DNA of 64,000 nucleotides, taken from the IMG/VR virus record IMGVR_UViG_3300022602_000070; one strand, 5' to 3'. The position numbers and the translations under genes were made by a program. The stretch comes from an uncultured virus (IMG/VR IMGVR_UViG_3300022602_000070). Taxonomy: Duplodnaviria; Heunggongvirae; Uroviricota; Caudoviricetes. Numbering within the stretch: the stretch's first letter is position 1; the number at the start of each line of letters is the position of its first letter. Positions 1 through 64,000 of the stretch are shown one piece after another. Under the pieces are notes generated by a model. The model saw nothing but the letters and a program-made list of their open reading frames with translations. It was not told where the DNA came from and made no database searches.

Positions 1-133
1 AACTATTGCTGTAGACACAGCAATAACTATTTCGGTCACACCATCATATGTAAGTAGTAGTTACTATTTGCAATTTAGTACGCCAGTACCATACGGAAAA
101 GTTGTCATAGCATTACTTGGCTTTGACAGCTAA
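1..133 (+). CDS. 3' end of a virion-associated protein (partial)
   Basis: Open frame from position 2 (...YYLQFSTPVPYGKVVIALLGFDS) to TAA at 131-133, followed by the AGGAG RBS of the next gene. Confidence 0.7.
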   Translation, partial: TIAVDTAITISVTPSYVSSSYYLQFSTPVPYGKVVIALLGFDS

Positions 134-146
134 TTAGGAGCACGTA

Positions 147-1703
147 ATGGCTCAAATGGGAAGAATAGGCGGCCCGTTACTAGCAGATAACTTACTACGT
201 AACGGCGCCAATCTTGCGTTTGAATCGCAAGTATTATACCTAAATGTCACAGGAAAATATATTGGTGTAGGCACAGCCGCACCTAGTGCTGATTTAACAG
301 TCAGTGGCACTACAAGCATTCCTGATTTAAGTGTTACTACCGCGGCAACATTTACCGATGTTGAATTTACTTCCAATCAAATACAAAATCCTGTTGGCAG
401 CATTACATTTTCACCTACATTATCTAGTGGAACTCAACAAGTTATTGTTCCTAATTTAGGTACAATTAACTCTCAATTAAATCCTATATTGTTGTTTAGT
501 GGCAATACTATTTCAAATAGTTACACAAACAGCGATATTAATTTTAGTCCTAATGGAACTGGAACAATTAATTTTGCTAACGGTAATGGCAATGTACAAG
601 TAACTGTTACGGGCGGCAATAGTTTACATGCCACTGGTAATATCACATTTGATGGCAATATCACATTAGGTAGTAGCAATACCGACACTATCGATTTTAC
701 AGCAGAAGTAGACAGTGACATATTACCCAGTGCCAGCGGTTTAGACAATTTAGGTTCTAGTGGACTAGAATGGAATAACGCTTACGTATATAATTCACTT
801 GGTAATTTTTATAACCCTTATTTCAGTATAACTGGTAATACTATCGCTGGCACTGTTTCAAATAGTACGGTATATTACACAGCTAACGGGTCAAGCAATG
901 TTAACTTAGAATACCTATCTGTTTATAATAATAATATTACAAACGTATGGCCTAGTCCGGCAAATAACACGCAAGCCAGCGTTATATTTGCACCTAACGG
1001 AACTGGAAATGTTCAAGTAAATTCTACACAAAGTTTAATTTTACCCATAGGTGATGACAGTTCTCGAGTGCTATCAGCAAACGGTGAAATTCGATTTAAT
1101 GATATAAATTTAAACATAGAAGGCTATGAAAATTCAGGTTATGTAAACTTTATCAATTTATACAGCCAAGATCATAACACGTATATTACAGCTGAATTAA
1201 CACCCGGAGCTGCCGATAATACTCTTAGATTTGCTGTCAACAACACAGTTACAACTACTATTAGTTCTACAACTGTTAGCAACAGTAATTTAGTTGCAGG
1301 CAGTGTGGCAATTACATCCAACACTATTCAAAATACTAATGGTGCTCAAAATCTAGCAATTACAGCCAATGGCACCGGGCAAGTAAACTTACAATCTTTT
1401 GTAGGATTTGGAAACAACACCATAGTTAATAATACAAATTCCGATATTTTGTTTCAATCTGAAGACGGCGGCCACTGGAAGTTTGGCGGTACTAACGGCG
1501 TTGGCTTGCCTACTGGCGGTACTAGTTCGAGACCCGGCAATCCACAAAATGGTGCTGTACGATATAATTCAGATTTAAGCGCCGGCGAGATATACTCGTC
1601 AACTCAGGGATGGATGCCTTGGGTAGGTTTGGGTAATACTGTTATTACACAAGATCAAGATCAAGATTTAACCTATGTATATACCCTGATCCTGGGTTAC
1701 TAA
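147..1703 (+). CDS. Virion fibre/baseplate-associated structural protein (paralogue of 1842..3344)
   Basis: AGGAG RBS; Asn/Thr/Gly-rich beta repeats (NGTGxV); two LPxG...R...GxxRxN..E.Y fibre motifs; N-terminus GRIGGPLLADNLLRNGANLAFE shared with the next ORF. Confidence 0.7.
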   Translation: MAQMGRIGGPLLADNLLRNGANLAFESQVLYLNVTGKYIGVGTAAPSADLTVSGTTSIPDLSVTTAATFTDVEFTSNQIQNPVGSITFSPTLSSGTQQVIVPNLGTINSQLNPILLFSGNTISNSYTNSDINFSPNGTGTINFANGNGNVQVTVTGGNSLHATGNITFDGNITLGSSNTDTIDFTAEVDSDILPSASGLDNLGSSGLEWNNAYVYNSLGNFYNPYFSITGNTIAGTVSNSTVYYTANGSSNVNLEYLSVYNNNITNVWPSPANNTQASVIFAPNGTGNVQVNSTQSLILPIGDDSSRVLSANGEIRFNDINLNIEGYENSGYVNFINLYSQDHNTYITAELTPGAADNTLRFAVNNTVTTTISSTTVSNSNLVAGSVAITSNTIQNTNGAQNLAITANGTGQVNLQSFVGFGNNTIVNNTNSDILFQSEDGGHWKFGGTNGVGLPTGGTSSRPGNPQNGAVRYNSDLSAGEIYSSTQGWMPWVGLGNTVITQDQDQDLTYVYTLILGY

Positions 1704-1713
1704 TCAAAACAGC

Positions 1714-1719
1714 TAAATA
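1714..1719 (+). promoter_or_regulatory. Late promoter motif TAAATA
   Basis: TAAATA recurs just upstream of most structural genes in the window; it is the core of the T4 late promoter TATAAATA. Confidence 0.6.
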
Positions 1720-1727
1720 CTATTACT

Positions 1728-1835
1728 GTAGAATTTGACCAAAATTCTACGATATCCGACTGTGGTAAACCCGCAAAGAGCCCTAAAAACTAGGGATGAA
1801 AAAGTGGTTATCCGTGAAACACGGTGGTAACGGGA
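1728..1835 (+). ncRNA. Putative structured 5' leader RNA (four hairpins)
   Basis: GTAGAATTT/AAATTCTAC (1728-1750), TGTGG/CCGCA (1761-1775), CCCTA/TAGGG (1781-1795), GTTAT-CCGTG/CACGG-GTAAC (1807-1831). Confidence 0.5.
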
Positions 1836-1841
1836 GCGTAA

Positions 1842-3344
1842 ATGGCTGTTGGTCGTATTTCAGGTCCGCTCTTAAAGGATAATTTACTTCGTAACGGGGT
1901 AAATTTAGCTTTTGAGACGAGCCTTCTCTATTTAGATGTTGTCAACGGTCGCGTGGGCGTCAATACTGCGACTCCAGCTTACACCTTAGATGTAAATGGA
2001 ACAACCCGTACCACTAATTTAAATGTAACAAACACTTTTAATTTTGCCACATTCACCATTTCTGGTGATACGATATCCAGTACTTCTAATACAATTAATT
2101 TACTTCCAACTGGATCTAATGGTGTAGTTTATAACACTACACTAAGCGTTGGTAATTTATCAGCTACCGGAAATACTATAAGTTCCACCAATACAAACGG
2201 TGCAATTAATATTACAGCCAACGGTACTGGCGCAATAAATTTAAACAATAATGTACTAGTTACTGGAAATTTGCATGCTACTGGAAATATTACCGCTGAT
2301 GGTAATATTCAGTTAGGTGCTAATACCGGTGATACTATTACATTTACTGGAGAAGTTAATAGTAATATTATTCCTAGTGCAACTAACACATATAATTTAG
2401 GTTCAAATGCACTACAATGGAACAAATTATACGCTAATTCTCTTAACACAAACATATTAAATGCTGGTAATGTTCAAATTAGCAGTAATACTGTTACCAC
2501 TACAACTGGCAATTTAAATTTAACAGCCAACGGAACTGGCACTGTACAAGTACAAAATTTAAGTTTTTATAATAATATAATTGGAAGTGTTAATTCTAAT
2601 GCAAATATTGTACTAACTCCGCAAGGTACAGGTAGTGTTGTAGTTAACAGTACACAAAGTTTCATAGTTCCAATCGGAACAACTGCCCAACGTCCAGGTA
2701 CGTTATCTGGTACAACTGCCGCTAACGGCATGATTCGTTATAACAGTACAATGTCACGCTATGAAGGTTATAGCGGAAGTCACTGGCAAAATCTTGGCGG
2801 AGTACAAAGTGTTGATGGTAATACTTACATAATTCCAGAAAGCAGTCCAGGTGCTGGAAACAACGTAATTAGTTTTTATGCCGCAGGAGTTAATAGTGCA
2901 TATATTAATAGTAGCGGATTGTATGCTAACGATTTTAAAACTGCCAATATTGACATAACTGGCAATACGATAAGTACATATACTAGTAATACTAATATTA
3001 ATCTTACTCCTAACGGGTCTGGCAATGTAATACTTGGTACTTTATCATTTAATACCAACACTATTACAAACAGCACTAGCGGCGCAGTAACTCAATTTTT
3101 AGCCACCGGAACTGGATACTATACATTCACTGGAACGTATGGCGTTACAATTCCTGTAGGAACTACCAGCAATCGTCCTGCTTCCCAGTATGATGAAACT
3201 GGTATGATTAGATTTAATACAGACTTATTAGCTGTTGAAGTATATAACGGAGTGTCTTGGGGTAGCGTAGTTGGTAACGCTGGCGGTATTAACCAAACTC
3301 AGGCTTCTGATATTGGTATTGCAACAGTATTAACATTTGGATAA
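1842..3344 (+). CDS. Virion fibre/baseplate-associated structural protein
   Basis: Paralogue of 147..1703; PxGTTxxRP...GMIRxN motif twice; Asn/Thr-rich repeats. Confidence 0.7.
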   Translation: MAVGRISGPLLKDNLLRNGVNLAFETSLLYLDVVNGRVGVNTATPAYTLDVNGTTRTTNLNVTNTFNFATFTISGDTISSTSNTINLLPTGSNGVVYNTTLSVGNLSATGNTISSTNTNGAINITANGTGAINLNNNVLVTGNLHATGNITADGNIQLGANTGDTITFTGEVNSNIIPSATNTYNLGSNALQWNKLYANSLNTNILNAGNVQISSNTVTTTTGNLNLTANGTGTVQVQNLSFYNNIIGSVNSNANIVLTPQGTGSVVVNSTQSFIVPIGTTAQRPGTLSGTTAANGMIRYNSTMSRYEGYSGSHWQNLGGVQSVDGNTYIIPESSPGAGNNVISFYAAGVNSAYINSSGLYANDFKTANIDITGNTISTYTSNTNINLTPNGSGNVILGTLSFNTNTITNSTSGAVTQFLATGTGYYTFTGTYGVTIPVGTTSNRPASQYDETGMIRFNTDLLAVEVYNGVSWGSVVGNAGGINQTQASDIGIATVLTFG

Positions 3345-3347
3345 AAC

Positions 3348-3680
3348 ATGACCACAGTATTTAAAAACGTATTATCTCCAAGCATTGGTACTACACCAAA
3401 TACCATCTTGACCTCTAATGCGTCTGCAACCACAACAGTTATTGGATTAAGTGTTACTAATACTACTAGTGAATTGTCACTAGTTTCTATTCAATTACAC
3501 GACACAATAGCAAACACAACTGCTTATTATATTAGTAATGTACTAGTGCCGTCGTATCAAAGTTTTAGGGTAGTAACCAACGGAGAAAAATTAATTCTTG
3601 GCCCGTCAACTACTGTAACTATAACTGCTTCGGTTGCTAATAGTTTAGATGTAGTAATGAGTTGGGTTGAAATAAGTTAA
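3348..3680 (+). CDS. Small virion protein (~110 aa family, related to 19015 and 19361)
   Basis: Tightly packed ORF; T(T/V)xxxS(V/I)xNxT pattern and a terminal (V/I)E(I/T)S shared with 19015/19361. Confidence 0.6.
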   Translation: MTTVFKNVLSPSIGTTPNTILTSNASATTTVIGLSVTNTTSELSLVSIQLHDTIANTTAYYISNVLVPSYQSFRVVTNGEKLILGPSTTVTITASVANSLDVVMSWVEIS

Positions 3681-3692
3681 CGGAGTTTTATT

Positions 3693-4058
3693 ATGGCATA
3701 CGTAGGATCAAATTCGATAGGACCAGATATTTTAGGCGGAAGACCTAGATTCTTTTACGGGTTACGTAGAACAGACTCTGGTGATTTATATATTCAAAAA
3801 ATAGATACAGTTTATAGTCAGGACAGTGCAAATATCAATAATCCAGGCGATCAAGTTAACAACTTTCTTCAAGTAGACGAAGGTGTTGATTTTTTTGAAG
3901 GTAGAGATGTTTACCATAATGTAGTTTATCCAAACTTAAACTATGAACAATATCGTTGGGATGATGTTAGTATCAATTATTACATGGATGAATCCACCGG
4001 CGAATTAGTTGCTAGAATTAATCAAATATATAGCTATCCTGCTTCTAACCAAGCGTAA
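3693..4058 (+). CDS. Hypothetical virion-associated protein
   Basis: GGAG RBS; 121 aa ORF within the structural operon. Confidence 0.65.
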   Translation: MAYVGSNSIGPDILGGRPRFFYGLRRTDSGDLYIQKIDTVYSQDSANINNPGDQVNNFLQVDEGVDFFEGRDVYHNVVYPNLNYEQYRWDDVSINYYMDESTGELVARINQIYSYPASNQA

Positions 4059-4078
4059 ATAGTTAAAAGGTATACAGA

Positions 4079-7000
4079 ATGACTCAATTTAGAATAGACA
4101 GAATTAGATTTACCTGGAGAGGTACATGGAATGGCACAACAGTTGTTAATAGTGTTACGACTGTAGGCACCTCCTACGTTAAAGATGACATTGTACGTTA
4201 CGGCGGAAAATCATATGTCTGTTTGATAGGTAATGTTGCTGGTACTAGTTTTTATACAGACTTAGCAGCCGGCAACTGGACATTATGGTTTGATGGTTAT
4301 TCTTGGCAAGGCGCATGGCAAAATGGAACTGCATACAATCTGGGCGACATTGTTGCATATGACAGCGTAGTATATATTTGTAATACACCGCATACAAGTG
4401 TAGCAAGTAATTTACCATTAAACATTACTGGAGTTTCTGCCGGTACTCCTTCTGCCGGAAATGTAACATATTCGTTTAGCCCAATGGCTATACAACCTTT
4501 CTTAGCTAATTCTACTGTAACTACTACTGGGTTTACTCCATCTGGATACAATGGAACATTCACTGTATCATCTGCTACACTTAGTAGTGTTGTGGTACCA
4601 AATGCAACAGTAGGTTCTGTATCAGTATACGGAACAGTATCAGGGTTAATACAAGCTGGTTTAGAATATAATCAGTCTTACTGGAGTGTTTATGCTAGTA
4701 CTGATGATTGGAATGGATACTGGGCTACAAATACTAGATACAAAGTTGACGACATTGTAAAATATGGTGGTATAACTTATCGTTGTACATCTGCTCACGT
4801 AAGTTCTGCATTACTAGAAACAGATATTGCTAACTGGGCAACTGTTGTTCAAACAGATAAATGGACTACAGAATGGCAAATTAGTACGCATTATCGACTT
4901 GACGACATTGTGCGTTACGGCGGAACAGTTTATCGTTGTATATCTGCGCATACTAGTGCAAACAATATAACCTTAGGTTTAGAATTCAATCAATCAAATT
5001 GGCAAACAGTTATTTCTGGTGTTCAATACTTAGGCATATGGGTTAACAATACTAGATATAAAAACAATGACGTTGTTAAGTATGGCGCAAATGCATATAT
5101 TTGTACATACCCGCATACTGCTGGTTCAACATTTAATCCATCTTATTTTTCCTTGTATATTCCAGGCGAAGAATATAGAAATTCATGGAACGCTAGTCTT
5201 AACTATGCTATAGGTGATATCGTAAAATATGGCGGATACAGTTATCTTGCCACAGCTCCTAGCATAAACGTAGCACCATCAACACTTGGCGGTTGGCAAC
5301 TATTGACGCTAGGCTATACAATGTCCGAAGATTGGAATTCTACAGCACAATTCCAAACAGGTGATGTTGTTAGAAGAAACGGACAACTGTATGTTTCTAT
5401 TGCAGACAGTCTTGGACAAGACCCAAATGCTGCCGGATCAACTTATTGGACTTTAATTGTTTCAGGTAGTCAATGGCAAAATAAATGGGCTTCGGGAAAC
5501 AATTATGCCATTGGAGATGTAGCAACTTATTATGCTACAGCCTATCGTTGTTTAACTGCTCATACTGCTAGCGGTAGTAACAGCCCATTGGGTAATGGTG
5601 CAGGTTATTGGGCTGTTTATATTCAAGGTGATCACTTTGAAGTCTTACAAAATCAAGGTGACATCACTAGTTACACAAATACTCAAGTAGCAGTTCCGAT
5701 TGGAACTCCTGGTATGGTGTTAAAGTCTAATGGCACACAAGTATCTTGGCAACAATTTGGATTAATTAATAATGTCTACTATGTAAGTAATGTGAACGGA
5801 GTAGACGCTCCAGGCTACGGACTTACAATGAATGCACCATTCAAGACTGTTGCGTATGCTTGTCAATATGTTGGCGCTGGAATATATTATACCAACACAG
5901 CATATTTGCTTAATGCTAACAAACAATGGTTAGTATCAGAAATGTTTAACTGGATGAATTACAATAGTGTTCATTCATCTAATGGATTTACTCCTAGTTC
6001 AACTTATGATCCTTATAAAACACAACGTGATGCTGAATACATCATCGACGGAATTATCTATGATATAACACGCGGCGGCAACAGTCAATCAGTTGCTAAT
6101 GCATACATGTTCTTCCAACCAGGTACTAATTTCTTTTATGATTCAGGTGTTTCAGCAGAAATTTCTTACTTTATTTCCTCGTTGACATTTTTATCAAACT
6201 TAATGACTAGTAATGTTATTAATAATATTGCTCCAGGTTCTAGCTATCAAGCATTAACTGGTGCTAGTACTGCACACATAACAGTAACTGGCGCTAGCGG
6301 AACAGGATCGACTGCAACATTAACTTTCTCAACACTAGCTCAACCTCCATTCAGTATAGGCGAAACTATCACCGTAGCTAACGTAGCACCGATTGACTAT
6401 AACGGAACTTACGTAGTTACTAGTGTAAGCACAAGTAGTGTCAGTTATAGTAGTCTTGCAGTTGCCGCATATTCTAGTGCATCTACTGGAAGTATAACTG
6501 GTTCAGCAATTAATCAAACAATTAACACAAATTATGTTGCTGAGGCAAATGCTAGTTCAGTTGTTAGCAGTTTAATGAATATTATTATCAATGCATTAAC
6601 TAATGCTAGTACTGCTAGTATACCTCCAACTAATTCTGGTATAACAAGTACTATTAATATTAAAGATGGCACATATAACGAAGTGCTACCAATTACTGTT
6701 CCAGAGAATACTGCGATTGTTGGTGACGAATTAAGAAATACAATTATTCAACCATCAGTTGCAAATGCTACATTTACTGGATCAATATCTGGAACGACTC
6801 TTATTATTTCAACAACAGCACCATTTACTGGATCGATTAGTATTGGCATGTGGGTAACTGCTTCTGGAATTTACACACCTATACAAATTACAGGACAAGT
6901 TTCAGGAACAACAGGATTAGCTGGCACATATACAGTAAGTTTAAGCCAGACTATTGCAAGTACATCGATGACAGCAAGTTACAGTGCTGGATATATGTTC

Positions 7001-10000
7001 TATGTAAGAAATGGTTCTGGCATTAGAAATATGACATTAAGCGGCCTTAACGGCGGCCTAAGTCCAGCTAATGCTTATTTGACCAAACGACCTACTGCTG
7101 GTGCTTACGTGAGTTTAGATCCAGGTAAAGGTCCTTATGATAGTAGTGCTTGGATCTTTAGAAAATCACCTTACGTGCAAAACGTAACAACTTTTGGTAC
7201 TGGATGTAGTGGATTAAAATTAGATGGAAATTTACATAACGGTGGAAATAAATCTGTAGTTGCTAACGACTTTACACAAGTTCTAAGTGACGGGATTGGT
7301 GTGTGGGTAACAGGATCTGGCGCATTAACTGAATTAGTTTCAGTGTTTACATATTATTGCCATGCAGGTTATTTGGCAGAAGCCGGTGCAAAAATTCGTG
7401 CTACTAACGGTAATAGTTCATATGGTACATATGGTGTAGTATCAGAAGGATATGATACTACTGAAGTACCAATTTCATGTACTGTGTTTAATAGATATTA
7501 TCAAGCTCAAGTGGCATCTGCATTTGCCGGGCAAGCTCAAAATAAAATTTTATTATTAGAATTTGCTAATTGTGGAACCACTTATACTAGTGCATCTTAT
7601 ACGTTTGCTGGTGCAGGTACACAAGCAAATGCCGTACAAAGCGAATTTAGAGATAATGCAGTATTCGAAACACACTTAACTGGCGCAACGCTAGGCTTAG
7701 GTGGCAGCGGCTATATAACTGCTGGTAACCAAGCTCAAGGTGGCACAAGCACCACTATTACTATTGCTACTAACGATCAATTCTCTCTAACAAATTATCA
7801 AGGTATGAGAATTATCATTATTAGCGGTACAGGTGTTGGACAATATGGCTACGTACAAGCATATAACACAGTTAGTAAAGTTATAACTGTCTTTACAGAA
7901 AGTACTGGAGTTGCTGGGTGGGATCACGTAGTACCAGGAACACCTATTGTGTCTACATTAGATACAACTACACAATATTCTATCGAGCCTCGCCCAATTT
8001 GGACAAGCCCAGGTTTTGCATCCACTGTGAGAACATTGCCAACTTCTAATTCTTGGTCATCAGTGGCTTATGGAAATGGAACATTCATTGCTATAGATAA
8101 TATCAGTGGAGTTACGGCGACATCAACAGATGGACAAACATGGGCACCAGGAACATCATTGCCCACATTTGCTACATGGACTAGTGTGATATATGGCGGA
8201 ACAGTATGGGTAGCAATTTCTGCTGGTCCTGGAAACGGAACTTTAACCTCAACTACTACTGCCGCATATTCTTCTAATAACGGTGTTACTTGGAATAATG
8301 CAACATTGCCATCCAGTCAGACATGGTCAGCTGTTGCTTATGGAAACGGAACTTTTGTAGCGATTGCAAACAACGGAACTGCTACTGCAACTTCATCAAC
8401 CGGAACATCATGGTCAGCTGGCGGAGCATTGCCAACAGGAACATGGGTATCTATTGCTTACAATCCTATTAGTAGTTCGTTTGTTGCAATTTCTTCTAGC
8501 GGAAATTATGCGGCTTATAGTACTAATAACGGAGCATCGTGGACTCTTTCAACAACACAACCGTCAGCCGCTACATGGGCATCTATCACTTGGGGTAACG
8601 GAAAACTAGTAGCAATATCAACTAGCGGAACAGCTACAACATATTCGTTTGATGGTATAACATGGTATGCAGGAAATAATTTACCACAATCTGCAACATG
8701 GACACAAATTGCATACGGTCAAGGATTATTTGTAGCAGTTGCATCTAATACTACCGCATGCGCAGTATCTCAAGATGGGTTAAATTGGACTCCACAAGTA
8801 TTAGCAATTTCGGCATTATGGAATTCTGTAGCATTTGGTAACCCGACAATATCAGGAACTATAACTCCAATATGGACAGCGGTATCCGGTGGCGCCATAA
8901 CTCCAAGTCAAATTGGTTGTTCTATCTTAACTGGTGCGACAACCAAAGGCCGACTTGTTGTAAGTTCCAGCGCAATCTTCCAAGTAAAAATTTGGGAGCC
9001 AGGAAGCGGATATGCATCAGCTCCTACTATGACTATTATTGATCCTAATATTGCACTTAACAGTGGAACTAATGCAACTACAATATGTAGATTAGGCACA
9101 GGTGTTCTAGCACAACCTTACTGGATCAACAGAGGTATTGGATATCAGACTAGTACAACTACAGTAAGTATTACTGGAAACGGTTACGCTGATATTTTAC
9201 AAGGTCCTACTAATTTAATTGTAACAGGAATTACCGGCTCGGCACCAACGCCAGGAGCTAACATGGTAATTTCTGGAATTAATACTCAGTACAACATTAC
9301 TACTATTACTCAATTAAATTCTACAACATATTTGTTTACATTGAGTATAAATTTAGACAATAGTGTGCAACCTGCTAATGGAACACCAGTGACTATTCGT
9401 ATCAAATATAGTCAAGCACGTTTAACAGGTCATGATTTCTTATATATTGGTACTGGTAATTTCTCTACTACAAATTATCCAAACGTTAATATTAGTACAG
9501 CATTACAGAATCAACAAATACAATTTAACAATGGTGGTCGTGTATTCTTAACCAGTACTGACCAAGACGGTAACTTTAAGGTTGGTAACCTATTTGGAGT
9601 ACAACAAGCTACAGGTATTGTTACAGTAAATGCTAGTTTGTTTAATTTAAATGGTGTTACATCATTGAGCTTAGGTGGCGTTTCTATAGGACAAAATGCT
9701 GTGATTATTAGTCAATTTTCAACAGATAGTTATTTTGTTGCTAATAGTGACGCAATTATTCCTACACAAAAAGCTATTAAATCTTATGTGGCTCGTGCAA
9801 TTTCAACTGGTGGCTCTGCCGCCCAAACAGGAACTGCTGTTTCGGGTATTGTTGGAATAGGGCAACAAAATAATGTCACAGCCGATATTTTTACCACAAC
9901 CGGTACAGCAATGTATATAGGACGAAACGGCACCGCTAGTCCAAATAAAGTGTTGTTTGCTGGTAACGGGCAAGGGGTTCCTACTGGAATTGATGGAGGA

Positions 10001-10051
10001 ATGCTAGCTATGGCATTCTTTAGTAACAGTTTTGGTGGAAGCCAGTTATAA
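4079..10051 (+). CDS. Giant virion fibre/adhesin: N-terminal Trp-rich CBM5/12-like repeats, beta-helix-like core, beta-propeller-like repeats
   Basis: TAAATA at 4056-4061; repeats W..xTxY..DDIVxYGG..YxC...H; SPYVQNVTTFG...VANDFTQ core; W..VAYGNG.FVAI repeats; C-terminal FSTD..F.ANSD..IPTQKAIKSY. Confidence 0.7.
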   Translation: MTQFRIDRIRFTWRGTWNGTTVVNSVTTVGTSYVKDDIVRYGGKSYVCLIGNVAGTSFYTDLAAGNWTLWFDGYSWQGAWQNGTAYNLGDIVAYDSVVYICNTPHTSVASNLPLNITGVSAGTPSAGNVTYSFSPMAIQPFLANSTVTTTGFTPSGYNGTFTVSSATLSSVVVPNATVGSVSVYGTVSGLIQAGLEYNQSYWSVYASTDDWNGYWATNTRYKVDDIVKYGGITYRCTSAHVSSALLETDIANWATVVQTDKWTTEWQISTHYRLDDIVRYGGTVYRCISAHTSANNITLGLEFNQSNWQTVISGVQYLGIWVNNTRYKNNDVVKYGANAYICTYPHTAGSTFNPSYFSLYIPGEEYRNSWNASLNYAIGDIVKYGGYSYLATAPSINVAPSTLGGWQLLTLGYTMSEDWNSTAQFQTGDVVRRNGQLYVSIADSLGQDPNAAGSTYWTLIVSGSQWQNKWASGNNYAIGDVATYYATAYRCLTAHTASGSNSPLGNGAGYWAVYIQGDHFEVLQNQGDITSYTNTQVAVPIGTPGMVLKSNGTQVSWQQFGLINNVYYVSNVNGVDAPGYGLTMNAPFKTVAYACQYVGAGIYYTNTAYLLNANKQWLVSEMFNWMNYNSVHSSNGFTPSSTYDPYKTQRDAEYIIDGIIYDITRGGNSQSVANAYMFFQPGTNFFYDSGVSAEISYFISSLTFLSNLMTSNVINNIAPGSSYQALTGASTAHITVTGASGTGSTATLTFSTLAQPPFSIGETITVANVAPIDYNGTYVVTSVSTSSVSYSSLAVAAYSSASTGSITGSAINQTINTNYVAEANASSVVSSLMNIIINALTNASTASIPPTNSGITSTINIKDGTYNEVLPITVPENTAIVGDELRNTIIQPSVANATFTGSISGTTLIISTTAPFTGSISIGMWVTASGIYTPIQITGQVSGTTGLAGTYTVSLSQTIASTSMTASYSAGYMFYVRNGSGIRNMTLSGLNGGLSPANAYLTKRPTAGAYVSLDPGKGPYDSSAWIFRKSPYVQNVTTFGTGCSGLKLDGNLHNGGNKSVVANDFTQVLSDGIGVWVTGSGALTELVSVFTYYCHAGYLAEAGAKIRATNGNSSYGTYGVVSEGYDTTEVPISCTVFNRYYQAQVASAFAGQAQNKILLLEFANCGTTYTSASYTFAGAGTQANAVQSEFRDNAVFETHLTGATLGLGGSGYITAGNQAQGGTSTTITIATNDQFSLTNYQGMRIIIISGTGVGQYGYVQAYNTVSKVITVFTESTGVAGWDHVVPGTPIVSTLDTTTQYSIEPRPIWTSPGFASTVRTLPTSNSWSSVAYGNGTFIAIDNISGVTATSTDGQTWAPGTSLPTFATWTSVIYGGTVWVAISAGPGNGTLTSTTTAAYSSNNGVTWNNATLPSSQTWSAVAYGNGTFVAIANNGTATATSSTGTSWSAGGALPTGTWVSIAYNPISSSFVAISSSGNYAAYSTNNGASWTLSTTQPSAATWASITWGNGKLVAISTSGTATTYSFDGITWYAGNNLPQSATWTQIAYGQGLFVAVASNTTACAVSQDGLNWTPQVLAISALWNSVAFGNPTISGTITPIWTAVSGGAITPSQIGCSILTGATTKGRLVVSSSAIFQVKIWEPGSGYASAPTMTIIDPNIALNSGTNATTICRLGTGVLAQPYWINRGIGYQTSTTTVSITGNGYADILQGPTNLIVTGITGSAPTPGANMVISGINTQYNITTITQLNSTTYLFTLSINLDNSVQPANGTPVTIRIKYSQARLTGHDFLYIGTGNFSTTNYPNVNISTALQNQQIQFNNGGRVFLTSTDQDGNFKVGNLFGVQQATGIVTVNASLFNLNGVTSLSLGGVSIGQNAVIISQFSTDSYFVANSDAIIPTQKAIKSYVARAISTGGSAAQTGTAVSGIVGIGQQNNVTADIFTTTGTAMYIGRNGTASPNKVLFAGNGQGVPTGIDGGMLAMAFFSNSFGGSQL

Positions 10052-10108
10052 AATAGCAAAATATTAGGAATGCATAATCGCATAAATATATCAGAGGAAT
10101 AATATAAA

Positions 10109-13100
10109 ATGGCAGAATTTAAACTTGGTAGACTACGCTTTGTATGGCAAGGCAATTGGACCACTGGTACAGCATACGTTAAAGACGACGTTGTAAGAAT
10201 TAGTGGTAAATCTTATGTTTGCGTAGTAGGTCACACAGCATCCACGAATTTTATCACAGATTTAAATGCAGTTCCAACAAAATGGAATTTAGTTGCAGAC
10301 GGATCTACATGGACTGGGACTTGGAATAATTCTACCTATTATAATACAAACGATCTTGTAAAATATGGCGGAGTAGTTTATATCTGTAACACTCCACATC
10401 AAAGTGTTCCAGCATCGATTACATTAACCACAACTGGTGCAAGTGCATCTAACGGAACAGCAACATTATCGTTTAATTCATCATTTACTATTAATGGTAC
10501 AGTATATGCTAATGCAGTACAACCATTTTTAGTTGGTGCAACTATTGTTGTTTCTGGTTTTTCAAGCGCGGCTAATTTTAACGGAACATTTACCGTTACT
10601 GCTTGTACAACAACTAGTGTAAGTTATGCATTGATCGGTTCATACACTGACACTGTTGGTACTATTACAGGTACTGCACAATCTGGATTGGAAGCTAGTT
10701 TATCAAATTGGACTACTTATGCTACCAGCATGAACTGGATTGGCAATTGGTCTATTAATACTCGATATAAAGACAATGACGTAATTAAGTACGGTGGCGA
10801 AACTTATGTTTGTAATACCGGCCACGTTAGTGCTAACACAGTTTTATTAGGATTAGAAGCTAATCAAAGCAACTGGACATTATTTGCTGATGGCTTCAAT
10901 TGGGAAACTGCATGGAGCAATGGAGTACACTATAAACTTAATGATGTAGTCACATATGGTGGTTATGTATATGTATGTAACACTCCTCACATTAGTGCGG
11001 CTTCAAGTCTTACACTTACTTCTACCAATTTTGTACTTAACGCCAACGTAGCTACAGCAACATTTGCTCAACAAGTTATTCCACCATACGCAGTTGGTTC
11101 AACTATTACTTTAGCAGGATTTAGTCCTCTAACGACTTCTGGAAGTGTTAATAATGTAAACGCATCCTTTACTGTTACTGCTTGTACAACTACTACAGTT
11201 TCTTTCGCATTAACTGGAACATATACAGTAGTAGTAGAAGGTACAATCACTGGAACAAGTCAGTTAGGTTTAGAAAACGATCAAAGCAAATGGGATTATT
11301 TCCACAAAGGATTTAATTATATTGCAGGAGGCTGGCAGCCTGATACACGATACAAGATTAACGACATTGTTAACTATGCAGGAACTGCTGGTTCAACCGG
11401 TGGCGACACTTGGATCTGTACAACAGCACACACATCTACAGGATCATTTGTTCAAACTAACTGGGCAAGATTTGTAGAAGGTTTAACATATTATAACACA
11501 TGGAGCAATACTACTGTATATACTCCGGGTGATCTTGTTACTTATGGCGGATTTAGTTACATTGCAACTTCAGTAGTACCAGCTGGCACAGTTCCACCAA
11601 CAGATGTATCCAGTCCAACTACGTTAAACATAACTAACGCAACTAGTACAGCCAGTGTGGTTACTTTAACATTTGCTACACAAAGTAGCATTCCGTTCCA
11701 AGCAGGACAAACCATTACTGTATCAGGAATGAGTCCAAGCGCATATAACGGACAATATGTTGTTACTGGTATTCCTTCGACCACCCAAGTACAATATTTG
11801 ATTAATGATGGTCCGATTGGTGCTTATTCTATTTTAGGTACAGTAGCATCAAACAACTGGGCATTATATACAACTGGATTTACATTAATCGGCGATTGGA
11901 GCAATGCTACAGCTTACCAAGTTGGTGATGTTGTTCGCTTAGGCGGTTACACATATTTGTGTATCGTAAATAACTCTGCTACACAACCGCCAAATACTAC
12001 ATATTGGTCTAAATTAAATAGCGGTGTTCGTTGGAATGCTCCAGGTTTATCATATACTGGATTAACTACAACTAACGTAACTGTAACTAACGGTGCCGCA
12101 GCCGGAGCAACATTCTCGGTTAGCACCAGCGGTACTACTTATAGTTTAACTAAAACAGCTAACGGTACAAATTATACCAACGGCGACATTATTAAGATTT
12201 TAGGTACAAGTGTTGGCGGTATTAGTCCATTCAACGATATTACAATTACAGTACTTACAACATCAACGGGTGCAATAAGTACTTTCTCTTCAACAGGTTA
12301 TGCAGTAACTTGGGCATCTGGCACACAGTATGTTGCTGGAGATGCAGTTGCATATGGTCCAAATAGTTACATCTGTATTTTAGCACACACCGGTGCTACT
12401 GGTAACAGACCGGATAATGATATAACAGGTACATATTGGAACACATTAGTAGCTGGTGCAAGCACAAGTATTTTAACTACTACCGGTGACATTGCATACT
12501 ATGGTCCAGGTGGTGCAACACGTTTACCGATTGGCGCTAGCGGACAAGTTCTTAAAGTTTCAAATTCTGGATACCCATCATGGGGATATTTTGGTATCGT
12601 TACAGATGTCTATTATGTTAGTAGCACAAATGGCGTAGATAGTCCAGCTCCTGGTTATGGCACTACATTAGACAGACCATGGAAAACTATCGCATACGCG
12701 GCCAAACAAGTATACAATGGAACATATTTCCCAAACACCAGTAACTTATTAACTAGAAATAAAGCATGGTTAATAGCAGAAATGTACAACTGGATGAACT
12801 ATGAAAAACAAAATAGTGTAACTCCGTTTACAACTGGTTCAACATATGATCCTTACAAAACACAACGTGATGCAGGCTACGTAGTCGATGCAGTTATCTA
12901 TGACTTAACACGTGGTGGAAATAGTCAAACAGTAGCGGCAGCATTGGCTTATTTCCAACAAGGAAGTACAAATACATTCTACGATACTGCGGTTGCAAGC
13001 GAAGTTGCTTTCTTCATAGCGTCTTTAAACTTCTTGTCAGGTTTAATGACATCAAACGCTATTACAAATACTGCTCCTGCTACAATTTATCAAAATTCTA

Positions 13101-16100
13101 CAGGATTGTATTCAGGAACAGCTAAACTTACAACATTGGCTATAACAGGTGCAAGCGGATTAAATGGACAAGTTACATTTACATTTGCAACACAAACTAA
13201 TTCTCCATTTGTTGTAGGAGAAGTTATTACAATTTCTAGCGTTAGCCCAGGTGCATACAACGGAACATATACCGTGTTGTCCATGACAACAAACAGTGTA
13301 ACTGTTTCAAGCACAGTAACATCAACTTATGTTAGCGGTGGTAACATTGCTGGTTCGTTAATTAGTCAAACAATTGACAGTAACTACTCAGCAGAAACCG
13401 GCGCAGGTAGTGCAATTACTACATTAATGAGTATTATTACTACAGCATTAACTAATCAAAGTACTGCTTCAATCCCAGCGGCAAATACTGGAACCACAAG
13501 TACTATCTTTATTAAAACTGGTACTTATAACGAAGTATTACCAATTATAGTTCCAGAAAACTGCGCATTAGTTGGCGATGAATTACGTGGAGTTATTGTA
13601 CAACCATTCGGAACTACAGCAACATTTAGTGCTACAATATCAAATACTACATTAACTGCGTCAGCAATGACAGCAATATTATCTAGCCAAGGTATTACAG
13701 CAACAGCGTCTGGCACTTATGGTTCTACAGGTACAGGCGGTGTTGTTACTGTAGCTAGCACATCAACTTTATCAACAGGTCATATAATTGTTGTTACTGG
13801 TTCAGGCGGTGGTGGCATTGCAGCCGGAACTTATTATGTAGGCTCAGTATTAACTGCTACAACAATGACATTGGCTACCAGTTGGGCTAACGCATTAGCA
13901 GGTACATACATTACATTATCATCTGGTTCAATTTCAGGTACAACATTTACAGCATACGGAAGTATTATTGTAGGTATGTTTGTTAACGGAACAGGAATTA
14001 GTGCTCCATTGCAAGTTACTGCACAGCTAACAGGCGCTACAGGTACTGCGGTTACAAGCTCAACAGCTTCTGGATCTAGCGGTAGCTTTACAATTACATT
14101 AACTTCGTCAAACGGCGCTATTGCTGTAGGACAATTTGTTTCAGGAAACGGCGCAACTATTGGTGCAATTCCTACAAATACATTTGTTACAGCAGTTAAT
14201 GGTACAACTGTAACATTAAGCAATGAATTAGTTTCTACATTAACTAGCACTACTGTTTATTTCTTTACACCAGGACAAACAGGAACTTACACATTAAATT
14301 CAACAGTTGTATCTCAATTGACATTATCTATCAGTAGTGAAACAATGACTGCTGGTTATGTATCTGGTAACATGTTCTATGTAAGAAACGGATCTGGTGT
14401 TAGAAATATGACCTTATATGGTTTAACTGGTAGTAAAGGTACTCCAGTTACTATTTCTTCAGGAAGTATAACTGCAACAACAGCAGGTACATTTGGTACA
14501 ACAAATACAGGCGGTTCAATTACTGTAGCTAGCACAGCTGGTATGGCTCCAGGTAATACATTTGTGGTTAGCGGTTCAGGTGGTAACGGATTATCTGCAA
14601 CCACTTACTATATTGGTTCAGTATTAAACGGTACTACATTAACACTATCTACTACTTACAACTTATCATTAGCAGGTACATACATTACATTAACATCTGG
14701 TTCAATTTCAGGTACTACGTATGCATCTAACTATGGAACAGCTCGCCCAACTGGCGGTGCGTATGTAAGTTTAGATCCAGGTACAGGCCCAAGCGATACA
14801 AGTGCTTGGATCTTTAGAAAATCACCTTACGTACAAAACGTAACAACATTTGGTACTGGTTGTGTCGGCTGTAAAGTAGACGGAACATTACACAACGGCG
14901 GAAACAGAAGTATTGTTGCTAACGACTTTACACAAGTGTTAAGCGATGGTATTGGTTTCTGGTTGTACGGCCCGGGCGCATTAGCAGAATTAGTTTCAGT
15001 GTTTACCTACTATAACCAAATTGGTTATTTGTCAGAAGCTGGCGGCAAAATGCGAGCAACTAACGGTAACTGCTCATACGGTAGTTACGGTGTAGTAGCC
15101 GAAGGTTATGACTTAACCGAAGTTCCAGTAACCGCAGTGGTTAATAACAGATATACTGGTCCTATCATTTCTAACGTTGTTACTGATTCTCTTAACACAG
15201 TTTATCGCGTTGAATTCACCAACGCAGGTTCTGCTGCCAACACAGCTACATTCTCGTTTGCTAGTTCAGGCGGTTATGGATTGACCAGTGTAGGAAATGA
15301 ATTTAGAGATAATGCAGTATTTGAAACTCGTTGGTTAACCGGCGGTGCAAACTATATGACCGCAGCCAACACAGGACAAAGTGGTACAACAAATAGTTTC
15401 ACTATTGCCGCGGTAGACACTAATATTAGTAGTGTGTATCAAGGAATGAGATTATTAGTAACTGGCGGTACTGGAGTTGGCCAAACAGGATTTATTGCTT
15501 ACTATAATAACGGTAGTAAAATTGCACAAATGGCTAAAGAAAGTTTTACGCCATTAGCAATTACTGGTTCAGTTAATGCAACAGCTAGTGCTACTTCTAT
15601 TATTTCAGGAACATCCTTAATTCCAACTGGTACAGTTACTGGAGCATTTGTTCCTGGTATGTATTTGTCTAGCGGTGGCACAGTTACCGCCGGCACATAT
15701 ATTACTCAACTTAACACTGGTTCAATTACAACAGGATCATTTGGTAATACAACTATTAGCTCAACAGGCACAGTAGGTAGTATTACTGGTACTGGCCCTT
15801 GGACTGCTACAATTACCGGTATGTCTACAACTGCTGGATTGTTTGTTGGTTCTCCAATTACAGCCACATCGGGTTCTGGAACACTATACGGTGGAAGCCC
15901 AACTAGTGTTGTAGTAGCAAGTATTGTAAGCACTACTAGTATCACTTATACAGTCACTGGTGGTACTACACCTACTGCGGGTACTATTACTAACGTTAAC
16001 ACCCCAGTGTTATTAGCAAGTGCAGGATCAAGCAATATTGCATCAAACGCAATATTGAGTGGTGGCGGAACTACCGCTGGTACATACGTTAAAGGTATGA

Positions 16101-19000
16101 TTAGTTCTAATGCTACAGCCGTAGTTACTGCTACATTTACTGGAACAAGTGGTACTAACACTATTACTTTAAGTTCATTTACAGTAGGTAGTATTACATC
16201 AGTATCACTTGGACAATTTGTGTCTGGTACAAGTTCTACTACTAACATAGCAATACCAGCTGGTACATTTGTTACAGCAATTAACGTGTTTACTAACGTA
16301 ATTACAATTAGTAACAATTTAATTGGTGCATTATCAGCAAGTTGCAGTATATATCCTGCAGGAACAGCTGGTACTTATGCTATTAGCAATAGTGCAACTG
16401 GAACTCCAACAGCATCGACACAATATGTAATCAATATTAGTCAAAACCAAGTAAGTGCAACTGTTACTGGTACACAAAATACATTAACAGCTAGCAGTAC
16501 TGCTACATTATACAATGGCATGCCATTGTATCTAAGTGCTCAAGTTGGTATCACTACAAGTACTACTACATTGTATTATGCAGTAGGTGTAACAACTGGT
16601 CCTGGTGCAACTAACTTTAGTTTAGGTACAACTTCTACTGCTACTACTCCAGTAACAGTAAGTGGTACCAGTGGATTAAGCGGTACTTATGTATGGGCCG
16701 CTGGTTGGGATCATGTTGTTCCTGGCACTCCAATCAAAGCAAACTTAGATGTAACATCAACTTACATTATCGAACCTAGATTAACATACACTAGCCCAGG
16801 ATTTACTCCTACTGCCGGTACTGTAACTTCTGCTACATGGATTGATTGTATTTACGGAGATTTGAATGCTACGTATTCTACTATCTCAGCAACTGGCGGA
16901 ACTGGTACAAGCGCAACATTTACTGTGGTTAAAACTGGTATTGCGTATGCAGTGACACAAGTAAGCGGCGGATCAAACTATACTATTGGCGATACATTAA
17001 CTATTGCTGGTACAAGTTTAGGAGGTCTTGCTCCTGCAAACAATGTTACAATTACAGTTACCAACGTTGGAACTCTTAACACTATTACTAACTTCACATT
17101 TACTGGTGCAGGTGCTGGTGGTATATATGTAGCAGTTACTAATAACAGCCAAACAGCAGGTTACAGTACAAACGGCACAACATGGACTGTTGGTTCAACA
17201 ATGCCTGCAAGTAGTAACTGGACTTCAGTTACAGCTGGTGCAGTCAGTGGTACAACTACTTGGGTAGCAGTACAAAATGGATCAAATAACTGTGCAGTAA
17301 GTACCAACGGTACATCATGGACAGCAGGCGGAAGTTTAGGCGTTGCTGTTAACTGGTCATCAGTAGCATATGGTAACGGTTACTTTGTAGCAATACAAAG
17401 CGGCGGAACTAATATGGTTTACAGTGCTAACCCAGCTGTATCATGGAGCGCAGGATCTGGATTACCAAGTTCTACAACATGGAGTTCAGTAGCATACGGA
17501 AATGGTGTGTGGGTAGCAATTGCCTATGGTGGAACAACGTCTGCTTACAGTACAAACGTTAACGCAAGTACATGGGTAGCAAGTGGTGGTTTGCCAAGCA
17601 ACCAGTATTGGACTAGTGTAACATTTGGTAAAGGTAAATTTGTTGCAGTGGCCGCTCAGTCAAATGTTTCAGCATATTCGTTTAACGGTATTACTTGGTA
17701 CGCAAGTACATTCAACTTACCTTCTGTTCAAACATGGAACAAAGTACGTTATGGACAAGGTTTATTCTTTGCAACCAACACTGATGCAACTACATTAGTA
17801 GCAACTTCGGAAGACGGTTTATTCTGGACAGCTCAAACAATGACAGCAGGTTCAGCAGGCGGTTGGCCAGCAGTAGCATTTGGTAATCCAAACAGCGTAC
17901 CTTTATGGATCGCATTGACAAATAGCACTACTGTAGCTGAGAGCATTGTAACAGGTTGTACTGCACAAGGCAGAGCGGCAGTTACATTGGCCACAGGTGT
18001 TACTGGTTTTAGAATGGTAGAACCAGGAAGCGGTTATGCAAGTACACCAACAATGACAATTACTGATCCAAACCAAACTACTGCGGCTACATGGACAGTA
18101 CGTGTTGGTACTGGTGCAGTAGCTAACCCAACTTATACTAACAGAGGTACAAGTTATGCAACGGCTAGTGCAACTGTATCAACAAATGGTTATGCAGATA
18201 TATACCAACCAGGTAGTTACATTAACGTAAGCGGACTAACAGTTAATCCAACAGCAGGATCTAACGTGTTGTTTGCTGGTAATAGTAACGTTTACAAATT
18301 GGTACAAGTTACTAACTATTTAGGAACAGGTAGTGGTATTGCACCATATACCGCACAATTCCAAATTAATCCTGCGTTGACTACTTCAAATGCACCAACA
18401 AATGGCACAGCAATTACATTAAGATTGAAATACAGTCAAGTACGTTTGACTGGACACGATTTCTTAAGTATTGGTACTGGTAACTTTGTTAATACAAATT
18501 ACCCAGGAACACCATTTATTGCGGCTAATAGTAACTATCAAACAGTTAGCAATAACGGTGGTCGTGTGTTCTTTACAAGTACTGACCAAGATGGTAACTT
18601 TAACGTTGGTAATTTATTCTCAGTTCAGCAAGCTACTGGTGTTACAACCCTAAACGCTAGTGCGTTTAACGTTGCTGGTTTGAACAGTTTAACAATTGGT
18701 GCAGTTAGTTTAGGTACAAATAGCGCAACTATTACACAATTTAGTACAGATCCGTACTTTACAGCAAATAGTGACAATATTTTACCTACGCAGAAAGCGA
18801 TTAAATCGTATATTACAAGCCAAATTGGTGGCGGCGGTAGTACATTGAATGTAAATACATTAACAGCTGGTATAATTTACATTGCTGGCAATACTATCAC
18901 AACAACAACTGGTGGACAAATCAAGGTATCTAACAAGATGTACTTTGTGGGTGGTATTGACGGACAACCACTAGCTATGAACTTTTTACTATTAAATTAA
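10109..19000 (+). CDS. Giant virion fibre/adhesin, paralogue of 4079..10051 expanded by inserted modules
   Basis: TAAATA at 10083-10088 and GAGGA RBS; same domain order and motifs as 4079..10051 plus about 1000 aa of Thr/Gly-rich inserts. Confidence 0.7.
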   Translation: MAEFKLGRLRFVWQGNWTTGTAYVKDDVVRISGKSYVCVVGHTASTNFITDLNAVPTKWNLVADGSTWTGTWNNSTYYNTNDLVKYGGVVYICNTPHQSVPASITLTTTGASASNGTATLSFNSSFTINGTVYANAVQPFLVGATIVVSGFSSAANFNGTFTVTACTTTSVSYALIGSYTDTVGTITGTAQSGLEASLSNWTTYATSMNWIGNWSINTRYKDNDVIKYGGETYVCNTGHVSANTVLLGLEANQSNWTLFADGFNWETAWSNGVHYKLNDVVTYGGYVYVCNTPHISAASSLTLTSTNFVLNANVATATFAQQVIPPYAVGSTITLAGFSPLTTSGSVNNVNASFTVTACTTTTVSFALTGTYTVVVEGTITGTSQLGLENDQSKWDYFHKGFNYIAGGWQPDTRYKINDIVNYAGTAGSTGGDTWICTTAHTSTGSFVQTNWARFVEGLTYYNTWSNTTVYTPGDLVTYGGFSYIATSVVPAGTVPPTDVSSPTTLNITNATSTASVVTLTFATQSSIPFQAGQTITVSGMSPSAYNGQYVVTGIPSTTQVQYLINDGPIGAYSILGTVASNNWALYTTGFTLIGDWSNATAYQVGDVVRLGGYTYLCIVNNSATQPPNTTYWSKLNSGVRWNAPGLSYTGLTTTNVTVTNGAAAGATFSVSTSGTTYSLTKTANGTNYTNGDIIKILGTSVGGISPFNDITITVLTTSTGAISTFSSTGYAVTWASGTQYVAGDAVAYGPNSYICILAHTGATGNRPDNDITGTYWNTLVAGASTSILTTTGDIAYYGPGGATRLPIGASGQVLKVSNSGYPSWGYFGIVTDVYYVSSTNGVDSPAPGYGTTLDRPWKTIAYAAKQVYNGTYFPNTSNLLTRNKAWLIAEMYNWMNYEKQNSVTPFTTGSTYDPYKTQRDAGYVVDAVIYDLTRGGNSQTVAAALAYFQQGSTNTFYDTAVASEVAFFIASLNFLSGLMTSNAITNTAPATIYQNSTGLYSGTAKLTTLAITGASGLNGQVTFTFATQTNSPFVVGEVITISSVSPGAYNGTYTVLSMTTNSVTVSSTVTSTYVSGGNIAGSLISQTIDSNYSAETGAGSAITTLMSIITTALTNQSTASIPAANTGTTSTIFIKTGTYNEVLPIIVPENCALVGDELRGVIVQPFGTTATFSATISNTTLTASAMTAILSSQGITATASGTYGSTGTGGVVTVASTSTLSTGHIIVVTGSGGGGIAAGTYYVGSVLTATTMTLATSWANALAGTYITLSSGSISGTTFTAYGSIIVGMFVNGTGISAPLQVTAQLTGATGTAVTSSTASGSSGSFTITLTSSNGAIAVGQFVSGNGATIGAIPTNTFVTAVNGTTVTLSNELVSTLTSTTVYFFTPGQTGTYTLNSTVVSQLTLSISSETMTAGYVSGNMFYVRNGSGVRNMTLYGLTGSKGTPVTISSGSITATTAGTFGTTNTGGSITVASTAGMAPGNTFVVSGSGGNGLSATTYYIGSVLNGTTLTLSTTYNLSLAGTYITLTSGSISGTTYASNYGTARPTGGAYVSLDPGTGPSDTSAWIFRKSPYVQNVTTFGTGCVGCKVDGTLHNGGNRSIVANDFTQVLSDGIGFWLYGPGALAELVSVFTYYNQIGYLSEAGGKMRATNGNCSYGSYGVVAEGYDLTEVPVTAVVNNRYTGPIISNVVTDSLNTVYRVEFTNAGSAANTATFSFASSGGYGLTSVGNEFRDNAVFETRWLTGGANYMTAANTGQSGTTNSFTIAAVDTNISSVYQGMRLLVTGGTGVGQTGFIAYYNNGSKIAQMAKESFTPLAITGSVNATASATSIISGTSLIPTGTVTGAFVPGMYLSSGGTVTAGTYITQLNTGSITTGSFGNTTISSTGTVGSITGTGPWTATITGMSTTAGLFVGSPITATSGSGTLYGGSPTSVVVASIVSTTSITYTVTGGTTPTAGTITNVNTPVLLASAGSSNIASNAILSGGGTTAGTYVKGMISSNATAVVTATFTGTSGTNTITLSSFTVGSITSVSLGQFVSGTSSTTNIAIPAGTFVTAINVFTNVITISNNLIGALSASCSIYPAGTAGTYAISNSATGTPTASTQYVINISQNQVSATVTGTQNTLTASSTATLYNGMPLYLSAQVGITTSTTTLYYAVGVTTGPGATNFSLGTTSTATTPVTVSGTSGLSGTYVWAAGWDHVVPGTPIKANLDVTSTYIIEPRLTYTSPGFTPTAGTVTSATWIDCIYGDLNATYSTISATGGTGTSATFTVVKTGIAYAVTQVSGGSNYTIGDTLTIAGTSLGGLAPANNVTITVTNVGTLNTITNFTFTGAGAGGIYVAVTNNSQTAGYSTNGTTWTVGSTMPASSNWTSVTAGAVSGTTTWVAVQNGSNNCAVSTNGTSWTAGGSLGVAVNWSSVAYGNGYFVAIQSGGTNMVYSANPAVSWSAGSGLPSSTTWSSVAYGNGVWVAIAYGGTTSAYSTNVNASTWVASGGLPSNQYWTSVTFGKGKFVAVAAQSNVSAYSFNGITWYASTFNLPSVQTWNKVRYGQGLFFATNTDATTLVATSEDGLFWTAQTMTAGSAGGWPAVAFGNPNSVPLWIALTNSTTVAESIVTGCTAQGRAAVTLATGVTGFRMVEPGSGYASTPTMTITDPNQTTAATWTVRVGTGAVANPTYTNRGTSYATASATVSTNGYADIYQPGSYINVSGLTVNPTAGSNVLFAGNSNVYKLVQVTNYLGTGSGIAPYTAQFQINPALTTSNAPTNGTAITLRLKYSQVRLTGHDFLSIGTGNFVNTNYPGTPFIAANSNYQTVSNNGGRVFFTSTDQDGNFNVGNLFSVQQATGVTTLNASAFNVAGLNSLTIGAVSLGTNSATITQFSTDPYFTANSDNILPTQKAIKSYITSQIGGGGSTLNVNTLTAGIIYIAGNTITTTTGGQIKVSNKMYFVGGIDGQPLAMNFLLLN
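13893..14715 (+). repeat. 49-bp direct repeat, 1 mismatch (13893-13941 and 14667-14715)
   Basis: CATTAGCAGGTACATACATTACATTA(T/A)CATCTGGTTCAATTTCAGGTAC at the ends of two homologous inserted modules. Confidence 0.9.
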
Positions 19001-19380
19001 CGGAGATTTAACATATGGCAACAGGACGATTAGGAGCAATAGACCTACTAACAGCGGCAACGGATACATTGCTATATACTGCTCCGGCTGGTAACTTTAC
19101 TGTAGCAACAGTTTCGATATGCAACCGAACAAACACGGATGCAACAGTAAGATTGGCTATTAGCTCATCTACTACAACTATTGCGGCAGCTGAATTTTTA
19201 GAATACGAATGTGATTTACTACCACACGGTGTGCTTGAGCGCACTGGTTTAGTACTACAAGCTGGATATTCTATTTTATTCCGCGGAAGTATTACTGGTA
19301 TTAATGCTGTAGCATACGGCATTGAAACGTCAACATCATAAAATAACGGAGATTTAACATATGGCAACAGGACGATTAGG
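18998..19380 (+). repeat. 37-bp exact direct repeat (18998-19034 and 19344-19380) marking a 346-bp tandem gene duplication
   Basis: TAACGGAGATTTAACATATGGCAACAGGACGATTAGG in both copies. Confidence 0.9.
19015..19341 (+). CDS. Small virion protein, tandem copy 1
   Basis: GGAG RBS; 108 aa; colinear with 19361..19687. Confidence 0.75.
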   Translation: MATGRLGAIDLLTAATDTLLYTAPAGNFTVATVSICNRTNTDATVRLAISSSTTTIAAAEFLEYECDLLPHGVLERTGLVLQAGYSILFRGSITGINAVAYGIETSTS

Positions 19381-19687
19381 GGTAGTAGATATTAATCCAG
19401 CGGCAACGGATACTCTGTTATATACTGCACCAGCAGGTTATTTTACAGTAGCAACAGTTTCATTTGCAAATCGAAGCAATAATGCTGTAACTGTAAGACT
19501 AGGAATTAGCTCATCCGCTACTACTATTGGTAGTAATGAGTTTATAGAGTATGAAACAGAAGTGTTATCGCATGGAGTTTTAGAGCGTACAGGGTTGGTT
19601 ATTCAAGCTGGATATTCAATTCTAGTTAGATCTAGCCAAATAAACGTAAATGCGGTGGCATATGGCATTGAGACGTCAACGTCATAA
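19361..19687 (+). CDS. Small virion protein, tandem copy 2
   Basis: GGAG RBS; 108 aa; MATGRLG...AYGIETSTS as in copy 1. Confidence 0.75.
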   Translation: MATGRLGVVDINPAATDTLLYTAPAGYFTVATVSFANRSNNAVTVRLGISSSATTIGSNEFIEYETEVLSHGVLERTGLVIQAGYSILVRSSQINVNAVAYGIETSTS

Positions 19688-19711
19688 ATACATTGATAAA
19701 GGAATATTCAT

Positions 19712-20041
19712 ATGGGACGATATATCACAACAACAGGAACTGCAGGGTCAGTAGTCCGCTACAACACAGGTACAGCTTATACCATTCAAACGAATGATCG
19801 TGTAATTTGCACTGCTGGCGGAATGACGTTAACTTTGCCTCCTACAGCGGCAGCATTAGACGGAGACATTTGTCAAGTCATTGATGCTACCGGTGCGTTT
19901 GCTGGTAGCCCAGTGACCATTGCGCAAAACGGTTCAGCGTACATTGCTAACCAAAATGCTAACTTGAGCTTAAACGTTAACTATGTATCTGTAACGTTTA
20001 TCTATAGCAGTGCGTATGGTTGGCTGATCGGCAGCAAATAA
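19712..20041 (+). CDS. Small baseplate/fibre connector-like protein
   Basis: TAAATA at 19685-19690, AAGGA RBS; pattern T.TLP....GD...V.DA.G.F....VTI..NG...GW resembles domains of T4-like baseplate/fibre proteins. Confidence 0.5.
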   Translation: MGRYITTTGTAGSVVRYNTGTAYTIQTNDRVICTAGGMTLTLPPTAAALDGDICQVIDATGAFAGSPVTIAQNGSAYIANQNANLSLNVNYVSVTFIYSSAYGWLIGSK

Positions 20042-20058
20042 AAAGGAGCGGGTAATAA

Positions 20059-20862
20059 ATGACAACTTCACTATCGAGTTTAGTAGCACCTTCATTAGGT
20101 ACTGTCAGCTACTATAAACAAAATTCAGTAATAGCTGTTTATAATAGTAGTGTGGGTAACGGATTAAACGGCGGACAATGCTGTTTATGGACTGCGCCCG
20201 GACCAGGCTGGGTAATTTTTGAAATGTGGGGCGCCGGTGGTGATGGTGCAGGCGCAAGCTGTTGTGCTGGCCCAGGATGTGGTATGGGCGCAGGCAATTA
20301 TTCAAGAAAATATTTAACAGTATCAGCAGGATTGCAATTTACAGTATGTGCTGCCAGTTCAGGATGTTGCTGGTGTTGTAACTGCGGAAGCGGTGGTGCT
20401 CAACAATGTGCGGCATTTAATTATCCTAGTTATGTCTTATGTGCTAACAGTACATTAGTTGCTTGTGCCGCAGGCGGTAATCCAGGTACAGTTGTTTGCG
20501 GTAAAGGTAATCAACAATGTACAGGTGTTTGTGCTCCAGGCGGAATGTATGGTACAACATGTTGTGCTACTGGAGATTATACAGCTGGATCTTTTAACAG
20601 CAGTTTTAAAGATAGTAACTATTGTAACCAGTACATGTTTACATGGACTACTATGCCATTGAAAGGTACAGGAACATCATTATATGGATTTGACTATTGC
20701 AGTCCAGGTATCCAACACTGCGGACAATCATCATTTCCTAACCAAAATATTACAGCGTGGCCAGGCGGAGCTGGTGCTATGGGTAATGCGTGTGCAGGAT
20801 CTACACAGTTCTATGGACAAAACGGCGCTGGCGGCCTAGTATTAATCACTTATGGAACTTAA
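20059..20862 (+). CDS. Cys/Gly-rich adhesin-like protein 1
   Basis: AGGAG RBS; WTAP...FEMWGAGG.G, WPGGAG and GAGGLVLITY glycine-rich motifs; 23 Cys by my count. Confidence 0.6.
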   Translation: MTTSLSSLVAPSLGTVSYYKQNSVIAVYNSSVGNGLNGGQCCLWTAPGPGWVIFEMWGAGGDGAGASCCAGPGCGMGAGNYSRKYLTVSAGLQFTVCAASSGCCWCCNCGSGGAQQCAAFNYPSYVLCANSTLVACAAGGNPGTVVCGKGNQQCTGVCAPGGMYGTTCCATGDYTAGSFNSSFKDSNYCNQYMFTWTTMPLKGTGTSLYGFDYCSPGIQHCGQSSFPNQNITAWPGGAGAMGNACAGSTQFYGQNGAGGLVLITYGT

Positions 20863-20871
20863 AGGATAGAT

Positions 20872-21621
20872 ATGCCAGAAACTATTAAAATTACAAAAGA
20901 TTTCACATACGATATACCAGACAGTTATTTGGCTCAGACAAATACGCAAGGTAAAACAGCAACTTGGACTTATCAAGGTCCAAGCCGTATGTGGATACAT
21001 GCAGATACTGCAACAGGAAAAATTATGCCTACTCCTGTGTACTTAGACGAACATGAAGGCGAACTAATTGGCGATCCAGGTCCACACTTAAAGAAGATTC
21101 TTGTAGATGCGAATGTAGACACATTATTAGCGGCACTGATTCATGATGAAACTGATATTCATCATCCAGATTTTCCTAAGACACAAGAAACTTTGCCAGA
21201 CGGTCATGTACATATAATGCACGACCCACAAAGTCCAAGTCATACATATGAAACAAGTGAAATCACATATGATTTCACAAATAACAAGTGGAATACTCCT
21301 TTTCCTTGGAGAAAGCCGCATCAAACAATGGCAGATGTAATGCATGCTAGAAATTCTAGATTGAAACATTCAGATAATATCATGCATCAGTTAATTGCTC
21401 AAGGCAAAGACACTTCCGAATGGGTCGAGTACAGACAAAAATTACGCGATTATCCAGCACTTATGCAAGGAGTTGATCCTTGGAAATGGAAATTTCCAGA
21501 TGCTCCAGACGACCATGTAGTCAATAAAGTAGCTGAGGAGCATGTAGATCCTGCGTTTATCGCTCCTGCGGCACCAATTCCACCAGTGCCGGTTCAACCA
21601 AATAATGGAGCACCTCAATAA
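20872..21621 (+). CDS. Tail fibre assembly chaperone-like protein
   Basis: C-terminal RNSRLKHSD...EWVEYRQKLRDYP...WKFPDAP motif typical of phage tail assembly chaperones. Confidence 0.6.
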   Translation: MPETIKITKDFTYDIPDSYLAQTNTQGKTATWTYQGPSRMWIHADTATGKIMPTPVYLDEHEGELIGDPGPHLKKILVDANVDTLLAALIHDETDIHHPDFPKTQETLPDGHVHIMHDPQSPSHTYETSEITYDFTNNKWNTPFPWRKPHQTMADVMHARNSRLKHSDNIMHQLIAQGKDTSEWVEYRQKLRDYPALMQGVDPWKWKFPDAPDDHVVNKVAEEHVDPAFIAPAAPIPPVPVQPNNGAPQ

Positions 21622-22394
21622 TGACAACATCATTATCATCAATATTACCAGATTCAAGATGGAGTATTAATGCTCCAGCAACATTTACACAGTTATATGT
21701 TTATAATACAAACATAAACACAGCATACAATGGCGGTCAATGTTGTTTATGGACAGTGCCAGCCAACGTAAACCAAGCTAAATTTGAATTATGGGGCGGA
21801 GGTGGCGCAGGCGGTGGCGCATGCTGTTGCCAAATGCAAATGTGTAGTGGCGGTTCAGGCGACTATGTACGTAAAACTGTAAGGGTTATTCCTGGATGCC
21901 AAATTACAATTTGTGCTGGCGGAAGCACTTGCTGTACTACATGTTGTTGTGGACCTGGCGGTTTTAATAGCTTTGTCTGTTTAAGCGGTGGTACATATCC
22001 GATTAGCGTAACAGCTGGCGGCGGAGTTAGCGGCCAAACAAACTGTAGCAACTGGAATCAGTGCGAAGGTTACTATGCTGGATGCGGAAGTGCAGGCGGC
22101 AACAGTGGCGGCGACTTTGTTATGTGTGGCGGCTGGAATACATTCCATACATCACAACCAACCTGCGGTTACGATGGCTGGGGTTGGGTACCAGGTACAA
22201 CATACTGGACAACTGGTACTGCTATGACTAGAGATTATTGTCAAAATTATACCGGAGGCAATGCGTTAGGAAACGGCCAAGGACAAATTTCCTTCCCAGG
22301 AAGCGGTGGCGCTGGTGGAGCTAACTCTTACGGAAACGGTACTTGCTGGGGCGCATTTGGTCTTGGCGGCATGGTTTTGGTAACATTTAGATAA
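21621..22394 (+). CDS. Cys/Gly-rich adhesin-like protein 2
   Basis: NGGQCCLWTVP, FELWGGGGAGGGACCC, FPGSGGAGG, GLGGMVLVTF; 21 Cys by my count. Confidence 0.6.
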   Translation: MTTSLSSILPDSRWSINAPATFTQLYVYNTNINTAYNGGQCCLWTVPANVNQAKFELWGGGGAGGGACCCQMQMCSGGSGDYVRKTVRVIPGCQITICAGGSTCCTTCCCGPGGFNSFVCLSGGTYPISVTAGGGVSGQTNCSNWNQCEGYYAGCGSAGGNSGGDFVMCGGWNTFHTSQPTCGYDGWGWVPGTTYWTTGTAMTRDYCQNYTGGNALGNGQGQISFPGSGGAGGANSYGNGTCWGAFGLGGMVLVTFR

Positions 22395-22403
22395 GGATAA
22401 AAG

Positions 22404-23180
22404 ATGACAACAAGTTTAAAATCGATAGCATTCCAATATAGCGGAACTAATGCGCCATCAAATCCAACAGAATTTACAGTTTATAATTCAAGTTTTACTA
22501 CAGTAGCCAACGGTGGCACTTGTTGTAACTGGACTGCACCTGCAGGAACTACCTGGGTTACATTTGAAATCTGGGGCGGCGGAGCAAGCGGCAGTGGTTC
22601 TTGCTGTTGCGGTGGCGGCGGCTCTGGCGGAGCTGGCGGTTATGGTGTAAAAACTGTAACAGCATCAGCAACTGGCGGCCTAGCTGGCTGTTCTTATACA
22701 ATTTGTGCGGCAAGTAGCAGTAATATTTGCTGTAATACTAATGCTGGTTCTGGATATGCAAGTTATGTTAACGGATACGGATTAAGTAATTTCTGTGCAA
22801 ACGGTGGATATCCAACTTGCGGTACATGTTTCTTGTGGAACAGTTGTTATTTCTGTCGCTTCATTAACTACTGTTGTGCTAGCTCTAGTGCTACAGGTTG
22901 TGGATCTGTTTGCGGCGCTGATTTTTCATTATGCGCACCAAGCGGTGGATACATTGGACAAACAACTGGTGGTGGTTCACAAGGTGTTCAAGGATTAGGC
23001 GCTGCCGCTCCGATGACACGTTCTGGCCCATTTGCAGACGGATATTTTAACATGAGTTGCGGTAACGGATTTACCATTGAGTTTCCAGGCGGAGGTGGTG
23101 CAACATTGGGTTGTACTTATAACTGTCAGTGTTGTGGAATTGCCGGTGCCGGCGGACTAGTATCAGTAACATACGGATAA
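22404..23180 (+). CDS. Cys/Gly-rich adhesin-like protein 3
   Basis: NGGTCCNWTAP, FEIWGGGASGSGSCCC, FPGGGG, GAGGLVSVTY; 24 Cys by my count. Confidence 0.6.
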   Translation: MTTSLKSIAFQYSGTNAPSNPTEFTVYNSSFTTVANGGTCCNWTAPAGTTWVTFEIWGGGASGSGSCCCGGGGSGGAGGYGVKTVTASATGGLAGCSYTICAASSSNICCNTNAGSGYASYVNGYGLSNFCANGGYPTCGTCFLWNSCYFCRFINYCCASSSATGCGSVCGADFSLCAPSGGYIGQTTGGGSQGVQGLGAAAPMTRSGPFADGYFNMSCGNGFTIEFPGGGGATLGCTYNCQCCGIAGAGGLVSVTYG

Positions 23181-23185
23181 AATAA

Positions 23186-24346
23186 ATGGCAAATATATCA
23201 CAAACTTTTACATACGCGATTGCAGATGATTACTTAGCGCAAACAACTGCGCTGAATAAAACTGCTACTTGGACATATAACGGCCCTGATAAAATAGTGA
23301 CTTTTGTAGACACTGAATCAGGTCGTTGGTTAACTCACATTTATACAGAAGATCAAGCCGCAGACATTCCTACACCGCTAAATGCTACTCGTGTAGAAAT
23401 TGACTGTGTTGCTAATCCTTTATTAGCATGTTTATTGGGTGCAGACACCACTGGACATAATTTAGCATCTCACAGTGTTGAAGACTTACCAGATGGTACA
23501 GTTTATGCTAGATTAGATCCAACTCCACCGTTGCATACATATGATGTTACACAGTTAGAATTTAATTCAGCAACTGGTACATTTAATATGCCTCCTCCAT
23601 TCTTAAAGCCTTATACAAGTTGGCATGAATTAAGATTCTGGAGGAACTCATTGTTAGATGATTCCGATCATGTACTATTACCAGATACTCCGGCTCATGT
23701 AGTAGAAAAATGGACTACCTATAGAAATAAATTATTTAATTTGCCTCAAGTTCACGGTGCTGCCAGCAGTATTAAAACTACTATAAATTTATCTGCAACA
23801 TCTCCAATTAACACAGCAGGACAAGTTGTAATTGAAGTAGCCGATATTACTGGTGTTACAGTAGGTATGCACTTAGGCATGCAAGACCGAAAAGCAAGAA
23901 ATATTTTTGGACCACGAACAGAAGTAGTATCGATTAACAACAAACAAGTTACACTTACAGTTCCGTTGATGTTTACCCCTACTGCTGACAATAACGCAAT
24001 TTCATTTTTATCAGTTCCAACTACTCATCCATGGAAGATTCAATCATATGATGTGCCTGATGCTAATTTTAGAGAATCAACACTAGAATTTAATTTAACC
24101 GTAGATACTAGTGCATCTTCTCCAGTTAATACAGCAGGCCAAACAATTTTACAAGTAACAGATGTGTCTACTATTACACAATTAGGGTTACAAATTGTTG
24201 AAAGCACAAATACTGTATTTTCAAATGATACTCGTGTATTAAATATGGATGCAACTACTAAACAACTTACATTAAGTAAGCCAATTTTAGTTACGCCTGT
24301 AGGTGCAATTACTGTAACTATGAAACATATACATCAGTCTTATTAA
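23186..24346 (+). CDS. Tail fibre assembly chaperone-like protein with two extra modules (paralogue of 20872)
   Basis: FTYxIxDxYLAQT...KTATWTYxGP N-terminus shared with 20872; RNSLLDDSD...WTTYRNKLFNLP chaperone motif. Confidence 0.6.
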   Translation: MANISQTFTYAIADDYLAQTTALNKTATWTYNGPDKIVTFVDTESGRWLTHIYTEDQAADIPTPLNATRVEIDCVANPLLACLLGADTTGHNLASHSVEDLPDGTVYARLDPTPPLHTYDVTQLEFNSATGTFNMPPPFLKPYTSWHELRFWRNSLLDDSDHVLLPDTPAHVVEKWTTYRNKLFNLPQVHGAASSIKTTINLSATSPINTAGQVVIEVADITGVTVGMHLGMQDRKARNIFGPRTEVVSINNKQVTLTVPLMFTPTADNNAISFLSVPTTHPWKIQSYDVPDANFRESTLEFNLTVDTSASSPVNTAGQTILQVTDVSTITQLGLQIVESTNTVFSNDTRVLNMDATTKQLTLSKPILVTPVGAITVTMKHIHQSY

Positions 24347-24362
24347 ACATTAACTGAACAAT

Positions 24363-24390
24363 AAAAAAGGAGCTTTATGCTCCTTTTTTT
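24363..24390. terminator. Bidirectional intrinsic terminator
   Basis: AAAAAA-GGAGC-TTTAT-GCTCC-TTTTTTT between convergent genes. Confidence 0.85.
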
Positions 24391-26188
24391 AATTTGCTAC
24401 TTTGATTAGCTTACCATATTCTGGCAAATACAAGTATTCTATTTCACTATTAAACAATGTATGTACTGCATCATCTAATGTTTCTACTAGTGGATCACCA
24501 CCTAAATTAAAACTAGTATTGAATAAAATTGGAACTCCTGTACGATTATAGAACGCTTTAATTAAATCATAATAGTTTTTATTTTGCTCTTCTGTAACTG
24601 TTTGTATACGGCAAGTTCCATCCACGTGGATAATGCTTGGAATCTTTTCTTCAACACCTGGTTGGCAATTTACAGCATACATCATGTAAGGGCTATCTTC
24701 CATACCACGTAAATCAAACCAATCATGCACATAATCTTGCAAGATACTACCAGCAAATGGTCGGAAATATTCACGATGTTTAACTTCATTTACAAAATCT
24801 TTACCATCTTCGTAAGTTGGGTTAAACAAAATACTTCTGTTACCTAATGCTCTAGGACCGTTTTCACTGCGTCCTTGATAAAATGTAACAATTTGTTTGT
24901 TAAGTAACAGATCTACGATATCCTCGTTGGTAGCGTTTGTAATTTCGGCATCGTATTTCTTTACAACTTTGTCAAAATCGTCTTGTGTATACAAATATTC
25001 AAATCCTAAATACAATCCGTCTTTGCTATAATCGATATCACTGCGTGGATCAATACCTTTATAGAACATCAATGCCGCACCGATTGCAGTTCCTGCGTCA
25101 TTACTAATAGGTTCTACATAAATTTCAATGCCATCGTCTTTTAACTGATCTAAATAGTAGTAATTAGCCACACAGTTGAGTCCGTATCCTCCACTAATAA
25201 CTACTTTCTTATGGCCAGTTTTTTCACTAGCCATGCGAATTAATCTAACAACTTGTTCCTGTGTTTGTGTTTGGCAAGCATAAGCCAAATCTCTACGGTT
25301 ATCTAGTTGTGTAATATCTTCACCATTAGCTGACATTAGTTCGCTAAACAACATAGCATTAACTTTTGCACCATTTGGATAAGTGGGTACAATTAAATTC
25401 CTGTTGGCTAACGGGAATATAGTGGAATCGTCAAATAATTTTGGAATGTTATTGTTAGGTTTGCCGTATGGAAATAGTCCCATAGTCTTACCAGCTTCAA
25501 TACTAGACCAACCACAATATTCTGTAACAGCTTCATATACCTTAGTAATACCTGCACGGTCTGTAATTAGTGCTTCGTGCGACATATTTGGCTCGTCGTA
25601 ACTAGTGCTGTCAAAATTTGAAATAAATGCACCGGGATTAGGACCACGCAATCCAATATGCTTGTATACTGTGGTAAAATTATTAGGATATGAACAATCG
25701 TAAATACTTTCTGTTTCCCAGCCTGTAACACTTTCTCCATTTACATTTAATGGAAGGAATGTTCCTGCACCATCCACAATTAATGCGGCCGCTTCTGAAA
25801 AGCCTGAACGATAAAATGCACAAGCCGCATGTAATTTATGATGTATATGACTAAGGTCGACTACTTGCGGGTGATGTTGTGCATTTTCTTTTCTGGAAAT
25901 TAAACCTAATTTACGGGCAAGACCTGTATAAACGTCGTCTCCACTAAAGTCAACTCTACCAGCAGTATCTTGTAGTTTTTGTGTATGTGCAATTACAAGA
26001 TAGTCTAGTGTATCTGTATAATCTAAAATCTTAAGCATAGCGGCATATGGTCCGCCATCATACTTGTGTCTGCTTAACCGTTCTTCTTCGATACTAAACA
26101 CAATTTCTCCATTTTTAAGGAGACAAACACTACTATTATGTCCTCTAGCAACGCCGGCGATCCAAATATCTCTTTTTAAATTTTTCAT
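24389..26188 (-). CDS. Carbamoyltransferase (CmcH/NodU/TobZ family)
   Basis: GHNSS...EEERLSRHK, HHKLHA, DGAG, GKTMGL.PYG, GG.GLNCVAN, DAGTAIGAA, GPRALGNRSIL, KHREYFRPFA, NTSFN. Confidence 0.92.
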   Translation of the reverse strand: MKNLKRDIWIAGVARGHNSSVCLLKNGEIVFSIEEERLSRHKYDGGPYAAMLKILDYTDTLDYLVIAHTQKLQDTAGRVDFSGDDVYTGLARKLGLISRKENAQHHPQVVDLSHIHHKLHAACAFYRSGFSEAAALIVDGAGTFLPLNVNGESVTGWETESIYDCSYPNNFTTVYKHIGLRGPNPGAFISNFDSTSYDEPNMSHEALITDRAGITKVYEAVTEYCGWSSIEAGKTMGLFPYGKPNNNIPKLFDDSTIFPLANRNLIVPTYPNGAKVNAMLFSELMSANGEDITQLDNRRDLAYACQTQTQEQVVRLIRMASEKTGHKKVVISGGYGLNCVANYYYLDQLKDDGIEIYVEPISNDAGTAIGAALMFYKGIDPRSDIDYSKDGLYLGFEYLYTQDDFDKVVKKYDAEITNATNEDIVDLLLNKQIVTFYQGRSENGPRALGNRSILFNPTYEDGKDFVNEVKHREYFRPFAGSILQDYVHDWFDLRGMEDSPYMMYAVNCQPGVEEKIPSIIHVDGTCRIQTVTEEQNKNYYDLIKAFYNRTGVPILFNTSFNLGGDPLVETLDDAVHTLFNSEIEYLYLPEYGKLIKVAN

Positions 26189-26197
26189 CTTAGTTCC

Positions 26198-27124
26198 TTA
26201 AAATCCTACGTACTGTGTAGGCCAGTAAAAATCTTTAGCAGACTGCGGAAAATTTCCTCGTCTACTCATTAGTTGTATAAATGCAGCCTTGTCCGTTTTC
26301 ATTCTCATCTGCAATTCATTGACACTTTTTGTTAATTCTATAGTTTCTTGTTTCCACTTTTCAGACAGATTCAATTTACTTTCTAATTCCTGCTCAACCC
26401 ATAAAAAATGATGGCTAGTACTAGGGTGCGGATCTATGCCTGTGCCTTCTTCCTGGGTTTCAAATTCATAATACAAATCTGGATAGTCCTTACTAAATTT
26501 TTCTAAAGGAGTTAACCAATGATCCGCACGGTCTTCCCAAATTGGTTTTTCATATATCTTCAATGGTTTTGCAAATTCCCAACCTATATTTTTATTATTA
26601 CCAAACACTTCTCTTAAATTTACAGGACGTTCTCCATACTTGTCTTTAGGTCTTAAATCGTGCCCTAATTCACGTATGTCTCCGATACTGGTCATATACC
26701 AAGTGCATCCTGTAGATTCTAATAAACTTTGTGTCATGCTAATAAAATTCAAGGTATGCATAAAATATGCTACTTCACTGAAGAAATTATCAATCCACTT
26801 TTTATCATACAATTCAGAATTCAAATAATTAAAAATGCTACCACGAGTTTTCCAACCTGCTGGAACCATGTTACCATCCGGCCCTTTTTGAAATTCAACA
26901 TAATAGTCATTACGTAAATGCGTACTCCACTGCACAATTATAACATCGTCTGATGTAAAACTGTGTCTAATATTTGCTTCATTTACTCGTTCTGCAATAG
27001 CACGATTTCCCAAACCGCTTAACCCCCAGTTTTCGTAATAGTCAAATTCTTTACTAATTAAATTCGACCAAGTGGGCCATGCATAGCTGGTATAACTACA
27101 TCCAAATGTAAACAGTCTTTTCAT
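26198..27124 (-). CDS. SGNH/GDSL-hydrolase-like protein (possible esterase or acyltransferase)
   Basis: FTFGCSYT, NWGLSGLGN, IVQWS..R.D, C-terminal DPHPS. Confidence 0.55.
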   Translation of the reverse strand: MKRLFTFGCSYTSYAWPTWSNLISKEFDYYENWGLSGLGNRAIAERVNEANIRHSFTSDDVIIVQWSTHLRNDYYVEFQKGPDGNMVPAGWKTRGSIFNYLNSELYDKKWIDNFFSEVAYFMHTLNFISMTQSLLESTGCTWYMTSIGDIRELGHDLRPKDKYGERPVNLREVFGNNKNIGWEFAKPLKIYEKPIWEDRADHWLTPLEKFSKDYPDLYYEFETQEEGTGIDPHPSTSHHFLWVEQELESKLNLSEKWKQETIELTKSVNELQMRMKTDKAAFIQLMSRRGNFPQSAKDFYWPTQYVGF

Positions 27125-28032
27125 TATAAACCTTGTGGTAATTTACCTGGCCAAATATCGTCCGGCCAGTAATATTTTGATCTTTCCGGATGATGAAATT
27201 CACCATTCATACGGTCAGGATCGCTGAGATGCGATTCTTTGATATAGTCTAAACTGTCTAACCATTTAGATTGTGTGTCGGGTGGATCACCTAACCCCAA
27301 TGCAGGTCGTAATACAGTGTTTAACCAATAAGCATACTGACGTGGACTCGGGTGCGGATCTCTAACTTGCCGACGTGAGCCGGGATCAAACATTATCCAG
27401 TGTTTGTCAACACTAGTATCTTCAGTTGTATAAATTGGATCTAACCAATGATCTGCATGATCTTCCCATATAGGTTTAATATAAAAACTTAAATTAGGAA
27501 AATTATCTTTAAGATTTAATACTGGTACTGTATTGTTGTTAATTAAACTAGGTATGACTTCTGTAAAAAAACAATCTGTACCTAACCGTTGCCAGTCGCC
27601 GATGCTGGTCATATACCAAGTACAACCTGTGGATTTTAATAGTTCTTGAGCTAGAATCATGCTGTTCAAACTATGCATGATATATGATTGTTCATTAAAA
27701 CAAGTCTTAATCCAATACTCTGGATGTACGTCAGCATTGCCGCCAGCAAAAATACTCCCATAAGTTTTCCATTTGTCACGACGAAACGGTGTTGAAATTG
27801 GTGTGTGCCAGTCATGTCTAAGATGCGTGGTCCATTGCACAATAACAATATCATCTTTATTGATTTTGTTAACAGCGTGGCATTCTGCTATACGTTCAAC
27901 AATAGCTCTGCATCCTATTCCAGGATGCCCCCAATTATGACATTCGTCGAATTCTAATGCCAGTAAATCGGCCCAAGTGGGAAATCCTGCATAAAGTGTG
28001 TAGCTACATCCAAATGTAAACAATCTAGCCAT
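27124..28032 (-). CDS. SGNH/GDSL-hydrolase-like protein (paralogue of 26198..27124)
   Basis: FTFGCSYT, NWGHPGIG, IVQWT.HLR.D, STGCTWYMTSIGD shared with its neighbour, DPHPS. Confidence 0.55.
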   Translation of the reverse strand: MARLFTFGCSYTLYAGFPTWADLLALEFDECHNWGHPGIGCRAIVERIAECHAVNKINKDDIVIVQWTTHLRHDWHTPISTPFRRDKWKTYGSIFAGGNADVHPEYWIKTCFNEQSYIMHSLNSMILAQELLKSTGCTWYMTSIGDWQRLGTDCFFTEVIPSLINNNTVPVLNLKDNFPNLSFYIKPIWEDHADHWLDPIYTTEDTSVDKHWIMFDPGSRRQVRDPHPSPRQYAYWLNTVLRPALGLGDPPDTQSKWLDSLDYIKESHLSDPDRMNGEFHHPERSKYYWPDDIWPGKLPQGL

Positions 28033-28035
28033 TGT

Positions 28036-28983
28036 TTACCCCTGGGCAAATTTTTCTATACCTTTAACAACAGAATCAACAATGGCGTTTTCTACATCAG
28101 TATTCATACGCATAATACCGTCATTAACTCTATCAGCGACTTCGTCAACTGTGATTCGAATAGGACTGTAAACACGTCTTCCATCGCCCATATCTAGCAC
28201 ATCGAATTTTTCGTAATTAGGATAAGTTACGTTTACATCAAATGTAGAACCAATAACTACAGTAGCAGGAGTATCAACAGCATAGGCTAAATGTTGTCCT
28301 ACGCTATCACAACCTAGGAAGTAGTCTGCACGAGCAATAATGCCAGCCCACTGACGAATATTAACATTTTGTGGATGGGCAATCGGGTCTTTGCATCCGT
28401 GTTTAGTGAAATCGATGCCGAATTCGCTCATCATAATGATAGCGTATTTCTTTTGTAACTTCTTGACAATATTAATAATGTGTTCGGCTTCGAAACTTCT
28501 TCCAGAAGGGTCAAAAACAACACCTGGTTGGTTAACGGTTCCACGGCCAAATGGCTGAATTACAATAACTTTGTCTTTTTTAGTCTTTTCTTTAACTTCG
28601 TTAACTACTGACAGTCCTGAAAATAGCTCTTCGTTAGATAATCTAACAGTTGGTCTGGGCAGTTCTCTAACGCCTTTGTGGTTAATAGCAATGTCAAACG
28701 CCTGGGCTAAACTGCACTTTTGATTAAAGTATTCCCAAACACGGTATGGCTCTGGGCTTTCTAAGTCCATATTGATTAACTTATCTTCAAATAAGTTTTT
28801 ATGCCAGTGGTCATACACACGAGAATGCAGTAATGGATGCCCTTTAAACATGTCTGTTCCACCTTCGCAGACAATAATAAAGTCTTTACTAGTTTCTTCT
28901 GCGTATTTTTCCAAGGCTGGAATAGAGCAAACTACCCTACCAGCACCACCGTTAATAAAGAAAGCCTTGGCTCGTTCTGTCAT
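28036..28983 (-). CDS. GT9-like glycosyltransferase (heptosyltransferase-like GT-B fold)
   Basis: GGAGRVVCSIPA start, VIVIQPFG, FLGCDSVGQHLAYA..TPATVVIGST motif. Confidence 0.65.
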   Translation of the reverse strand: MTERAKAFFINGGAGRVVCSIPALEKYAEETSKDFIIVCEGGTDMFKGHPLLHSRVYDHWHKNLFEDKLINMDLESPEPYRVWEYFNQKCSLAQAFDIAINHKGVRELPRPTVRLSNEELFSGLSVVNEVKEKTKKDKVIVIQPFGRGTVNQPGVVFDPSGRSFEAEHIINIVKKLQKKYAIIMMSEFGIDFTKHGCKDPIAHPQNVNIRQWAGIIARADYFLGCDSVGQHLAYAVDTPATVVIGSTFDVNVTYPNYEKFDVLDMGDGRRVYSPIRITVDEVADRVNDGIMRMNTDVENAIVDSVVKGIEKFAQG

Positions 28984-29081
28984 GAATACCCCTATAATTA
29001 TAGTATGCTATAATTTAGCATATTTTTTCAAGAAACGCAATAGATTTGATACGAATAAATATATGATATTCTGGTAGACAC

Positions 29082-30179
29082 ATGAACTTCATCGACTATT
29101 TTACCCAAGGCTTACGAAATACTATAAAATTCAAAAGCCGAACTAACTTCTCTTTTAAGAATGAAGTTATACCCCTGTACCCCAACACAGTTATCGACAC
29201 TTGGTATGTAGGGGATTTTACCAGTGCCACTTATGAAATTGCGGTAGAATATGGCACAAATGACGTTGAGCGTGTCACGGTTGTCGTAGGCTCCCGTGTT
29301 GGCCAAGCTAGTTTAACTGTTTATGGCCGAACTAATACTGGACGAGATTTAGTGCAATTTAGCACTAGCACTACAACATCTTCAGTATCATTAATTGCTA
29401 GTCCGTTATATGCGGCAGATGGAATAACTCCATTAGTGGGAGTTTATGTAACTTGGTCCGCCACTTATGCAGAACGCCAAGTGCAACTAAAACCCCCTAC
29501 TGCTATAACTACTGGAAATCCAGGTGTATATACTACTGGTGAAAGTACTAATGCAGGTGGCGAACTTGGTATATTAAGTAATTGGAATGGTACTAATCCA
29601 AACGATCCGTTAGGTCAAGCGAGTGTTACTTCCGGCGCTTTTTTACAAGTAAACGACAGCGGATCAATTACATCTAGTAGTTTAAGTACAATAACTTCAA
29701 CTAATCAGCAAACGCTATCAGCTGGGTTTATGTTTGATACGCTGACATTTCAAAATACAGATGGATTTATTACTTTTAACTCCAGTGTTGCTTCTAATAC
29801 ATTAACAATTTCATGTAACGCTATTCCAAATTTAACAATTTCTGGATTGTTTACATCGAACATTACCGGTGGCCTATCTAACAACGTAACAATTGGGTCT
29901 ATTATTCCAAAAGCAATTACAGTTACAGCACTGGCAACTACTGGCAGAACGACATTTAGTCCAGCAAACAACAACGTAGTTATTCGACCAACAGGACTCG
30001 GTGGTTCTGTAATAATAAATCCTACTGCTGTTAGCAATTTAAATAATGTGACTATTGGCGCCACAACGCCTAAAACTGCAAAATTTACAACATTAAAATT
30101 AACACAAGCTCCGACTGCGAGCAATCAACTGGTTACTTTAGCCAGCATAACACCTAGACTACTATTTGGAGCAATTTAA
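29082..30179 (+). CDS. Virion fibre-like protein
   Basis: TAAATA at 29056-29061; INP....NNVTIGATTP.TAKFT.L repeat shared with the next two ORFs. Confidence 0.55.
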   Translation: MNFIDYFTQGLRNTIKFKSRTNFSFKNEVIPLYPNTVIDTWYVGDFTSATYEIAVEYGTNDVERVTVVVGSRVGQASLTVYGRTNTGRDLVQFSTSTTTSSVSLIASPLYAADGITPLVGVYVTWSATYAERQVQLKPPTAITTGNPGVYTTGESTNAGGELGILSNWNGTNPNDPLGQASVTSGAFLQVNDSGSITSSSLSTITSTNQQTLSAGFMFDTLTFQNTDGFITFNSSVASNTLTISCNAIPNLTISGLFTSNITGGLSNNVTIGSIIPKAITVTALATTGRTTFSPANNNVVIRPTGLGGSVIINPTAVSNLNNVTIGATTPKTAKFTTLKLTQAPTASNQLVTLASITPRLLFGAI

Positions 30180-30706
30180 TGAACGGATATACATACATAG
30201 CATCTTCAGGAAACGGAACTATTGCGTTAAGTCCGAATAGTAATACTTTAAATATTGTAACTAGCGGTGCGTTAAGTTTAGTTACAAACACGGCAACTAA
30301 CACAATATCTTTGAATCTTAGCACAACTAATTTTAACGTGCAAAACTTTACAGTTACATCTTCGTTAATATTAAATCCTACATCTGCTAGTACATTAGAT
30401 AATATAACTATTGGTAATCTTACACCAGCCGCAGGAACTTTTACTAATCTTTCAGCAACACAGTCGGTAACACTTAATCCAGCAAACGGCAATGTAACAA
30501 TAAGTCCTACAGGAACAGGAACTGTAACAATCAATCCTGCTGTAACAGGCAATATGGACAACATGATTATTGGCGCAACTACACCAGTTGCTGGCACATT
30601 TACATCAGTTTCCATAGCTGGAACACAACAAACTAGTTACAACAGTGTAGTTACAAAAGGCTACATAGCAGCCTTATCAGCGGCATATGGAGTGGCGTTA
30701 TCTTAA
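30179..30706 (+). CDS. Short fibre-like virion protein
   Basis: DN..IG..TP.AGTFT repeats; stop-start overlap with the upstream gene. Confidence 0.55.
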   Translation: MNGYTYIASSGNGTIALSPNSNTLNIVTSGALSLVTNTATNTISLNLSTTNFNVQNFTVTSSLILNPTSASTLDNITIGNLTPAAGTFTNLSATQSVTLNPANGNVTISPTGTGTVTINPAVTGNMDNMIIGATTPVAGTFTSVSIAGTQQTSYNSVVTKGYIAALSAAYGVALS

Positions 30707-30718
30707 TTAAGGATTTAT

Positions 30719-31468
30719 ATGAGTACAGTAGCTAAACAACTAAGATCAAGTTTCGGCTTTGAAAGTCCTTATTTCATTGTAGATTCCTCTGGCAATCTAG
30801 TCACCCAAACAATTACAGTAACTGGTAATCGTATAGAATTAACAGCAGGTTCTTATCTTAGTTACAACGGTAATCCATTATTAACACAAACGTCATTGGG
30901 ATCAAGTGTTACTAATATTCCAGGAATACTAACAGGATTAGCTGTTGGAACAGCTCTTCATCCAGCATCTATAACCCTGCATGGAAATTTAAATGTAACT
31001 GACGGTGGATCATTAGTCTCAATTATTAATCCAACTACTACAGGTAGTGTAGATAATATGATAATTGGTGCCAATGTTCCAGTAAACGGCACATTTACAA
31101 ACTTAACAGTTACAAACAGTATATCTTTAACCAGTAATAGCATTACACTGAGCCCAGCGCATACACTAACGCTTGGAACCCCGCTTGAAAATACTAATTT
31201 TTTAGGTAACATTATTGCGTTAGGTACACAGAATATTACCTTAACACCTACAAGTACTGGATTAATTACTATTTCTCCAGTGACTACTGGTACAATGGAT
31301 AACATGGCCATAGGACAAACTACTCCTGCGGCTGGAAATTTTACAACATCCTTACAAACTGTGCCCAATGAACAATGGAATACTCCGTTGATACGTAACT
31401 ATACCGCAACTAAAAGATACGCAGAAAATACCGGGGTTTTAATGGCATTTTTTGCCATGGGGCAATAA
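30719..31468 (+). CDS. Short fibre-like virion protein
   Basis: AAGGA RBS; DNMxIG..xP..GxFT repeats. Confidence 0.55.
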   Translation: MSTVAKQLRSSFGFESPYFIVDSSGNLVTQTITVTGNRIELTAGSYLSYNGNPLLTQTSLGSSVTNIPGILTGLAVGTALHPASITLHGNLNVTDGGSLVSIINPTTTGSVDNMIIGANVPVNGTFTNLTVTNSISLTSNSITLSPAHTLTLGTPLENTNFLGNIIALGTQNITLTPTSTGLITISPVTTGTMDNMAIGQTTPAAGNFTTSLQTVPNEQWNTPLIRNYTATKRYAENTGVLMAFFAMGQ

Positions 31469-31527
31469 ACCATTTCTATAAGGTTAAACCTTGCTAAATA
31501 CACATAAGAATAAATTCGGAGAATTAA

Positions 31528-34500
31528 ATGGCCAAAAGTCAAATTAGACAGTATGTTTTTAATCCTACAGGGACAACAGGTGGTACAATCGTTGTTCCTG
31601 GGAAAATTGACCTACAACAGTTGTTAATCATTACTAACACTACAACAAACACAATACTGTATAATTTTGCAGATGTAACTTATAGCGGAACTACTGTATC
31701 GTTTATTCGTGGCGCTGACTCTAATTTTCCGTTAGCGTTGGACAATGAAGACGGTGTAACTGTTATTACTATACCTAGTACTGTTAGTACTAGTGGTATG
31801 ACCAGCGCAAACGTATTGCAAATTTTCTTCGAACAAACATTTCAATATGTACGTAGTCCAGAAATTGGTACAGATGCATTTGAACGCCAGCGTACAGCTA
31901 ATCCACAATCATTACTAGATGCTGACTTTGAATATGGTATGCAACCAACCAAGTGGTTGACTATTAGTCAGCAACGTGGATATCCTGCAATTTATGAAAT
32001 ACCAGGTACAGACTTGACTGTAATTAACGCAACAACTGATGCATCAGTTGGTGACGGCGGTTTTTCAACATCAGAATCTATCATCACAATTACCACGGCA
32101 AACGCACACGGGTATAGTGTTGGCCAGCCATTTACTATTAGTGGTTTCTATTCAGCTATTACTGGATTTGAACGTGCCCAAGGAAGTTTTATTGTATTCC
32201 AAGTGCTAAACTCAACACAGTTTACATTTATTGCTAAAGGTAAAGTTGGTTTTAACAACGGCGATAACATTTACACACCGTTTATTCAATTACGCCAAGG
32301 TGGTTTTTACACTGGCGCAAACATTAATAGTGTAATTAACACAACTATTACTCAAACAGTTAACAGTACTGGATATATTTCAGTAACAAGTACAGCAAAC
32401 ATGGCTGTTGGTTCTGTGTTTAGTCCTAGTACTGTAGTTACAAACGCAATAGCCACGAACGCTTCTAACAACTATGTTACATTAGGTACTACTGTTGGAT
32501 TAGCAGTAGGTATGCCATTGGTATTTTCTGGAACAAGTTTTGGTGGTTTAACAACCGGTACAATTTATTATGTTGTAAGTATTGTTAACTCACAAAATGT
32601 AACTTTAAGTACCAGTACCAATTTAACTCCAGTGTTTACACCTACAACTAGTGCCTTTAACGGAAATATGAGCGTAGTTGGTGGTGCAAGTTTTGGTGGC
32701 ATTACTTCAGGTAGTGTATATTATATTTCTAGTATTGTTAATGGTACACAGATTACTTTAAGTAATAACATTGTCTACACAACTACAATTACCAGCACTA
32801 ACGCTATTTTAAATAGTGCTCGTTTTGGTACAACAACAAACATGACTGTTGGCGAAACAGTTGTTATTACTGGTAGTACTATTGGTAACTTAACAGCTGG
32901 TACATATTATGTGCTACAAATTTTAGATAGTGCCAACGCTATATTAAGTACCAGCGTAGGCGGCACTGCATTTGTGCAATCAACTGCTACAGGTACAATG
33001 AATGCAACTGTTGGAGTTAACATTACATTATCTAGCGGAACCACTAACGGTTACTTGTGGGCTACAACTGTAAGTCCTCCATCTATTTCTTATACTACAC
33101 CTCCTACAGTAGTATCGTTTACTGGTGCAATTTCAGGAAACGTGTTAACAGCTACAGCTAATACAGGTACGTTTGCTATAGGCCAAGGTGTTGGTGGTGC
33201 AAGCGTGCCTAGCGCAACAGTTATAACTGCTCAATTAACAGCAACAAACACCGCGGCGGCGATCACAACATTAATTGCTGGTGGTGTCGTAGGTTCGTTT
33301 ACATTTACAGTAAACTCAGGAACAAATATTGCTATTGGTCAACTTGTATCAGGATATGGTATTCCTAATAGTACATTTGTCACTGCCTTAAATGCACAAA
33401 TAGTAACAATCAGTAATGCATTTACACAAGTAGGAACTGGAACTTATAATTTTAACGTTCCGTTCCAAGCAGGTACATATTCTATTAACCAAAATGGTGG
33501 ATCGATCAGCGCAGAAGCAATGACTACTGTAAGTGCTCAGCCAACTATTACTGTTAATACTACTAGCCCGCATGGATTTATTCCCGGCGATACAATTAAT
33601 ATGTTTGTTACTAGTGAAAACGGTGCTAACAATCATACATTGTGTACAGGACCATTCTTTGTTGAATCTGTACAATCTAACGTAGTTAATGGAATTACAG
33701 TAGCTAATCAATTTACATTTACATCACGTGGCGTTGGTGTTATTACAGGAACTGTAGTAGCTCAATTATATGCTCGCCCAGATAGTTTTTATTCTCATAG
33801 ACCATTTGACGGTGGAGTACAATTAGGAACAGGTTTGCCAGCACACGGATCACAAGCGATTCGTATGAGTAAAAAGTATATTCGTTATCAGTCTGGTAAA
33901 TCGATTAACTTTAATACTGGTTTGCTAATGGCACCAAATTATTTTGTAAGAAGTGTATCGGCAAATTCTAGCGTGTATGCAACTGGTTTAAGTATTACCG
34001 CTGTAACAGCTACTAATGGATTTGTAACTATTACGTCTGGCACTTATACACAAGGTCAAGCAATTATTGTTACAGGTACAATTTCTACATCAACAGGATT
34101 GACCGCAGGAACATACTATGTGTTAACCGGCGGCACTAACGTAACTAGCATACAATTATCCGGTACGCTAGCTAATATATTAACTAACACACCAGTAACA
34201 TTTACTGCCACTGGTTTAGTTAGCGGAACATCGGTAACTCAAGCTCCAATTATTACAGTTACTACAGACGACGTGGATCACGGATGTCAGTTAGGTGCTA
34301 CTGTGGTAGTTAGTGGATCAGGTACTCCAGGTTACAACGGAACTTATACTGTTGTAGGTATTATTGACGAACGCAATTTACAAGTTATTGCACAAACTAG
34401 CCCTGGACTTGTTAACGGAAATACAAATGCACAAATAACAGACCCATCATTGCTAAGTTTACAAAACTGGTACGGGGCAGTTGTACGCTCAGGTACTTAT

Positions 34501-36741
34501 GATGAACAAAACGGTGTATTTTTCCAATATGATGGACAAGTGATATCAGTTGTGAAACGTTCAAGCACATTCCAATTAGGAGGTACTATCAGCGTAGTAG
34601 TAGGTAGTGGACAAGTTATTGGTATTAACACTCGATTTACAACTCAACTATGGGCAGGCGATCGAATTGTTATTCGGGGCATGAGTCACATAGTAACACA
34701 AGTTATAAGTGATACACTAATGTATGTTAACCCACAATACAGAGGCTATGCTAACGTATCTGGAATTAAATGTACAAAGACTATAGACAGAATTATTCCA
34801 CAAAGTCAGTGGAACATGGACCACTGCGATGGTTCTAACGGCCCGGCAAATCCTAGTGGATATCAAATTAATCCTATTAAGATGAACATGGTTGCTATGC
34901 AATGGACATGGTACGGTGCTGGATTTATTGATTGGATGATTCGTGGCCCAGAAGGCAAATACATAACTGTACACCGTCTACGTAACAATAACTTAAACAA
35001 CGAAGCGTGGATGCGAGCAGGTAACATGCCAGTGCGTTACGAAGTTACTAACGAAGGATGGCATACTTATATTGTAGGTAGTGTCAACATAGGTGTTGGT
35101 GACACAGTTATTCCAGTAGCTGACGCAACATATTTCCCGACACCTACTACTGGTAATACTTGTACTGTTTATATCGATAATGAATTTATTAATTACAGTG
35201 CAAAAATTAACACAGTTGCAACTGCTGTATCCAATGGTAATACAATTACTGTGGGATCAACGGCTAATATGGCAGTTGGCCAACCGATAGTATTTTTACA
35301 ACAATTTGGCCTAGCAATGGGCGGAGTAGTTGCAAACCAAACTTACTATATTGCTAGTATTGGTACTAACACTATAACGCTAGCTACTAACGTTGGTTTA
35401 ACTAGTTTAGTAACAAACTTAACCAACTATACATATAACCCATACGGTGCTTCAACTACTAATTTCTACATGACTGTAAATGCATTAGTATTAACTAGTA
35501 CAGCAGGCCGCGGCGCAAGTATTATTCCTTGGGCCACTGGTGGATACAGAACATTTAATGCCGGATCTGCGGCAACACATACAGTACTTACTGGTGTGAT
35601 TTCTGTGAATGGATCAGCAAGCCCAATCGTAAGTCACTGGGGCGCGGCGTTTATCGAAGACGGCGGATTTGATGCTGACCGTTCATACATTTTTAACTAC
35701 CAAGCTACTAACGTTACAATTACTACTAAAAAGACAACGGCGTTTGCTATTCGTCTAGCACCTAGTGTAAGCAATGCGTTAACAGGCGATTTAGGATCAC
35801 GTGAACTTATTAACCGTGCTAGTTTCTTGCTACAACAGTTAGAATCTTGTGCGGGGTCAAGTGCTAACGCTAACACCGCGATTGTTATTGAAGGTATTAT
35901 TAATCCAAGTAATATGCCTTCTCCAAGTAACATTGTTTTTAACAGTTTAAATTCAACGGTTAACCCAACTGGCCAACCAAGTTTTAGTCAAGTTGCTCCT
36001 GGATCAAGTATGGTGTTTACTAATAGTATCACCAACCCTACTACAATTACAAGTAGTCCAAGTGCTGGATCAACAACATTTACTGTAGCTAGTGCTAACG
36101 GTGTGCAAGTTGGTGATGACGTGTATTTCCCAGGTGTAACTAACGCGGTTTACGGTTTAACTAAAGTAAGTGCTATCAATGGTAGTAATATTACTATTTC
36201 ACAACCATTATTACAAGCCTTAACTGCTAATAGTACAATTAATAACGTTACAGTTGTTAACACTGCCTATACGTTCAATTGTACAGCAACTGCATTGGTT
36301 GTTAACCAACAAGTTGTTGTAAGTGGAACAACATCAGGTGGCGGATCAATTACTAGTTATTCAAATCCAACTACTTATTATATTGTAGCTACTAACGGTT
36401 CAACAGGATTTACACTATCAACTAGCCAAGGTGGCGCTCCGGTTGGTGCAACTACTGGAACATTAGTTGGTTTGACATTTAACTTGCCTAACTCAGGTGT
36501 GGTACAATTTAGTCGCGGTACTTATGCGTTACCTGGCGAAACTGTGTTCTCATACATTAACTCACCAGCTAACAAGGACGCATTGGATTTGAGTAACTTG
36601 AAAGAGTTGACTAACACTCCAATCGGCGGCCGTGGTACATATCCTAACGGTTGCGATGTGTTGTTCATCAATGCGTATATTACGCAGGGTTCACCACTTA
36701 ACCAAAACTTAATTTTACGTTGGGGCGAAGCTCAAGCGTAA
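31528..36741 (+). CDS. Large virion structural protein with multiple inserted Thr/Gly-rich modules
   Basis: TAAATA at 31495-31500, GGAG RBS; globular-looking segments (DADFEYGMQPTKW, RYQSGK, WYGAGFI) separated by repeat modules (xxxTYY(I/V)..I...T...LS). Confidence 0.65.
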   Translation: MAKSQIRQYVFNPTGTTGGTIVVPGKIDLQQLLIITNTTTNTILYNFADVTYSGTTVSFIRGADSNFPLALDNEDGVTVITIPSTVSTSGMTSANVLQIFFEQTFQYVRSPEIGTDAFERQRTANPQSLLDADFEYGMQPTKWLTISQQRGYPAIYEIPGTDLTVINATTDASVGDGGFSTSESIITITTANAHGYSVGQPFTISGFYSAITGFERAQGSFIVFQVLNSTQFTFIAKGKVGFNNGDNIYTPFIQLRQGGFYTGANINSVINTTITQTVNSTGYISVTSTANMAVGSVFSPSTVVTNAIATNASNNYVTLGTTVGLAVGMPLVFSGTSFGGLTTGTIYYVVSIVNSQNVTLSTSTNLTPVFTPTTSAFNGNMSVVGGASFGGITSGSVYYISSIVNGTQITLSNNIVYTTTITSTNAILNSARFGTTTNMTVGETVVITGSTIGNLTAGTYYVLQILDSANAILSTSVGGTAFVQSTATGTMNATVGVNITLSSGTTNGYLWATTVSPPSISYTTPPTVVSFTGAISGNVLTATANTGTFAIGQGVGGASVPSATVITAQLTATNTAAAITTLIAGGVVGSFTFTVNSGTNIAIGQLVSGYGIPNSTFVTALNAQIVTISNAFTQVGTGTYNFNVPFQAGTYSINQNGGSISAEAMTTVSAQPTITVNTTSPHGFIPGDTINMFVTSENGANNHTLCTGPFFVESVQSNVVNGITVANQFTFTSRGVGVITGTVVAQLYARPDSFYSHRPFDGGVQLGTGLPAHGSQAIRMSKKYIRYQSGKSINFNTGLLMAPNYFVRSVSANSSVYATGLSITAVTATNGFVTITSGTYTQGQAIIVTGTISTSTGLTAGTYYVLTGGTNVTSIQLSGTLANILTNTPVTFTATGLVSGTSVTQAPIITVTTDDVDHGCQLGATVVVSGSGTPGYNGTYTVVGIIDERNLQVIAQTSPGLVNGNTNAQITDPSLLSLQNWYGAVVRSGTYDEQNGVFFQYDGQVISVVKRSSTFQLGGTISVVVGSGQVIGINTRFTTQLWAGDRIVIRGMSHIVTQVISDTLMYVNPQYRGYANVSGIKCTKTIDRIIPQSQWNMDHCDGSNGPANPSGYQINPIKMNMVAMQWTWYGAGFIDWMIRGPEGKYITVHRLRNNNLNNEAWMRAGNMPVRYEVTNEGWHTYIVGSVNIGVGDTVIPVADATYFPTPTTGNTCTVYIDNEFINYSAKINTVATAVSNGNTITVGSTANMAVGQPIVFLQQFGLAMGGVVANQTYYIASIGTNTITLATNVGLTSLVTNLTNYTYNPYGASTTNFYMTVNALVLTSTAGRGASIIPWATGGYRTFNAGSAATHTVLTGVISVNGSASPIVSHWGAAFIEDGGFDADRSYIFNYQATNVTITTKKTTAFAIRLAPSVSNALTGDLGSRELINRASFLLQQLESCAGSSANANTAIVIEGIINPSNMPSPSNIVFNSLNSTVNPTGQPSFSQVAPGSSMVFTNSITNPTTITSSPSAGSTTFTVASANGVQVGDDVYFPGVTNAVYGLTKVSAINGSNITISQPLLQALTANSTINNVTVVNTAYTFNCTATALVVNQQVVVSGTTSGGGSITSYSNPTTYYIVATNGSTGFTLSTSQGGAPVGATTGTLVGLTFNLPNSGVVQFSRGTYALPGETVFSYINSPANKDALDLSNLKELTNTPIGGRGTYPNGCDVLFINAYITQGSPLNQNLILRWGEAQA

Positions 36742-36745
36742 AAAC

Positions 36746-36774
36746 AAAAAGCACTCTTATGAGTGCTTTTTTTT
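36746..36774. terminator. Bidirectional intrinsic terminator
   Basis: AAAAA-GCACTC-TTAT-GAGTGC-TTTTTTTT between convergent genes. Confidence 0.85.
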
Positions 36775-37222
36775 AGATTAAATCAACTAGATCAAATATT
36801 GTTTGTAATTTGGTTCTAATAGTCTTGCTTGAAAAACTATTACGTAACCCTTGATGCAATGGTTTAGGTGCGCGGTCTATAGTAGCCCACGACCAACCTT
36901 GGTGTTCGTCACTTAGGTACGGAACAAACTCATCTTTTATAACACACAAGTACGTGTGGAAATTAAACACCTTGTCATTTGAAACAAAAGTTTCAAGAGG
37001 AATAGTTTTAATTATTTTCGGACACGGTCCTATTTCTTCGTTAATTTCACGTTGCAGACCTTGCCAAGGAGTTTCACCTACTACATTAGTACCACCAACT
37101 AAACCCCATGTTCCTTCGTGTTTACCTATGGCTTTTTGTAATAATAAAAAACGTCGTGTAGATTTAGCGTAAAATAACGCACCACTACATACAATTTGAT
37201 CTTTTAAAGTATAATTTTCCAT
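36773..37222 (-). CDS. Nudix hydrolase
   Basis: Nudix box GGTNVVGETPWQGLQREINEEIG. Confidence 0.85.
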   Translation of the reverse strand: MENYTLKDQIVCSGALFYAKSTRRFLLLQKAIGKHEGTWGLVGGTNVVGETPWQGLQREINEEIGPCPKIIKTIPLETFVSNDKVFNFHTYLCVIKDEFVPYLSDEHQGWSWATIDRAPKPLHQGLRNSFSSKTIRTKLQTIFDLVDLI

Positions 37223-38715
37223 TGCTTGGCAGGATATTCACCATCATAGCTCATAACCCATGAAACTCCGTTCCACAAATACTGAACTCCAGTGTATATA
37301 TTAGTTTGCCATACCATGGTGTCGTTAAAATGACTAGCGTTAAAAATTATATTCCAGTAAGTACCGGTCCATTCAATAATGTCATTAGCTTTAGCTATAA
37401 AATCTGCACCGCTAGTAGATTTCCAAGCAGTAGCTCCGTTTGTTTCTGCTTGTGGCGGATTGACATTTGTCCACGGAGTATCTTCTGCATTTATAGCAGA
37501 ACCAATATCTTCTACTAATAAAAATCTAGTGCCTACTATCACTGTTTGATCTGTTTGTTCGTTGCCTGTTGGACGTTTTGGATTGTATGTTTGTGGATTG
37601 ATAATAGCATCAAACGTACCAGTACTATTTGGTCTGTTACTGCCTGCCGCGTTATAACCTATCTGATTATCTAATAACCCGGCACTGTCAATGCCAGTAT
37701 TTTTAACCAGTGTATCTGTATTCCAGTTTACTTGCAACATGCTTGAGTCTAACGGATTAATAGCAAATGTTCCTACTATTTGATCTCCGTTAGATTGAGT
37801 CAAATAAATGGTACTCGATCCTGCAACATACTTACCAGGATATGTACTAAACACAGATAGCCAATCAATGCTTTTGCTAGTTGCTGGACTACTACTTCCA
37901 GCAGATAATAATTTTACAGTATTAGTATAAACTTCTATGTTATAATCAGTAATAGTGTTAACAATAACATCAATAAAGTCTGTTACAGTAGTTGTGGGCG
38001 GCATTGGATCTTCGCCCAGCCCTTCTATATAAGTTCCACTAGTAACAGCACCACCGTTGATGCTAGTAATAATCTTTGTAATAACACCCAAGTGTTTTAC
38101 TTTAACTGGAGGATTAATCCATATAGGTGTTTCTAAAGTTAATGTTGCAATTTCATTCGTACTATCAGTTCCAACAGGAACTTGTCTGCTAGACCAACTA
38201 ATATCATTTAAATTTAATACAGTTAAGCTAGTCCAGTCAATATAGTTATCAGTAGTTTGTAATTCTAAACTAGGATTAAACAAAACTAAAATTTGTTCTA
38301 ATATTTGTAATTTTTGTTCAGTACTTGAACTCCAAATATCTACTTTAAAAGTCAACCCAAACGGTGTTGGCATTAAACGTTCAATGGTATAATTTTTACC
38401 TTGTGCTTGATTATAATGACCTGTATTGGTATTAATGTCGCGTTCTCGAATATTAACTTTATCTATAAATGTTTGATCTGCGAGTCTGTCTCGGTCTAAT
38501 TTTAAACTAGAAATGTATACGGCAATACGAGGCACAGAACTTACTGTGTTTTCTGAATTCTGATTAATAATGCTAGCTACTTGCCTGTCTGGATCTCCAT
38601 ACATAACAGGTATGCGATGCAAAGTACCATCACCGTATTTTACAACAAAGTTACTGAATACACGGATAACTTGTGCAATGTATCGTCTTATTTGTCCGTC
38701 ATAAAAAAATTGCAT
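37204..38715 (-). CDS. gp15: Tail completion / sheath stabiliser (T4 gp15-like) with C-terminal extension
   Basis: FYDGQIRRY...FSNF, IPVMYG, PRI, PTPF.L...VDIW, QILEQIL..FNP motifs; neck-gene context. Confidence 0.75.
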   Translation of the reverse strand: MQFFYDGQIRRYIAQVIRVFSNFVVKYGDGTLHRIPVMYGDPDRQVASIINQNSENTVSSVPRIAVYISSLKLDRDRLADQTFIDKVNIRERDINTNTGHYNQAQGKNYTIERLMPTPFGLTFKVDIWSSSTEQKLQILEQILVLFNPSLELQTTDNYIDWTSLTVLNLNDISWSSRQVPVGTDSTNEIATLTLETPIWINPPVKVKHLGVITKIITSINGGAVTSGTYIEGLGEDPMPPTTTVTDFIDVIVNTITDYNIEVYTNTVKLLSAGSSSPATSKSIDWLSVFSTYPGKYVAGSSTIYLTQSNGDQIVGTFAINPLDSSMLQVNWNTDTLVKNTGIDSAGLLDNQIGYNAAGSNRPNSTGTFDAIINPQTYNPKRPTGNEQTDQTVIVGTRFLLVEDIGSAINAEDTPWTNVNPPQAETNGATAWKSTSGADFIAKANDIIEWTGTYWNIIFNASHFNDTMVWQTNIYTGVQYLWNGVSWVMSYDGEYPAKQWKIIL

Positions 38716-40163
38716 TAGAAGTCCGCCTTAGGTCGTAACGCTTGAGAAATGCTTTGTCTTTCTGCTTCTCTGGTGTTATATAGTGTTAAAGTCCACTCGC
38801 CGGGGTATGGTAATACTTGTTGTACACCGTCTATAACTGGTAAATTTATTTGTACAGCATTGTATGTTGTATCTGTAATAAAATTAGTATAAGACCAACT
38901 TGAGAATAAACCTGGATAATCTGCAATTACATATTCTATGGTAACAATGCTTTGTTTAAATACTGCATATAAAGATTCAGGCGGAGGATAAGGCATAGTC
39001 GATTGTATAATACTAGTAGTGTTATTGTTTATTACTACAACCACACTCGCTGTTTGGTCATTGTATGTAAAGTTGCTATTATTAATAAAACTAGTTTTCA
39101 ATGTTGAACGTGTATCAGTTGGGGTCATATCCATGCGTACTGCATCATTTACTGCAATCCATCCGTTTTGACTTTGACTAAAACGAAATAATCGATTAGG
39201 TAAAAAGTCTGCTCGTAAATAAAAATCGTTGTCAGCTGGATTTTCTGGGAATTGTATTCCAAAACCAAAATCATACCCGTTTGGTGGGTAACCATCTCCT
39301 AACAAATAACCAGTGTATCCGCTACGTTGCGGTACGCCATCTACTCCGCTAGCTAAAACTGTTGAACTAGCTGTACTAGCTAATATATCTGTTTCGTCCG
39401 CAGTAGTTAGTATAGGTTTACCTGTAGTTGGATCAGCCGCTAATGTATAAAATTGTCTAGTTTCAAATCCACTCTTAGGAGCGTCGACTTCAGCCTGGGC
39501 AACTACTTGGTCATTAATAGTTAAATTAGTATTATATGTACTAAGCAAATCTCGCAATGTAGTTGTACTACCTTCGGCGGCCGGTTGATTAAAGATTTGT
39601 GAAAACTGTTGATTATCTGTAACACGTTTAATTCTTAATCGATAAAGGTGAGGAAACCAAGTTTGACTAAACCCTTCACTAGCACGACCTACATCTTCTA
39701 TAACATAATATCTAGGTAAACTAATATCGAACCCATTTAATGCAAAATCATCACGTAAGTGCGGTAACTCTAATACGTCTCCGCTAATAGGTTTACGGCC
39801 AAGTGTTTTAACAAAATCATTAATATGTACAGTCATGTACAGCGTGTCGTTGTCAATGAATAATCCAAATTGGCTCAGGTTAAAATCGATATTTTGTACG
39901 TTATAAATTCCACGGATTCTATAAATTTCGCTATCATAAGTTCTGTCGCGATTTTCTAACAACAACAAATCTTGTATATTAGTTGTTTGTGTGCTGGCAT
40001 AGCTGGGCTGATCAGCTTGGGAGTTTTCCGCAGTGGTGTTAGAGCCCAGCAACTTATGTACATAGACATCAGTGCCTCCTACGGTGAACATTTCACTGGC
40101 TTGACGATCTACAAATTTGTAATCGAGCCCTTTTTCTGGTTTATATAAAGATAAGCGTGGCAT
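38715..40163 (-). CDS. gp14: Neck / head-closure protein (T4 gp14-like)
   Basis: GGTDVYVH, DLLLLENRDRTYD, LSQFGLF, GRKPISGDVLELP; lies between the gp13-like and gp15-like genes. Confidence 0.6.
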   Translation of the reverse strand: MPRLSLYKPEKGLDYKFVDRQASEMFTVGGTDVYVHKLLGSNTTAENSQADQPSYASTQTTNIQDLLLLENRDRTYDSEIYRIRGIYNVQNIDFNLSQFGLFIDNDTLYMTVHINDFVKTLGRKPISGDVLELPHLRDDFALNGFDISLPRYYVIEDVGRASEGFSQTWFPHLYRLRIKRVTDNQQFSQIFNQPAAEGSTTTLRDLLSTYNTNLTINDQVVAQAEVDAPKSGFETRQFYTLAADPTTGKPILTTADETDILASTASSTVLASGVDGVPQRSGYTGYLLGDGYPPNGYDFGFGIQFPENPADNDFYLRADFLPNRLFRFSQSQNGWIAVNDAVRMDMTPTDTRSTLKTSFINNSNFTYNDQTASVVVVINNNTTSIIQSTMPYPPPESLYAVFKQSIVTIEYVIADYPGLFSSWSYTNFITDTTYNAVQINLPVIDGVQQVLPYPGEWTLTLYNTREAERQSISQALRPKADF

Positions 40164-40168
40164 AATGA

Positions 40169-40188
40169 TATTTATCGTTAGCTAAATA
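40169..40188. promoter_or_regulatory. Back-to-back late promoters (TAAATA on - at 40169-40174; on + at 40183-40188)
   Basis: Two TAAATA motifs in the 44-bp gap between the divergent neck genes. Confidence 0.7.
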
Positions 40189-40207
40189 TACTAGGAGAAT
40201 TAAAAAA

Positions 40208-41002
40208 ATGGCAGATTCGGCACCATCAAATACACAAAGTAACTCAACAGTTGAACGCAATGCAGTGTTTGATTACGTCAAACTCATGCTAGGTAGCGGC
40301 ATGGTTGATGTGGAGCTAGATCCTGCACATTACGAAATGGCTTTAGACCGTGCCCTTACGAAATACCGTCAACGTAGCCCAAATGCTGTTGAAGAAAGTT
40401 ATTTGTTCTTAGAACTAATCCAGGATCAAAATGAATATAGATTGCCAGATGAAGTTATCACAGTCCGTCAAGTGTTTCGTAGAGCTATTGGCTCAAGAAC
40501 TGGTATTGGTGCGGGTGGTACTTTATTTGAACCGTTTAACTTAGCCTATACAAACACTTATCTAATGTCAGGTAGTATGATGGGTGGTTTAGCAACGTAT
40601 GATGCGTTTGCTGGATATCAAAAACTAGTAGGTCGTATGTTTGGTTCTTATATTGAATTCTTATGGAAACCTACTACCCATATTTTAAATATTTTACAAC
40701 GTCCGTTTGCCCAAGGCGAACAAATTTTAGTACAAAGTTATAACTATAGACCAGATTGGGTATTATTGCAAGACATTTATTGTAAGCAATGGCTCAAAGA
40801 TTATACATTGGCAACTTGCAAAGAAATGTTAGGCGAAGCACGTAGCAAATTTAGTACCATAGCAGGCCCAGGCGGTTCAGGCATGCAATTAAATGGTACT
40901 GCACTCAAAAGCGAAGCTAAAGAATTAATTGAAAAATTAGAAAAAGAACTTATTACCAATGAAGTTAATGGTAGCAATGCCTATTATTTCATAACTGGCT
41001 AA
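40208..41002 (+). CDS. gp13: Neck protein (T4 gp13-like)
   Basis: YVKLMLGSGMVDVELD, WLKDYTLA..KEMLGEARSKF, PGG..LNG..LK.EA..EKLE. Confidence 0.8.
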   Translation: MADSAPSNTQSNSTVERNAVFDYVKLMLGSGMVDVELDPAHYEMALDRALTKYRQRSPNAVEESYLFLELIQDQNEYRLPDEVITVRQVFRRAIGSRTGIGAGGTLFEPFNLAYTNTYLMSGSMMGGLATYDAFAGYQKLVGRMFGSYIEFLWKPTTHILNILQRPFAQGEQILVQSYNYRPDWVLLQDIYCKQWLKDYTLATCKEMLGEARSKFSTIAGPGGSGMQLNGTALKSEAKELIEKLEKELITNEVNGSNAYYFITG

Positions 41003-41010
41003 GAAATTTC

Positions 41011-41039
41011 TTGACCTTGTAATAAAACTGTTATATACT
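41011..41039 (+). promoter_or_regulatory. Sigma70-type promoter
   Basis: TTGACC (41011-41016), 17-bp spacer, TATACT (41034-41039). Confidence 0.75.
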
Positions 41040-41060
41040 AGAGTTACTTTAGGGGGCTCT

Positions 41061-41750
41061 ATGATTATAGGTGTGTGCGGTTTTATCGGTTCTGGCAAAG
41101 ATACTATTGCCGATTATCTTACTAACTTTCACGGTTTTCGTCGAGAATCGTTTGCAAACTCCCTTAAAGATGCAGTAGCACAAGTGTTTGGATGGGATCG
41201 CACTATGTTAGAAGGCCGCACCAAACAAGCCCGTGAATGGCGTGAACAAGTAGATCCTTGGTGGGCAGAACGATTGAACATGCCTAATTTAACACCCCGT
41301 TGGGTATTACAATATTGGGGCACTGAAGTTTGCCGAAAAGGCTTCCATGACGATATTTGGATTGCCTCATTAGAGAATAAACTACGCAACTCAAAAGATG
41401 ACATAGTTATTAGTGACTGCCGTTTTCCTAATGAAATTAAATCAATTAAAAATGCAGGTGGAATAGTTGTCCGTGTAAAACGTGGTGAAGAGCCAGAATG
41501 GTACAAAGATGCCGCTGATATGAATGCCGGCGATACATGTATGAATTATATGCTGGCTAAAACACGTATGCTAAAACTAGGCATTCACGCTAGTGAAACT
41601 GCTTGGGTTGGAACTAAGTTTGATTATGTTTTTGCTAATGATTCTAGTATAGACGACTTATACGCCCAAGTAAAAACTCTTATAAATCCGGAACAAGATC
41701 CCCTTGCTTCCAGCGAACGCCCTCTTTATGCAGGACTCGCTGGCAATTAG
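41061..41750 (+). CDS. gp1: Deoxynucleoside monophosphate kinase (T4 gp1-like)
   Basis: IIGVCGFIGSGKDT P-loop, FA..LKD, TPR..LQ..GTE..R, ISDCRFPNE. Confidence 0.88.
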   Translation: MIIGVCGFIGSGKDTIADYLTNFHGFRRESFANSLKDAVAQVFGWDRTMLEGRTKQAREWREQVDPWWAERLNMPNLTPRWVLQYWGTEVCRKGFHDDIWIASLENKLRNSKDDIVISDCRFPNEIKSIKNAGGIVVRVKRGEEPEWYKDAADMNAGDTCMNYMLAKTRMLKLGIHASETAWVGTKFDYVFANDSSIDDLYAQVKTLINPEQDPLASSERPLYAGLAGN

Positions 41751-42006
41751 CACAAATTGTTTTTAAGTTATTATGACGGCAATTATTCAAATCGCCGTCT
41801 ACGTGAAACACCGCAAATACTTCTTTGTGCGGTGATTTAAAGCCACACTTGTCGCAATAGCTTTTCATAGTATATCCAGCCATAACCCACCGAGGAAGTT
41901 TAACACCTCGTAAGCATGCGCCGCATTGACTTCTATAATAAGGTTTTTTATTTTTATAATAGTTGATTGCAACTGGGTGCAATCCACAACTGCATAGTGG
42001 TCTCAT
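41680..42006 (-). CDS. Zn-ribbon HNH endonuclease-like protein
   Basis: CSC, CGAC, CDKC, VFHVDGDLNN...NLKTICANC; TAAATA 5 nt upstream (42012-42017). Confidence 0.7.
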   Translation of the reverse strand: MRPLCSCGLHPVAINYYKNKKPYYRSQCGACLRGVKLPRWVMAGYTMKSYCDKCGFKSPHKEVFAVFHVDGDLNNCRHNNLKTICANCQRVLHKEGVRWKQGDLVPDL

Positions 42007-42110
42007 GCAGTTATTTAAGCCTTTTTGAAGCCTTTTCCGGTGCGTTAACAGCTATAAAAAGTCCAAAAGCCATAAATACATTAAGAACATGTACTCATGG
42101 AGATAATACA

Positions 42111-45100
42111 ATGGCTCAACTTAATTCACCAGGCGTAAGCGTAACCGTAATAGACGAAAGTTTCTATACACCAGCTGCCCCAGGTACCGTACCTCTTATC
42201 GTAGTCGCTAGTCAAGCGAATAAAATGAACTCATCTGGAACAGGTATTGCTCCAGGTACTTTAGAAGCAAATGCAGGTAAAGTCTATTTGCTAACAAGTC
42301 AACAAGACTTGGGAAGTACTTTTGGTATTCCTTATTTCCAAACTGATGCAGAAAACAATCCTATTAACGCTAGCGAAATTAACGAATACGGTTTACAAGC
42401 CGCTTACAGTTTCCTAGGCGTAAGCAATCGTGCATACGTTGTACGTGCTGATTTAGATACAAGTCAACTAATTGGTGAAACAGACGCTCCTAGTGCTCCT
42501 CCATCGGATGGTACATACTGGTTCGATGTTACAGATACACAATTTGGTATTTTCCAATGGAATAGTTCTCCAGCAACAACTACTGGCGGACAGTTATTTG
42601 TTAATCAACAATCAGTTAATAATTTTTCATATGTTACAAATGTTAGTTTAATCGATACTGCTGGTGCATATGGTCCACAGTACGCACCATTGCCAAGTTA
42701 TGGTGCATTAGGTGACTATGCTATAACAGGTGACACTTCTGGTACAACTACATTAATTAAATTATGGCTTAAAAAATACCAAACTAGTACAGCCGCAGGA
42801 ACATGGGTTGAAGTAGGTACAGCTAACTGGGTAGCTAGCTGGCCAACATTAACAGCTGGTGCGGCTCCAAGTTCATTAACAGCTGGCGCAACATTTATTA
42901 TTAACGGTATCACAATTACTGTTCCTGTTGCTCCAAATAACACAATCGCAAATTTAGTAACACAAATTACTACAGCAGTATCTAGCAATCCAGTAGTGTT
43001 AGGCGGTGTTACAGCGGCTGTTGTTAATGGATATTTGAACATTTATTCAAACGGAACTAGTGTTTACAATTCCTTACAAAATGGTAGCTTAACTATCAGC
43101 GGCACAGCATTAGCTAGTTTAGGATTTACAGCAGGTTCATACTTATGCCCACAATTAACAATGAGTCCGCACTATAGCGTTCCATTGTATGGCACATTTG
43201 ACCAAACAGGAAACGGTTATACAAACGGTGCTCCAACAGGTTCTATATGGGTTAAGACTACTCCAGTAAATTTAGGAGCAAGCTATTTCATTAAGAAATA
43301 CAACGCGGCAACTAGTACATGGATTCAACAACCAGTACAATTATTTGCTAACAATCAGTCTGCATTAGCAACATTAGATCCTACAGGCGGTGGTATTAAT
43401 TTACCAATTGGTACATCATATGTAAAATACGGCGACAACGAAGCGGTTGTTCCATCAGCAAATGGTTCCGAAGCTAACGTTCCAGCAAGATTTAAATTGT
43501 ATACACGTACTGGTGTAGGTGCAACTAAGGTTACATCTAATCCATTTACAAATGGTACATTTGACACTAACCCACTAACAGCAGTTGGTCAAGGTTACAT
43601 TGGCGGTGCAACTGCTAGTGCAACTGGTATTATTTCTGCAGGTGACGGTGTTACAGCTGGTACAGTTTTATCTGTAACTGGAACTGTAACTGGTACATTT
43701 GCAACAGGTATGCATATTACTGGTACAGGTACCACAGCATCAACTATTTCAGCAATTAATTCAGCATCGCTCACAGGCACTGTAGGTCCTACATTGTCAA
43801 GTATTACAATTACTTCTAATACTGGTGTGTTTGGTTGCTCAACAGCAGGCATAACACTAGTTACTGGTATGCCAGTAACTATTAGTGGTACATTAGGTGG
43901 TACTGGTTCTATTAGCGGATACGCCGGTGGCCCAACAACATATTACATCATTGGTTCTCCAACACAGACATCATTCCAGTTGTCAGCTACAAAAGGTGGC
44001 TCAGCAATCACAACAACCACTGGTACTCCATCTGGTTTAACATTTACTCTTGCTGTGTTATCTGTATCTGGCGTGTCAAGCGGAACAATTAGTGCAGGTA
44101 TGGTAATTACTGGTTCTGGCATTACTGCTGGTACATATATTAACGCACTTGGTACAGGTTCTGGTGGAAATGGTACATATTTCTTAAATCAAGGAACTAC
44201 CGGTACTCCAACAACTGGCACAAGTTATACAGTTAGTGCAAGCCAATTAGTAGCATCAACAACTATCACTGGTATTGCCGCAGGTAATACTTTAAACATT
44301 ACAGGATCTACTAGCGGTACATACACAGTAGGTATGGTATTGAGTGGTATTGGTACTTCGGGTATTACAATTACCGCAGTATTGTCAGGCTCAGGCGGCG
44401 TTGGTACATATACTATTGGAGGTTCAGCATCATATGTTGCATCTACAACAATTACTGGTACAGCATCTAGTGAAACATATTCATTTACAGTTGTAGCTAG
44501 CCAAGTTGGTAGTGCTTCATTACCAACAACTGCTCCATTGTTAGCTACTGTAACGTTTGGTGCAGTTGGTAATGCGTTAACTGATGCTCAAGCATTCTTA
44601 CAAGCATTTAGTTCAGCAGTAACTGATCCTAACCTTTCAGCAACATTAGGCGGAACAACACTTGCTCCAACAATTACTATTACACACCTTGCAGGCGGTG
44701 ATATTAAATTTGTAGACGGTGCAAACTTACCATTAGGTTCAATCTTCTCAACAAGTACAACTGCAAACTGGTATAACTGTGCTAACGGTGTTACAAATAA
44801 CTATATTGCTACACTATGGAGCCCAACAGTTAGTGGTTCAGCATTTGCTCCAGCGGCAATTACTGCTCCTACTAGCAATCCAGCAGACGGTACTTTATGG
44901 TACAACACAGATATCACTGATGTTGATATCATGGTTAACAACGGTACTTCATGGGTTGGTTATTTAAACTATACACAAAATGCAGTTGGTGGTTCGACAA
45001 CAGATCCAAAGGGTCCAATCGTAAGCGATTTAGCTCCAACTACTCAAGCAAGCGGTGCCGCACTTGCTAATGGAGATATTTGGATTAGCACAGCTGATTT

Positions 45101-46463
45101 AGAAAATTTCCCACTAGTTTACAAATATAACTTTTTAACAAAATCTTGGGTACTAGTTAACAATACAGACCACACATCAAGCAACGGTATTATTTTTGCT
45201 GATGCACGTTGGGGTATTGAGCCAAACACACAACCAGCACCAACAAGCGGAACAGTTGCAGAGTCTACTATTCCTGCATTGTTAAGCAGTAACTTTGTCG
45301 ACTTTGACGCACCTAATCCTGCATTGTATCCAAAAGGTATGTTGTTATGGAATCTACGTCGTTCAGGATTTAACGTTAAGCAGTATGTCACGAATTACGT
45401 TAATCAACAAGCATACAACACAATGTATCAAAATACATTGATGAGTTATTACTCTCCAGATCGTTGGGTAAGTGCCGCTCCAAACAACTTAGATGGTTCT
45501 GGCGCATTCGGTCGTCATGCACAACGCGGTGTTGTATTGAAAGCATTGCTCGCTACTATCGAAAGTAACACAAACATTCGTCAACCAGATACAGTTATTT
45601 TTAACTTATTAAGTTGCCCAGGTTACTTAGAAGTAACAAGTGCGCTAGTAAACTTAAATACTGATAATGGACAAACAGCGTTTATCGTTGCAGATGCTCC
45701 AGCTCGTTTAACACCAGATGCTACAAGTTTAAGTAACTGGGGTAATAACACAGCTCAAGCCGCAGAAGATGGCGACACTGGTTTAATTGTAACAGACCCA
45801 TATACAGCAGTTTATTACCCATGGGGTTATACAGCAGACTTGTTAGGTAACAACATTGTTGTTCCTCCAAGCCATATTATGTTACGTACAATCGCATTAA
45901 GCGACAATGTTTCTTATCCATGGTTTGCACCAGCTGGTGTACGTCGTGGTGGTGTAACAAACGTTAGTTCAGTTGGTTATGTCGATACTGCTACAGGTGA
46001 ATTTATTACTGTTGCATTAAACACAGGACAAAGAGATACATTGGCCGCAATCCATGTTAACCCAATTACATATATTGCTGGTACAGGACTAGTTGCATAC
46101 GGACAGTACACACGTCAGTTAGTTGCTAGTGCAATGGATCGTATTAACGTAGCACGTTTGGTAATCTACATGCGTTACCAATTAAATGCTATCGCTAAAC
46201 CGTTTATCTTTGAACCAAACGATACTATTACACGTAATGAAATTAAACAACAAATTGAAAAATTATTGTTAGAGTTAACAGCAGAACGTGCATTGTATGA
46301 CTACTTAGTAGTGTGCGATTCAAGTAACAACACACCGGCTAGAATTGATGCCAGCGAATTGTATGTTGACATTGCTATCGAACCAGTTAAGGCAGTGGAA
46401 TTCATTTACATTCCACTACGCTTAGAAAACACAGGCGCAATCAAAGGCTTGGCCGGCGCATAA
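42111..46463 (+). CDS. gp18: Tail sheath protein (T4 gp18-like), enlarged to 1450 aa
   Basis: Start at 42111 (TAAATA 42073-42078, GGAG RBS); SPGVSVTVIDES, YPWFAPAG.RRG, DRINVARL, FEPND..TR, IEPVKAVEFIYIP. Confidence 0.92.
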   Translation: MAQLNSPGVSVTVIDESFYTPAAPGTVPLIVVASQANKMNSSGTGIAPGTLEANAGKVYLLTSQQDLGSTFGIPYFQTDAENNPINASEINEYGLQAAYSFLGVSNRAYVVRADLDTSQLIGETDAPSAPPSDGTYWFDVTDTQFGIFQWNSSPATTTGGQLFVNQQSVNNFSYVTNVSLIDTAGAYGPQYAPLPSYGALGDYAITGDTSGTTTLIKLWLKKYQTSTAAGTWVEVGTANWVASWPTLTAGAAPSSLTAGATFIINGITITVPVAPNNTIANLVTQITTAVSSNPVVLGGVTAAVVNGYLNIYSNGTSVYNSLQNGSLTISGTALASLGFTAGSYLCPQLTMSPHYSVPLYGTFDQTGNGYTNGAPTGSIWVKTTPVNLGASYFIKKYNAATSTWIQQPVQLFANNQSALATLDPTGGGINLPIGTSYVKYGDNEAVVPSANGSEANVPARFKLYTRTGVGATKVTSNPFTNGTFDTNPLTAVGQGYIGGATASATGIISAGDGVTAGTVLSVTGTVTGTFATGMHITGTGTTASTISAINSASLTGTVGPTLSSITITSNTGVFGCSTAGITLVTGMPVTISGTLGGTGSISGYAGGPTTYYIIGSPTQTSFQLSATKGGSAITTTTGTPSGLTFTLAVLSVSGVSSGTISAGMVITGSGITAGTYINALGTGSGGNGTYFLNQGTTGTPTTGTSYTVSASQLVASTTITGIAAGNTLNITGSTSGTYTVGMVLSGIGTSGITITAVLSGSGGVGTYTIGGSASYVASTTITGTASSETYSFTVVASQVGSASLPTTAPLLATVTFGAVGNALTDAQAFLQAFSSAVTDPNLSATLGGTTLAPTITITHLAGGDIKFVDGANLPLGSIFSTSTTANWYNCANGVTNNYIATLWSPTVSGSAFAPAAITAPTSNPADGTLWYNTDITDVDIMVNNGTSWVGYLNYTQNAVGGSTTDPKGPIVSDLAPTTQASGAALANGDIWISTADLENFPLVYKYNFLTKSWVLVNNTDHTSSNGIIFADARWGIEPNTQPAPTSGTVAESTIPALLSSNFVDFDAPNPALYPKGMLLWNLRRSGFNVKQYVTNYVNQQAYNTMYQNTLMSYYSPDRWVSAAPNNLDGSGAFGRHAQRGVVLKALLATIESNTNIRQPDTVIFNLLSCPGYLEVTSALVNLNTDNGQTAFIVADAPARLTPDATSLSNWGNNTAQAAEDGDTGLIVTDPYTAVYYPWGYTADLLGNNIVVPPSHIMLRTIALSDNVSYPWFAPAGVRRGGVTNVSSVGYVDTATGEFITVALNTGQRDTLAAIHVNPITYIAGTGLVAYGQYTRQLVASAMDRINVARLVIYMRYQLNAIAKPFIFEPNDTITRNEIKQQIEKLLLELTAERALYDYLVVCDSSNNTPARIDASELYVDIAIEPVKAVEFIYIPLRLENTGAIKGLAGA

Positions 46464-46478
46464 TTAGGAGAATATTAA

Positions 46479-47105
46479 ATGTCAATTGCAGCCTTATCAA
46501 ATTTTACAGTACCATTAGCAAGTGATCAATCAGCAAGCTCGCAAGGCTTGTTGATGCCCAAGCTAAAATACAGATTCCGTCTAAGTTTTGAAAACTTCGG
46601 CGTATCTAGTCCTACTACTGAATTAACTAAACAAGTTCAGGATGCGGCACGCCCACAAGTTAAGTTTACCGATCAAGTTATTGAAATTTACAACAGTAAA
46701 ATTCATTATGCAGGCAAACCAGCTTGGGAACCAATTCCTATCAAACTACGTGATGACGTATCTGGTCAAGTTACCAAGTTAGTTGGCGAACAAAATCAGA
46801 AACAATTCGATTTCTTTGAACAAAGTTCAGCGGCAAGTGCTGGTGATTATAAGTTCACATTACGTATTGAAATGTTAGATGGCGGTAACGGTTCACACAC
46901 TCCTAACGTTCTCGAAACATGGGAATGTTATGGTTGTTACTTAGAATCAACAAACTGGCAATCATTGGACTATAAAGAACAAGGCCCAGTAATGATTGAT
47001 ATTAGTATTCGTTTTGATAATGCTGTACAAACATCAGGCGGATCTTTAGGATCATCTACATCAGTAATGCCTAGCACAAGTGGCGGCAGTTTATTAGGTA
47101 GTTAA
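46479..47105 (+). CDS. gp19: Tail tube protein (T4 gp19-like)
   Basis: AGGAG RBS; PKLKYRFR, YAGK..W, LETWECYGC, LDY...IRFDNA; directly follows the sheath. Confidence 0.8.
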   Translation: MSIAALSNFTVPLASDQSASSQGLLMPKLKYRFRLSFENFGVSSPTTELTKQVQDAARPQVKFTDQVIEIYNSKIHYAGKPAWEPIPIKLRDDVSGQVTKLVGEQNQKQFDFFEQSSAASAGDYKFTLRIEMLDGGNGSHTPNVLETWECYGCYLESTNWQSLDYKEQGPVMIDISIRFDNAVQTSGGSLGSSTSVMPSTSGGSLLGS

Positions 47106-47108
47106 TTT

Positions 47109-47133
47109 AAAGCCCACTCAACGTGGGCTTTTT
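47109..47133 (+). terminator. Intrinsic terminator
   Basis: AAAGCCCAC-TCAAC-GTGGGC-TTTTT. Confidence 0.85.
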
Positions 47134-47181
47134 ATTAGGCGTTCATAAACTACGCAGTTTATTATTTAAATAAATAAAGTT

Positions 47182-48174
47182 ATGTCCTTTACAGCCAACA
47201 ATAATTTAAAAAATACTGGGTTTCCTACAGTTTTAAAAGACTGGCAACATGCCGCAAGGATGTTCAACGACCAACAATTTAGGCTTGCACCTAAATTAGA
47301 TTTCCAGTTTCATGTGGCATTTAATATTAATACTGCGGCTTTAAAAAATGCCAACATCTATACCAAGTATGGTAATGAAATTAATATGCTAGTCAAAGGA
47401 CTTGATTTGCCAACATATACTGTACAAGTAGATACACTGAATCAATACAACAGAAAAAAGAATATACAGTATCAACATTCTTATGGCGAGTTGTCTATAA
47501 AATTTCACGATGACAACATGGGTCTAATCAACCAAATGTGGCAAAATTATTATAGTTATTATTATGCAGATTCTACCAGTGCGGCAGGTTCTGGAAACTA
47601 TAATAGAACAGCGATGAAAAGTTCTAATTACATCAATAGTCCGTATGGTTTAGACAACGGTAGTACTGCACCATTTTTTAATTACATTAAAGTTTATCAG
47701 ATGGCTCGTCATGAATATATTAGCTATCAACTAGTAAACCCTATAATAACATCTTGGAGCCATAACAAATTAGATTATGCACAGACTAAAACACACGACT
47801 TTGACATGAAGATCAAGTTTGAAGCTGTAGCATACGGTAACGGAGTAGTAACTCCTGGCGACCCAGAAGGCTTTGGCATATCTCATTATGATGTTAATCC
47901 TAGTCCGTTAGCTGGTGTTAACCCAGACCCAACCGTATTTGATCCAAGTTTTGTTCAAGCGTTAGATCTAGAGAGTGCCGCTCCTGCAATTATTAATAAC
48001 ACAATTTCTACAGTTAATACATATCAAAATACACAGTTACCAACTACTGCACAAACAACTACATCAGTGAGTGGCTCTACTACTCAAACAATTGGCGGAA
48101 TATCAGGAGTAGCATTTCCTACAACTACTTCTGCAAATAATACAGTAGCTACTCCTGTTAAATTAGGATCTTAA
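47182..48174 (+). CDS. Tail-tube-like baseplate/tube initiator protein
   Basis: LVKGLDLP.Y....NQYNRK, I.FHDD, LVNP.ITSW.H..LDY tube-fold-like motifs. Confidence 0.55.
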   Translation: MSFTANNNLKNTGFPTVLKDWQHAARMFNDQQFRLAPKLDFQFHVAFNINTAALKNANIYTKYGNEINMLVKGLDLPTYTVQVDTLNQYNRKKNIQYQHSYGELSIKFHDDNMGLINQMWQNYYSYYYADSTSAAGSGNYNRTAMKSSNYINSPYGLDNGSTAPFFNYIKVYQMARHEYISYQLVNPIITSWSHNKLDYAQTKTHDFDMKIKFEAVAYGNGVVTPGDPEGFGISHYDVNPSPLAGVNPDPTVFDPSFVQALDLESAAPAIINNTISTVNTYQNTQLPTTAQTTTSVSGSTTQTIGGISGVAFPTTTSANNTVATPVKLGS

Positions 48175-48175
48175 A

Positions 48176-48544
48176 ATGGCATCTATTAATTTACCAACAC
48201 AACAATCATCTGGTTCAACAAATGTTAAAACATTTTTTAACAATTATTTTACACAAGCTGTAAGTTTTCCAGCAACTGAAATCGATGCTACTGTAGGATT
48301 TTTTACAAAAAGAGGTTTTGATCAAAACAGTGCAAGAAGTACAGCCATTGTAATGTTAAATCAAGCTCGTTCAGAAAACGTAGGTGTTTTTAGTTTACTA
48401 GATAGTTTAAAATCGTTAACTGATATTCAACTTAGCCAAGTTGTAGCTCAAGTGTTAAACAATTCTAGAGAAAAAACTAGCTTACTAGGTTACAGAGTAC
48501 AACCGGTAGCCGATACTTACGAAAGTCGCAACATTCTAGTGTAA
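48176..48544 (+). CDS. Hypothetical protein (tail/baseplate region)
   Basis: 122 aa, tightly packed ORF. Confidence 0.6.
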   Translation: MASINLPTQQSSGSTNVKTFFNNYFTQAVSFPATEIDATVGFFTKRGFDQNSARSTAIVMLNQARSENVGVFSLLDSLKSLTDIQLSQVVAQVLNNSREKTSLLGYRVQPVADTYESRNILV

Positions 48545-48545
48545 T

Positions 48546-48983
48546 ATGGCAACAAAATTTGCTCGAGGAAAGTTCGCAATGAAGCACCCAGAGAAGTATG
48601 TAGGAACTAAACAACCTACATATAGATCTAGCTGGGAATGGACTTTTATGAACTTTTGCGATACTAACTTAGCTGTGCAAAAATGGGCCAGCGAAGCTAT
48701 TCAAATCCCGTATAAAGATCCGTTAACCAACAGACAAACAGTTTATGTGCCAGATTTCTTTATTCAGTACGTGGACAAATTCAACAAGGTATCGACAGAA
48801 TTAATCGAAATTAAACCTAGTAGCCAACAAATTTTAGAACGTGTAGGCAAAAACAAATACAATCAAGCACAGTATGTAAAAAATCAAGCCAAATGGGCTG
48901 CCGCTGGGCTTTGGTGCAAACAGCAAGGTATCCGATTCAGAATACTTAATGAAAATGATATCTTCGCCGGAACATCGAGATAA
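48546..48983 (+). CDS. gp4: Head completion nuclease (T4 gp4-like, TnsA-type)
   Basis: YRSSWE..FM.FCD, WASE...IPY, YVPDF, IEIKP, KW.AA. Confidence 0.85.
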   Translation: MATKFARGKFAMKHPEKYVGTKQPTYRSSWEWTFMNFCDTNLAVQKWASEAIQIPYKDPLTNRQTVYVPDFFIQYVDKFNKVSTELIEIKPSSQQILERVGKNKYNQAQYVKNQAKWAAAGLWCKQQGIRFRILNENDIFAGTSR

Positions 48984-48991
48984 GTAAGTTT

Positions 48992-49471
48992 ATGACTAGA
49001 AAACTAGAAGAACTACTTAATTTACCTGAAAGCAAAAAAATTGTTAAGCAGGAAGAAAAAATACAAGCTCGTGCAGTAGCCGCGCCATTGTTGCGTGATA
49101 TATCCGAATTTGATAAAATTGCCTCTGCTCTACCAGAAGTTAAAGGGTTGGGAGATGCAGGCGATGCAGAGTTGGATGCACTCGCACAAAAAGCTACAGA
49201 CGCATACGATGATATTATGGACTTAGGCATGAATGTAGAAGCCCGCTATAGTGCTCGAATGTTTGAAGTAGCCGCAAGTATGCTAAAAAATGCAATCGAC
49301 GCTAAAACAGCAAAACTTGATAAGAAATTAAAAATGATTGATTTACAGCTGAAAAAACAGAAGTTAGATCAAGATGCCAATAGTGCCGATGAAGGTGTAA
49401 CCCTGCAAGGCGATGGAGTTATTATTACAGATCGCAATAGCTTGTTGGAAAAATTAAAGAATTTAAAATAA
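48992..49471 (+). CDS. Probable terminase small subunit
   Basis: Helical protein with LMDLG-like motif, (R)MFEVA..MLK.A..AK and a C-terminal DRN.LL; near the large terminase. Confidence 0.5.
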   Translation: MTRKLEELLNLPESKKIVKQEEKIQARAVAAPLLRDISEFDKIASALPEVKGLGDAGDAELDALAQKATDAYDDIMDLGMNVEARYSARMFEVAASMLKNAIDAKTAKLDKKLKMIDLQLKKQKLDQDANSADEGVTLQGDGVIITDRNSLLEKLKNLK

Positions 49472-49492
49472 ATACAATACTGGGATTACACT

Positions 49493-50122
49493 ATGAAATC
49501 ATTTAAAGAATACTTAACAGAAAGCAAGAAAGTTTACGAATTTAAGGTAAAAATTGCTGGGGATTGCCCTACAAACTGCCAAGCACAGATCAAATCAGCT
49601 TTGGCCGAATTCCACGTTGCTAGCGTTAGTCCAGCACGTCGCACACCAATTCAAGAACGTCATTCAGAATTTCCAGAACACAAAAATGTTCATATGACTA
49701 TTTTTGATGTTACTACCGATTACCCAGCAAATAGCGTTCAAGTGCGTGAGCGTGTAGCTAGCGGTTTAGGACTAGCTCAAGCAAATGTTAAAGTAAAAAC
49801 TATCGGAGAAGAATCCGAACACGCTATCAATCATGAACATGATGAGCGTACCGGCGAAGCTATTTTAGGCACAGACTATGAAGCTAGCGACAACAGCGAC
49901 TTAGTAGGCGAAAAACATAAGATGGCTTTTTTAGCAGATCTTAATAAAGACAAGCATCAAGGCACACACATTAAAGGTATCAATGAAAAATTGTTAGCAG
50001 GATCTGTTCCTGGCCAAGCTAAGGAATATCGTAAAGAAAAAGATATAACAGTTGAAAAGGGAACTGTTAGCCCTATGTCTAAACAAAACAAAATCCCTGA
50101 TCCAATGAAGGGAGTAAAATAA
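49493..50122 (+). CDS. Probable internal head protein
   Basis: TAAATA at 49469-49474; N-terminus MKSFKEYLTE resembles T4 internal-protein capsid-targeting sequences. Confidence 0.5.
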   Translation: MKSFKEYLTESKKVYEFKVKIAGDCPTNCQAQIKSALAEFHVASVSPARRTPIQERHSEFPEHKNVHMTIFDVTTDYPANSVQVRERVASGLGLAQANVKVKTIGEESEHAINHEHDERTGEAILGTDYEASDNSDLVGEKHKMAFLADLNKDKHQGTHIKGINEKLLAGSVPGQAKEYRKEKDITVEKGTVSPMSKQNKIPDPMKGVK

Positions 50123-50880
50123 TGAACTTTAACGATTTATACAAAAAAATCCGCGCAATAGAAGAGAATTTACAAGTTGTACCAAATCCATCGGGTGCTA
50201 CCAGTGTTGACCAAGCTAAAAAGTTAGGAGCAATGATGCCAGCGCCTCCAGGACAACCAGATCCAATTGGCATTGCACCTGTACATACAGACGGTCCTGC
50301 TAAAGAAGAAGGAATTATAATTGGCGGTCCTGCTCCTATGCCAGGATTAGGACAACAAGGCCAGCAAGACTCGGTTAACATGAATGTTACTATGAGCGGT
50401 TCTGGCGAAGGTGGCTTACGTAACATTATGAATATTTTACGCAACATTGAAGCTAGTGCGCCTGCCCATCACGAGCCAGCAGTACATCACGATGCAGAAA
50501 TTTCAGTTCATGCTGAGCCAGAAATGCATCATGATGAACCGGCACATGCTCCAGAACATGATGATATTCTGTTTGGTGATGACGAAGATCGTAAAGTAGC
50601 AGAAGAAGAAGCCGCAGTTGCCGCTACTACTGCTACTGATCAAGAAATGTCAGAAGTATTTGATGACGATAAAGAAGTGTGGGGTAATAGCGCACACGGT
50701 GATAGCGGCCATCACGTAAAAGGAATTGACGCTGTAACATTTAGCGGCAACGATATGAATAGTAAAGGCAAAATTAGTCCACTAGCTCGCGCTCCAGGAT
50801 CTAATACATTACGTAGCCCAATGGAAGAATCATTGTCCAAAAGACTACAAGAATTATACACCGAAATTAAAAATAGATAA
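50122..50880 (+). CDS. Acidic, low-complexity probable prohead core / internal protein
   Basis: GGAG RBS; Pro/His/Glu-rich; IEE and MEES motifs. Confidence 0.45.
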   Translation: MNFNDLYKKIRAIEENLQVVPNPSGATSVDQAKKLGAMMPAPPGQPDPIGIAPVHTDGPAKEEGIIIGGPAPMPGLGQQGQQDSVNMNVTMSGSGEGGLRNIMNILRNIEASAPAHHEPAVHHDAEISVHAEPEMHHDEPAHAPEHDDILFGDDEDRKVAEEEAAVAATTATDQEMSEVFDDDKEVWGNSAHGDSGHHVKGIDAVTFSGNDMNSKGKISPLARAPGSNTLRSPMEESLSKRLQELYTEIKNR

Positions 50881-50914
50881 GTTTCGTCGCAGTTAGCACC
50901 CTGTCCAAGGTGCC

Positions 50915-50942
50915 AAATAGACTCTTCGGAGTCTATTTTTTT
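50915..50942 (+). terminator. Intrinsic terminator with C(UUCG)G tetraloop
   Basis: AAATAGACTC-TTCG-GAGTCTATTT-TTTT; the cUUCGg loop is typical of T4-like terminators. Confidence 0.88.
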
Positions 50943-50956
50943 CGGTAAATAGTTTT

Positions 50957-52555
50957 ATGGCAAAATCATTAGACGGCGTCTTAACCAAAAAAGCGCACAG
51001 TAAAGAAAAGTTTACAGAACAGCAAATTCAAGATTTGTTGGCTTGTTCCAACCCCGCCGATGGATATCTTCACTTTGCTAAAAACTTTTTTCACATTCAA
51101 CACCCTGTTAAAGGTAAAATGTTGTTCGAGCCTTACGACTATCAAATAAGACTGTTACACAGCTATCATGATTATCGCTTTAATATTAACATGCTTCCAC
51201 GTCAAAGTGGCAAGACAACTTGTGCAAGTGCATACTTACTATGGTATGCCATGTTCCATCCAGACCAAACCGTTCTAGTAGCGGCGCACAAGTATACCGG
51301 CGCACAAGAAATTATGCAACGTATTCGCTACGGATACGAATTATGCCCAGACTTTTTAAGAGCGGGCGTTGTAAGTTATAACAAAGGGAGTATCGATTTT
51401 GATAATGGCTCAAGAATTGTATCAGCTACTACTACCGGTAATACTGGTCGTGGTATGTCAATATCCTTATTATACTGTGACGAGTTTGCGTTCGTTCAGC
51501 CTAACATTGCAACAGAGTTTTGGACTTCAATCAGTCCAACACTAGCAACAGGTGGTCGAGCAATTATCACATCAACACCCAATAGTGACGAAGATGAATT
51601 CGCTGTCATTTGGAAGGAGTCGCAGGATTTATTTGACGAGTTTGGTAATACTAAAGAAGATCAAACAGGACGAAATGGATTCCACGGATTCCGTGCCGAA
51701 TGGTATGAACATCCAGATCGCGGAGAAGAATGGAAGAAAACAGAGATGGGGCGTATCGGTGAAGAACGATTCCGTCGTGAATATGGTTGCGAGTTCTTGG
51801 TGTTTGATGAAACGCTCATTAACAGTATTAAACTTAATGAATTGCTAGGAAGAGAACCTATACAAAAAATGGGACAAGTACGTTGGTGGAAGAAACCTGA
51901 AGCTGGCAAATTATATCTTGTAGCATTAGATCCTAGTTTAGGCACCGGAGGAGATTACGGTGCTATTGAAGTATTCCAAATGCCAGAAATGATACAAGTA
52001 GCAGAATGGCAACATAATATTACACCTGTACAACAACAAGTTAAAATATTAAGAGATATATTAAAATATATTTCAGATGAAATAGGCGGTGAAGCATTTA
52101 ATCAAATATACTGGAGTGTAGAAAATAACACAGTAGGCGAAAGTGCGTTAGTTGTCATAGAAAATTTAGGAGAAGAAACTTTCCCAGGATTGTTCTTAAG
52201 TGAGCCATTACGCAAAGGGCACGTTAAAAAGTTCCGTAAAGGATTTAACACAACTTTTGGTAATAAAATCAGTACATGTGCTAAAGTAAAGTACTTGATT
52301 GAAGAAGATAAAATGACATTAAACAGCAGACCATTAATTAGCGAACTTAAAACATATATTGCCGCTGGCGCTAGTTTTAAGGCAAAAGTAGGCGAACATG
52401 ATGACTTAGTAGCCGCATTATTGCTAGTAGTACGTATGAGTTTGTTGCTAGCAGAATGGGATCCAGCGGTATTTGAACTAATGCGGGTGGCTAGCGAGCT
52501 AGAAGAAGAACCATGGGACGCACCGTTGCCCATATTTGTTTCAACAGGTATGTGA
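50957..52555 (+). CDS. gp17: Terminase large subunit (T4 gp17-like)
   Basis: Walker A PRQSGKTT, Walker B LLYCDEFAF, ITSTPN, nuclease motifs LDPSLGTGGD and HDDLV. Confidence 0.95.
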   Translation: MAKSLDGVLTKKAHSKEKFTEQQIQDLLACSNPADGYLHFAKNFFHIQHPVKGKMLFEPYDYQIRLLHSYHDYRFNINMLPRQSGKTTCASAYLLWYAMFHPDQTVLVAAHKYTGAQEIMQRIRYGYELCPDFLRAGVVSYNKGSIDFDNGSRIVSATTTGNTGRGMSISLLYCDEFAFVQPNIATEFWTSISPTLATGGRAIITSTPNSDEDEFAVIWKESQDLFDEFGNTKEDQTGRNGFHGFRAEWYEHPDRGEEWKKTEMGRIGEERFRREYGCEFLVFDETLINSIKLNELLGREPIQKMGQVRWWKKPEAGKLYLVALDPSLGTGGDYGAIEVFQMPEMIQVAEWQHNITPVQQQVKILRDILKYISDEIGGEAFNQIYWSVENNTVGESALVVIENLGEETFPGLFLSEPLRKGHVKKFRKGFNTTFGNKISTCAKVKYLIEEDKMTLNSRPLISELKTYIAAGASFKAKVGEHDDLVAALLLVVRMSLLLAEWDPAVFELMRVASELEEEPWDAPLPIFVSTGM

Positions 52556-52565
52556 TAAATATAAC

Positions 52566-54779
52566 ATGAACACGAATTTAGATAAAATTGCATTAGATCT
52601 ATACGGAAAAATAAAAACACGTTTTCCTAACATTAAAATGGGCGATGAAAACGCCACCGTTTTAAGTAAAAAAACAGATATTCCACACGCTCGATTTTTT
52701 GAATTTAATTACGAAGATAATGGAAAAAGTCTAGGAACCGTTGCTATTACTTTAGACGAAGATGATGGCATAATTGTACAACTTAGCGGAAAACTTGCTG
52801 ATAGCAAGCATACCGGTGCGTTTAAATTTATTCGCAGTTTTAGACAATTTGCAAAAGATCGTTTACTAAAATTTGATGTACAAAATATTGGCAAGAGCGA
52901 ATTAGATAAAAGAGATTATGAATTTCAAGCAAAACCCAAGGAACCAGAACCCATGGAAACAATGATGGAAAGTAAGATGTATGGTACTGCTCGCATGAGT
53001 TACCAAGACTTAGGAGAAGCAAGGTTAATTGTCAAACACAGTCAACCAGTTAATCCAGAAGTTGCCGCAGGACGCACAATGCATATTGAAGGTATCTGGG
53101 TAGAAAACGCAGACGGTGAACGTTTTAAATATCCTTACAAGCATCTTAATGGTGCTCGCGCACTAGCTGAACATTTAAAACATGGTGGCAATCCGTATGA
53201 TGGCATTGGTCAACATATTTCTAGTCTCAGCGAAGAACTAGCACAGTTACGTAAATTTAAAGGCTATGTTGGTCGTAATGATGCATTGTCAGAAGCAATG
53301 GGCGACATTACAACTAAAGTTTTTGAACGTATTGAAGCAGTTAAAAAAGAAATACATAATTTACAACGTCCTGCTTATTATACACAATTTGCAGAATCAT
53401 TTAGTGCTCAAGAAGAACAAATGATTCCTGAAGAAATTATGAGTGACTGGATTGATCGTTTAACAATCCGCACATTTAACGAAGATTTAAAAACAGCATT
53501 TCCATATATTTTCCGTTTAGTAGGCGAAAATATTCCTGTTAAGTCTGTTTCTCCAGACGACTTGCTAAGTGAATTACGCTCAGAAGAAAAAGACGAAAAA
53601 GGCAACGTGGTTCGTTGGAAAGAAGAAGGCGAGTGGAAAAAAGCTGAGAAGAAAGACGGCCGTGGTAAAGTTACTAATTTAAGTGACAAAGCACGCCGTG
53701 AAACAGAAAAACTAAACAAAAAAGACGAAGCATTAGATCCGTTATCTAGATTTGAATCAGCAATTAGCAATATATTAGGTGAAGATGACGAAAGCCAAGA
53801 AGGCGAAAATACATTGTTTAGTCCTAACAGATCGACACAACAAAGTGCTATTGATAAATTCAACGAAATCATGAAGACTGAATTAAAAGGCGGTCCTAAT
53901 GGTATTAATATTATCGATAGTTTGAAAGGTCTTATCGACGATCCTGCATTTTTAGAAAAAATGAAAGATATCGATCCTGATTTGGATGCTCGAGGGGCGA
54001 TCCAACAAGAGTTAAATGCAATGGCAAAAGATGATACTGAAATTGCAAGAATTATTCCTTTCTTAGACTTTAAAGGCAATGAACAAATCGGCGGAGAAGA
54101 AATGCCACCAGAAGGTGCTCCTCCAGCTCCAGATGCAGGTGCTATGCCTCCACCAGATGCAGGTGCTATGCCTCCACCAGATGCAGGTGCTATGCCTCCG
54201 GGAGCAGTTCCTCCAGGTGCTCCAGGCGCTCCTCCAGCTCCAGGTGCAGAAGCTCCTCCACCAGGAGCAGTTCCTCCAGGCGCTCCTCCAATGGCAGAAA
54301 GTGCATCTCAATCTAAACTAATTAAAGCAATACATGTAGCTAAAGAATGTGGTGCAAAATTAGATACAAAATTAGATTTTGGAAATAGAGAAATGACATT
54401 ACACGATTGTATTCGTGAATGTGGAATGAATCCGCAAGACTTTGGATTCGACAAACCTAACGGCGAAAGCGGAGCCCAACAAATGCTTAAACGTATTTCT
54501 GGATTCTGGAACAAAGAAGAAGGTAATTTCACAATTGGTGGAACTCGTGCTAAAACAATGTTAATAAAAGCCTTTAAAAATGGCGAGTTTGACAATGCAA
54601 CTGAACAAGATTTACGTCAAGTGATGAAGCTGATTGATAAAAAAGATCCTAGTTCAAATCCGCACCACAGTGGAGAAGTTGATCGTATTTCTAGTCTAGC
54701 AGGAATCGACAATTCAACACACCATGCAAGTAGTCCAATAGATGCCATGAAAAATATCATTGGCAAATTAAATTTTTAA
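52566..54779 (+). CDS. Large acidic late protein with Pro-rich linker (probable head-associated)
   Basis: Start at 52566 follows TAAATA (52556-52561) and avoids overlap with gp17; xES motifs; PPPDAGAM repeats. Confidence 0.55.
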   Translation: MNTNLDKIALDLYGKIKTRFPNIKMGDENATVLSKKTDIPHARFFEFNYEDNGKSLGTVAITLDEDDGIIVQLSGKLADSKHTGAFKFIRSFRQFAKDRLLKFDVQNIGKSELDKRDYEFQAKPKEPEPMETMMESKMYGTARMSYQDLGEARLIVKHSQPVNPEVAAGRTMHIEGIWVENADGERFKYPYKHLNGARALAEHLKHGGNPYDGIGQHISSLSEELAQLRKFKGYVGRNDALSEAMGDITTKVFERIEAVKKEIHNLQRPAYYTQFAESFSAQEEQMIPEEIMSDWIDRLTIRTFNEDLKTAFPYIFRLVGENIPVKSVSPDDLLSELRSEEKDEKGNVVRWKEEGEWKKAEKKDGRGKVTNLSDKARRETEKLNKKDEALDPLSRFESAISNILGEDDESQEGENTLFSPNRSTQQSAIDKFNEIMKTELKGGPNGINIIDSLKGLIDDPAFLEKMKDIDPDLDARGAIQQELNAMAKDDTEIARIIPFLDFKGNEQIGGEEMPPEGAPPAPDAGAMPPPDAGAMPPPDAGAMPPGAVPPGAPGAPPAPGAEAPPPGAVPPGAPPMAESASQSKLIKAIHVAKECGAKLDTKLDFGNREMTLHDCIRECGMNPQDFGFDKPNGESGAQQMLKRISGFWNKEEGNFTIGGTRAKTMLIKAFKNGEFDNATEQDLRQVMKLIDKKDPSSNPHHSGEVDRISSLAGIDNSTHHASSPIDAMKNIIGKLNF
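54129..54200 (+). repeat. 24-bp tandem repeat x3 (in-frame PDAGAMPP)
   Basis: CCAGATGCAGGTGCTATGCCTCC(A/G). Confidence 0.9.
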
Positions 54780-54800
54780 TAACCATAGAAGGTATATATC

Positions 54801-55565
54801 ATGCAAAAAATTACAGAATCAGAATTAAAAGCAAAAGTATCTAATCTACGAGAATACATCGCAATCGTAGAAGCAGAACAACCAGTAACAGAGTTCTGGA
54901 ATGAATTAGGTCAATGGATTGGCAGTGCGGCCGGTGTTGCAACAGCACCAGTCAGAGCTGCCGCTGATGCAGGACAATGGATTTATAACAATGCAGGCCA
55001 ATTAGTTGACAAGGCTACTGGCGCAATCAAACAAGGTGCTCAAGCAGTTGGCAATGCAGTCACCGGCGCGGCCCAAGATGTAGCACAAGGTGCTCAACAA
55101 GGTTGGCAAAATACTGATCCAGCAAAACTAGCACAAGGTGCAGTTAACGCTGTGTCAGGACAGTCAGCCGCTCCAGCAGGCACTACTCTTAAAACACCAG
55201 ACGAAATTAAAGCGTTCCAAAAAGCTAACGGATTAACACCAGATGGCATTATTGGACCTAAAACACAAGCCGCTATGAAGACAAAAGGTGTTACTAGTGG
55301 TGCGCCAGCAGCCAAGCCAGCAGCCAAGCCAGCAGCCAAGCCAGCGGCTCCTGCTCCGCAAGGTGCTGTCCAACAAGGACAAAACCCGAACATTAGTGAC
55401 GCAACACGTCAGGCCGCCACAACAGCAACGGCTCCTGCTCCTGCCCCTGCGGTACAATCTCCAACACCAGATAACAAACCTCAACCAACAGGCGCAACTG
55501 TTTGGGCAGAATCTTCTGGATTCGACGAAGTTCAACGTTTGGTAAGTTTAGTACATTACAGATAA
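54801..55565 (+). CDS. Peptidoglycan-binding-domain protein with Ala/Gln/Pro-rich linkers
   Basis: IKAFQKANGLTPDGIIGPKTQAAM PG-binding motif. Confidence 0.7.
   Translation: MQKITESELKAKVSNLREYIAIVEAEQPVTEFWNELGQWIGSAAGVATAPVRAAADAGQWIYNNAGQLVDKATGAIKQGAQAVGNAVTGAAQDVAQGAQQGWQNTDPAKLAQGAVNAVSGQSAAPAGTTLKTPDEIKAFQKANGLTPDGIIGPKTQAAMKTKGVTSGAPAAKPAAKPAAKPAAPAPQGAVQQGQNPNISDATRQAATTATAPAPAPAVQSPTPDNKPQPTGATVWAESSGFDEVQRLVSLVHYR
55305..55345 (+). repeat. 12-bp tandem repeat x3+ (PAAK)
   Basis: CCAGCAGCCAAG. Confidence 0.85.
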
Positions 55566-55579
55566 TTTAGGTTACAACA

Positions 55580-56575
55580 ATGGATGCTAATATTCTTATT
55601 GAACGTGCTCAAAGACTAAAAGCCTTAGTCGAAGCCGATATTAACATTGACTTGCGTGGTGGCGGCCGTGCGGCAATGGATAAAATTAATCCTGCTAATT
55701 TTAGTAATGAAAGGGATTATGCTCAGGCAGTTGCGGCCGCTGGCAACAGTGCGCAAGCAGATGCCTTGAAAAATTTAAATTTAAATGATCCAGCATCTAT
55801 TGCCAAATACAATACACCTGTTGCGCAACCTACTGCGGCTCAACAAGCTGAATGGAGTAAAGATGCAACTGCTGATCAAAAGGCAGATTGGCGTTATGGC
55901 AAACAAGGAGCCGCGGCAGCACCGGCAGGCACTACTAAACCAGCCGCTGTCAAAGATCCTAAAGTATTATCATTACAACAAAAATTAATAGCACTAGGTG
56001 CTAAAATACAAGCAGACGGCATTATGGGTCCACAAACACAAGCCGCAATGAAACAGTATGGGTTGGACATTAATGGCAATAGTACTGCTAAGAATGTTGC
56101 GGCACCTGGACAGCCGCCAGCTACATTGATGAAAGATACACCTGCTGGCCAATTACAAACACAAGCCGCACAACAAGCTAAAGCCGCTTCGGATAGAAGT
56201 GCTACAACAACTGATCCAAACAGAACCAGTTTAAATGCTAATATACAAGTAGCTCAACCTACGGGACCAATTGCTCCAACAGCAATTAATAATGGTAGCG
56301 GAGTTGGTAAAAATGCAACCTTAGATCCGGCACAAGCAAGTGCGGCTAAAGATGCTATGAGTGACCCGACTGTTAGTGCCAGAGATAAAGCATTTTTAGC
56401 TCAGATGCAAAGGAATACACAAGCGGCCGCACCTACTGCTCCTGCCGCACCTACTGCTCCTGCCGCACCTACTGCTCCGGTTGGCACAAAAGGACAAGCT
56501 AGAGCAAGAGCCCAGGCCCAACCGGTTCAAGAAAGTTTGAGCAGAATTATCGATTTGGCAAAATATCTAAAATAA
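55580..56575 (+). CDS. Peptidoglycan-binding-domain protein with Ala-rich linkers
   Basis: VLSLQQKLIALGAKIQADGIMGPQTQAAM PG-binding motif. Confidence 0.65.
   Translation: MDANILIERAQRLKALVEADINIDLRGGGRAAMDKINPANFSNERDYAQAVAAAGNSAQADALKNLNLNDPASIAKYNTPVAQPTAAQQAEWSKDATADQKADWRYGKQGAAAAPAGTTKPAAVKDPKVLSLQQKLIALGAKIQADGIMGPQTQAAMKQYGLDINGNSTAKNVAAPGQPPATLMKDTPAGQLQTQAAQQAKAASDRSATTTDPNRTSLNANIQVAQPTGPIAPTAINNGSGVGKNATLDPAQASAAKDAMSDPTVSARDKAFLAQMQRNTQAAAPTAPAAPTAPAAPTAPVGTKGQARARAQAQPVQESLSRIIDLAKYLK
56426..56479 (+). repeat. 18-bp tandem repeat x3 (AAPTAP)
   Basis: GCCGCACCTACTGCTCC(T/G). Confidence 0.85.
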
Positions 56576-56600
56576 TATCACATTTAGAGCGATATTTCGC

Positions 56601-56629
56601 TTGCAGAACTAAATAAAAGTGCGTACAAT
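56601..56629 (+). promoter_or_regulatory. Sigma70-like promoter with an embedded late TAAATA
   Basis: TTGCAG (56601-56606), 17 bp, TACAAT (56624-56629); TAAATA at 56610-56615. Confidence 0.55.
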
Positions 56630-56716
56630 AACATGTATGCGCTTTTGTTTTATGTAGATCATAAAGCAATATTAGGCAAATAAAAGCACATAAAGGCATA
56701 TTAAAGGAGAACTATT

Positions 56717-57706
56717 ATGGCAACTTTAGCAGAAATCAGAGCAAAACTTAAGGCATCCGAATCAAAAGGATCAGACAATCAAAGATCAGGCGGAGACAAA
56801 TCAATTTATCCGTTTTGGAATCTTAAAGAAGGTGGCGAATCTACACTTAGATTTTTACCAGATGGTAACACCGACAACACTTTTTTCTGGGTAGAACGAG
56901 CAATGATCAAATTGCCATTCTCAGGAATCAAAGGTGAATCAGAAAGCAAAAACATCACAGTACAAGTTCCATGCGTAGAAATGTATGGCGACACTTGCCC
57001 AATCTTGGCAGAAGTACGTGGATGGTTCAAAGACCCTGCATTAGAAGACATGGGTCGTAAATACTGGAAGAAACGTAGTTACATTTTCCAAGGGTTTGTT
57101 GCAGAAGACGGACTCGGAGAGAAAGACGAAGAAAAACCAGAAAATCCAATTCGTCGTTTTATTATTGGACCTCAAATCTTTACATCAATTCGTGCGGCAC
57201 TTGTCGATCCAGAATTGGAAGATTTGCCAACTGACTACGTGCATGGTTTAGACTATCGCATGAAGAAAGGTTCAAAAGGCGGCTACGCAGACTACTCAAC
57301 ATCAAGTTGGGCACGTCGTGAGCGTCCACTTAGTGACGAAGAACAAGCGGCTATCAAACAACATGGTTTGTTTAATCTAACAGACTTTTTGCCTAAAAAG
57401 CCAGGCGAAGTTGAATTGAAAGTTATGAAGGAAATGTTCGAAGCATCAGTTGACGGCGAACCATATGACATGGAACGTTGGGGTCAATATTTCAAACCAG
57501 CAGGTATGAGCCAAAACACTGGCGATCCTGTGAAGTCAACTCCTAAAGCATCTGCACCAGTAGATGATATCGATGAAGATGAAGCACCAGCTAAAGTTGC
57601 TAAGACTGCTCCAGCAGTAGAAGCAAAAGCAGAAGCAACTGGTGCAAGTGGCGATTCACGTGCCCAAGATATTTTGGCAATGATTCGCAATCGTCAAAAG
57701 CAATAA
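56717..57706 (+). CDS. gp32: Single-stranded DNA-binding protein (T4 gp32-like)
   Basis: AAGGAG RBS; LRFLPD, C.....CP, YWKKRSY, IIGPQIF, GGYADYSTSSW; acidic C-terminal linker. Confidence 0.85.
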   Translation: MATLAEIRAKLKASESKGSDNQRSGGDKSIYPFWNLKEGGESTLRFLPDGNTDNTFFWVERAMIKLPFSGIKGESESKNITVQVPCVEMYGDTCPILAEVRGWFKDPALEDMGRKYWKKRSYIFQGFVAEDGLGEKDEEKPENPIRRFIIGPQIFTSIRAALVDPELEDLPTDYVHGLDYRMKKGSKGGYADYSTSSWARRERPLSDEEQAAIKQHGLFNLTDFLPKKPGEVELKVMKEMFEASVDGEPYDMERWGQYFKPAGMSQNTGDPVKSTPKASAPVDDIDEDEAPAKVAKTAPAVEAKAEATGASGDSRAQDILAMIRNRQKQ

Positions 57707-57712
57707 GCATAC

Positions 57713-57757
57713 GGCTCGGGCCACTGCAACCTAGTTGTACGCCCGGGTTATCTTTTT
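57713..57757 (+). terminator. GC-rich hairpin / possible leaky terminator between gp32 and uvsX
   Basis: GGCTCGGGC/GCCCGGGTT outer stem, TGCAAC/GTTGTA inner stem, then ATCTTTTT. Confidence 0.5.
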
Positions 57758-57771
57758 AGGAGAATTAATTT

Positions 57772-58827
57772 ATGGCCACAAAAGCCTTCGATCTATCGAA
57801 ATTTAGAAAGACCTTGACTAAGAGTATTGACGGTCTAGGTATTGGGTTTAACGACCCAACTGATTGGGTAAGCACAGGTAACTTTGCTTTGAACTATCTA
57901 ATCAGTGGTGACTTTAACAAAGGTATTCCTTTGGGCAAGGTTACAGTATTTGCTGGCGAGTCGGGCGCTGGTAAGTCATATATTTGTTCTGGTAACATTG
58001 TTAAGAACGCACAAGAGCAAGGCATTTATGTTATTCTTGTAGACAGTGAAAATGCATTAGATGAAAAATGGTTACATGCATTAGGTGTAGATACTAGTGA
58101 AGAAAAACTTCTCAAGTTGAACATGGCTATGATTGATGATGTGGCAAAAACAATCCACGAATTCATGACAGAATACAAAGCTATGGAACAACGTCCTAAG
58201 GTCTTATTTGTCATAGACAGTTTGGGTATGTTGCTTACCCCTACCGATATCAATCAGTTTGAAGCGGGAGATCTTAAAGGCGACATGGGTCGTAAACCTA
58301 AAGCATTAACAGCATTGGTTCGTAATTGTGTAAACATGTTCGGTAACTATAACGTAGGTATGGTTTGTACAAATCACACATACGCAAGTCAAGATATGTT
58401 CGATCCAGATGACAAAATTTCAGGCGGACAAGGCTTCGTTTATGCAAGTTCTATCGTAGTTGCTATGAAGAAATTGAAGTTGAAAGAAGACGAAGACGGT
58501 AACAAGGTTTCGGAAGTAAACGGTATTCGTGCCGCTTGTAAGATTATGAAAACTCGTTACGCAAAGCCTTTTGAAACACTACAAGTAAAGATCCCATACG
58601 AAACAGGTATGAATCCTTACAGTGGTTTAGTCGACTTGTGCGAGAAAGCTGGATTGTTAAAACAAGAAGGTAATAGACTCAAGTGGGTTGATCCGGATAC
58701 AGGTGAGGAATTCAAATTCTACCGAAAAGAATGGAAAGATGATAAATTAGATATGATAATGGCAAAATTCCATATCAAACCTACAACAACTACCATTCCT
58801 GAGGAGACAGAAGAAAATGTTGAATGA
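57772..58827 (+). CDS. uvsX: RecA-like recombinase
   Basis: AGGAG RBS; FAGESGAGKS Walker A, DSENALD, VIDSLGML, NHTY, SGG.GF.YASS. Confidence 0.92.
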   Translation: MATKAFDLSKFRKTLTKSIDGLGIGFNDPTDWVSTGNFALNYLISGDFNKGIPLGKVTVFAGESGAGKSYICSGNIVKNAQEQGIYVILVDSENALDEKWLHALGVDTSEEKLLKLNMAMIDDVAKTIHEFMTEYKAMEQRPKVLFVIDSLGMLLTPTDINQFEAGDLKGDMGRKPKALTALVRNCVNMFGNYNVGMVCTNHTYASQDMFDPDDKISGGQGFVYASSIVVAMKKLKLKEDEDGNKVSEVNGIRAACKIMKTRYAKPFETLQVKIPYETGMNPYSGLVDLCEKAGLLKQEGNRLKWVDPDTGEEFKFYRKEWKDDKLDMIMAKFHIKPTTTTIPEETEENVE

Positions 58828-59062
58828 GACACAAATCGGTGACATCTGGTTGCTATTCGCAGATTATATTGACAAAAAAGTAATTGACAGTGTAGCTGAG
58901 CGTTATGTAGATTTACTAGCCGATTTCGGTACTAGTGATCGTGTAATGCAAAATGCAACAGGCGTCGACGGTGTCCTAGATTCTGCAATCGAATATTATC
59001 TCGATGAAGAGTCTGATGAAGAAGAAGAAACAAACTATAACGAAGAAGACGAGGATTATTAA
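58817..59062 (+). CDS. Hypothetical acidic protein
   Basis: 81 aa ORF overlapping both uvsX and uvsY ends. Confidence 0.65.
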   Translation: MLNETQIGDIWLLFADYIDKKVIDSVAERYVDLLADFGTSDRVMQNATGVDGVLDSAIEYYLDEESDEEEETNYNEEDEDY

Positions 59063-59517
59063 TGGGTTGGTATTCCGATATAGCTAAAGATATCAGCAAT
59101 ATTCCTGCGGCAGTGGCATTCTACGAAGCAGAACTAGTTGAAGCACGAACCGAAGTTAAACTTGGTGGTAACGTAGAAAGAGCCAGTGCATCATTACCAG
59201 GAATAGTTGAACATCGATTCAGCCAATTGCAAGAAATTGAAGCCATATTGGAATATCTTAACATTGAATTGCGTCGTTTAAAAAGTAGTTTCTTTAGAAA
59301 GTATTTGGAAAACTATCAACGTGCTCTTAGTAGCAGAGATTGTGAACGTTACGTGGAAGGCGAGGCCGATGTTGTTGATATGGAAAAAATTATCAACGAA
59401 TTTGCCTTGCTAAGAAACAAATGGTTGGGTATCACTAAAGGTCTTGACCAAAAACAATGGCAAATTACTAACATTGTTAAATTGCGTGTTGCAGGTATGG
59501 AAGACGCTAGTTTATAA
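59062..59517 (+). CDS. uvsY: Recombination mediator (UvsY-like)
   Basis: GAGGA RBS; helical protein, YLENYQRALSSRD..RYVEGE, KGLDQKQWQITNIVKLR; uvsX-uvsW context. Confidence 0.75.
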   Translation: MGWYSDIAKDISNIPAAVAFYEAELVEARTEVKLGGNVERASASLPGIVEHRFSQLQEIEAILEYLNIELRRLKSSFFRKYLENYQRALSSRDCERYVEGEADVVDMEKIINEFALLRNKWLGITKGLDQKQWQITNIVKLRVAGMEDASL

Positions 59518-59540
59518 TCAATCTGCTCGAAACAGAGACC

Positions 59541-59574
59541 ATAGGCCTTAAATAATATTGAGGCCTATTTTTTT
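59541..59574 (+). terminator. Intrinsic terminator
   Basis: ATAGGCCTTA-8 nt-TGAGGCCTAT-TTTTTT. Confidence 0.75.
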
Positions 59575-59580
59575 AAAAGG

Positions 59581-59609
59581 TTGACCTTTTCCTCAAGTTA
59601 GCGTATACT
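59581..59609 (+). promoter_or_regulatory. Sigma70-type promoter
   Basis: TTGACC (59581-59586), 17 bp, TATACT (59604-59609); same hexamers as the promoter at 41011. Confidence 0.78.
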
Positions 59610-59616
59610 TACTAAT

Positions 59617-60813
59617 ATGACGACTATTGATAACTTACTATTAAAAATTGTAAACTTTACTTCACCTGCAATCGAAGAAAGATTGCACAATCGAGACTCT
59701 AAAGTGTTACGTAGCCTTGCTACATCCATTACTAGTTGTTTTTTCATCACAGAAAACCAAAGTAGATTGTTAATGAAAATTCTCAAGGAAAATTCGGAAA
59801 AATTGCCAGATTTTTCTCAAGAAATTTCAGAGGCGTTATCTGCTCCAATGTGGAGTCACGCATTTAGACAAATAGAACAAGTCAAAAAAATATACATCAG
59901 TAACAATGATGACGGCGATTTAATGTTGACTATAGATTTTAGTTTTAATTCGCAAATTCGTAAAATTATGAGTGATATTGCGAAAAAATGCGAAAATTTA
60001 GTGGTGACAAATGCCGGGAAAAAGTACTATGCAGACCTCACAGAACACAATATTGTAACACTAGTGGAAGCATTAAAACCGCATGAATTTGATATTGAAG
60101 AAAAAGTAGAAAATTACTACAATACCATAAAATCGTGGTCAGAACCCGAAATTCGTGGTCAGTTTTTAATCACCAATATGACCAATCAAAACTTTCATAA
60201 AGTCATTACTGCTGATTTAGGAATTTCAACCTCCATCGATCAAAACATCATTAATGACAGAAGTATGCGTTATCAGTATTTTACAGAAAATGTGAAAAAT
60301 CATGGTGAAACGCTGACCGAAGTCATTGCTAACAGATCAAAGACTAGACTGTGGATTGATAAAAAACAGCACTCGGTTGGCAATATTATTTCCAGTTTAA
60401 TCGATTTAAAAAGATTGCCGATGTTAGTGGTCTTCGATACACTTGTCAATAACAAGTACTTAGAAAACCTGAAAATTTTGTCGGATGCATTGGAAGAAAA
60501 CGGAATTTTTGATAACATCGGTATTTACTTTCGACTACCCAATGACGACTTAGGTAAACAGTTTAACGGTTTGATTGCAGACAAACACTACAATCATCAG
60601 TTGGATGAAAATTTAAAAGTTGCATGTGTTATGAGTGGAAAAATACCGAAATTTTTCCTAAAAAATGCCTGGAGACCTATGAGTGTACTTGCGCTAGATA
60701 GCCGTATGGGTATGCGACATGGAAAAACTGCTGTATACTCTAATTGTTGTGATTTAATTGTTGAGTGGGCAGAAGAACCGTCTGCCATGGATATAAAGGC
60801 AATACTGCGATGA
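59617..60813 (+). CDS. Hypothetical protein
   Basis: 398 aa ORF after a sigma70 promoter; ATGA overlap with uvsW. Confidence 0.75.
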   Translation: MTTIDNLLLKIVNFTSPAIEERLHNRDSKVLRSLATSITSCFFITENQSRLLMKILKENSEKLPDFSQEISEALSAPMWSHAFRQIEQVKKIYISNNDDGDLMLTIDFSFNSQIRKIMSDIAKKCENLVVTNAGKKYYADLTEHNIVTLVEALKPHEFDIEEKVENYYNTIKSWSEPEIRGQFLITNMTNQNFHKVITADLGISTSIDQNIINDRSMRYQYFTENVKNHGETLTEVIANRSKTRLWIDKKQHSVGNIISSLIDLKRLPMLVVFDTLVNNKYLENLKILSDALEENGIFDNIGIYFRLPNDDLGKQFNGLIADKHYNHQLDENLKVACVMSGKIPKFFLKNAWRPMSVLALDSRMGMRHGKTAVYSNCCDLIVEWAEEPSAMDIKAILR

Positions 60814-62279
60814 CCGTAAAATTAGTGATTCTAGACGAAGTTAACATAAAATTTGAGAATTTATCTCTCGAAGCTCGCAAACGTTTGGCCAATACATTTA
60901 AGTATGAAGATCCAACTGCACGTTATCGGCCTGCTTATAAATTAGGTCGATGGGATGGTAAAGTGTCGATGTTTGGCCTCGGTGGAAATGGCTATCTTAG
61001 CCAGCTAGAAAAGTGTCTTAGCATACTTTCAGACATGGATATTGATATCGATGAATTAGAAGATTTGCGAACAACTCCTAAAATCGAATTTACACCTGTG
61101 ACTGAAACATACTGGGCAGATCAAGGAAAAGTGTGGCCAAAAGGTCATCAACAAGAAGGTAAACCTATCATGTTGCGTGACTATCAAGTTGACGCAATTA
61201 ACACATTTTTATCAAATACACAATCGTTACAAGAAATTGCAACAGGTGCAGGAAAAACAATTACGACAGCAACATTAAGTCAACTTGCAGAAAAATTTGG
61301 TCGTACAATTACTATTGTTCCTAATAAAAGTTTAGTAGAACAAACAGAAGAAGATTTCGTTGCAGTTGGGTTAGATGTGGGTGTTTACTACGGGGATCGC
61401 AAGGATCTTAATAAAACACATACTATTTGCACATGGCAAAGTTTAAACATATTAGATAAGAAAAGTAAGAATTGGGATGCCGATGTGGCAATAACATTAG
61501 CAGAATTCTTAGACGGAGTTAAGACTGTTATTGTCGATGAAGTACATATGGCAAAGGCAGAAGTTTTAAAGAATTTACTCACACAAAATTTGTGTAACGC
61601 ACCTATACGTTGGGGATTAACTGGTACTGTTCCTAAAGACGAATTTGAAGCAGAACCTATTTTTGCTAGTATAGGTCCAGTAGTTGGCGGCATTAAAGCA
61701 CACGAATTACAAGAGATGGGAGTACTTAGCAATTTACACGTAAATGTACTACAACTCATAGATTTACCAGAATTTAAAACATATCAAGAAGAATTGAAAT
61801 ATCTTGTTACTAACAAAGACAGGATGACATATTTTAGTAGACTTGTTAAAGGCATAGCAGATTCAGGCAACACATTGATTCTAGTTAATAGAATCGATAC
61901 AGGCAAATTATTAACAGAAATGATAGAAGGCGCAGTGTTTATTTCAGGTGAAGTTAAAGGAAAAGACCGTAAAGAGGAATACAAAGAACATGCAACAATG
62001 GATAATAAAGTTACGGTCGCGACCTTTGGTGTCGCGGCTGTTGGAATTAATATACCTAGGATCTTTAACCTGGTTCTTCTTGAGCCTGGCAAGTCGTTTG
62101 TCAGGGTTATTCAGTCGATAGGACGAGGAATTCGTAAAGCAGAAGACAAGGACTTTGTACAAATCTGGGACGTAACTTCCACTTGTAAATTCGCCAAGCG
62201 TCACCTCACAACGAGGAAAAAATATTACAAGGATGCCAAGTATCCATTTACTTTAGAAAAAGTGGATTGGCAAAAATAA
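60810..62279 (+). CDS. uvsW: SF2 DNA helicase (UvsW-like)
   Basis: Start at the ATGA overlap (60810); WDGK, LRDYQ, ATGAGKT, DEVH, LTGT, QSIGRGIR. Confidence 0.9.
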   Translation: MTVKLVILDEVNIKFENLSLEARKRLANTFKYEDPTARYRPAYKLGRWDGKVSMFGLGGNGYLSQLEKCLSILSDMDIDIDELEDLRTTPKIEFTPVTETYWADQGKVWPKGHQQEGKPIMLRDYQVDAINTFLSNTQSLQEIATGAGKTITTATLSQLAEKFGRTITIVPNKSLVEQTEEDFVAVGLDVGVYYGDRKDLNKTHTICTWQSLNILDKKSKNWDADVAITLAEFLDGVKTVIVDEVHMAKAEVLKNLLTQNLCNAPIRWGLTGTVPKDEFEAEPIFASIGPVVGGIKAHELQEMGVLSNLHVNVLQLIDLPEFKTYQEELKYLVTNKDRMTYFSRLVKGIADSGNTLILVNRIDTGKLLTEMIEGAVFISGEVKGKDRKEEYKEHATMDNKVTVATFGVAAVGINIPRIFNLVLLEPGKSFVRVIQSIGRGIRKAEDKDFVQIWDVTSTCKFAKRHLTTRKKYYKDAKYPFTLEKVDWQK

Positions 62280-62285
62280 GGAATT

Positions 62286-62792
62286 ATGCAGATATTAACA
62301 TTAGACAACCAAACATTTTCATTAAACAATTTACCAGAAGAGGTTGATGAAAATACTAGATTCGCTGTATTAGATAACAGCAATCCGGCAGATCCAGATT
62401 TTTTGTTTATGCCGCTGATATTCTTAGAAAGTTTTAACGCACCAGCTATGGTATTGCGCATCGGAGATGATGAAATAGCTATGCCACTTGATTGGTGTAT
62501 AGCTGTAGGAGATAGCACTAGTGCTTGTGACATTGAAATTTTACCTTTAACTAGTTTAAATGATAGAGGATTTGAAGCATTGTGTTTTAATCCATTAAGT
62601 TCGTTTAGGGTAGAGTTTAAAAAGATAGAAATTGTAAATTTTTATAATGATGTTAAATGGTATTTTCCTAAAATGAAAAACGGCCAATTATTATCAACTC
62701 CTACACGTTTTGGTCACAAGCCCGACTGCGTATATTTTGTTAAAGAAATATCAAAACAAAATGAAATTATTCAATTGGATAAAATACTATGA
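62286..62792 (+). CDS. Hypothetical protein
   Basis: AAGGA RBS; 168 aa. Confidence 0.7.
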   Translation: MQILTLDNQTFSLNNLPEEVDENTRFAVLDNSNPADPDFLFMPLIFLESFNAPAMVLRIGDDEIAMPLDWCIAVGDSTSACDIEILPLTSLNDRGFEALCFNPLSSFRVEFKKIEIVNFYNDVKWYFPKMKNGQLLSTPTRFGHKPDCVYFVKEISKQNEIIQLDKIL

Positions 62793-63436
62793 GTTTAAAG
62801 ATAGCATATTTTCAACCTACTGTTATTTGTATTGACAATATTCCTCCCGTGGAGTTTAGTAAAATATATACGTTAGTAGAAGCATTGCATAGCAGACCAG
62901 AACTAAACGATTCCGGCAATCCATTGATTAGCATTCGTGGCGGACAACAAATACAAATTTTTCCTAATGACAAATTAGATATAGATGTTTCTTGGTTATT
63001 AAGTTATATTAAAAGTATTTGTCAAGGCTATTTAGAAATTATTACACAACAAGCTGGTGTAAACGATCTAAAACTATGTGACATTATGATTAATAGTGTA
63101 TGGACTATTCGACAAACAGAAGGCGAATATCAAGAAATGCACACACATCCTGCCGGCAATTTATCTGGAAATATGTACATTAGTGCCCCAGAATTAGTTG
63201 AAAACAGCCAACCAAGCGACAGTCAGATATTATTTAGATTACCTGCAACTAGAGATATTAACAGGTTTGTTATGACTGATACTTGGAAATATAGTCCAAC
63301 ACCAGGAACTGTTTTAGTATTCCCAAGTCATATTCCGCACACAGTATATCCTTGGCGCGGCCAGGGCACACGTACTGTATTGGCTTTTGATGCAAGGTTA
63401 ATTCCAAAGGAGGATCTATTCAATGGGGACGCTTAA
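62789..63436 (+). CDS. Putative 2OG-Fe(II) oxygenase (TIGR02466-like)
   Basis: W......Y...HTH....SG..Y, PGTVLVFPSHIPH.V.P, R.VLAF. Confidence 0.78.
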   Translation: MSLKIAYFQPTVICIDNIPPVEFSKIYTLVEALHSRPELNDSGNPLISIRGGQQIQIFPNDKLDIDVSWLLSYIKSICQGYLEIITQQAGVNDLKLCDIMINSVWTIRQTEGEYQEMHTHPAGNLSGNMYISAPELVENSQPSDSQILFRLPATRDINRFVMTDTWKYSPTPGTVLVFPSHIPHTVYPWRGQGTRTVLAFDARLIPKEDLFNGDA

Positions 63437-63734
63437 ACCAGGTGTTACATACGTTTATGAAAGAGACAATGGAGTTGTATATTCTCGAGAATTTGGCGCG
63501 GCGCCTGATACACGACAAATAGTTGGTTGGGAATACGATCCTGTAAACGGACATAAAATCGATCCAGAAGAAATGAAAAGATTCGATGTACGCAGAGCTA
63601 CTGGCGATAAAGAATTGGCTGATCATAACGAATGGATTAAAATTCGTTTGGCAGGAAAAACCAATCCCGCTTTACAACAAGCTATAGATCGTGTTAAAAT
63701 ACTATATAGACTAAGCGTAGAAAAATATGAGTGA
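63423..63734 (+). CDS. Hypothetical protein
   Basis: AGGAGG RBS; 103 aa. Confidence 0.7.
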   Translation: MGTLKPGVTYVYERDNGVVYSREFGAAPDTRQIVGWEYDPVNGHKIDPEEMKRFDVRRATGDKELADHNEWIKIRLAGKTNPALQQAIDRVKILYRLSVEKYE

Positions 63735-64000
63735 TAAAATCGAATTAAAAGAAAAGATAGCATTTGTAGACATGAACGTTCGTGCGGCTTGGGACGAAAT
63801 GACCCCCGAACAACAAAAGAGTCTCAAAAGTGAATTCTTTATTTTAAACAGATATATCAGTAGTGCTCAAGATCAAAAGCGAGATATACAAGAACATTTT
63901 GTATTAACAGTTAACGAATATTTTAATAAAAACTGGAACGATTTACAAAAACATCCTAAACTATTATGGTTGTTATTGTGTATGTGCAGTTGGAATGGTG
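63727..64000 (+). CDS. Probable clamp-loader small subunit (T4 gp62-like), 5' part
   Basis: ORF runs off the window end: MSDKIELKEKIAFVD...FILNRYISS...NEYFNKNW..L.KHPKLLW; replication context. Confidence 0.4.
   Translation, partial: MSDKIELKEKIAFVDMNVRAAWDEMTPEQQKSLKSEFFILNRYISSAQDQKRDIQEHFVLTVNEYFNKNWNDLQKHPKLLWLLLCMCSWNG

Follow-up and report, generated by a model that had tools for sequence, protein, structure and literature searches.

A 385-residue in-frame block in a virion fibre protein most probably consists of five small β-barrel modules that came together by successive in-frame domain insertions, with no dedicated machinery. The block spans residues 1813–2197 of the protein P0002, corresponding to positions 15545–16699 of the window, the 64,000-nucleotide stretch of DNA that was analyzed. 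All features with positions given below lie on the plus strand.

P0002 is a tail-fibre-type protein of 2963 residues, encoded at 10109–19000, that matched phrog_9851 (tail fiber) with an E value of 1.9e-131, carries eight CBM_5_12 matches, and has a paralogue, P0001, encoded at 4079–10051. Its neighbors include genes matching baseplate-wedge-like, tail-fibre and fibre-assembly PHROGs, and 105 phage records with a tail fibre annotation gave tblastn matches. No match was obtained when positions 15000–17500 were compared with 50,697 phage records by blastn. The source of P0002 is an uncultured lake T4-like phage.

Parse of the nested block

The host segment, here called level 0, runs up to the block as residues 1765–1812 (GGTGVGQ...KIAQMAKES; 15401–15544), recognized by its anchor pattern, and resumes after it as residues 2198–2224 (AGWDHVVPG...YIIEP; 16700–16780), a conserved anchor. 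The last residue of KES is thus 1812 and the first of AGWDH 2198, with 385 residues in between. In P0001, the same loop is empty (residues 1250–1291; 7826–7951), reading VFTES-TGV-AGWDHVVPG, with the three residues TGV in the loop and 30 residues between the anchors. The original prediction had described modules inside modules in this block, and all of its coordinates and module strings within 15545–16699 were present, in the order given. The block was parsed as C[A[A[D,B]]], a branched arrangement of five modules on four levels, and the order along the chain is N2-N3-[D]-N3'-[B]-C3-C2.

Level 1 is a split type-C module. Its first strand (residues 1813–1823, FTPLAITGSVN; 15545–15577) is missing from P0001 and is contiguous in P0027, P0033, P0037 and P0038. 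Its remainder (residues 2121–2197; 16469–16699) aligned to the un-nested C modules of P0027 and P0033 and scored 19.0 bits (E 2.5e-6) with the C HMM, nearly all of the level 1 score coming from this C part. Level 2 is a type-A module whose N part (residues 1824–1869; 15578–15715) was placed by the HMM rejoin scan, and whose C part (residues 2100–2120, TASTQYVINISQNQVSATVTG; 16406–16468) was the top-scoring partner of that N part. These two halves (1824–1869 and about 2098–2120) enclose level 3, which in turn encloses D and B. Level 3 is a second type-A module in three pieces: a first strand (residues 1870–1879; 15716–15745; pLDDT 72–86), which in P0034 runs straight into the middle part; the middle part itself (residues 1966–2001; 16004–16111; pLDDT 80–89), which aligned to contiguous forms in P0034 and P0016; and a C part (residues 2083–2099, PAGTAGTYAISNS...; 16355–16405; pLDDT 85–87), contiguous in P0016. 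The pieces of this one type-A module flank two complete modules on level 4. One is the type-D module (residues 1880–1965; 15746–16003), which scored 55.5 bits over HMM positions 2–77 (pLDDT 72–88), and the other is the type-B module (residues 2002–2082; 16112–16354), which scored 91.5 bits (pLDDT mostly 79–94, with one block at 62).

A similar nest had been claimed at 13619–14352, corresponding to residues 1171–1414 of P0002, and this was borne out. An automated excise-and-search parse recovered a type-A module at residues 1170–1415 of P0002 (13616–14353), in three pieces (1170–1192, 1284–1311 and 1386–1415) that hold a C module (residues 1193–1283; 13685–13957) and a B module (residues 1312–1385; 14042–14263). 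The rejoined type-A module scored 34.5 bits, compared with −14.8 bits for the contiguous sequence, and none of 200 random downstream parts was as good. AF2 modelling of this second nest gave a mean pLDDT of 57; four of the five models lay at 32–40. The un-nested form said to survive in P0001 at 6767–6975 was also found, as a type-A module at residues 896–967 (6764–6979) scoring 62.7 bits over HMM positions 1–69. A further C module of P0002 (residues 1451–1540; 14459–14728) scored 95.4 bits; P0001 has no insert in the corresponding loop, between MFYVRNGSG and AYVSLDPG.

Rejoining scans and predicted fold

A loosely iterated type-A HMM was contaminated, aligning contiguous sequence "full length", and strict HMMs were therefore built instead. 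With the strict HMM, the level 2 N part (1824–1869) gave its best rejoining at residue 2098, where it scored 46.0 bits, compared with 22.4–24.0 bits for the contiguous sequence and with a median of 21.9 and a 99th percentile of 39.4 over the 5305 trial rejoinings. The level 3 C part joined to the middle part scored 25.6 bits, versus 8–11 bits when contiguous, and formed the second-best cluster of 2793 trials. The HMM scan left the 10-residue opening strand of level 3 unplaced, its best windows scoring 24, versus 21.3 without any strand. Because neither this strand nor its counterpart in level 1 (10–11 residues) carried HMM signal, both were assigned from homologues. When each junction was controlled separately, 18 of the 25 split modules ranked in the top 5% and six were better than all 200 random partners; seven were indistinguishable from random partners.

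It is very unlikely that the nest is an artefact in which a Thr/Ser/Gly-rich tandem array of β-strand repeats has been mis-parsed. Although the composition of the block is biased and the loose type-A HMM accepted contiguous sequence, the strict HMM favored the distant partner (46.0 versus 24 bits, the top of all 5305 trials), and the chain order N2-N3-[D]-N3'-[B]-C3-C2 cannot be produced by tandem duplication. Random excisions of the same length also yielded as many junction-spanning matches (28–31) as the real ones (24), in a control that was probably confounded by chimeras of tandem modules, whereas the gaps in homologues are single, module-sized and located inside modules rather than between them. 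Moreover, the innermost modules are modelled as discrete barrels with high pLDDT.

Types A and B proved homologous (hhalign probability 95%, E 3.5e-8), in agreement with the proposal that small β modules insert in frame into loops, including those of their own family. At least two module groups are demonstrably distinct, A/B and D, and the link of C was weak.

Monomer modelling with AF2 gave pLDDT values of 72–94 over residues 1861–2111 of P0002, except for one 10-residue block at 62, and this span covers all three level 3 pieces. Values ranged from 34 to 72 at the level 2 N part and were below 50 at levels 0–1, including the type-C remainder. In VIA comparisons, in which a Z below 8 may mean merely a common arrangement, the type-D model (model residues 118–206) matched six-stranded barrels at Z 5–6.6, and the type-B model (model residues 240–323) matched 8eci_2 at Z 8.1 (rmsd 3.0, 72 aligned) and 9n71_B at Z 7.9. 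A match to 4p22_B, residues 215–295, had a Z of 6.6 (E1_FCCH-like comparison, PF16190). The best 50 matches listed from the 48,161 chains compared included neither an RNA polymerase nor an SBHM chain. In these models, the two innermost modules are small closed β-barrels and not Ig-like sandwiches. Each split module would probably fold as one barrel.

Foldseek against the PDB returned nothing at E ≤ 0.001, and a sequence search with the β-helix region of P0001 against PDB chains returned nothing at E ≤ 1. No Pfam family matched four single modules or the whole 385-residue block. Ig-like families (Big_2, I-set and fn3) gave no match to these sequences at E up to 10 and, at E up to 0.1, none to the full-length proteins, and PF16190 (E1_FCCH-like) gave no Pfam match in the modules. 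An Atlas feature match of 0.89, taken as a lead only, was to a viral cluster in which 73% of members carry PF16190. Complex prediction with the three separated level 2–3 pieces (A1 63–122, 202–240 and 322–359) returned "weak support" with a score of 0.50 (runs 0.50, 0.52 and 0.02; best of three controls 0.00). Of 157 solved complexes, 116 attain this mark, as do 2 of 215 mismatches, with 18 of the 157 and both mismatches at ≤0.60. In these runs, at least 15% of contacts agreed and partner pLDDT was at least 43. This result was not counted as evidence.

Fibre proteins are usually trimers, and the low monomer confidence at levels 0–1, together with moderate confidence at level 2, would also fit a chain that is nested in order but forms extended or strand-exchanged sheets at levels 0–2 of a trimeric fibre rather than discrete split barrels. 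We consider this quite unlikely, as contiguous C (95–101 bits) and A (62.7 bits) modules in P0002 and P0001 score as ordinary modules, and the same sequence families are therefore expected to fold alike.

Homologues, cassette relocation and machinery

A nest of discrete modules, the reading we prefer, can be followed through relatives of P0002. A pattern search located both anchors, GxGxGQ and GWDH, in 31 of the 43 proteins of the family, and their spacing fell into classes of 30 residues (one protein), 108–118 (four), 318–320 (two), 412–424 (11), 490–503 (seven) and 601–605 (six). P0027 and P0033 lack residues 1822–2121, seen as one 300-residue gap in the pairwise alignment with P0027. P0034 lacks D and has an extra 96-residue insert inside B, which represents a further level, and P0016 lacks the B module; in these homologues without D or B, the A module is contiguous. 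The messy alignment between P0039 and level 2 was discarded.

The 297-residue unit 1824–2120 was found whole after GDELR in P0033, P0037 and P0038, and also downstream of GWDH in P0027, P0026, P0016 and P0013. The downstream copy in P0027, which has the same C-module flanks as in P0002, fell in a starred clade (100/98) of 13 rows, the other 12 of which are copies from the level 0 loop. The original prediction had proposed setting module phylogeny against host position, and this comparison was positive, with the cassette at no fewer than three different host sites. Judged from these alignments and trees, whole nested cassettes relocate between host sites on evolutionary time.

In the most probable arrangement, a loop of the conserved host segment, just behind the β-helix part of the fibre, holds a type-C module, whose first hairpin carries a type-A module. 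A second A lies ahead of the final strands of this A and holds D in its own first hairpin and B in a later loop. Rare illegitimate or short-homology recombination, aided by general UvsX/UvsY, may have built the nest, with only insertions in permissive hairpins surviving, and whole nested cassettes may have moved between sites and fibre genes over evolutionary time. The arm may be a stiff, doubly anchored surface decoration, and its putative role is most likely reach adjustment or weak adhesion to host-surface glycans.

No reverse transcriptase (by PHROGs) and no site-specific recombinase was found among 45 ORFs scanned in the 64-kb window. There was likewise no diversity-generating retroelement in the window, which has neither a reverse transcriptase nor a near-identical template/variable repeat pair. 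The window does encode a UvsX-like recombinase (57772–58827; phrog_97, E 1.4e-69) and a UvsY-like mediator (59062–59517; phrog_231, E 3.2e-15). The earlier remark that no dedicated recombinase or reverse transcriptase was visible therefore holds for the reverse transcriptase and for anything dedicated, but general T4-type UvsX/UvsY are present. Repeats longer than 100 nt in the window pair P0001 with P0002 (70–79% identical), and those among modules are 22–41 nt long and mostly 60–90% identical; no long or near-identical DNA repeats joining modules were found in the window, nor any conserved junction sequence at the modules. As inverted repeats consisted of only five weak pairs (17–25 nt, 72–89%), there was no sign of an invertible segment. 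No dedicated diversification machinery was thus seen in the window, and the architecture is rare and slow-evolving. Of the original proposal, the branched nested tree C[A[A[D,B]]] is supported, whereas the designation as an undescribed diversification system, dedicated or active, is not.

It is highly improbable that an active, dedicated system keeps adding modules to fibre loops over short times. Among relatives, the insert at one loop does vary in length between 0 and about 575 residues, and cassettes occur at changed host sites, but the same architecture is found in eight homologues at 56–63% identity and 99–100% coverage of the region, and none of the repeats, junction sequences or enzymes listed above was found. 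Lake and freshwater contigs from four runs (2012, 2016, 2017 and 2020) showed 0–1 base differences per long piece; since contigs drop rare variants, rare events could escape this comparison. In one lake contig, 15531 and 16697 are linked through 256 other letters, indicating that a one-module-sized form co-occurs. The sides of this short form (joints 15528/15531 to 16697) are 21–29 letters long with 90% likeness, so it most likely belongs to another phage.

A broader reading is that aquatic T4-like phages practise recombination-based recursive arm growth, in which new copies of complete modules or whole cassettes preferentially enter hairpin-coding sites of other modules, and arm length and branching are heritable, tunable and linked to host range. 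We regard it as unlikely; if true, it would amount to a cut-and-paste grammar at the protein level, at work in fibres, the sheath and a 1737-residue structural protein of the virion.

Recursive domain insertion is rare, and this fibre family, in which the same loop holds 0, 1, 3, 4 or 5 levels and a 385-residue nested cassette changes site, is a natural experiment on the tolerance of insertion within insertion. It can reveal permissive hairpins and the ways in which virion surface arms lengthen, and it supplies protein engineering with scaffolds that are compact and anchored at both ends. It also points to a large unannotated module family, with no Pfam match, that in T4-like phages of fresh and marine waters decorates the fibres, the sheath and one more virion protein.

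Relation to known systems

The scaffold of P0002 resembles tail-fibre-like proteins of Kyanoviridae (Mosig EXVC030M Mosig_00063, S-SSM7, S-CAM1 and P-SSM2), with 35–45% identity in the β-helix part and the same N- and C-terminal motifs. Mosig EXVC030M is a Pelagibacter phage, S-SSM7 and S-CAM1 are Synechococcus phages, and P-SSM2 is a Prochlorococcus phage. Unlike P0002, Mosig_00063 has 1245 residues and, by eye, neither the host-loop anchor nor nests.

The two innermost modules gave fold matches to barrels of phage tail proteins (9n71_B, 8rk3, 8iyk, 4hiz and 8eci; Z 5.5–8.1). We take these to be the tail tube of phage Mystique, the JBD30 baseplate, the lambda tail tip, the phi92 endosialidase and a protein of phage Bridgette, respectively. 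Single small barrels in these tail proteins are insertion or decoration domains, and the entries match as single domains. Ig-like domains of phages are usually terminal or tandem. According to Fraser et al. in 2006, they are reportedly shuffled among phage structural proteins and are thought to provide weak surface adhesion. Unlike them, the P0002 modules gave barrel matches and no Ig-like Pfam match.

Among the matches listed, our literature search found no description of nested insertion in phage fibres. Recursive insertion as such is already known from gp18 and Si3. In gp18, the tail sheath protein of T4, domain I (a six-stranded barrel) lies in II, which lies in III, between termini forming IV, giving four levels (PMC3004832). 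Like the P0002 block, gp18 is a T4-type virion protein with four nested levels; its domains have unrelated folds and a fixed number, whereas in the P0002 family related modules recur, branch and range from 0 to at least five levels.

In a 2026 survey, nested insertion is defined as A1-B1-C-B2-A2, single-level insertions dominate, and the six-level Si3 is the extreme case (PMC13114784). In its order along the chain, the P0002 block fits this definition, having a domain interrupted by a complete domain that itself hosts an insertion. Si3 belongs to the β' subunit (RpoC2) of cyanobacterial RNA polymerase, and is described as one small β domain family inserted recursively into its own copies, which are contiguous or assembled from distant chain segments, to form an elongated arm with six nesting levels (PMC10895346, PMC13114784). 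P0002 and Si3 share the recursive insertion of small β modules and the elongated arm. Si3 is built from a sandwich-barrel hybrid motif (HABAS) in the trigger loop of a cellular enzyme, whereas the P0002 arm belongs to a virion fibre and has at least two distinct module groups, closed six-stranded barrels among its listed matches, and cassettes that move between sites.

Nested modules in the loop of a giant fibre protein

Two adjoining giant genes encode the paralogues P0001 (window 4079-10051, 1990 aa) and P0002 (10109-19000, 2963 aa). The tail-fibre family phrog_9851 matches each of them (E 6.6e-153 and 1.9e-131, respectively). They are 39-44% identical across their shared parts and carry 7-8 N-terminal CBM_5_12-type repeats, the sole Pfam family in either. 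In P0001, the anchors GxGxGQ and GWDH of a conserved loop (the L0 loop) are 30 residues apart, and the text reads ...VFTES-TGV-AGWDHVVPG. In P0002 this distance is 412 residues; KES and AGWDH there flank 385 of them (aa 1813-2197, window 15545-16699), and insert and paralogue both read as the original prediction had given them. Its proposal of a branched structure of modules inside modules was supported, with the parse C[A[A[D,B]]].

The 43 proteins of the family (P0001, P0002 and 41 homologues from metagenomes) supplied contiguous examples for strict profile HMMs of four module types, with 69 positions for A, 77 for B, 91 for C and 77 for the extended form of D. According to hhalign, A is homologous to B (probability 95%, E 3.5e-8) and the B-C link is weak (64%, E 6.7e-5); the remaining pairs showed no demonstrable relationship. 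No Pfam match was found for any of the four types, and the family is named by no curated library.

At level 4, the D (aa 1880-1965, 55.5 bits) and B (aa 2002-2082, 91.5 bits) modules are complete and contiguous. Level 3 is an A-type module in three pieces (aa 1870-1879, 1966-2001 and 2083-2099), and level 2 an A-type module in two (aa 1824-1869 and about 2098-2120). As the earlier reading implied, rejoining the split flanks in silico raised the HMM scores of both above those of the contiguous sequence. Level 2 reached 46.0 bits versus 22.4-24.0, the top of 5305 trials (median 21.9, 99th percentile 39.4). The level-3 middle piece rejoined at 2083 reached 25.6 bits versus 8-11, the second-best cluster of 2793 trials, behind the level-2 C part. 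Pieces 1 and 2 of level 3 are uninterrupted in the homologue P0034, and pieces 2 and 3 in P0016. Level 1 is a C-type module with its first strand at aa 1813-1823 and the remainder at aa 2121-2197. The HMM gives no information on this short strand; the module is uninterrupted in the same loop of P0027, P0033, P0037 and P0038, and the pairwise alignment with P0027 contains a single 300-residue gap (1822-2121). The strand is missing from P0001, which indicates that it arrived together with its module. A tandem array was considered and rejected, as it could not yield the order N2-N3-[D]-N3'-[B]-C3-C2.

AlphaFold2 was run on P0002 aa 1762-2243 with a 15-row alignment (mean pLDDT 62). Values were 72-94 across aa 1861-2111, which includes all three level-3 pieces, apart from one 10-residue block at 62; they were 34-72 for the level-2 N part and below 50 for levels 0-1. 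We infer that the half-modules pair in three dimensions. Foldseek gave zero matches in the PDB at E <= 0.001, and BFVD gave 24 at that threshold, mostly fibre or structural proteins of uncultured Caudovirales and cyanophages. With VIA-align (48,161 chains), model residues 118-206 and 240-323, which correspond to the two contiguous modules, matched small closed barrels, including phage Bridgette 8eci_2 (Z 8.1, rmsd 3.0, 72 aligned), Mystique tail tube 9n71_B (Z 7.9), the JBD30 baseplate, lambda and Chi tail tips, phi92 endosialidase, the Uba1 FCCH domain (Z 6.6), and barrels of the riboflavin synthase, F1-ATPase N-terminal and EF-Tu domain-2 types. Z at this level may reflect just a common arrangement.

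A second nest and junction controls

The similar nesting predicted at 13619-14352 (P0002 aa 1170-1415) was also recovered, as an A module in three pieces enclosing C and B. It scored 34.5 bits rejoined versus -14.8 contiguous, equalled by none of 200 random partners; its AlphaFold2 model was poor. A third C module (aa 1451-1540, window 14459-14728, + strand) lies between MFYVRNGSG and AYVSLDPG in the beta-helix part; the corresponding P0001 loop is short. The module is about 60% identical, by eye, to the C module at 13685-13957, which suggests a within-gene duplication to a new site.

Random same-length excisions produced 28-31 junction-spanning hits versus 24 for the real excisions; this control was uninformative, which we attribute to chimeras of tandem homologous modules. 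In a family-wide control run junction by junction, all 200 random partners were outscored in 6 of 25 split modules, 18 of the 25 were in the top 5%, and 7 were indistinguishable from random partners. In five of these seven the last piece is 4-13 residues long, and for six the contiguous and rejoined scores differ by no more than 5 bits.

Insert lengths, relocation and stability

Both anchors were located by pattern in 31 of the 43 proteins. The distance was 30 aa in one protein, 108-118 in four, 318-320 in two, 412-424 in eleven, 490-503 in seven and 601-605 in six. In P0034, P0035 and P0036, a 96-residue C-like insert within B (P0034 aa about 2211-2306) forms a fifth nesting level, and the outer C of P0011 and P0018 holds additional modules.

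The 297-residue cassette (aa 1824-2120) was found whole at further host sites: directly after GDELR in P0033, P0037 and P0038 (42-47% identity, BLAST), the P0033 copy (aa 915-1211) lying within a resident A module, and downstream of GWDH in P0027 (56%), P0026, P0016 and P0013. In a maximum-likelihood tree of 42 copies, 10 rows of which lack a host-site class as the pattern missed their anchors, the 'downstream' label needs at least two changes on starred branches and 'site 1' is one clade. The P0027 downstream copy (aa 2985-3400) groups with 12 L0-loop copies in a 13-row starred clade (100/98). Its C-module flanks are the same as in the P0002 arm, indicating that the relocated unit was the entire 385-residue arm; the L0 loop of P0027 itself holds a plain C. 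The architecture is rare, and on evolutionary time it changes as cassettes are gained, lost and relocated.

The proposal of an undescribed diversification system was unsupported. The architecture is kept in the homologues P0003-P0010 (56-63% identity, 99-100% coverage), and contigs of four runs (2012, 2016, 2017 and 2020) showed 0-1 differences per long piece over the region (2035 nt with zero, 2198 nt with one), although contigs conceal rare variants. Direct repeats of more than 100 nt are P0001-P0002 pairs at 70-79% identity, those among modules are 22-41 nt and mostly 60-90% identical, and inverted repeats are limited to five weak pairs. The predicted absence of a reverse transcriptase or dedicated recombinase held among 45 ORFs scanned in the window, yet the general recombination proteins UvsX and UvsY are present. 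In one lake contig (run X15), the matches to 15503-15531 and 16697-16731 are separated by 256 other letters instead of 1165; the matching sides of the joint (15528-16697) are just 21-29 letters. This contig probably represents a relative that co-occurs and has one module inserted in this loop.

Genomic setting and known nested architectures

The fibre genes lie within a T4-type virion and replication module, with baseplate-wedge-like, small fibre and fibre-assembly-like proteins, sheath, tube and neck proteins, terminase, gp32-like SSB, UvsX, UvsY and helicase. The sheath protein (41967-46463, +) has 1498 aa, of which the sheath profile spans only 904-1490; three modules, one of type C and two of type A (aa 609-695, 696-751, 768-832), lie in its N-terminal part, so this family decorates the sheath as well. 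A 1737-aa virion structural protein (phrog_5838; 31528-36741, +) has one B-type and five C-type matches (aa 303-491, 577-641, 819-904, 1229-1298). Two further stretches, 20059-23180 (+) and 24389-26188 (-), hold three paralogous phrog_4205 genes, interleaved with phrog_9740 and fibre-assembly-like genes, and, on the opposite strand beside the fibre module, a Nol-like carbamoyltransferase.

By tblastn of the beta-helix part, which hit 105 phage records, the nearest isolates were Pelagibacter phage Mosig EXVC030M (Kyanoviridae, 44.8% identity) and T4-like cyanophages. The 1245-aa homologue Mosig_00063 (7087-10824 of its record, L065) has a different inserted domain after GESLRG, where P0001 holds its A module, which suggests that this cap loop is a hotspot for insertions in the family at large. 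CheckV rated a 51-kb record of this contig 14% complete, which suggests a T4-like jumbo phage genome near 360 kb. In each of 20 lake or freshwater metagenome runs, the share of sampled words from this stretch that is present is 0.66 or more.

Full-text searches outside subscription journals gave no description of nested modules in phage fibres. Recursive insertion itself is known from other proteins. The Si3 region of cyanobacterial RNA polymerase contains eight SBHMs, and four of these are formed from distant segments (PMC10895346); a 2026 survey covering 48,551 insertion events terms it a nested architecture of six levels (PMC13114784). In T4 sheath gp18, domain I lies in II, II in III, and III between the termini that form IV (PMC3004832).
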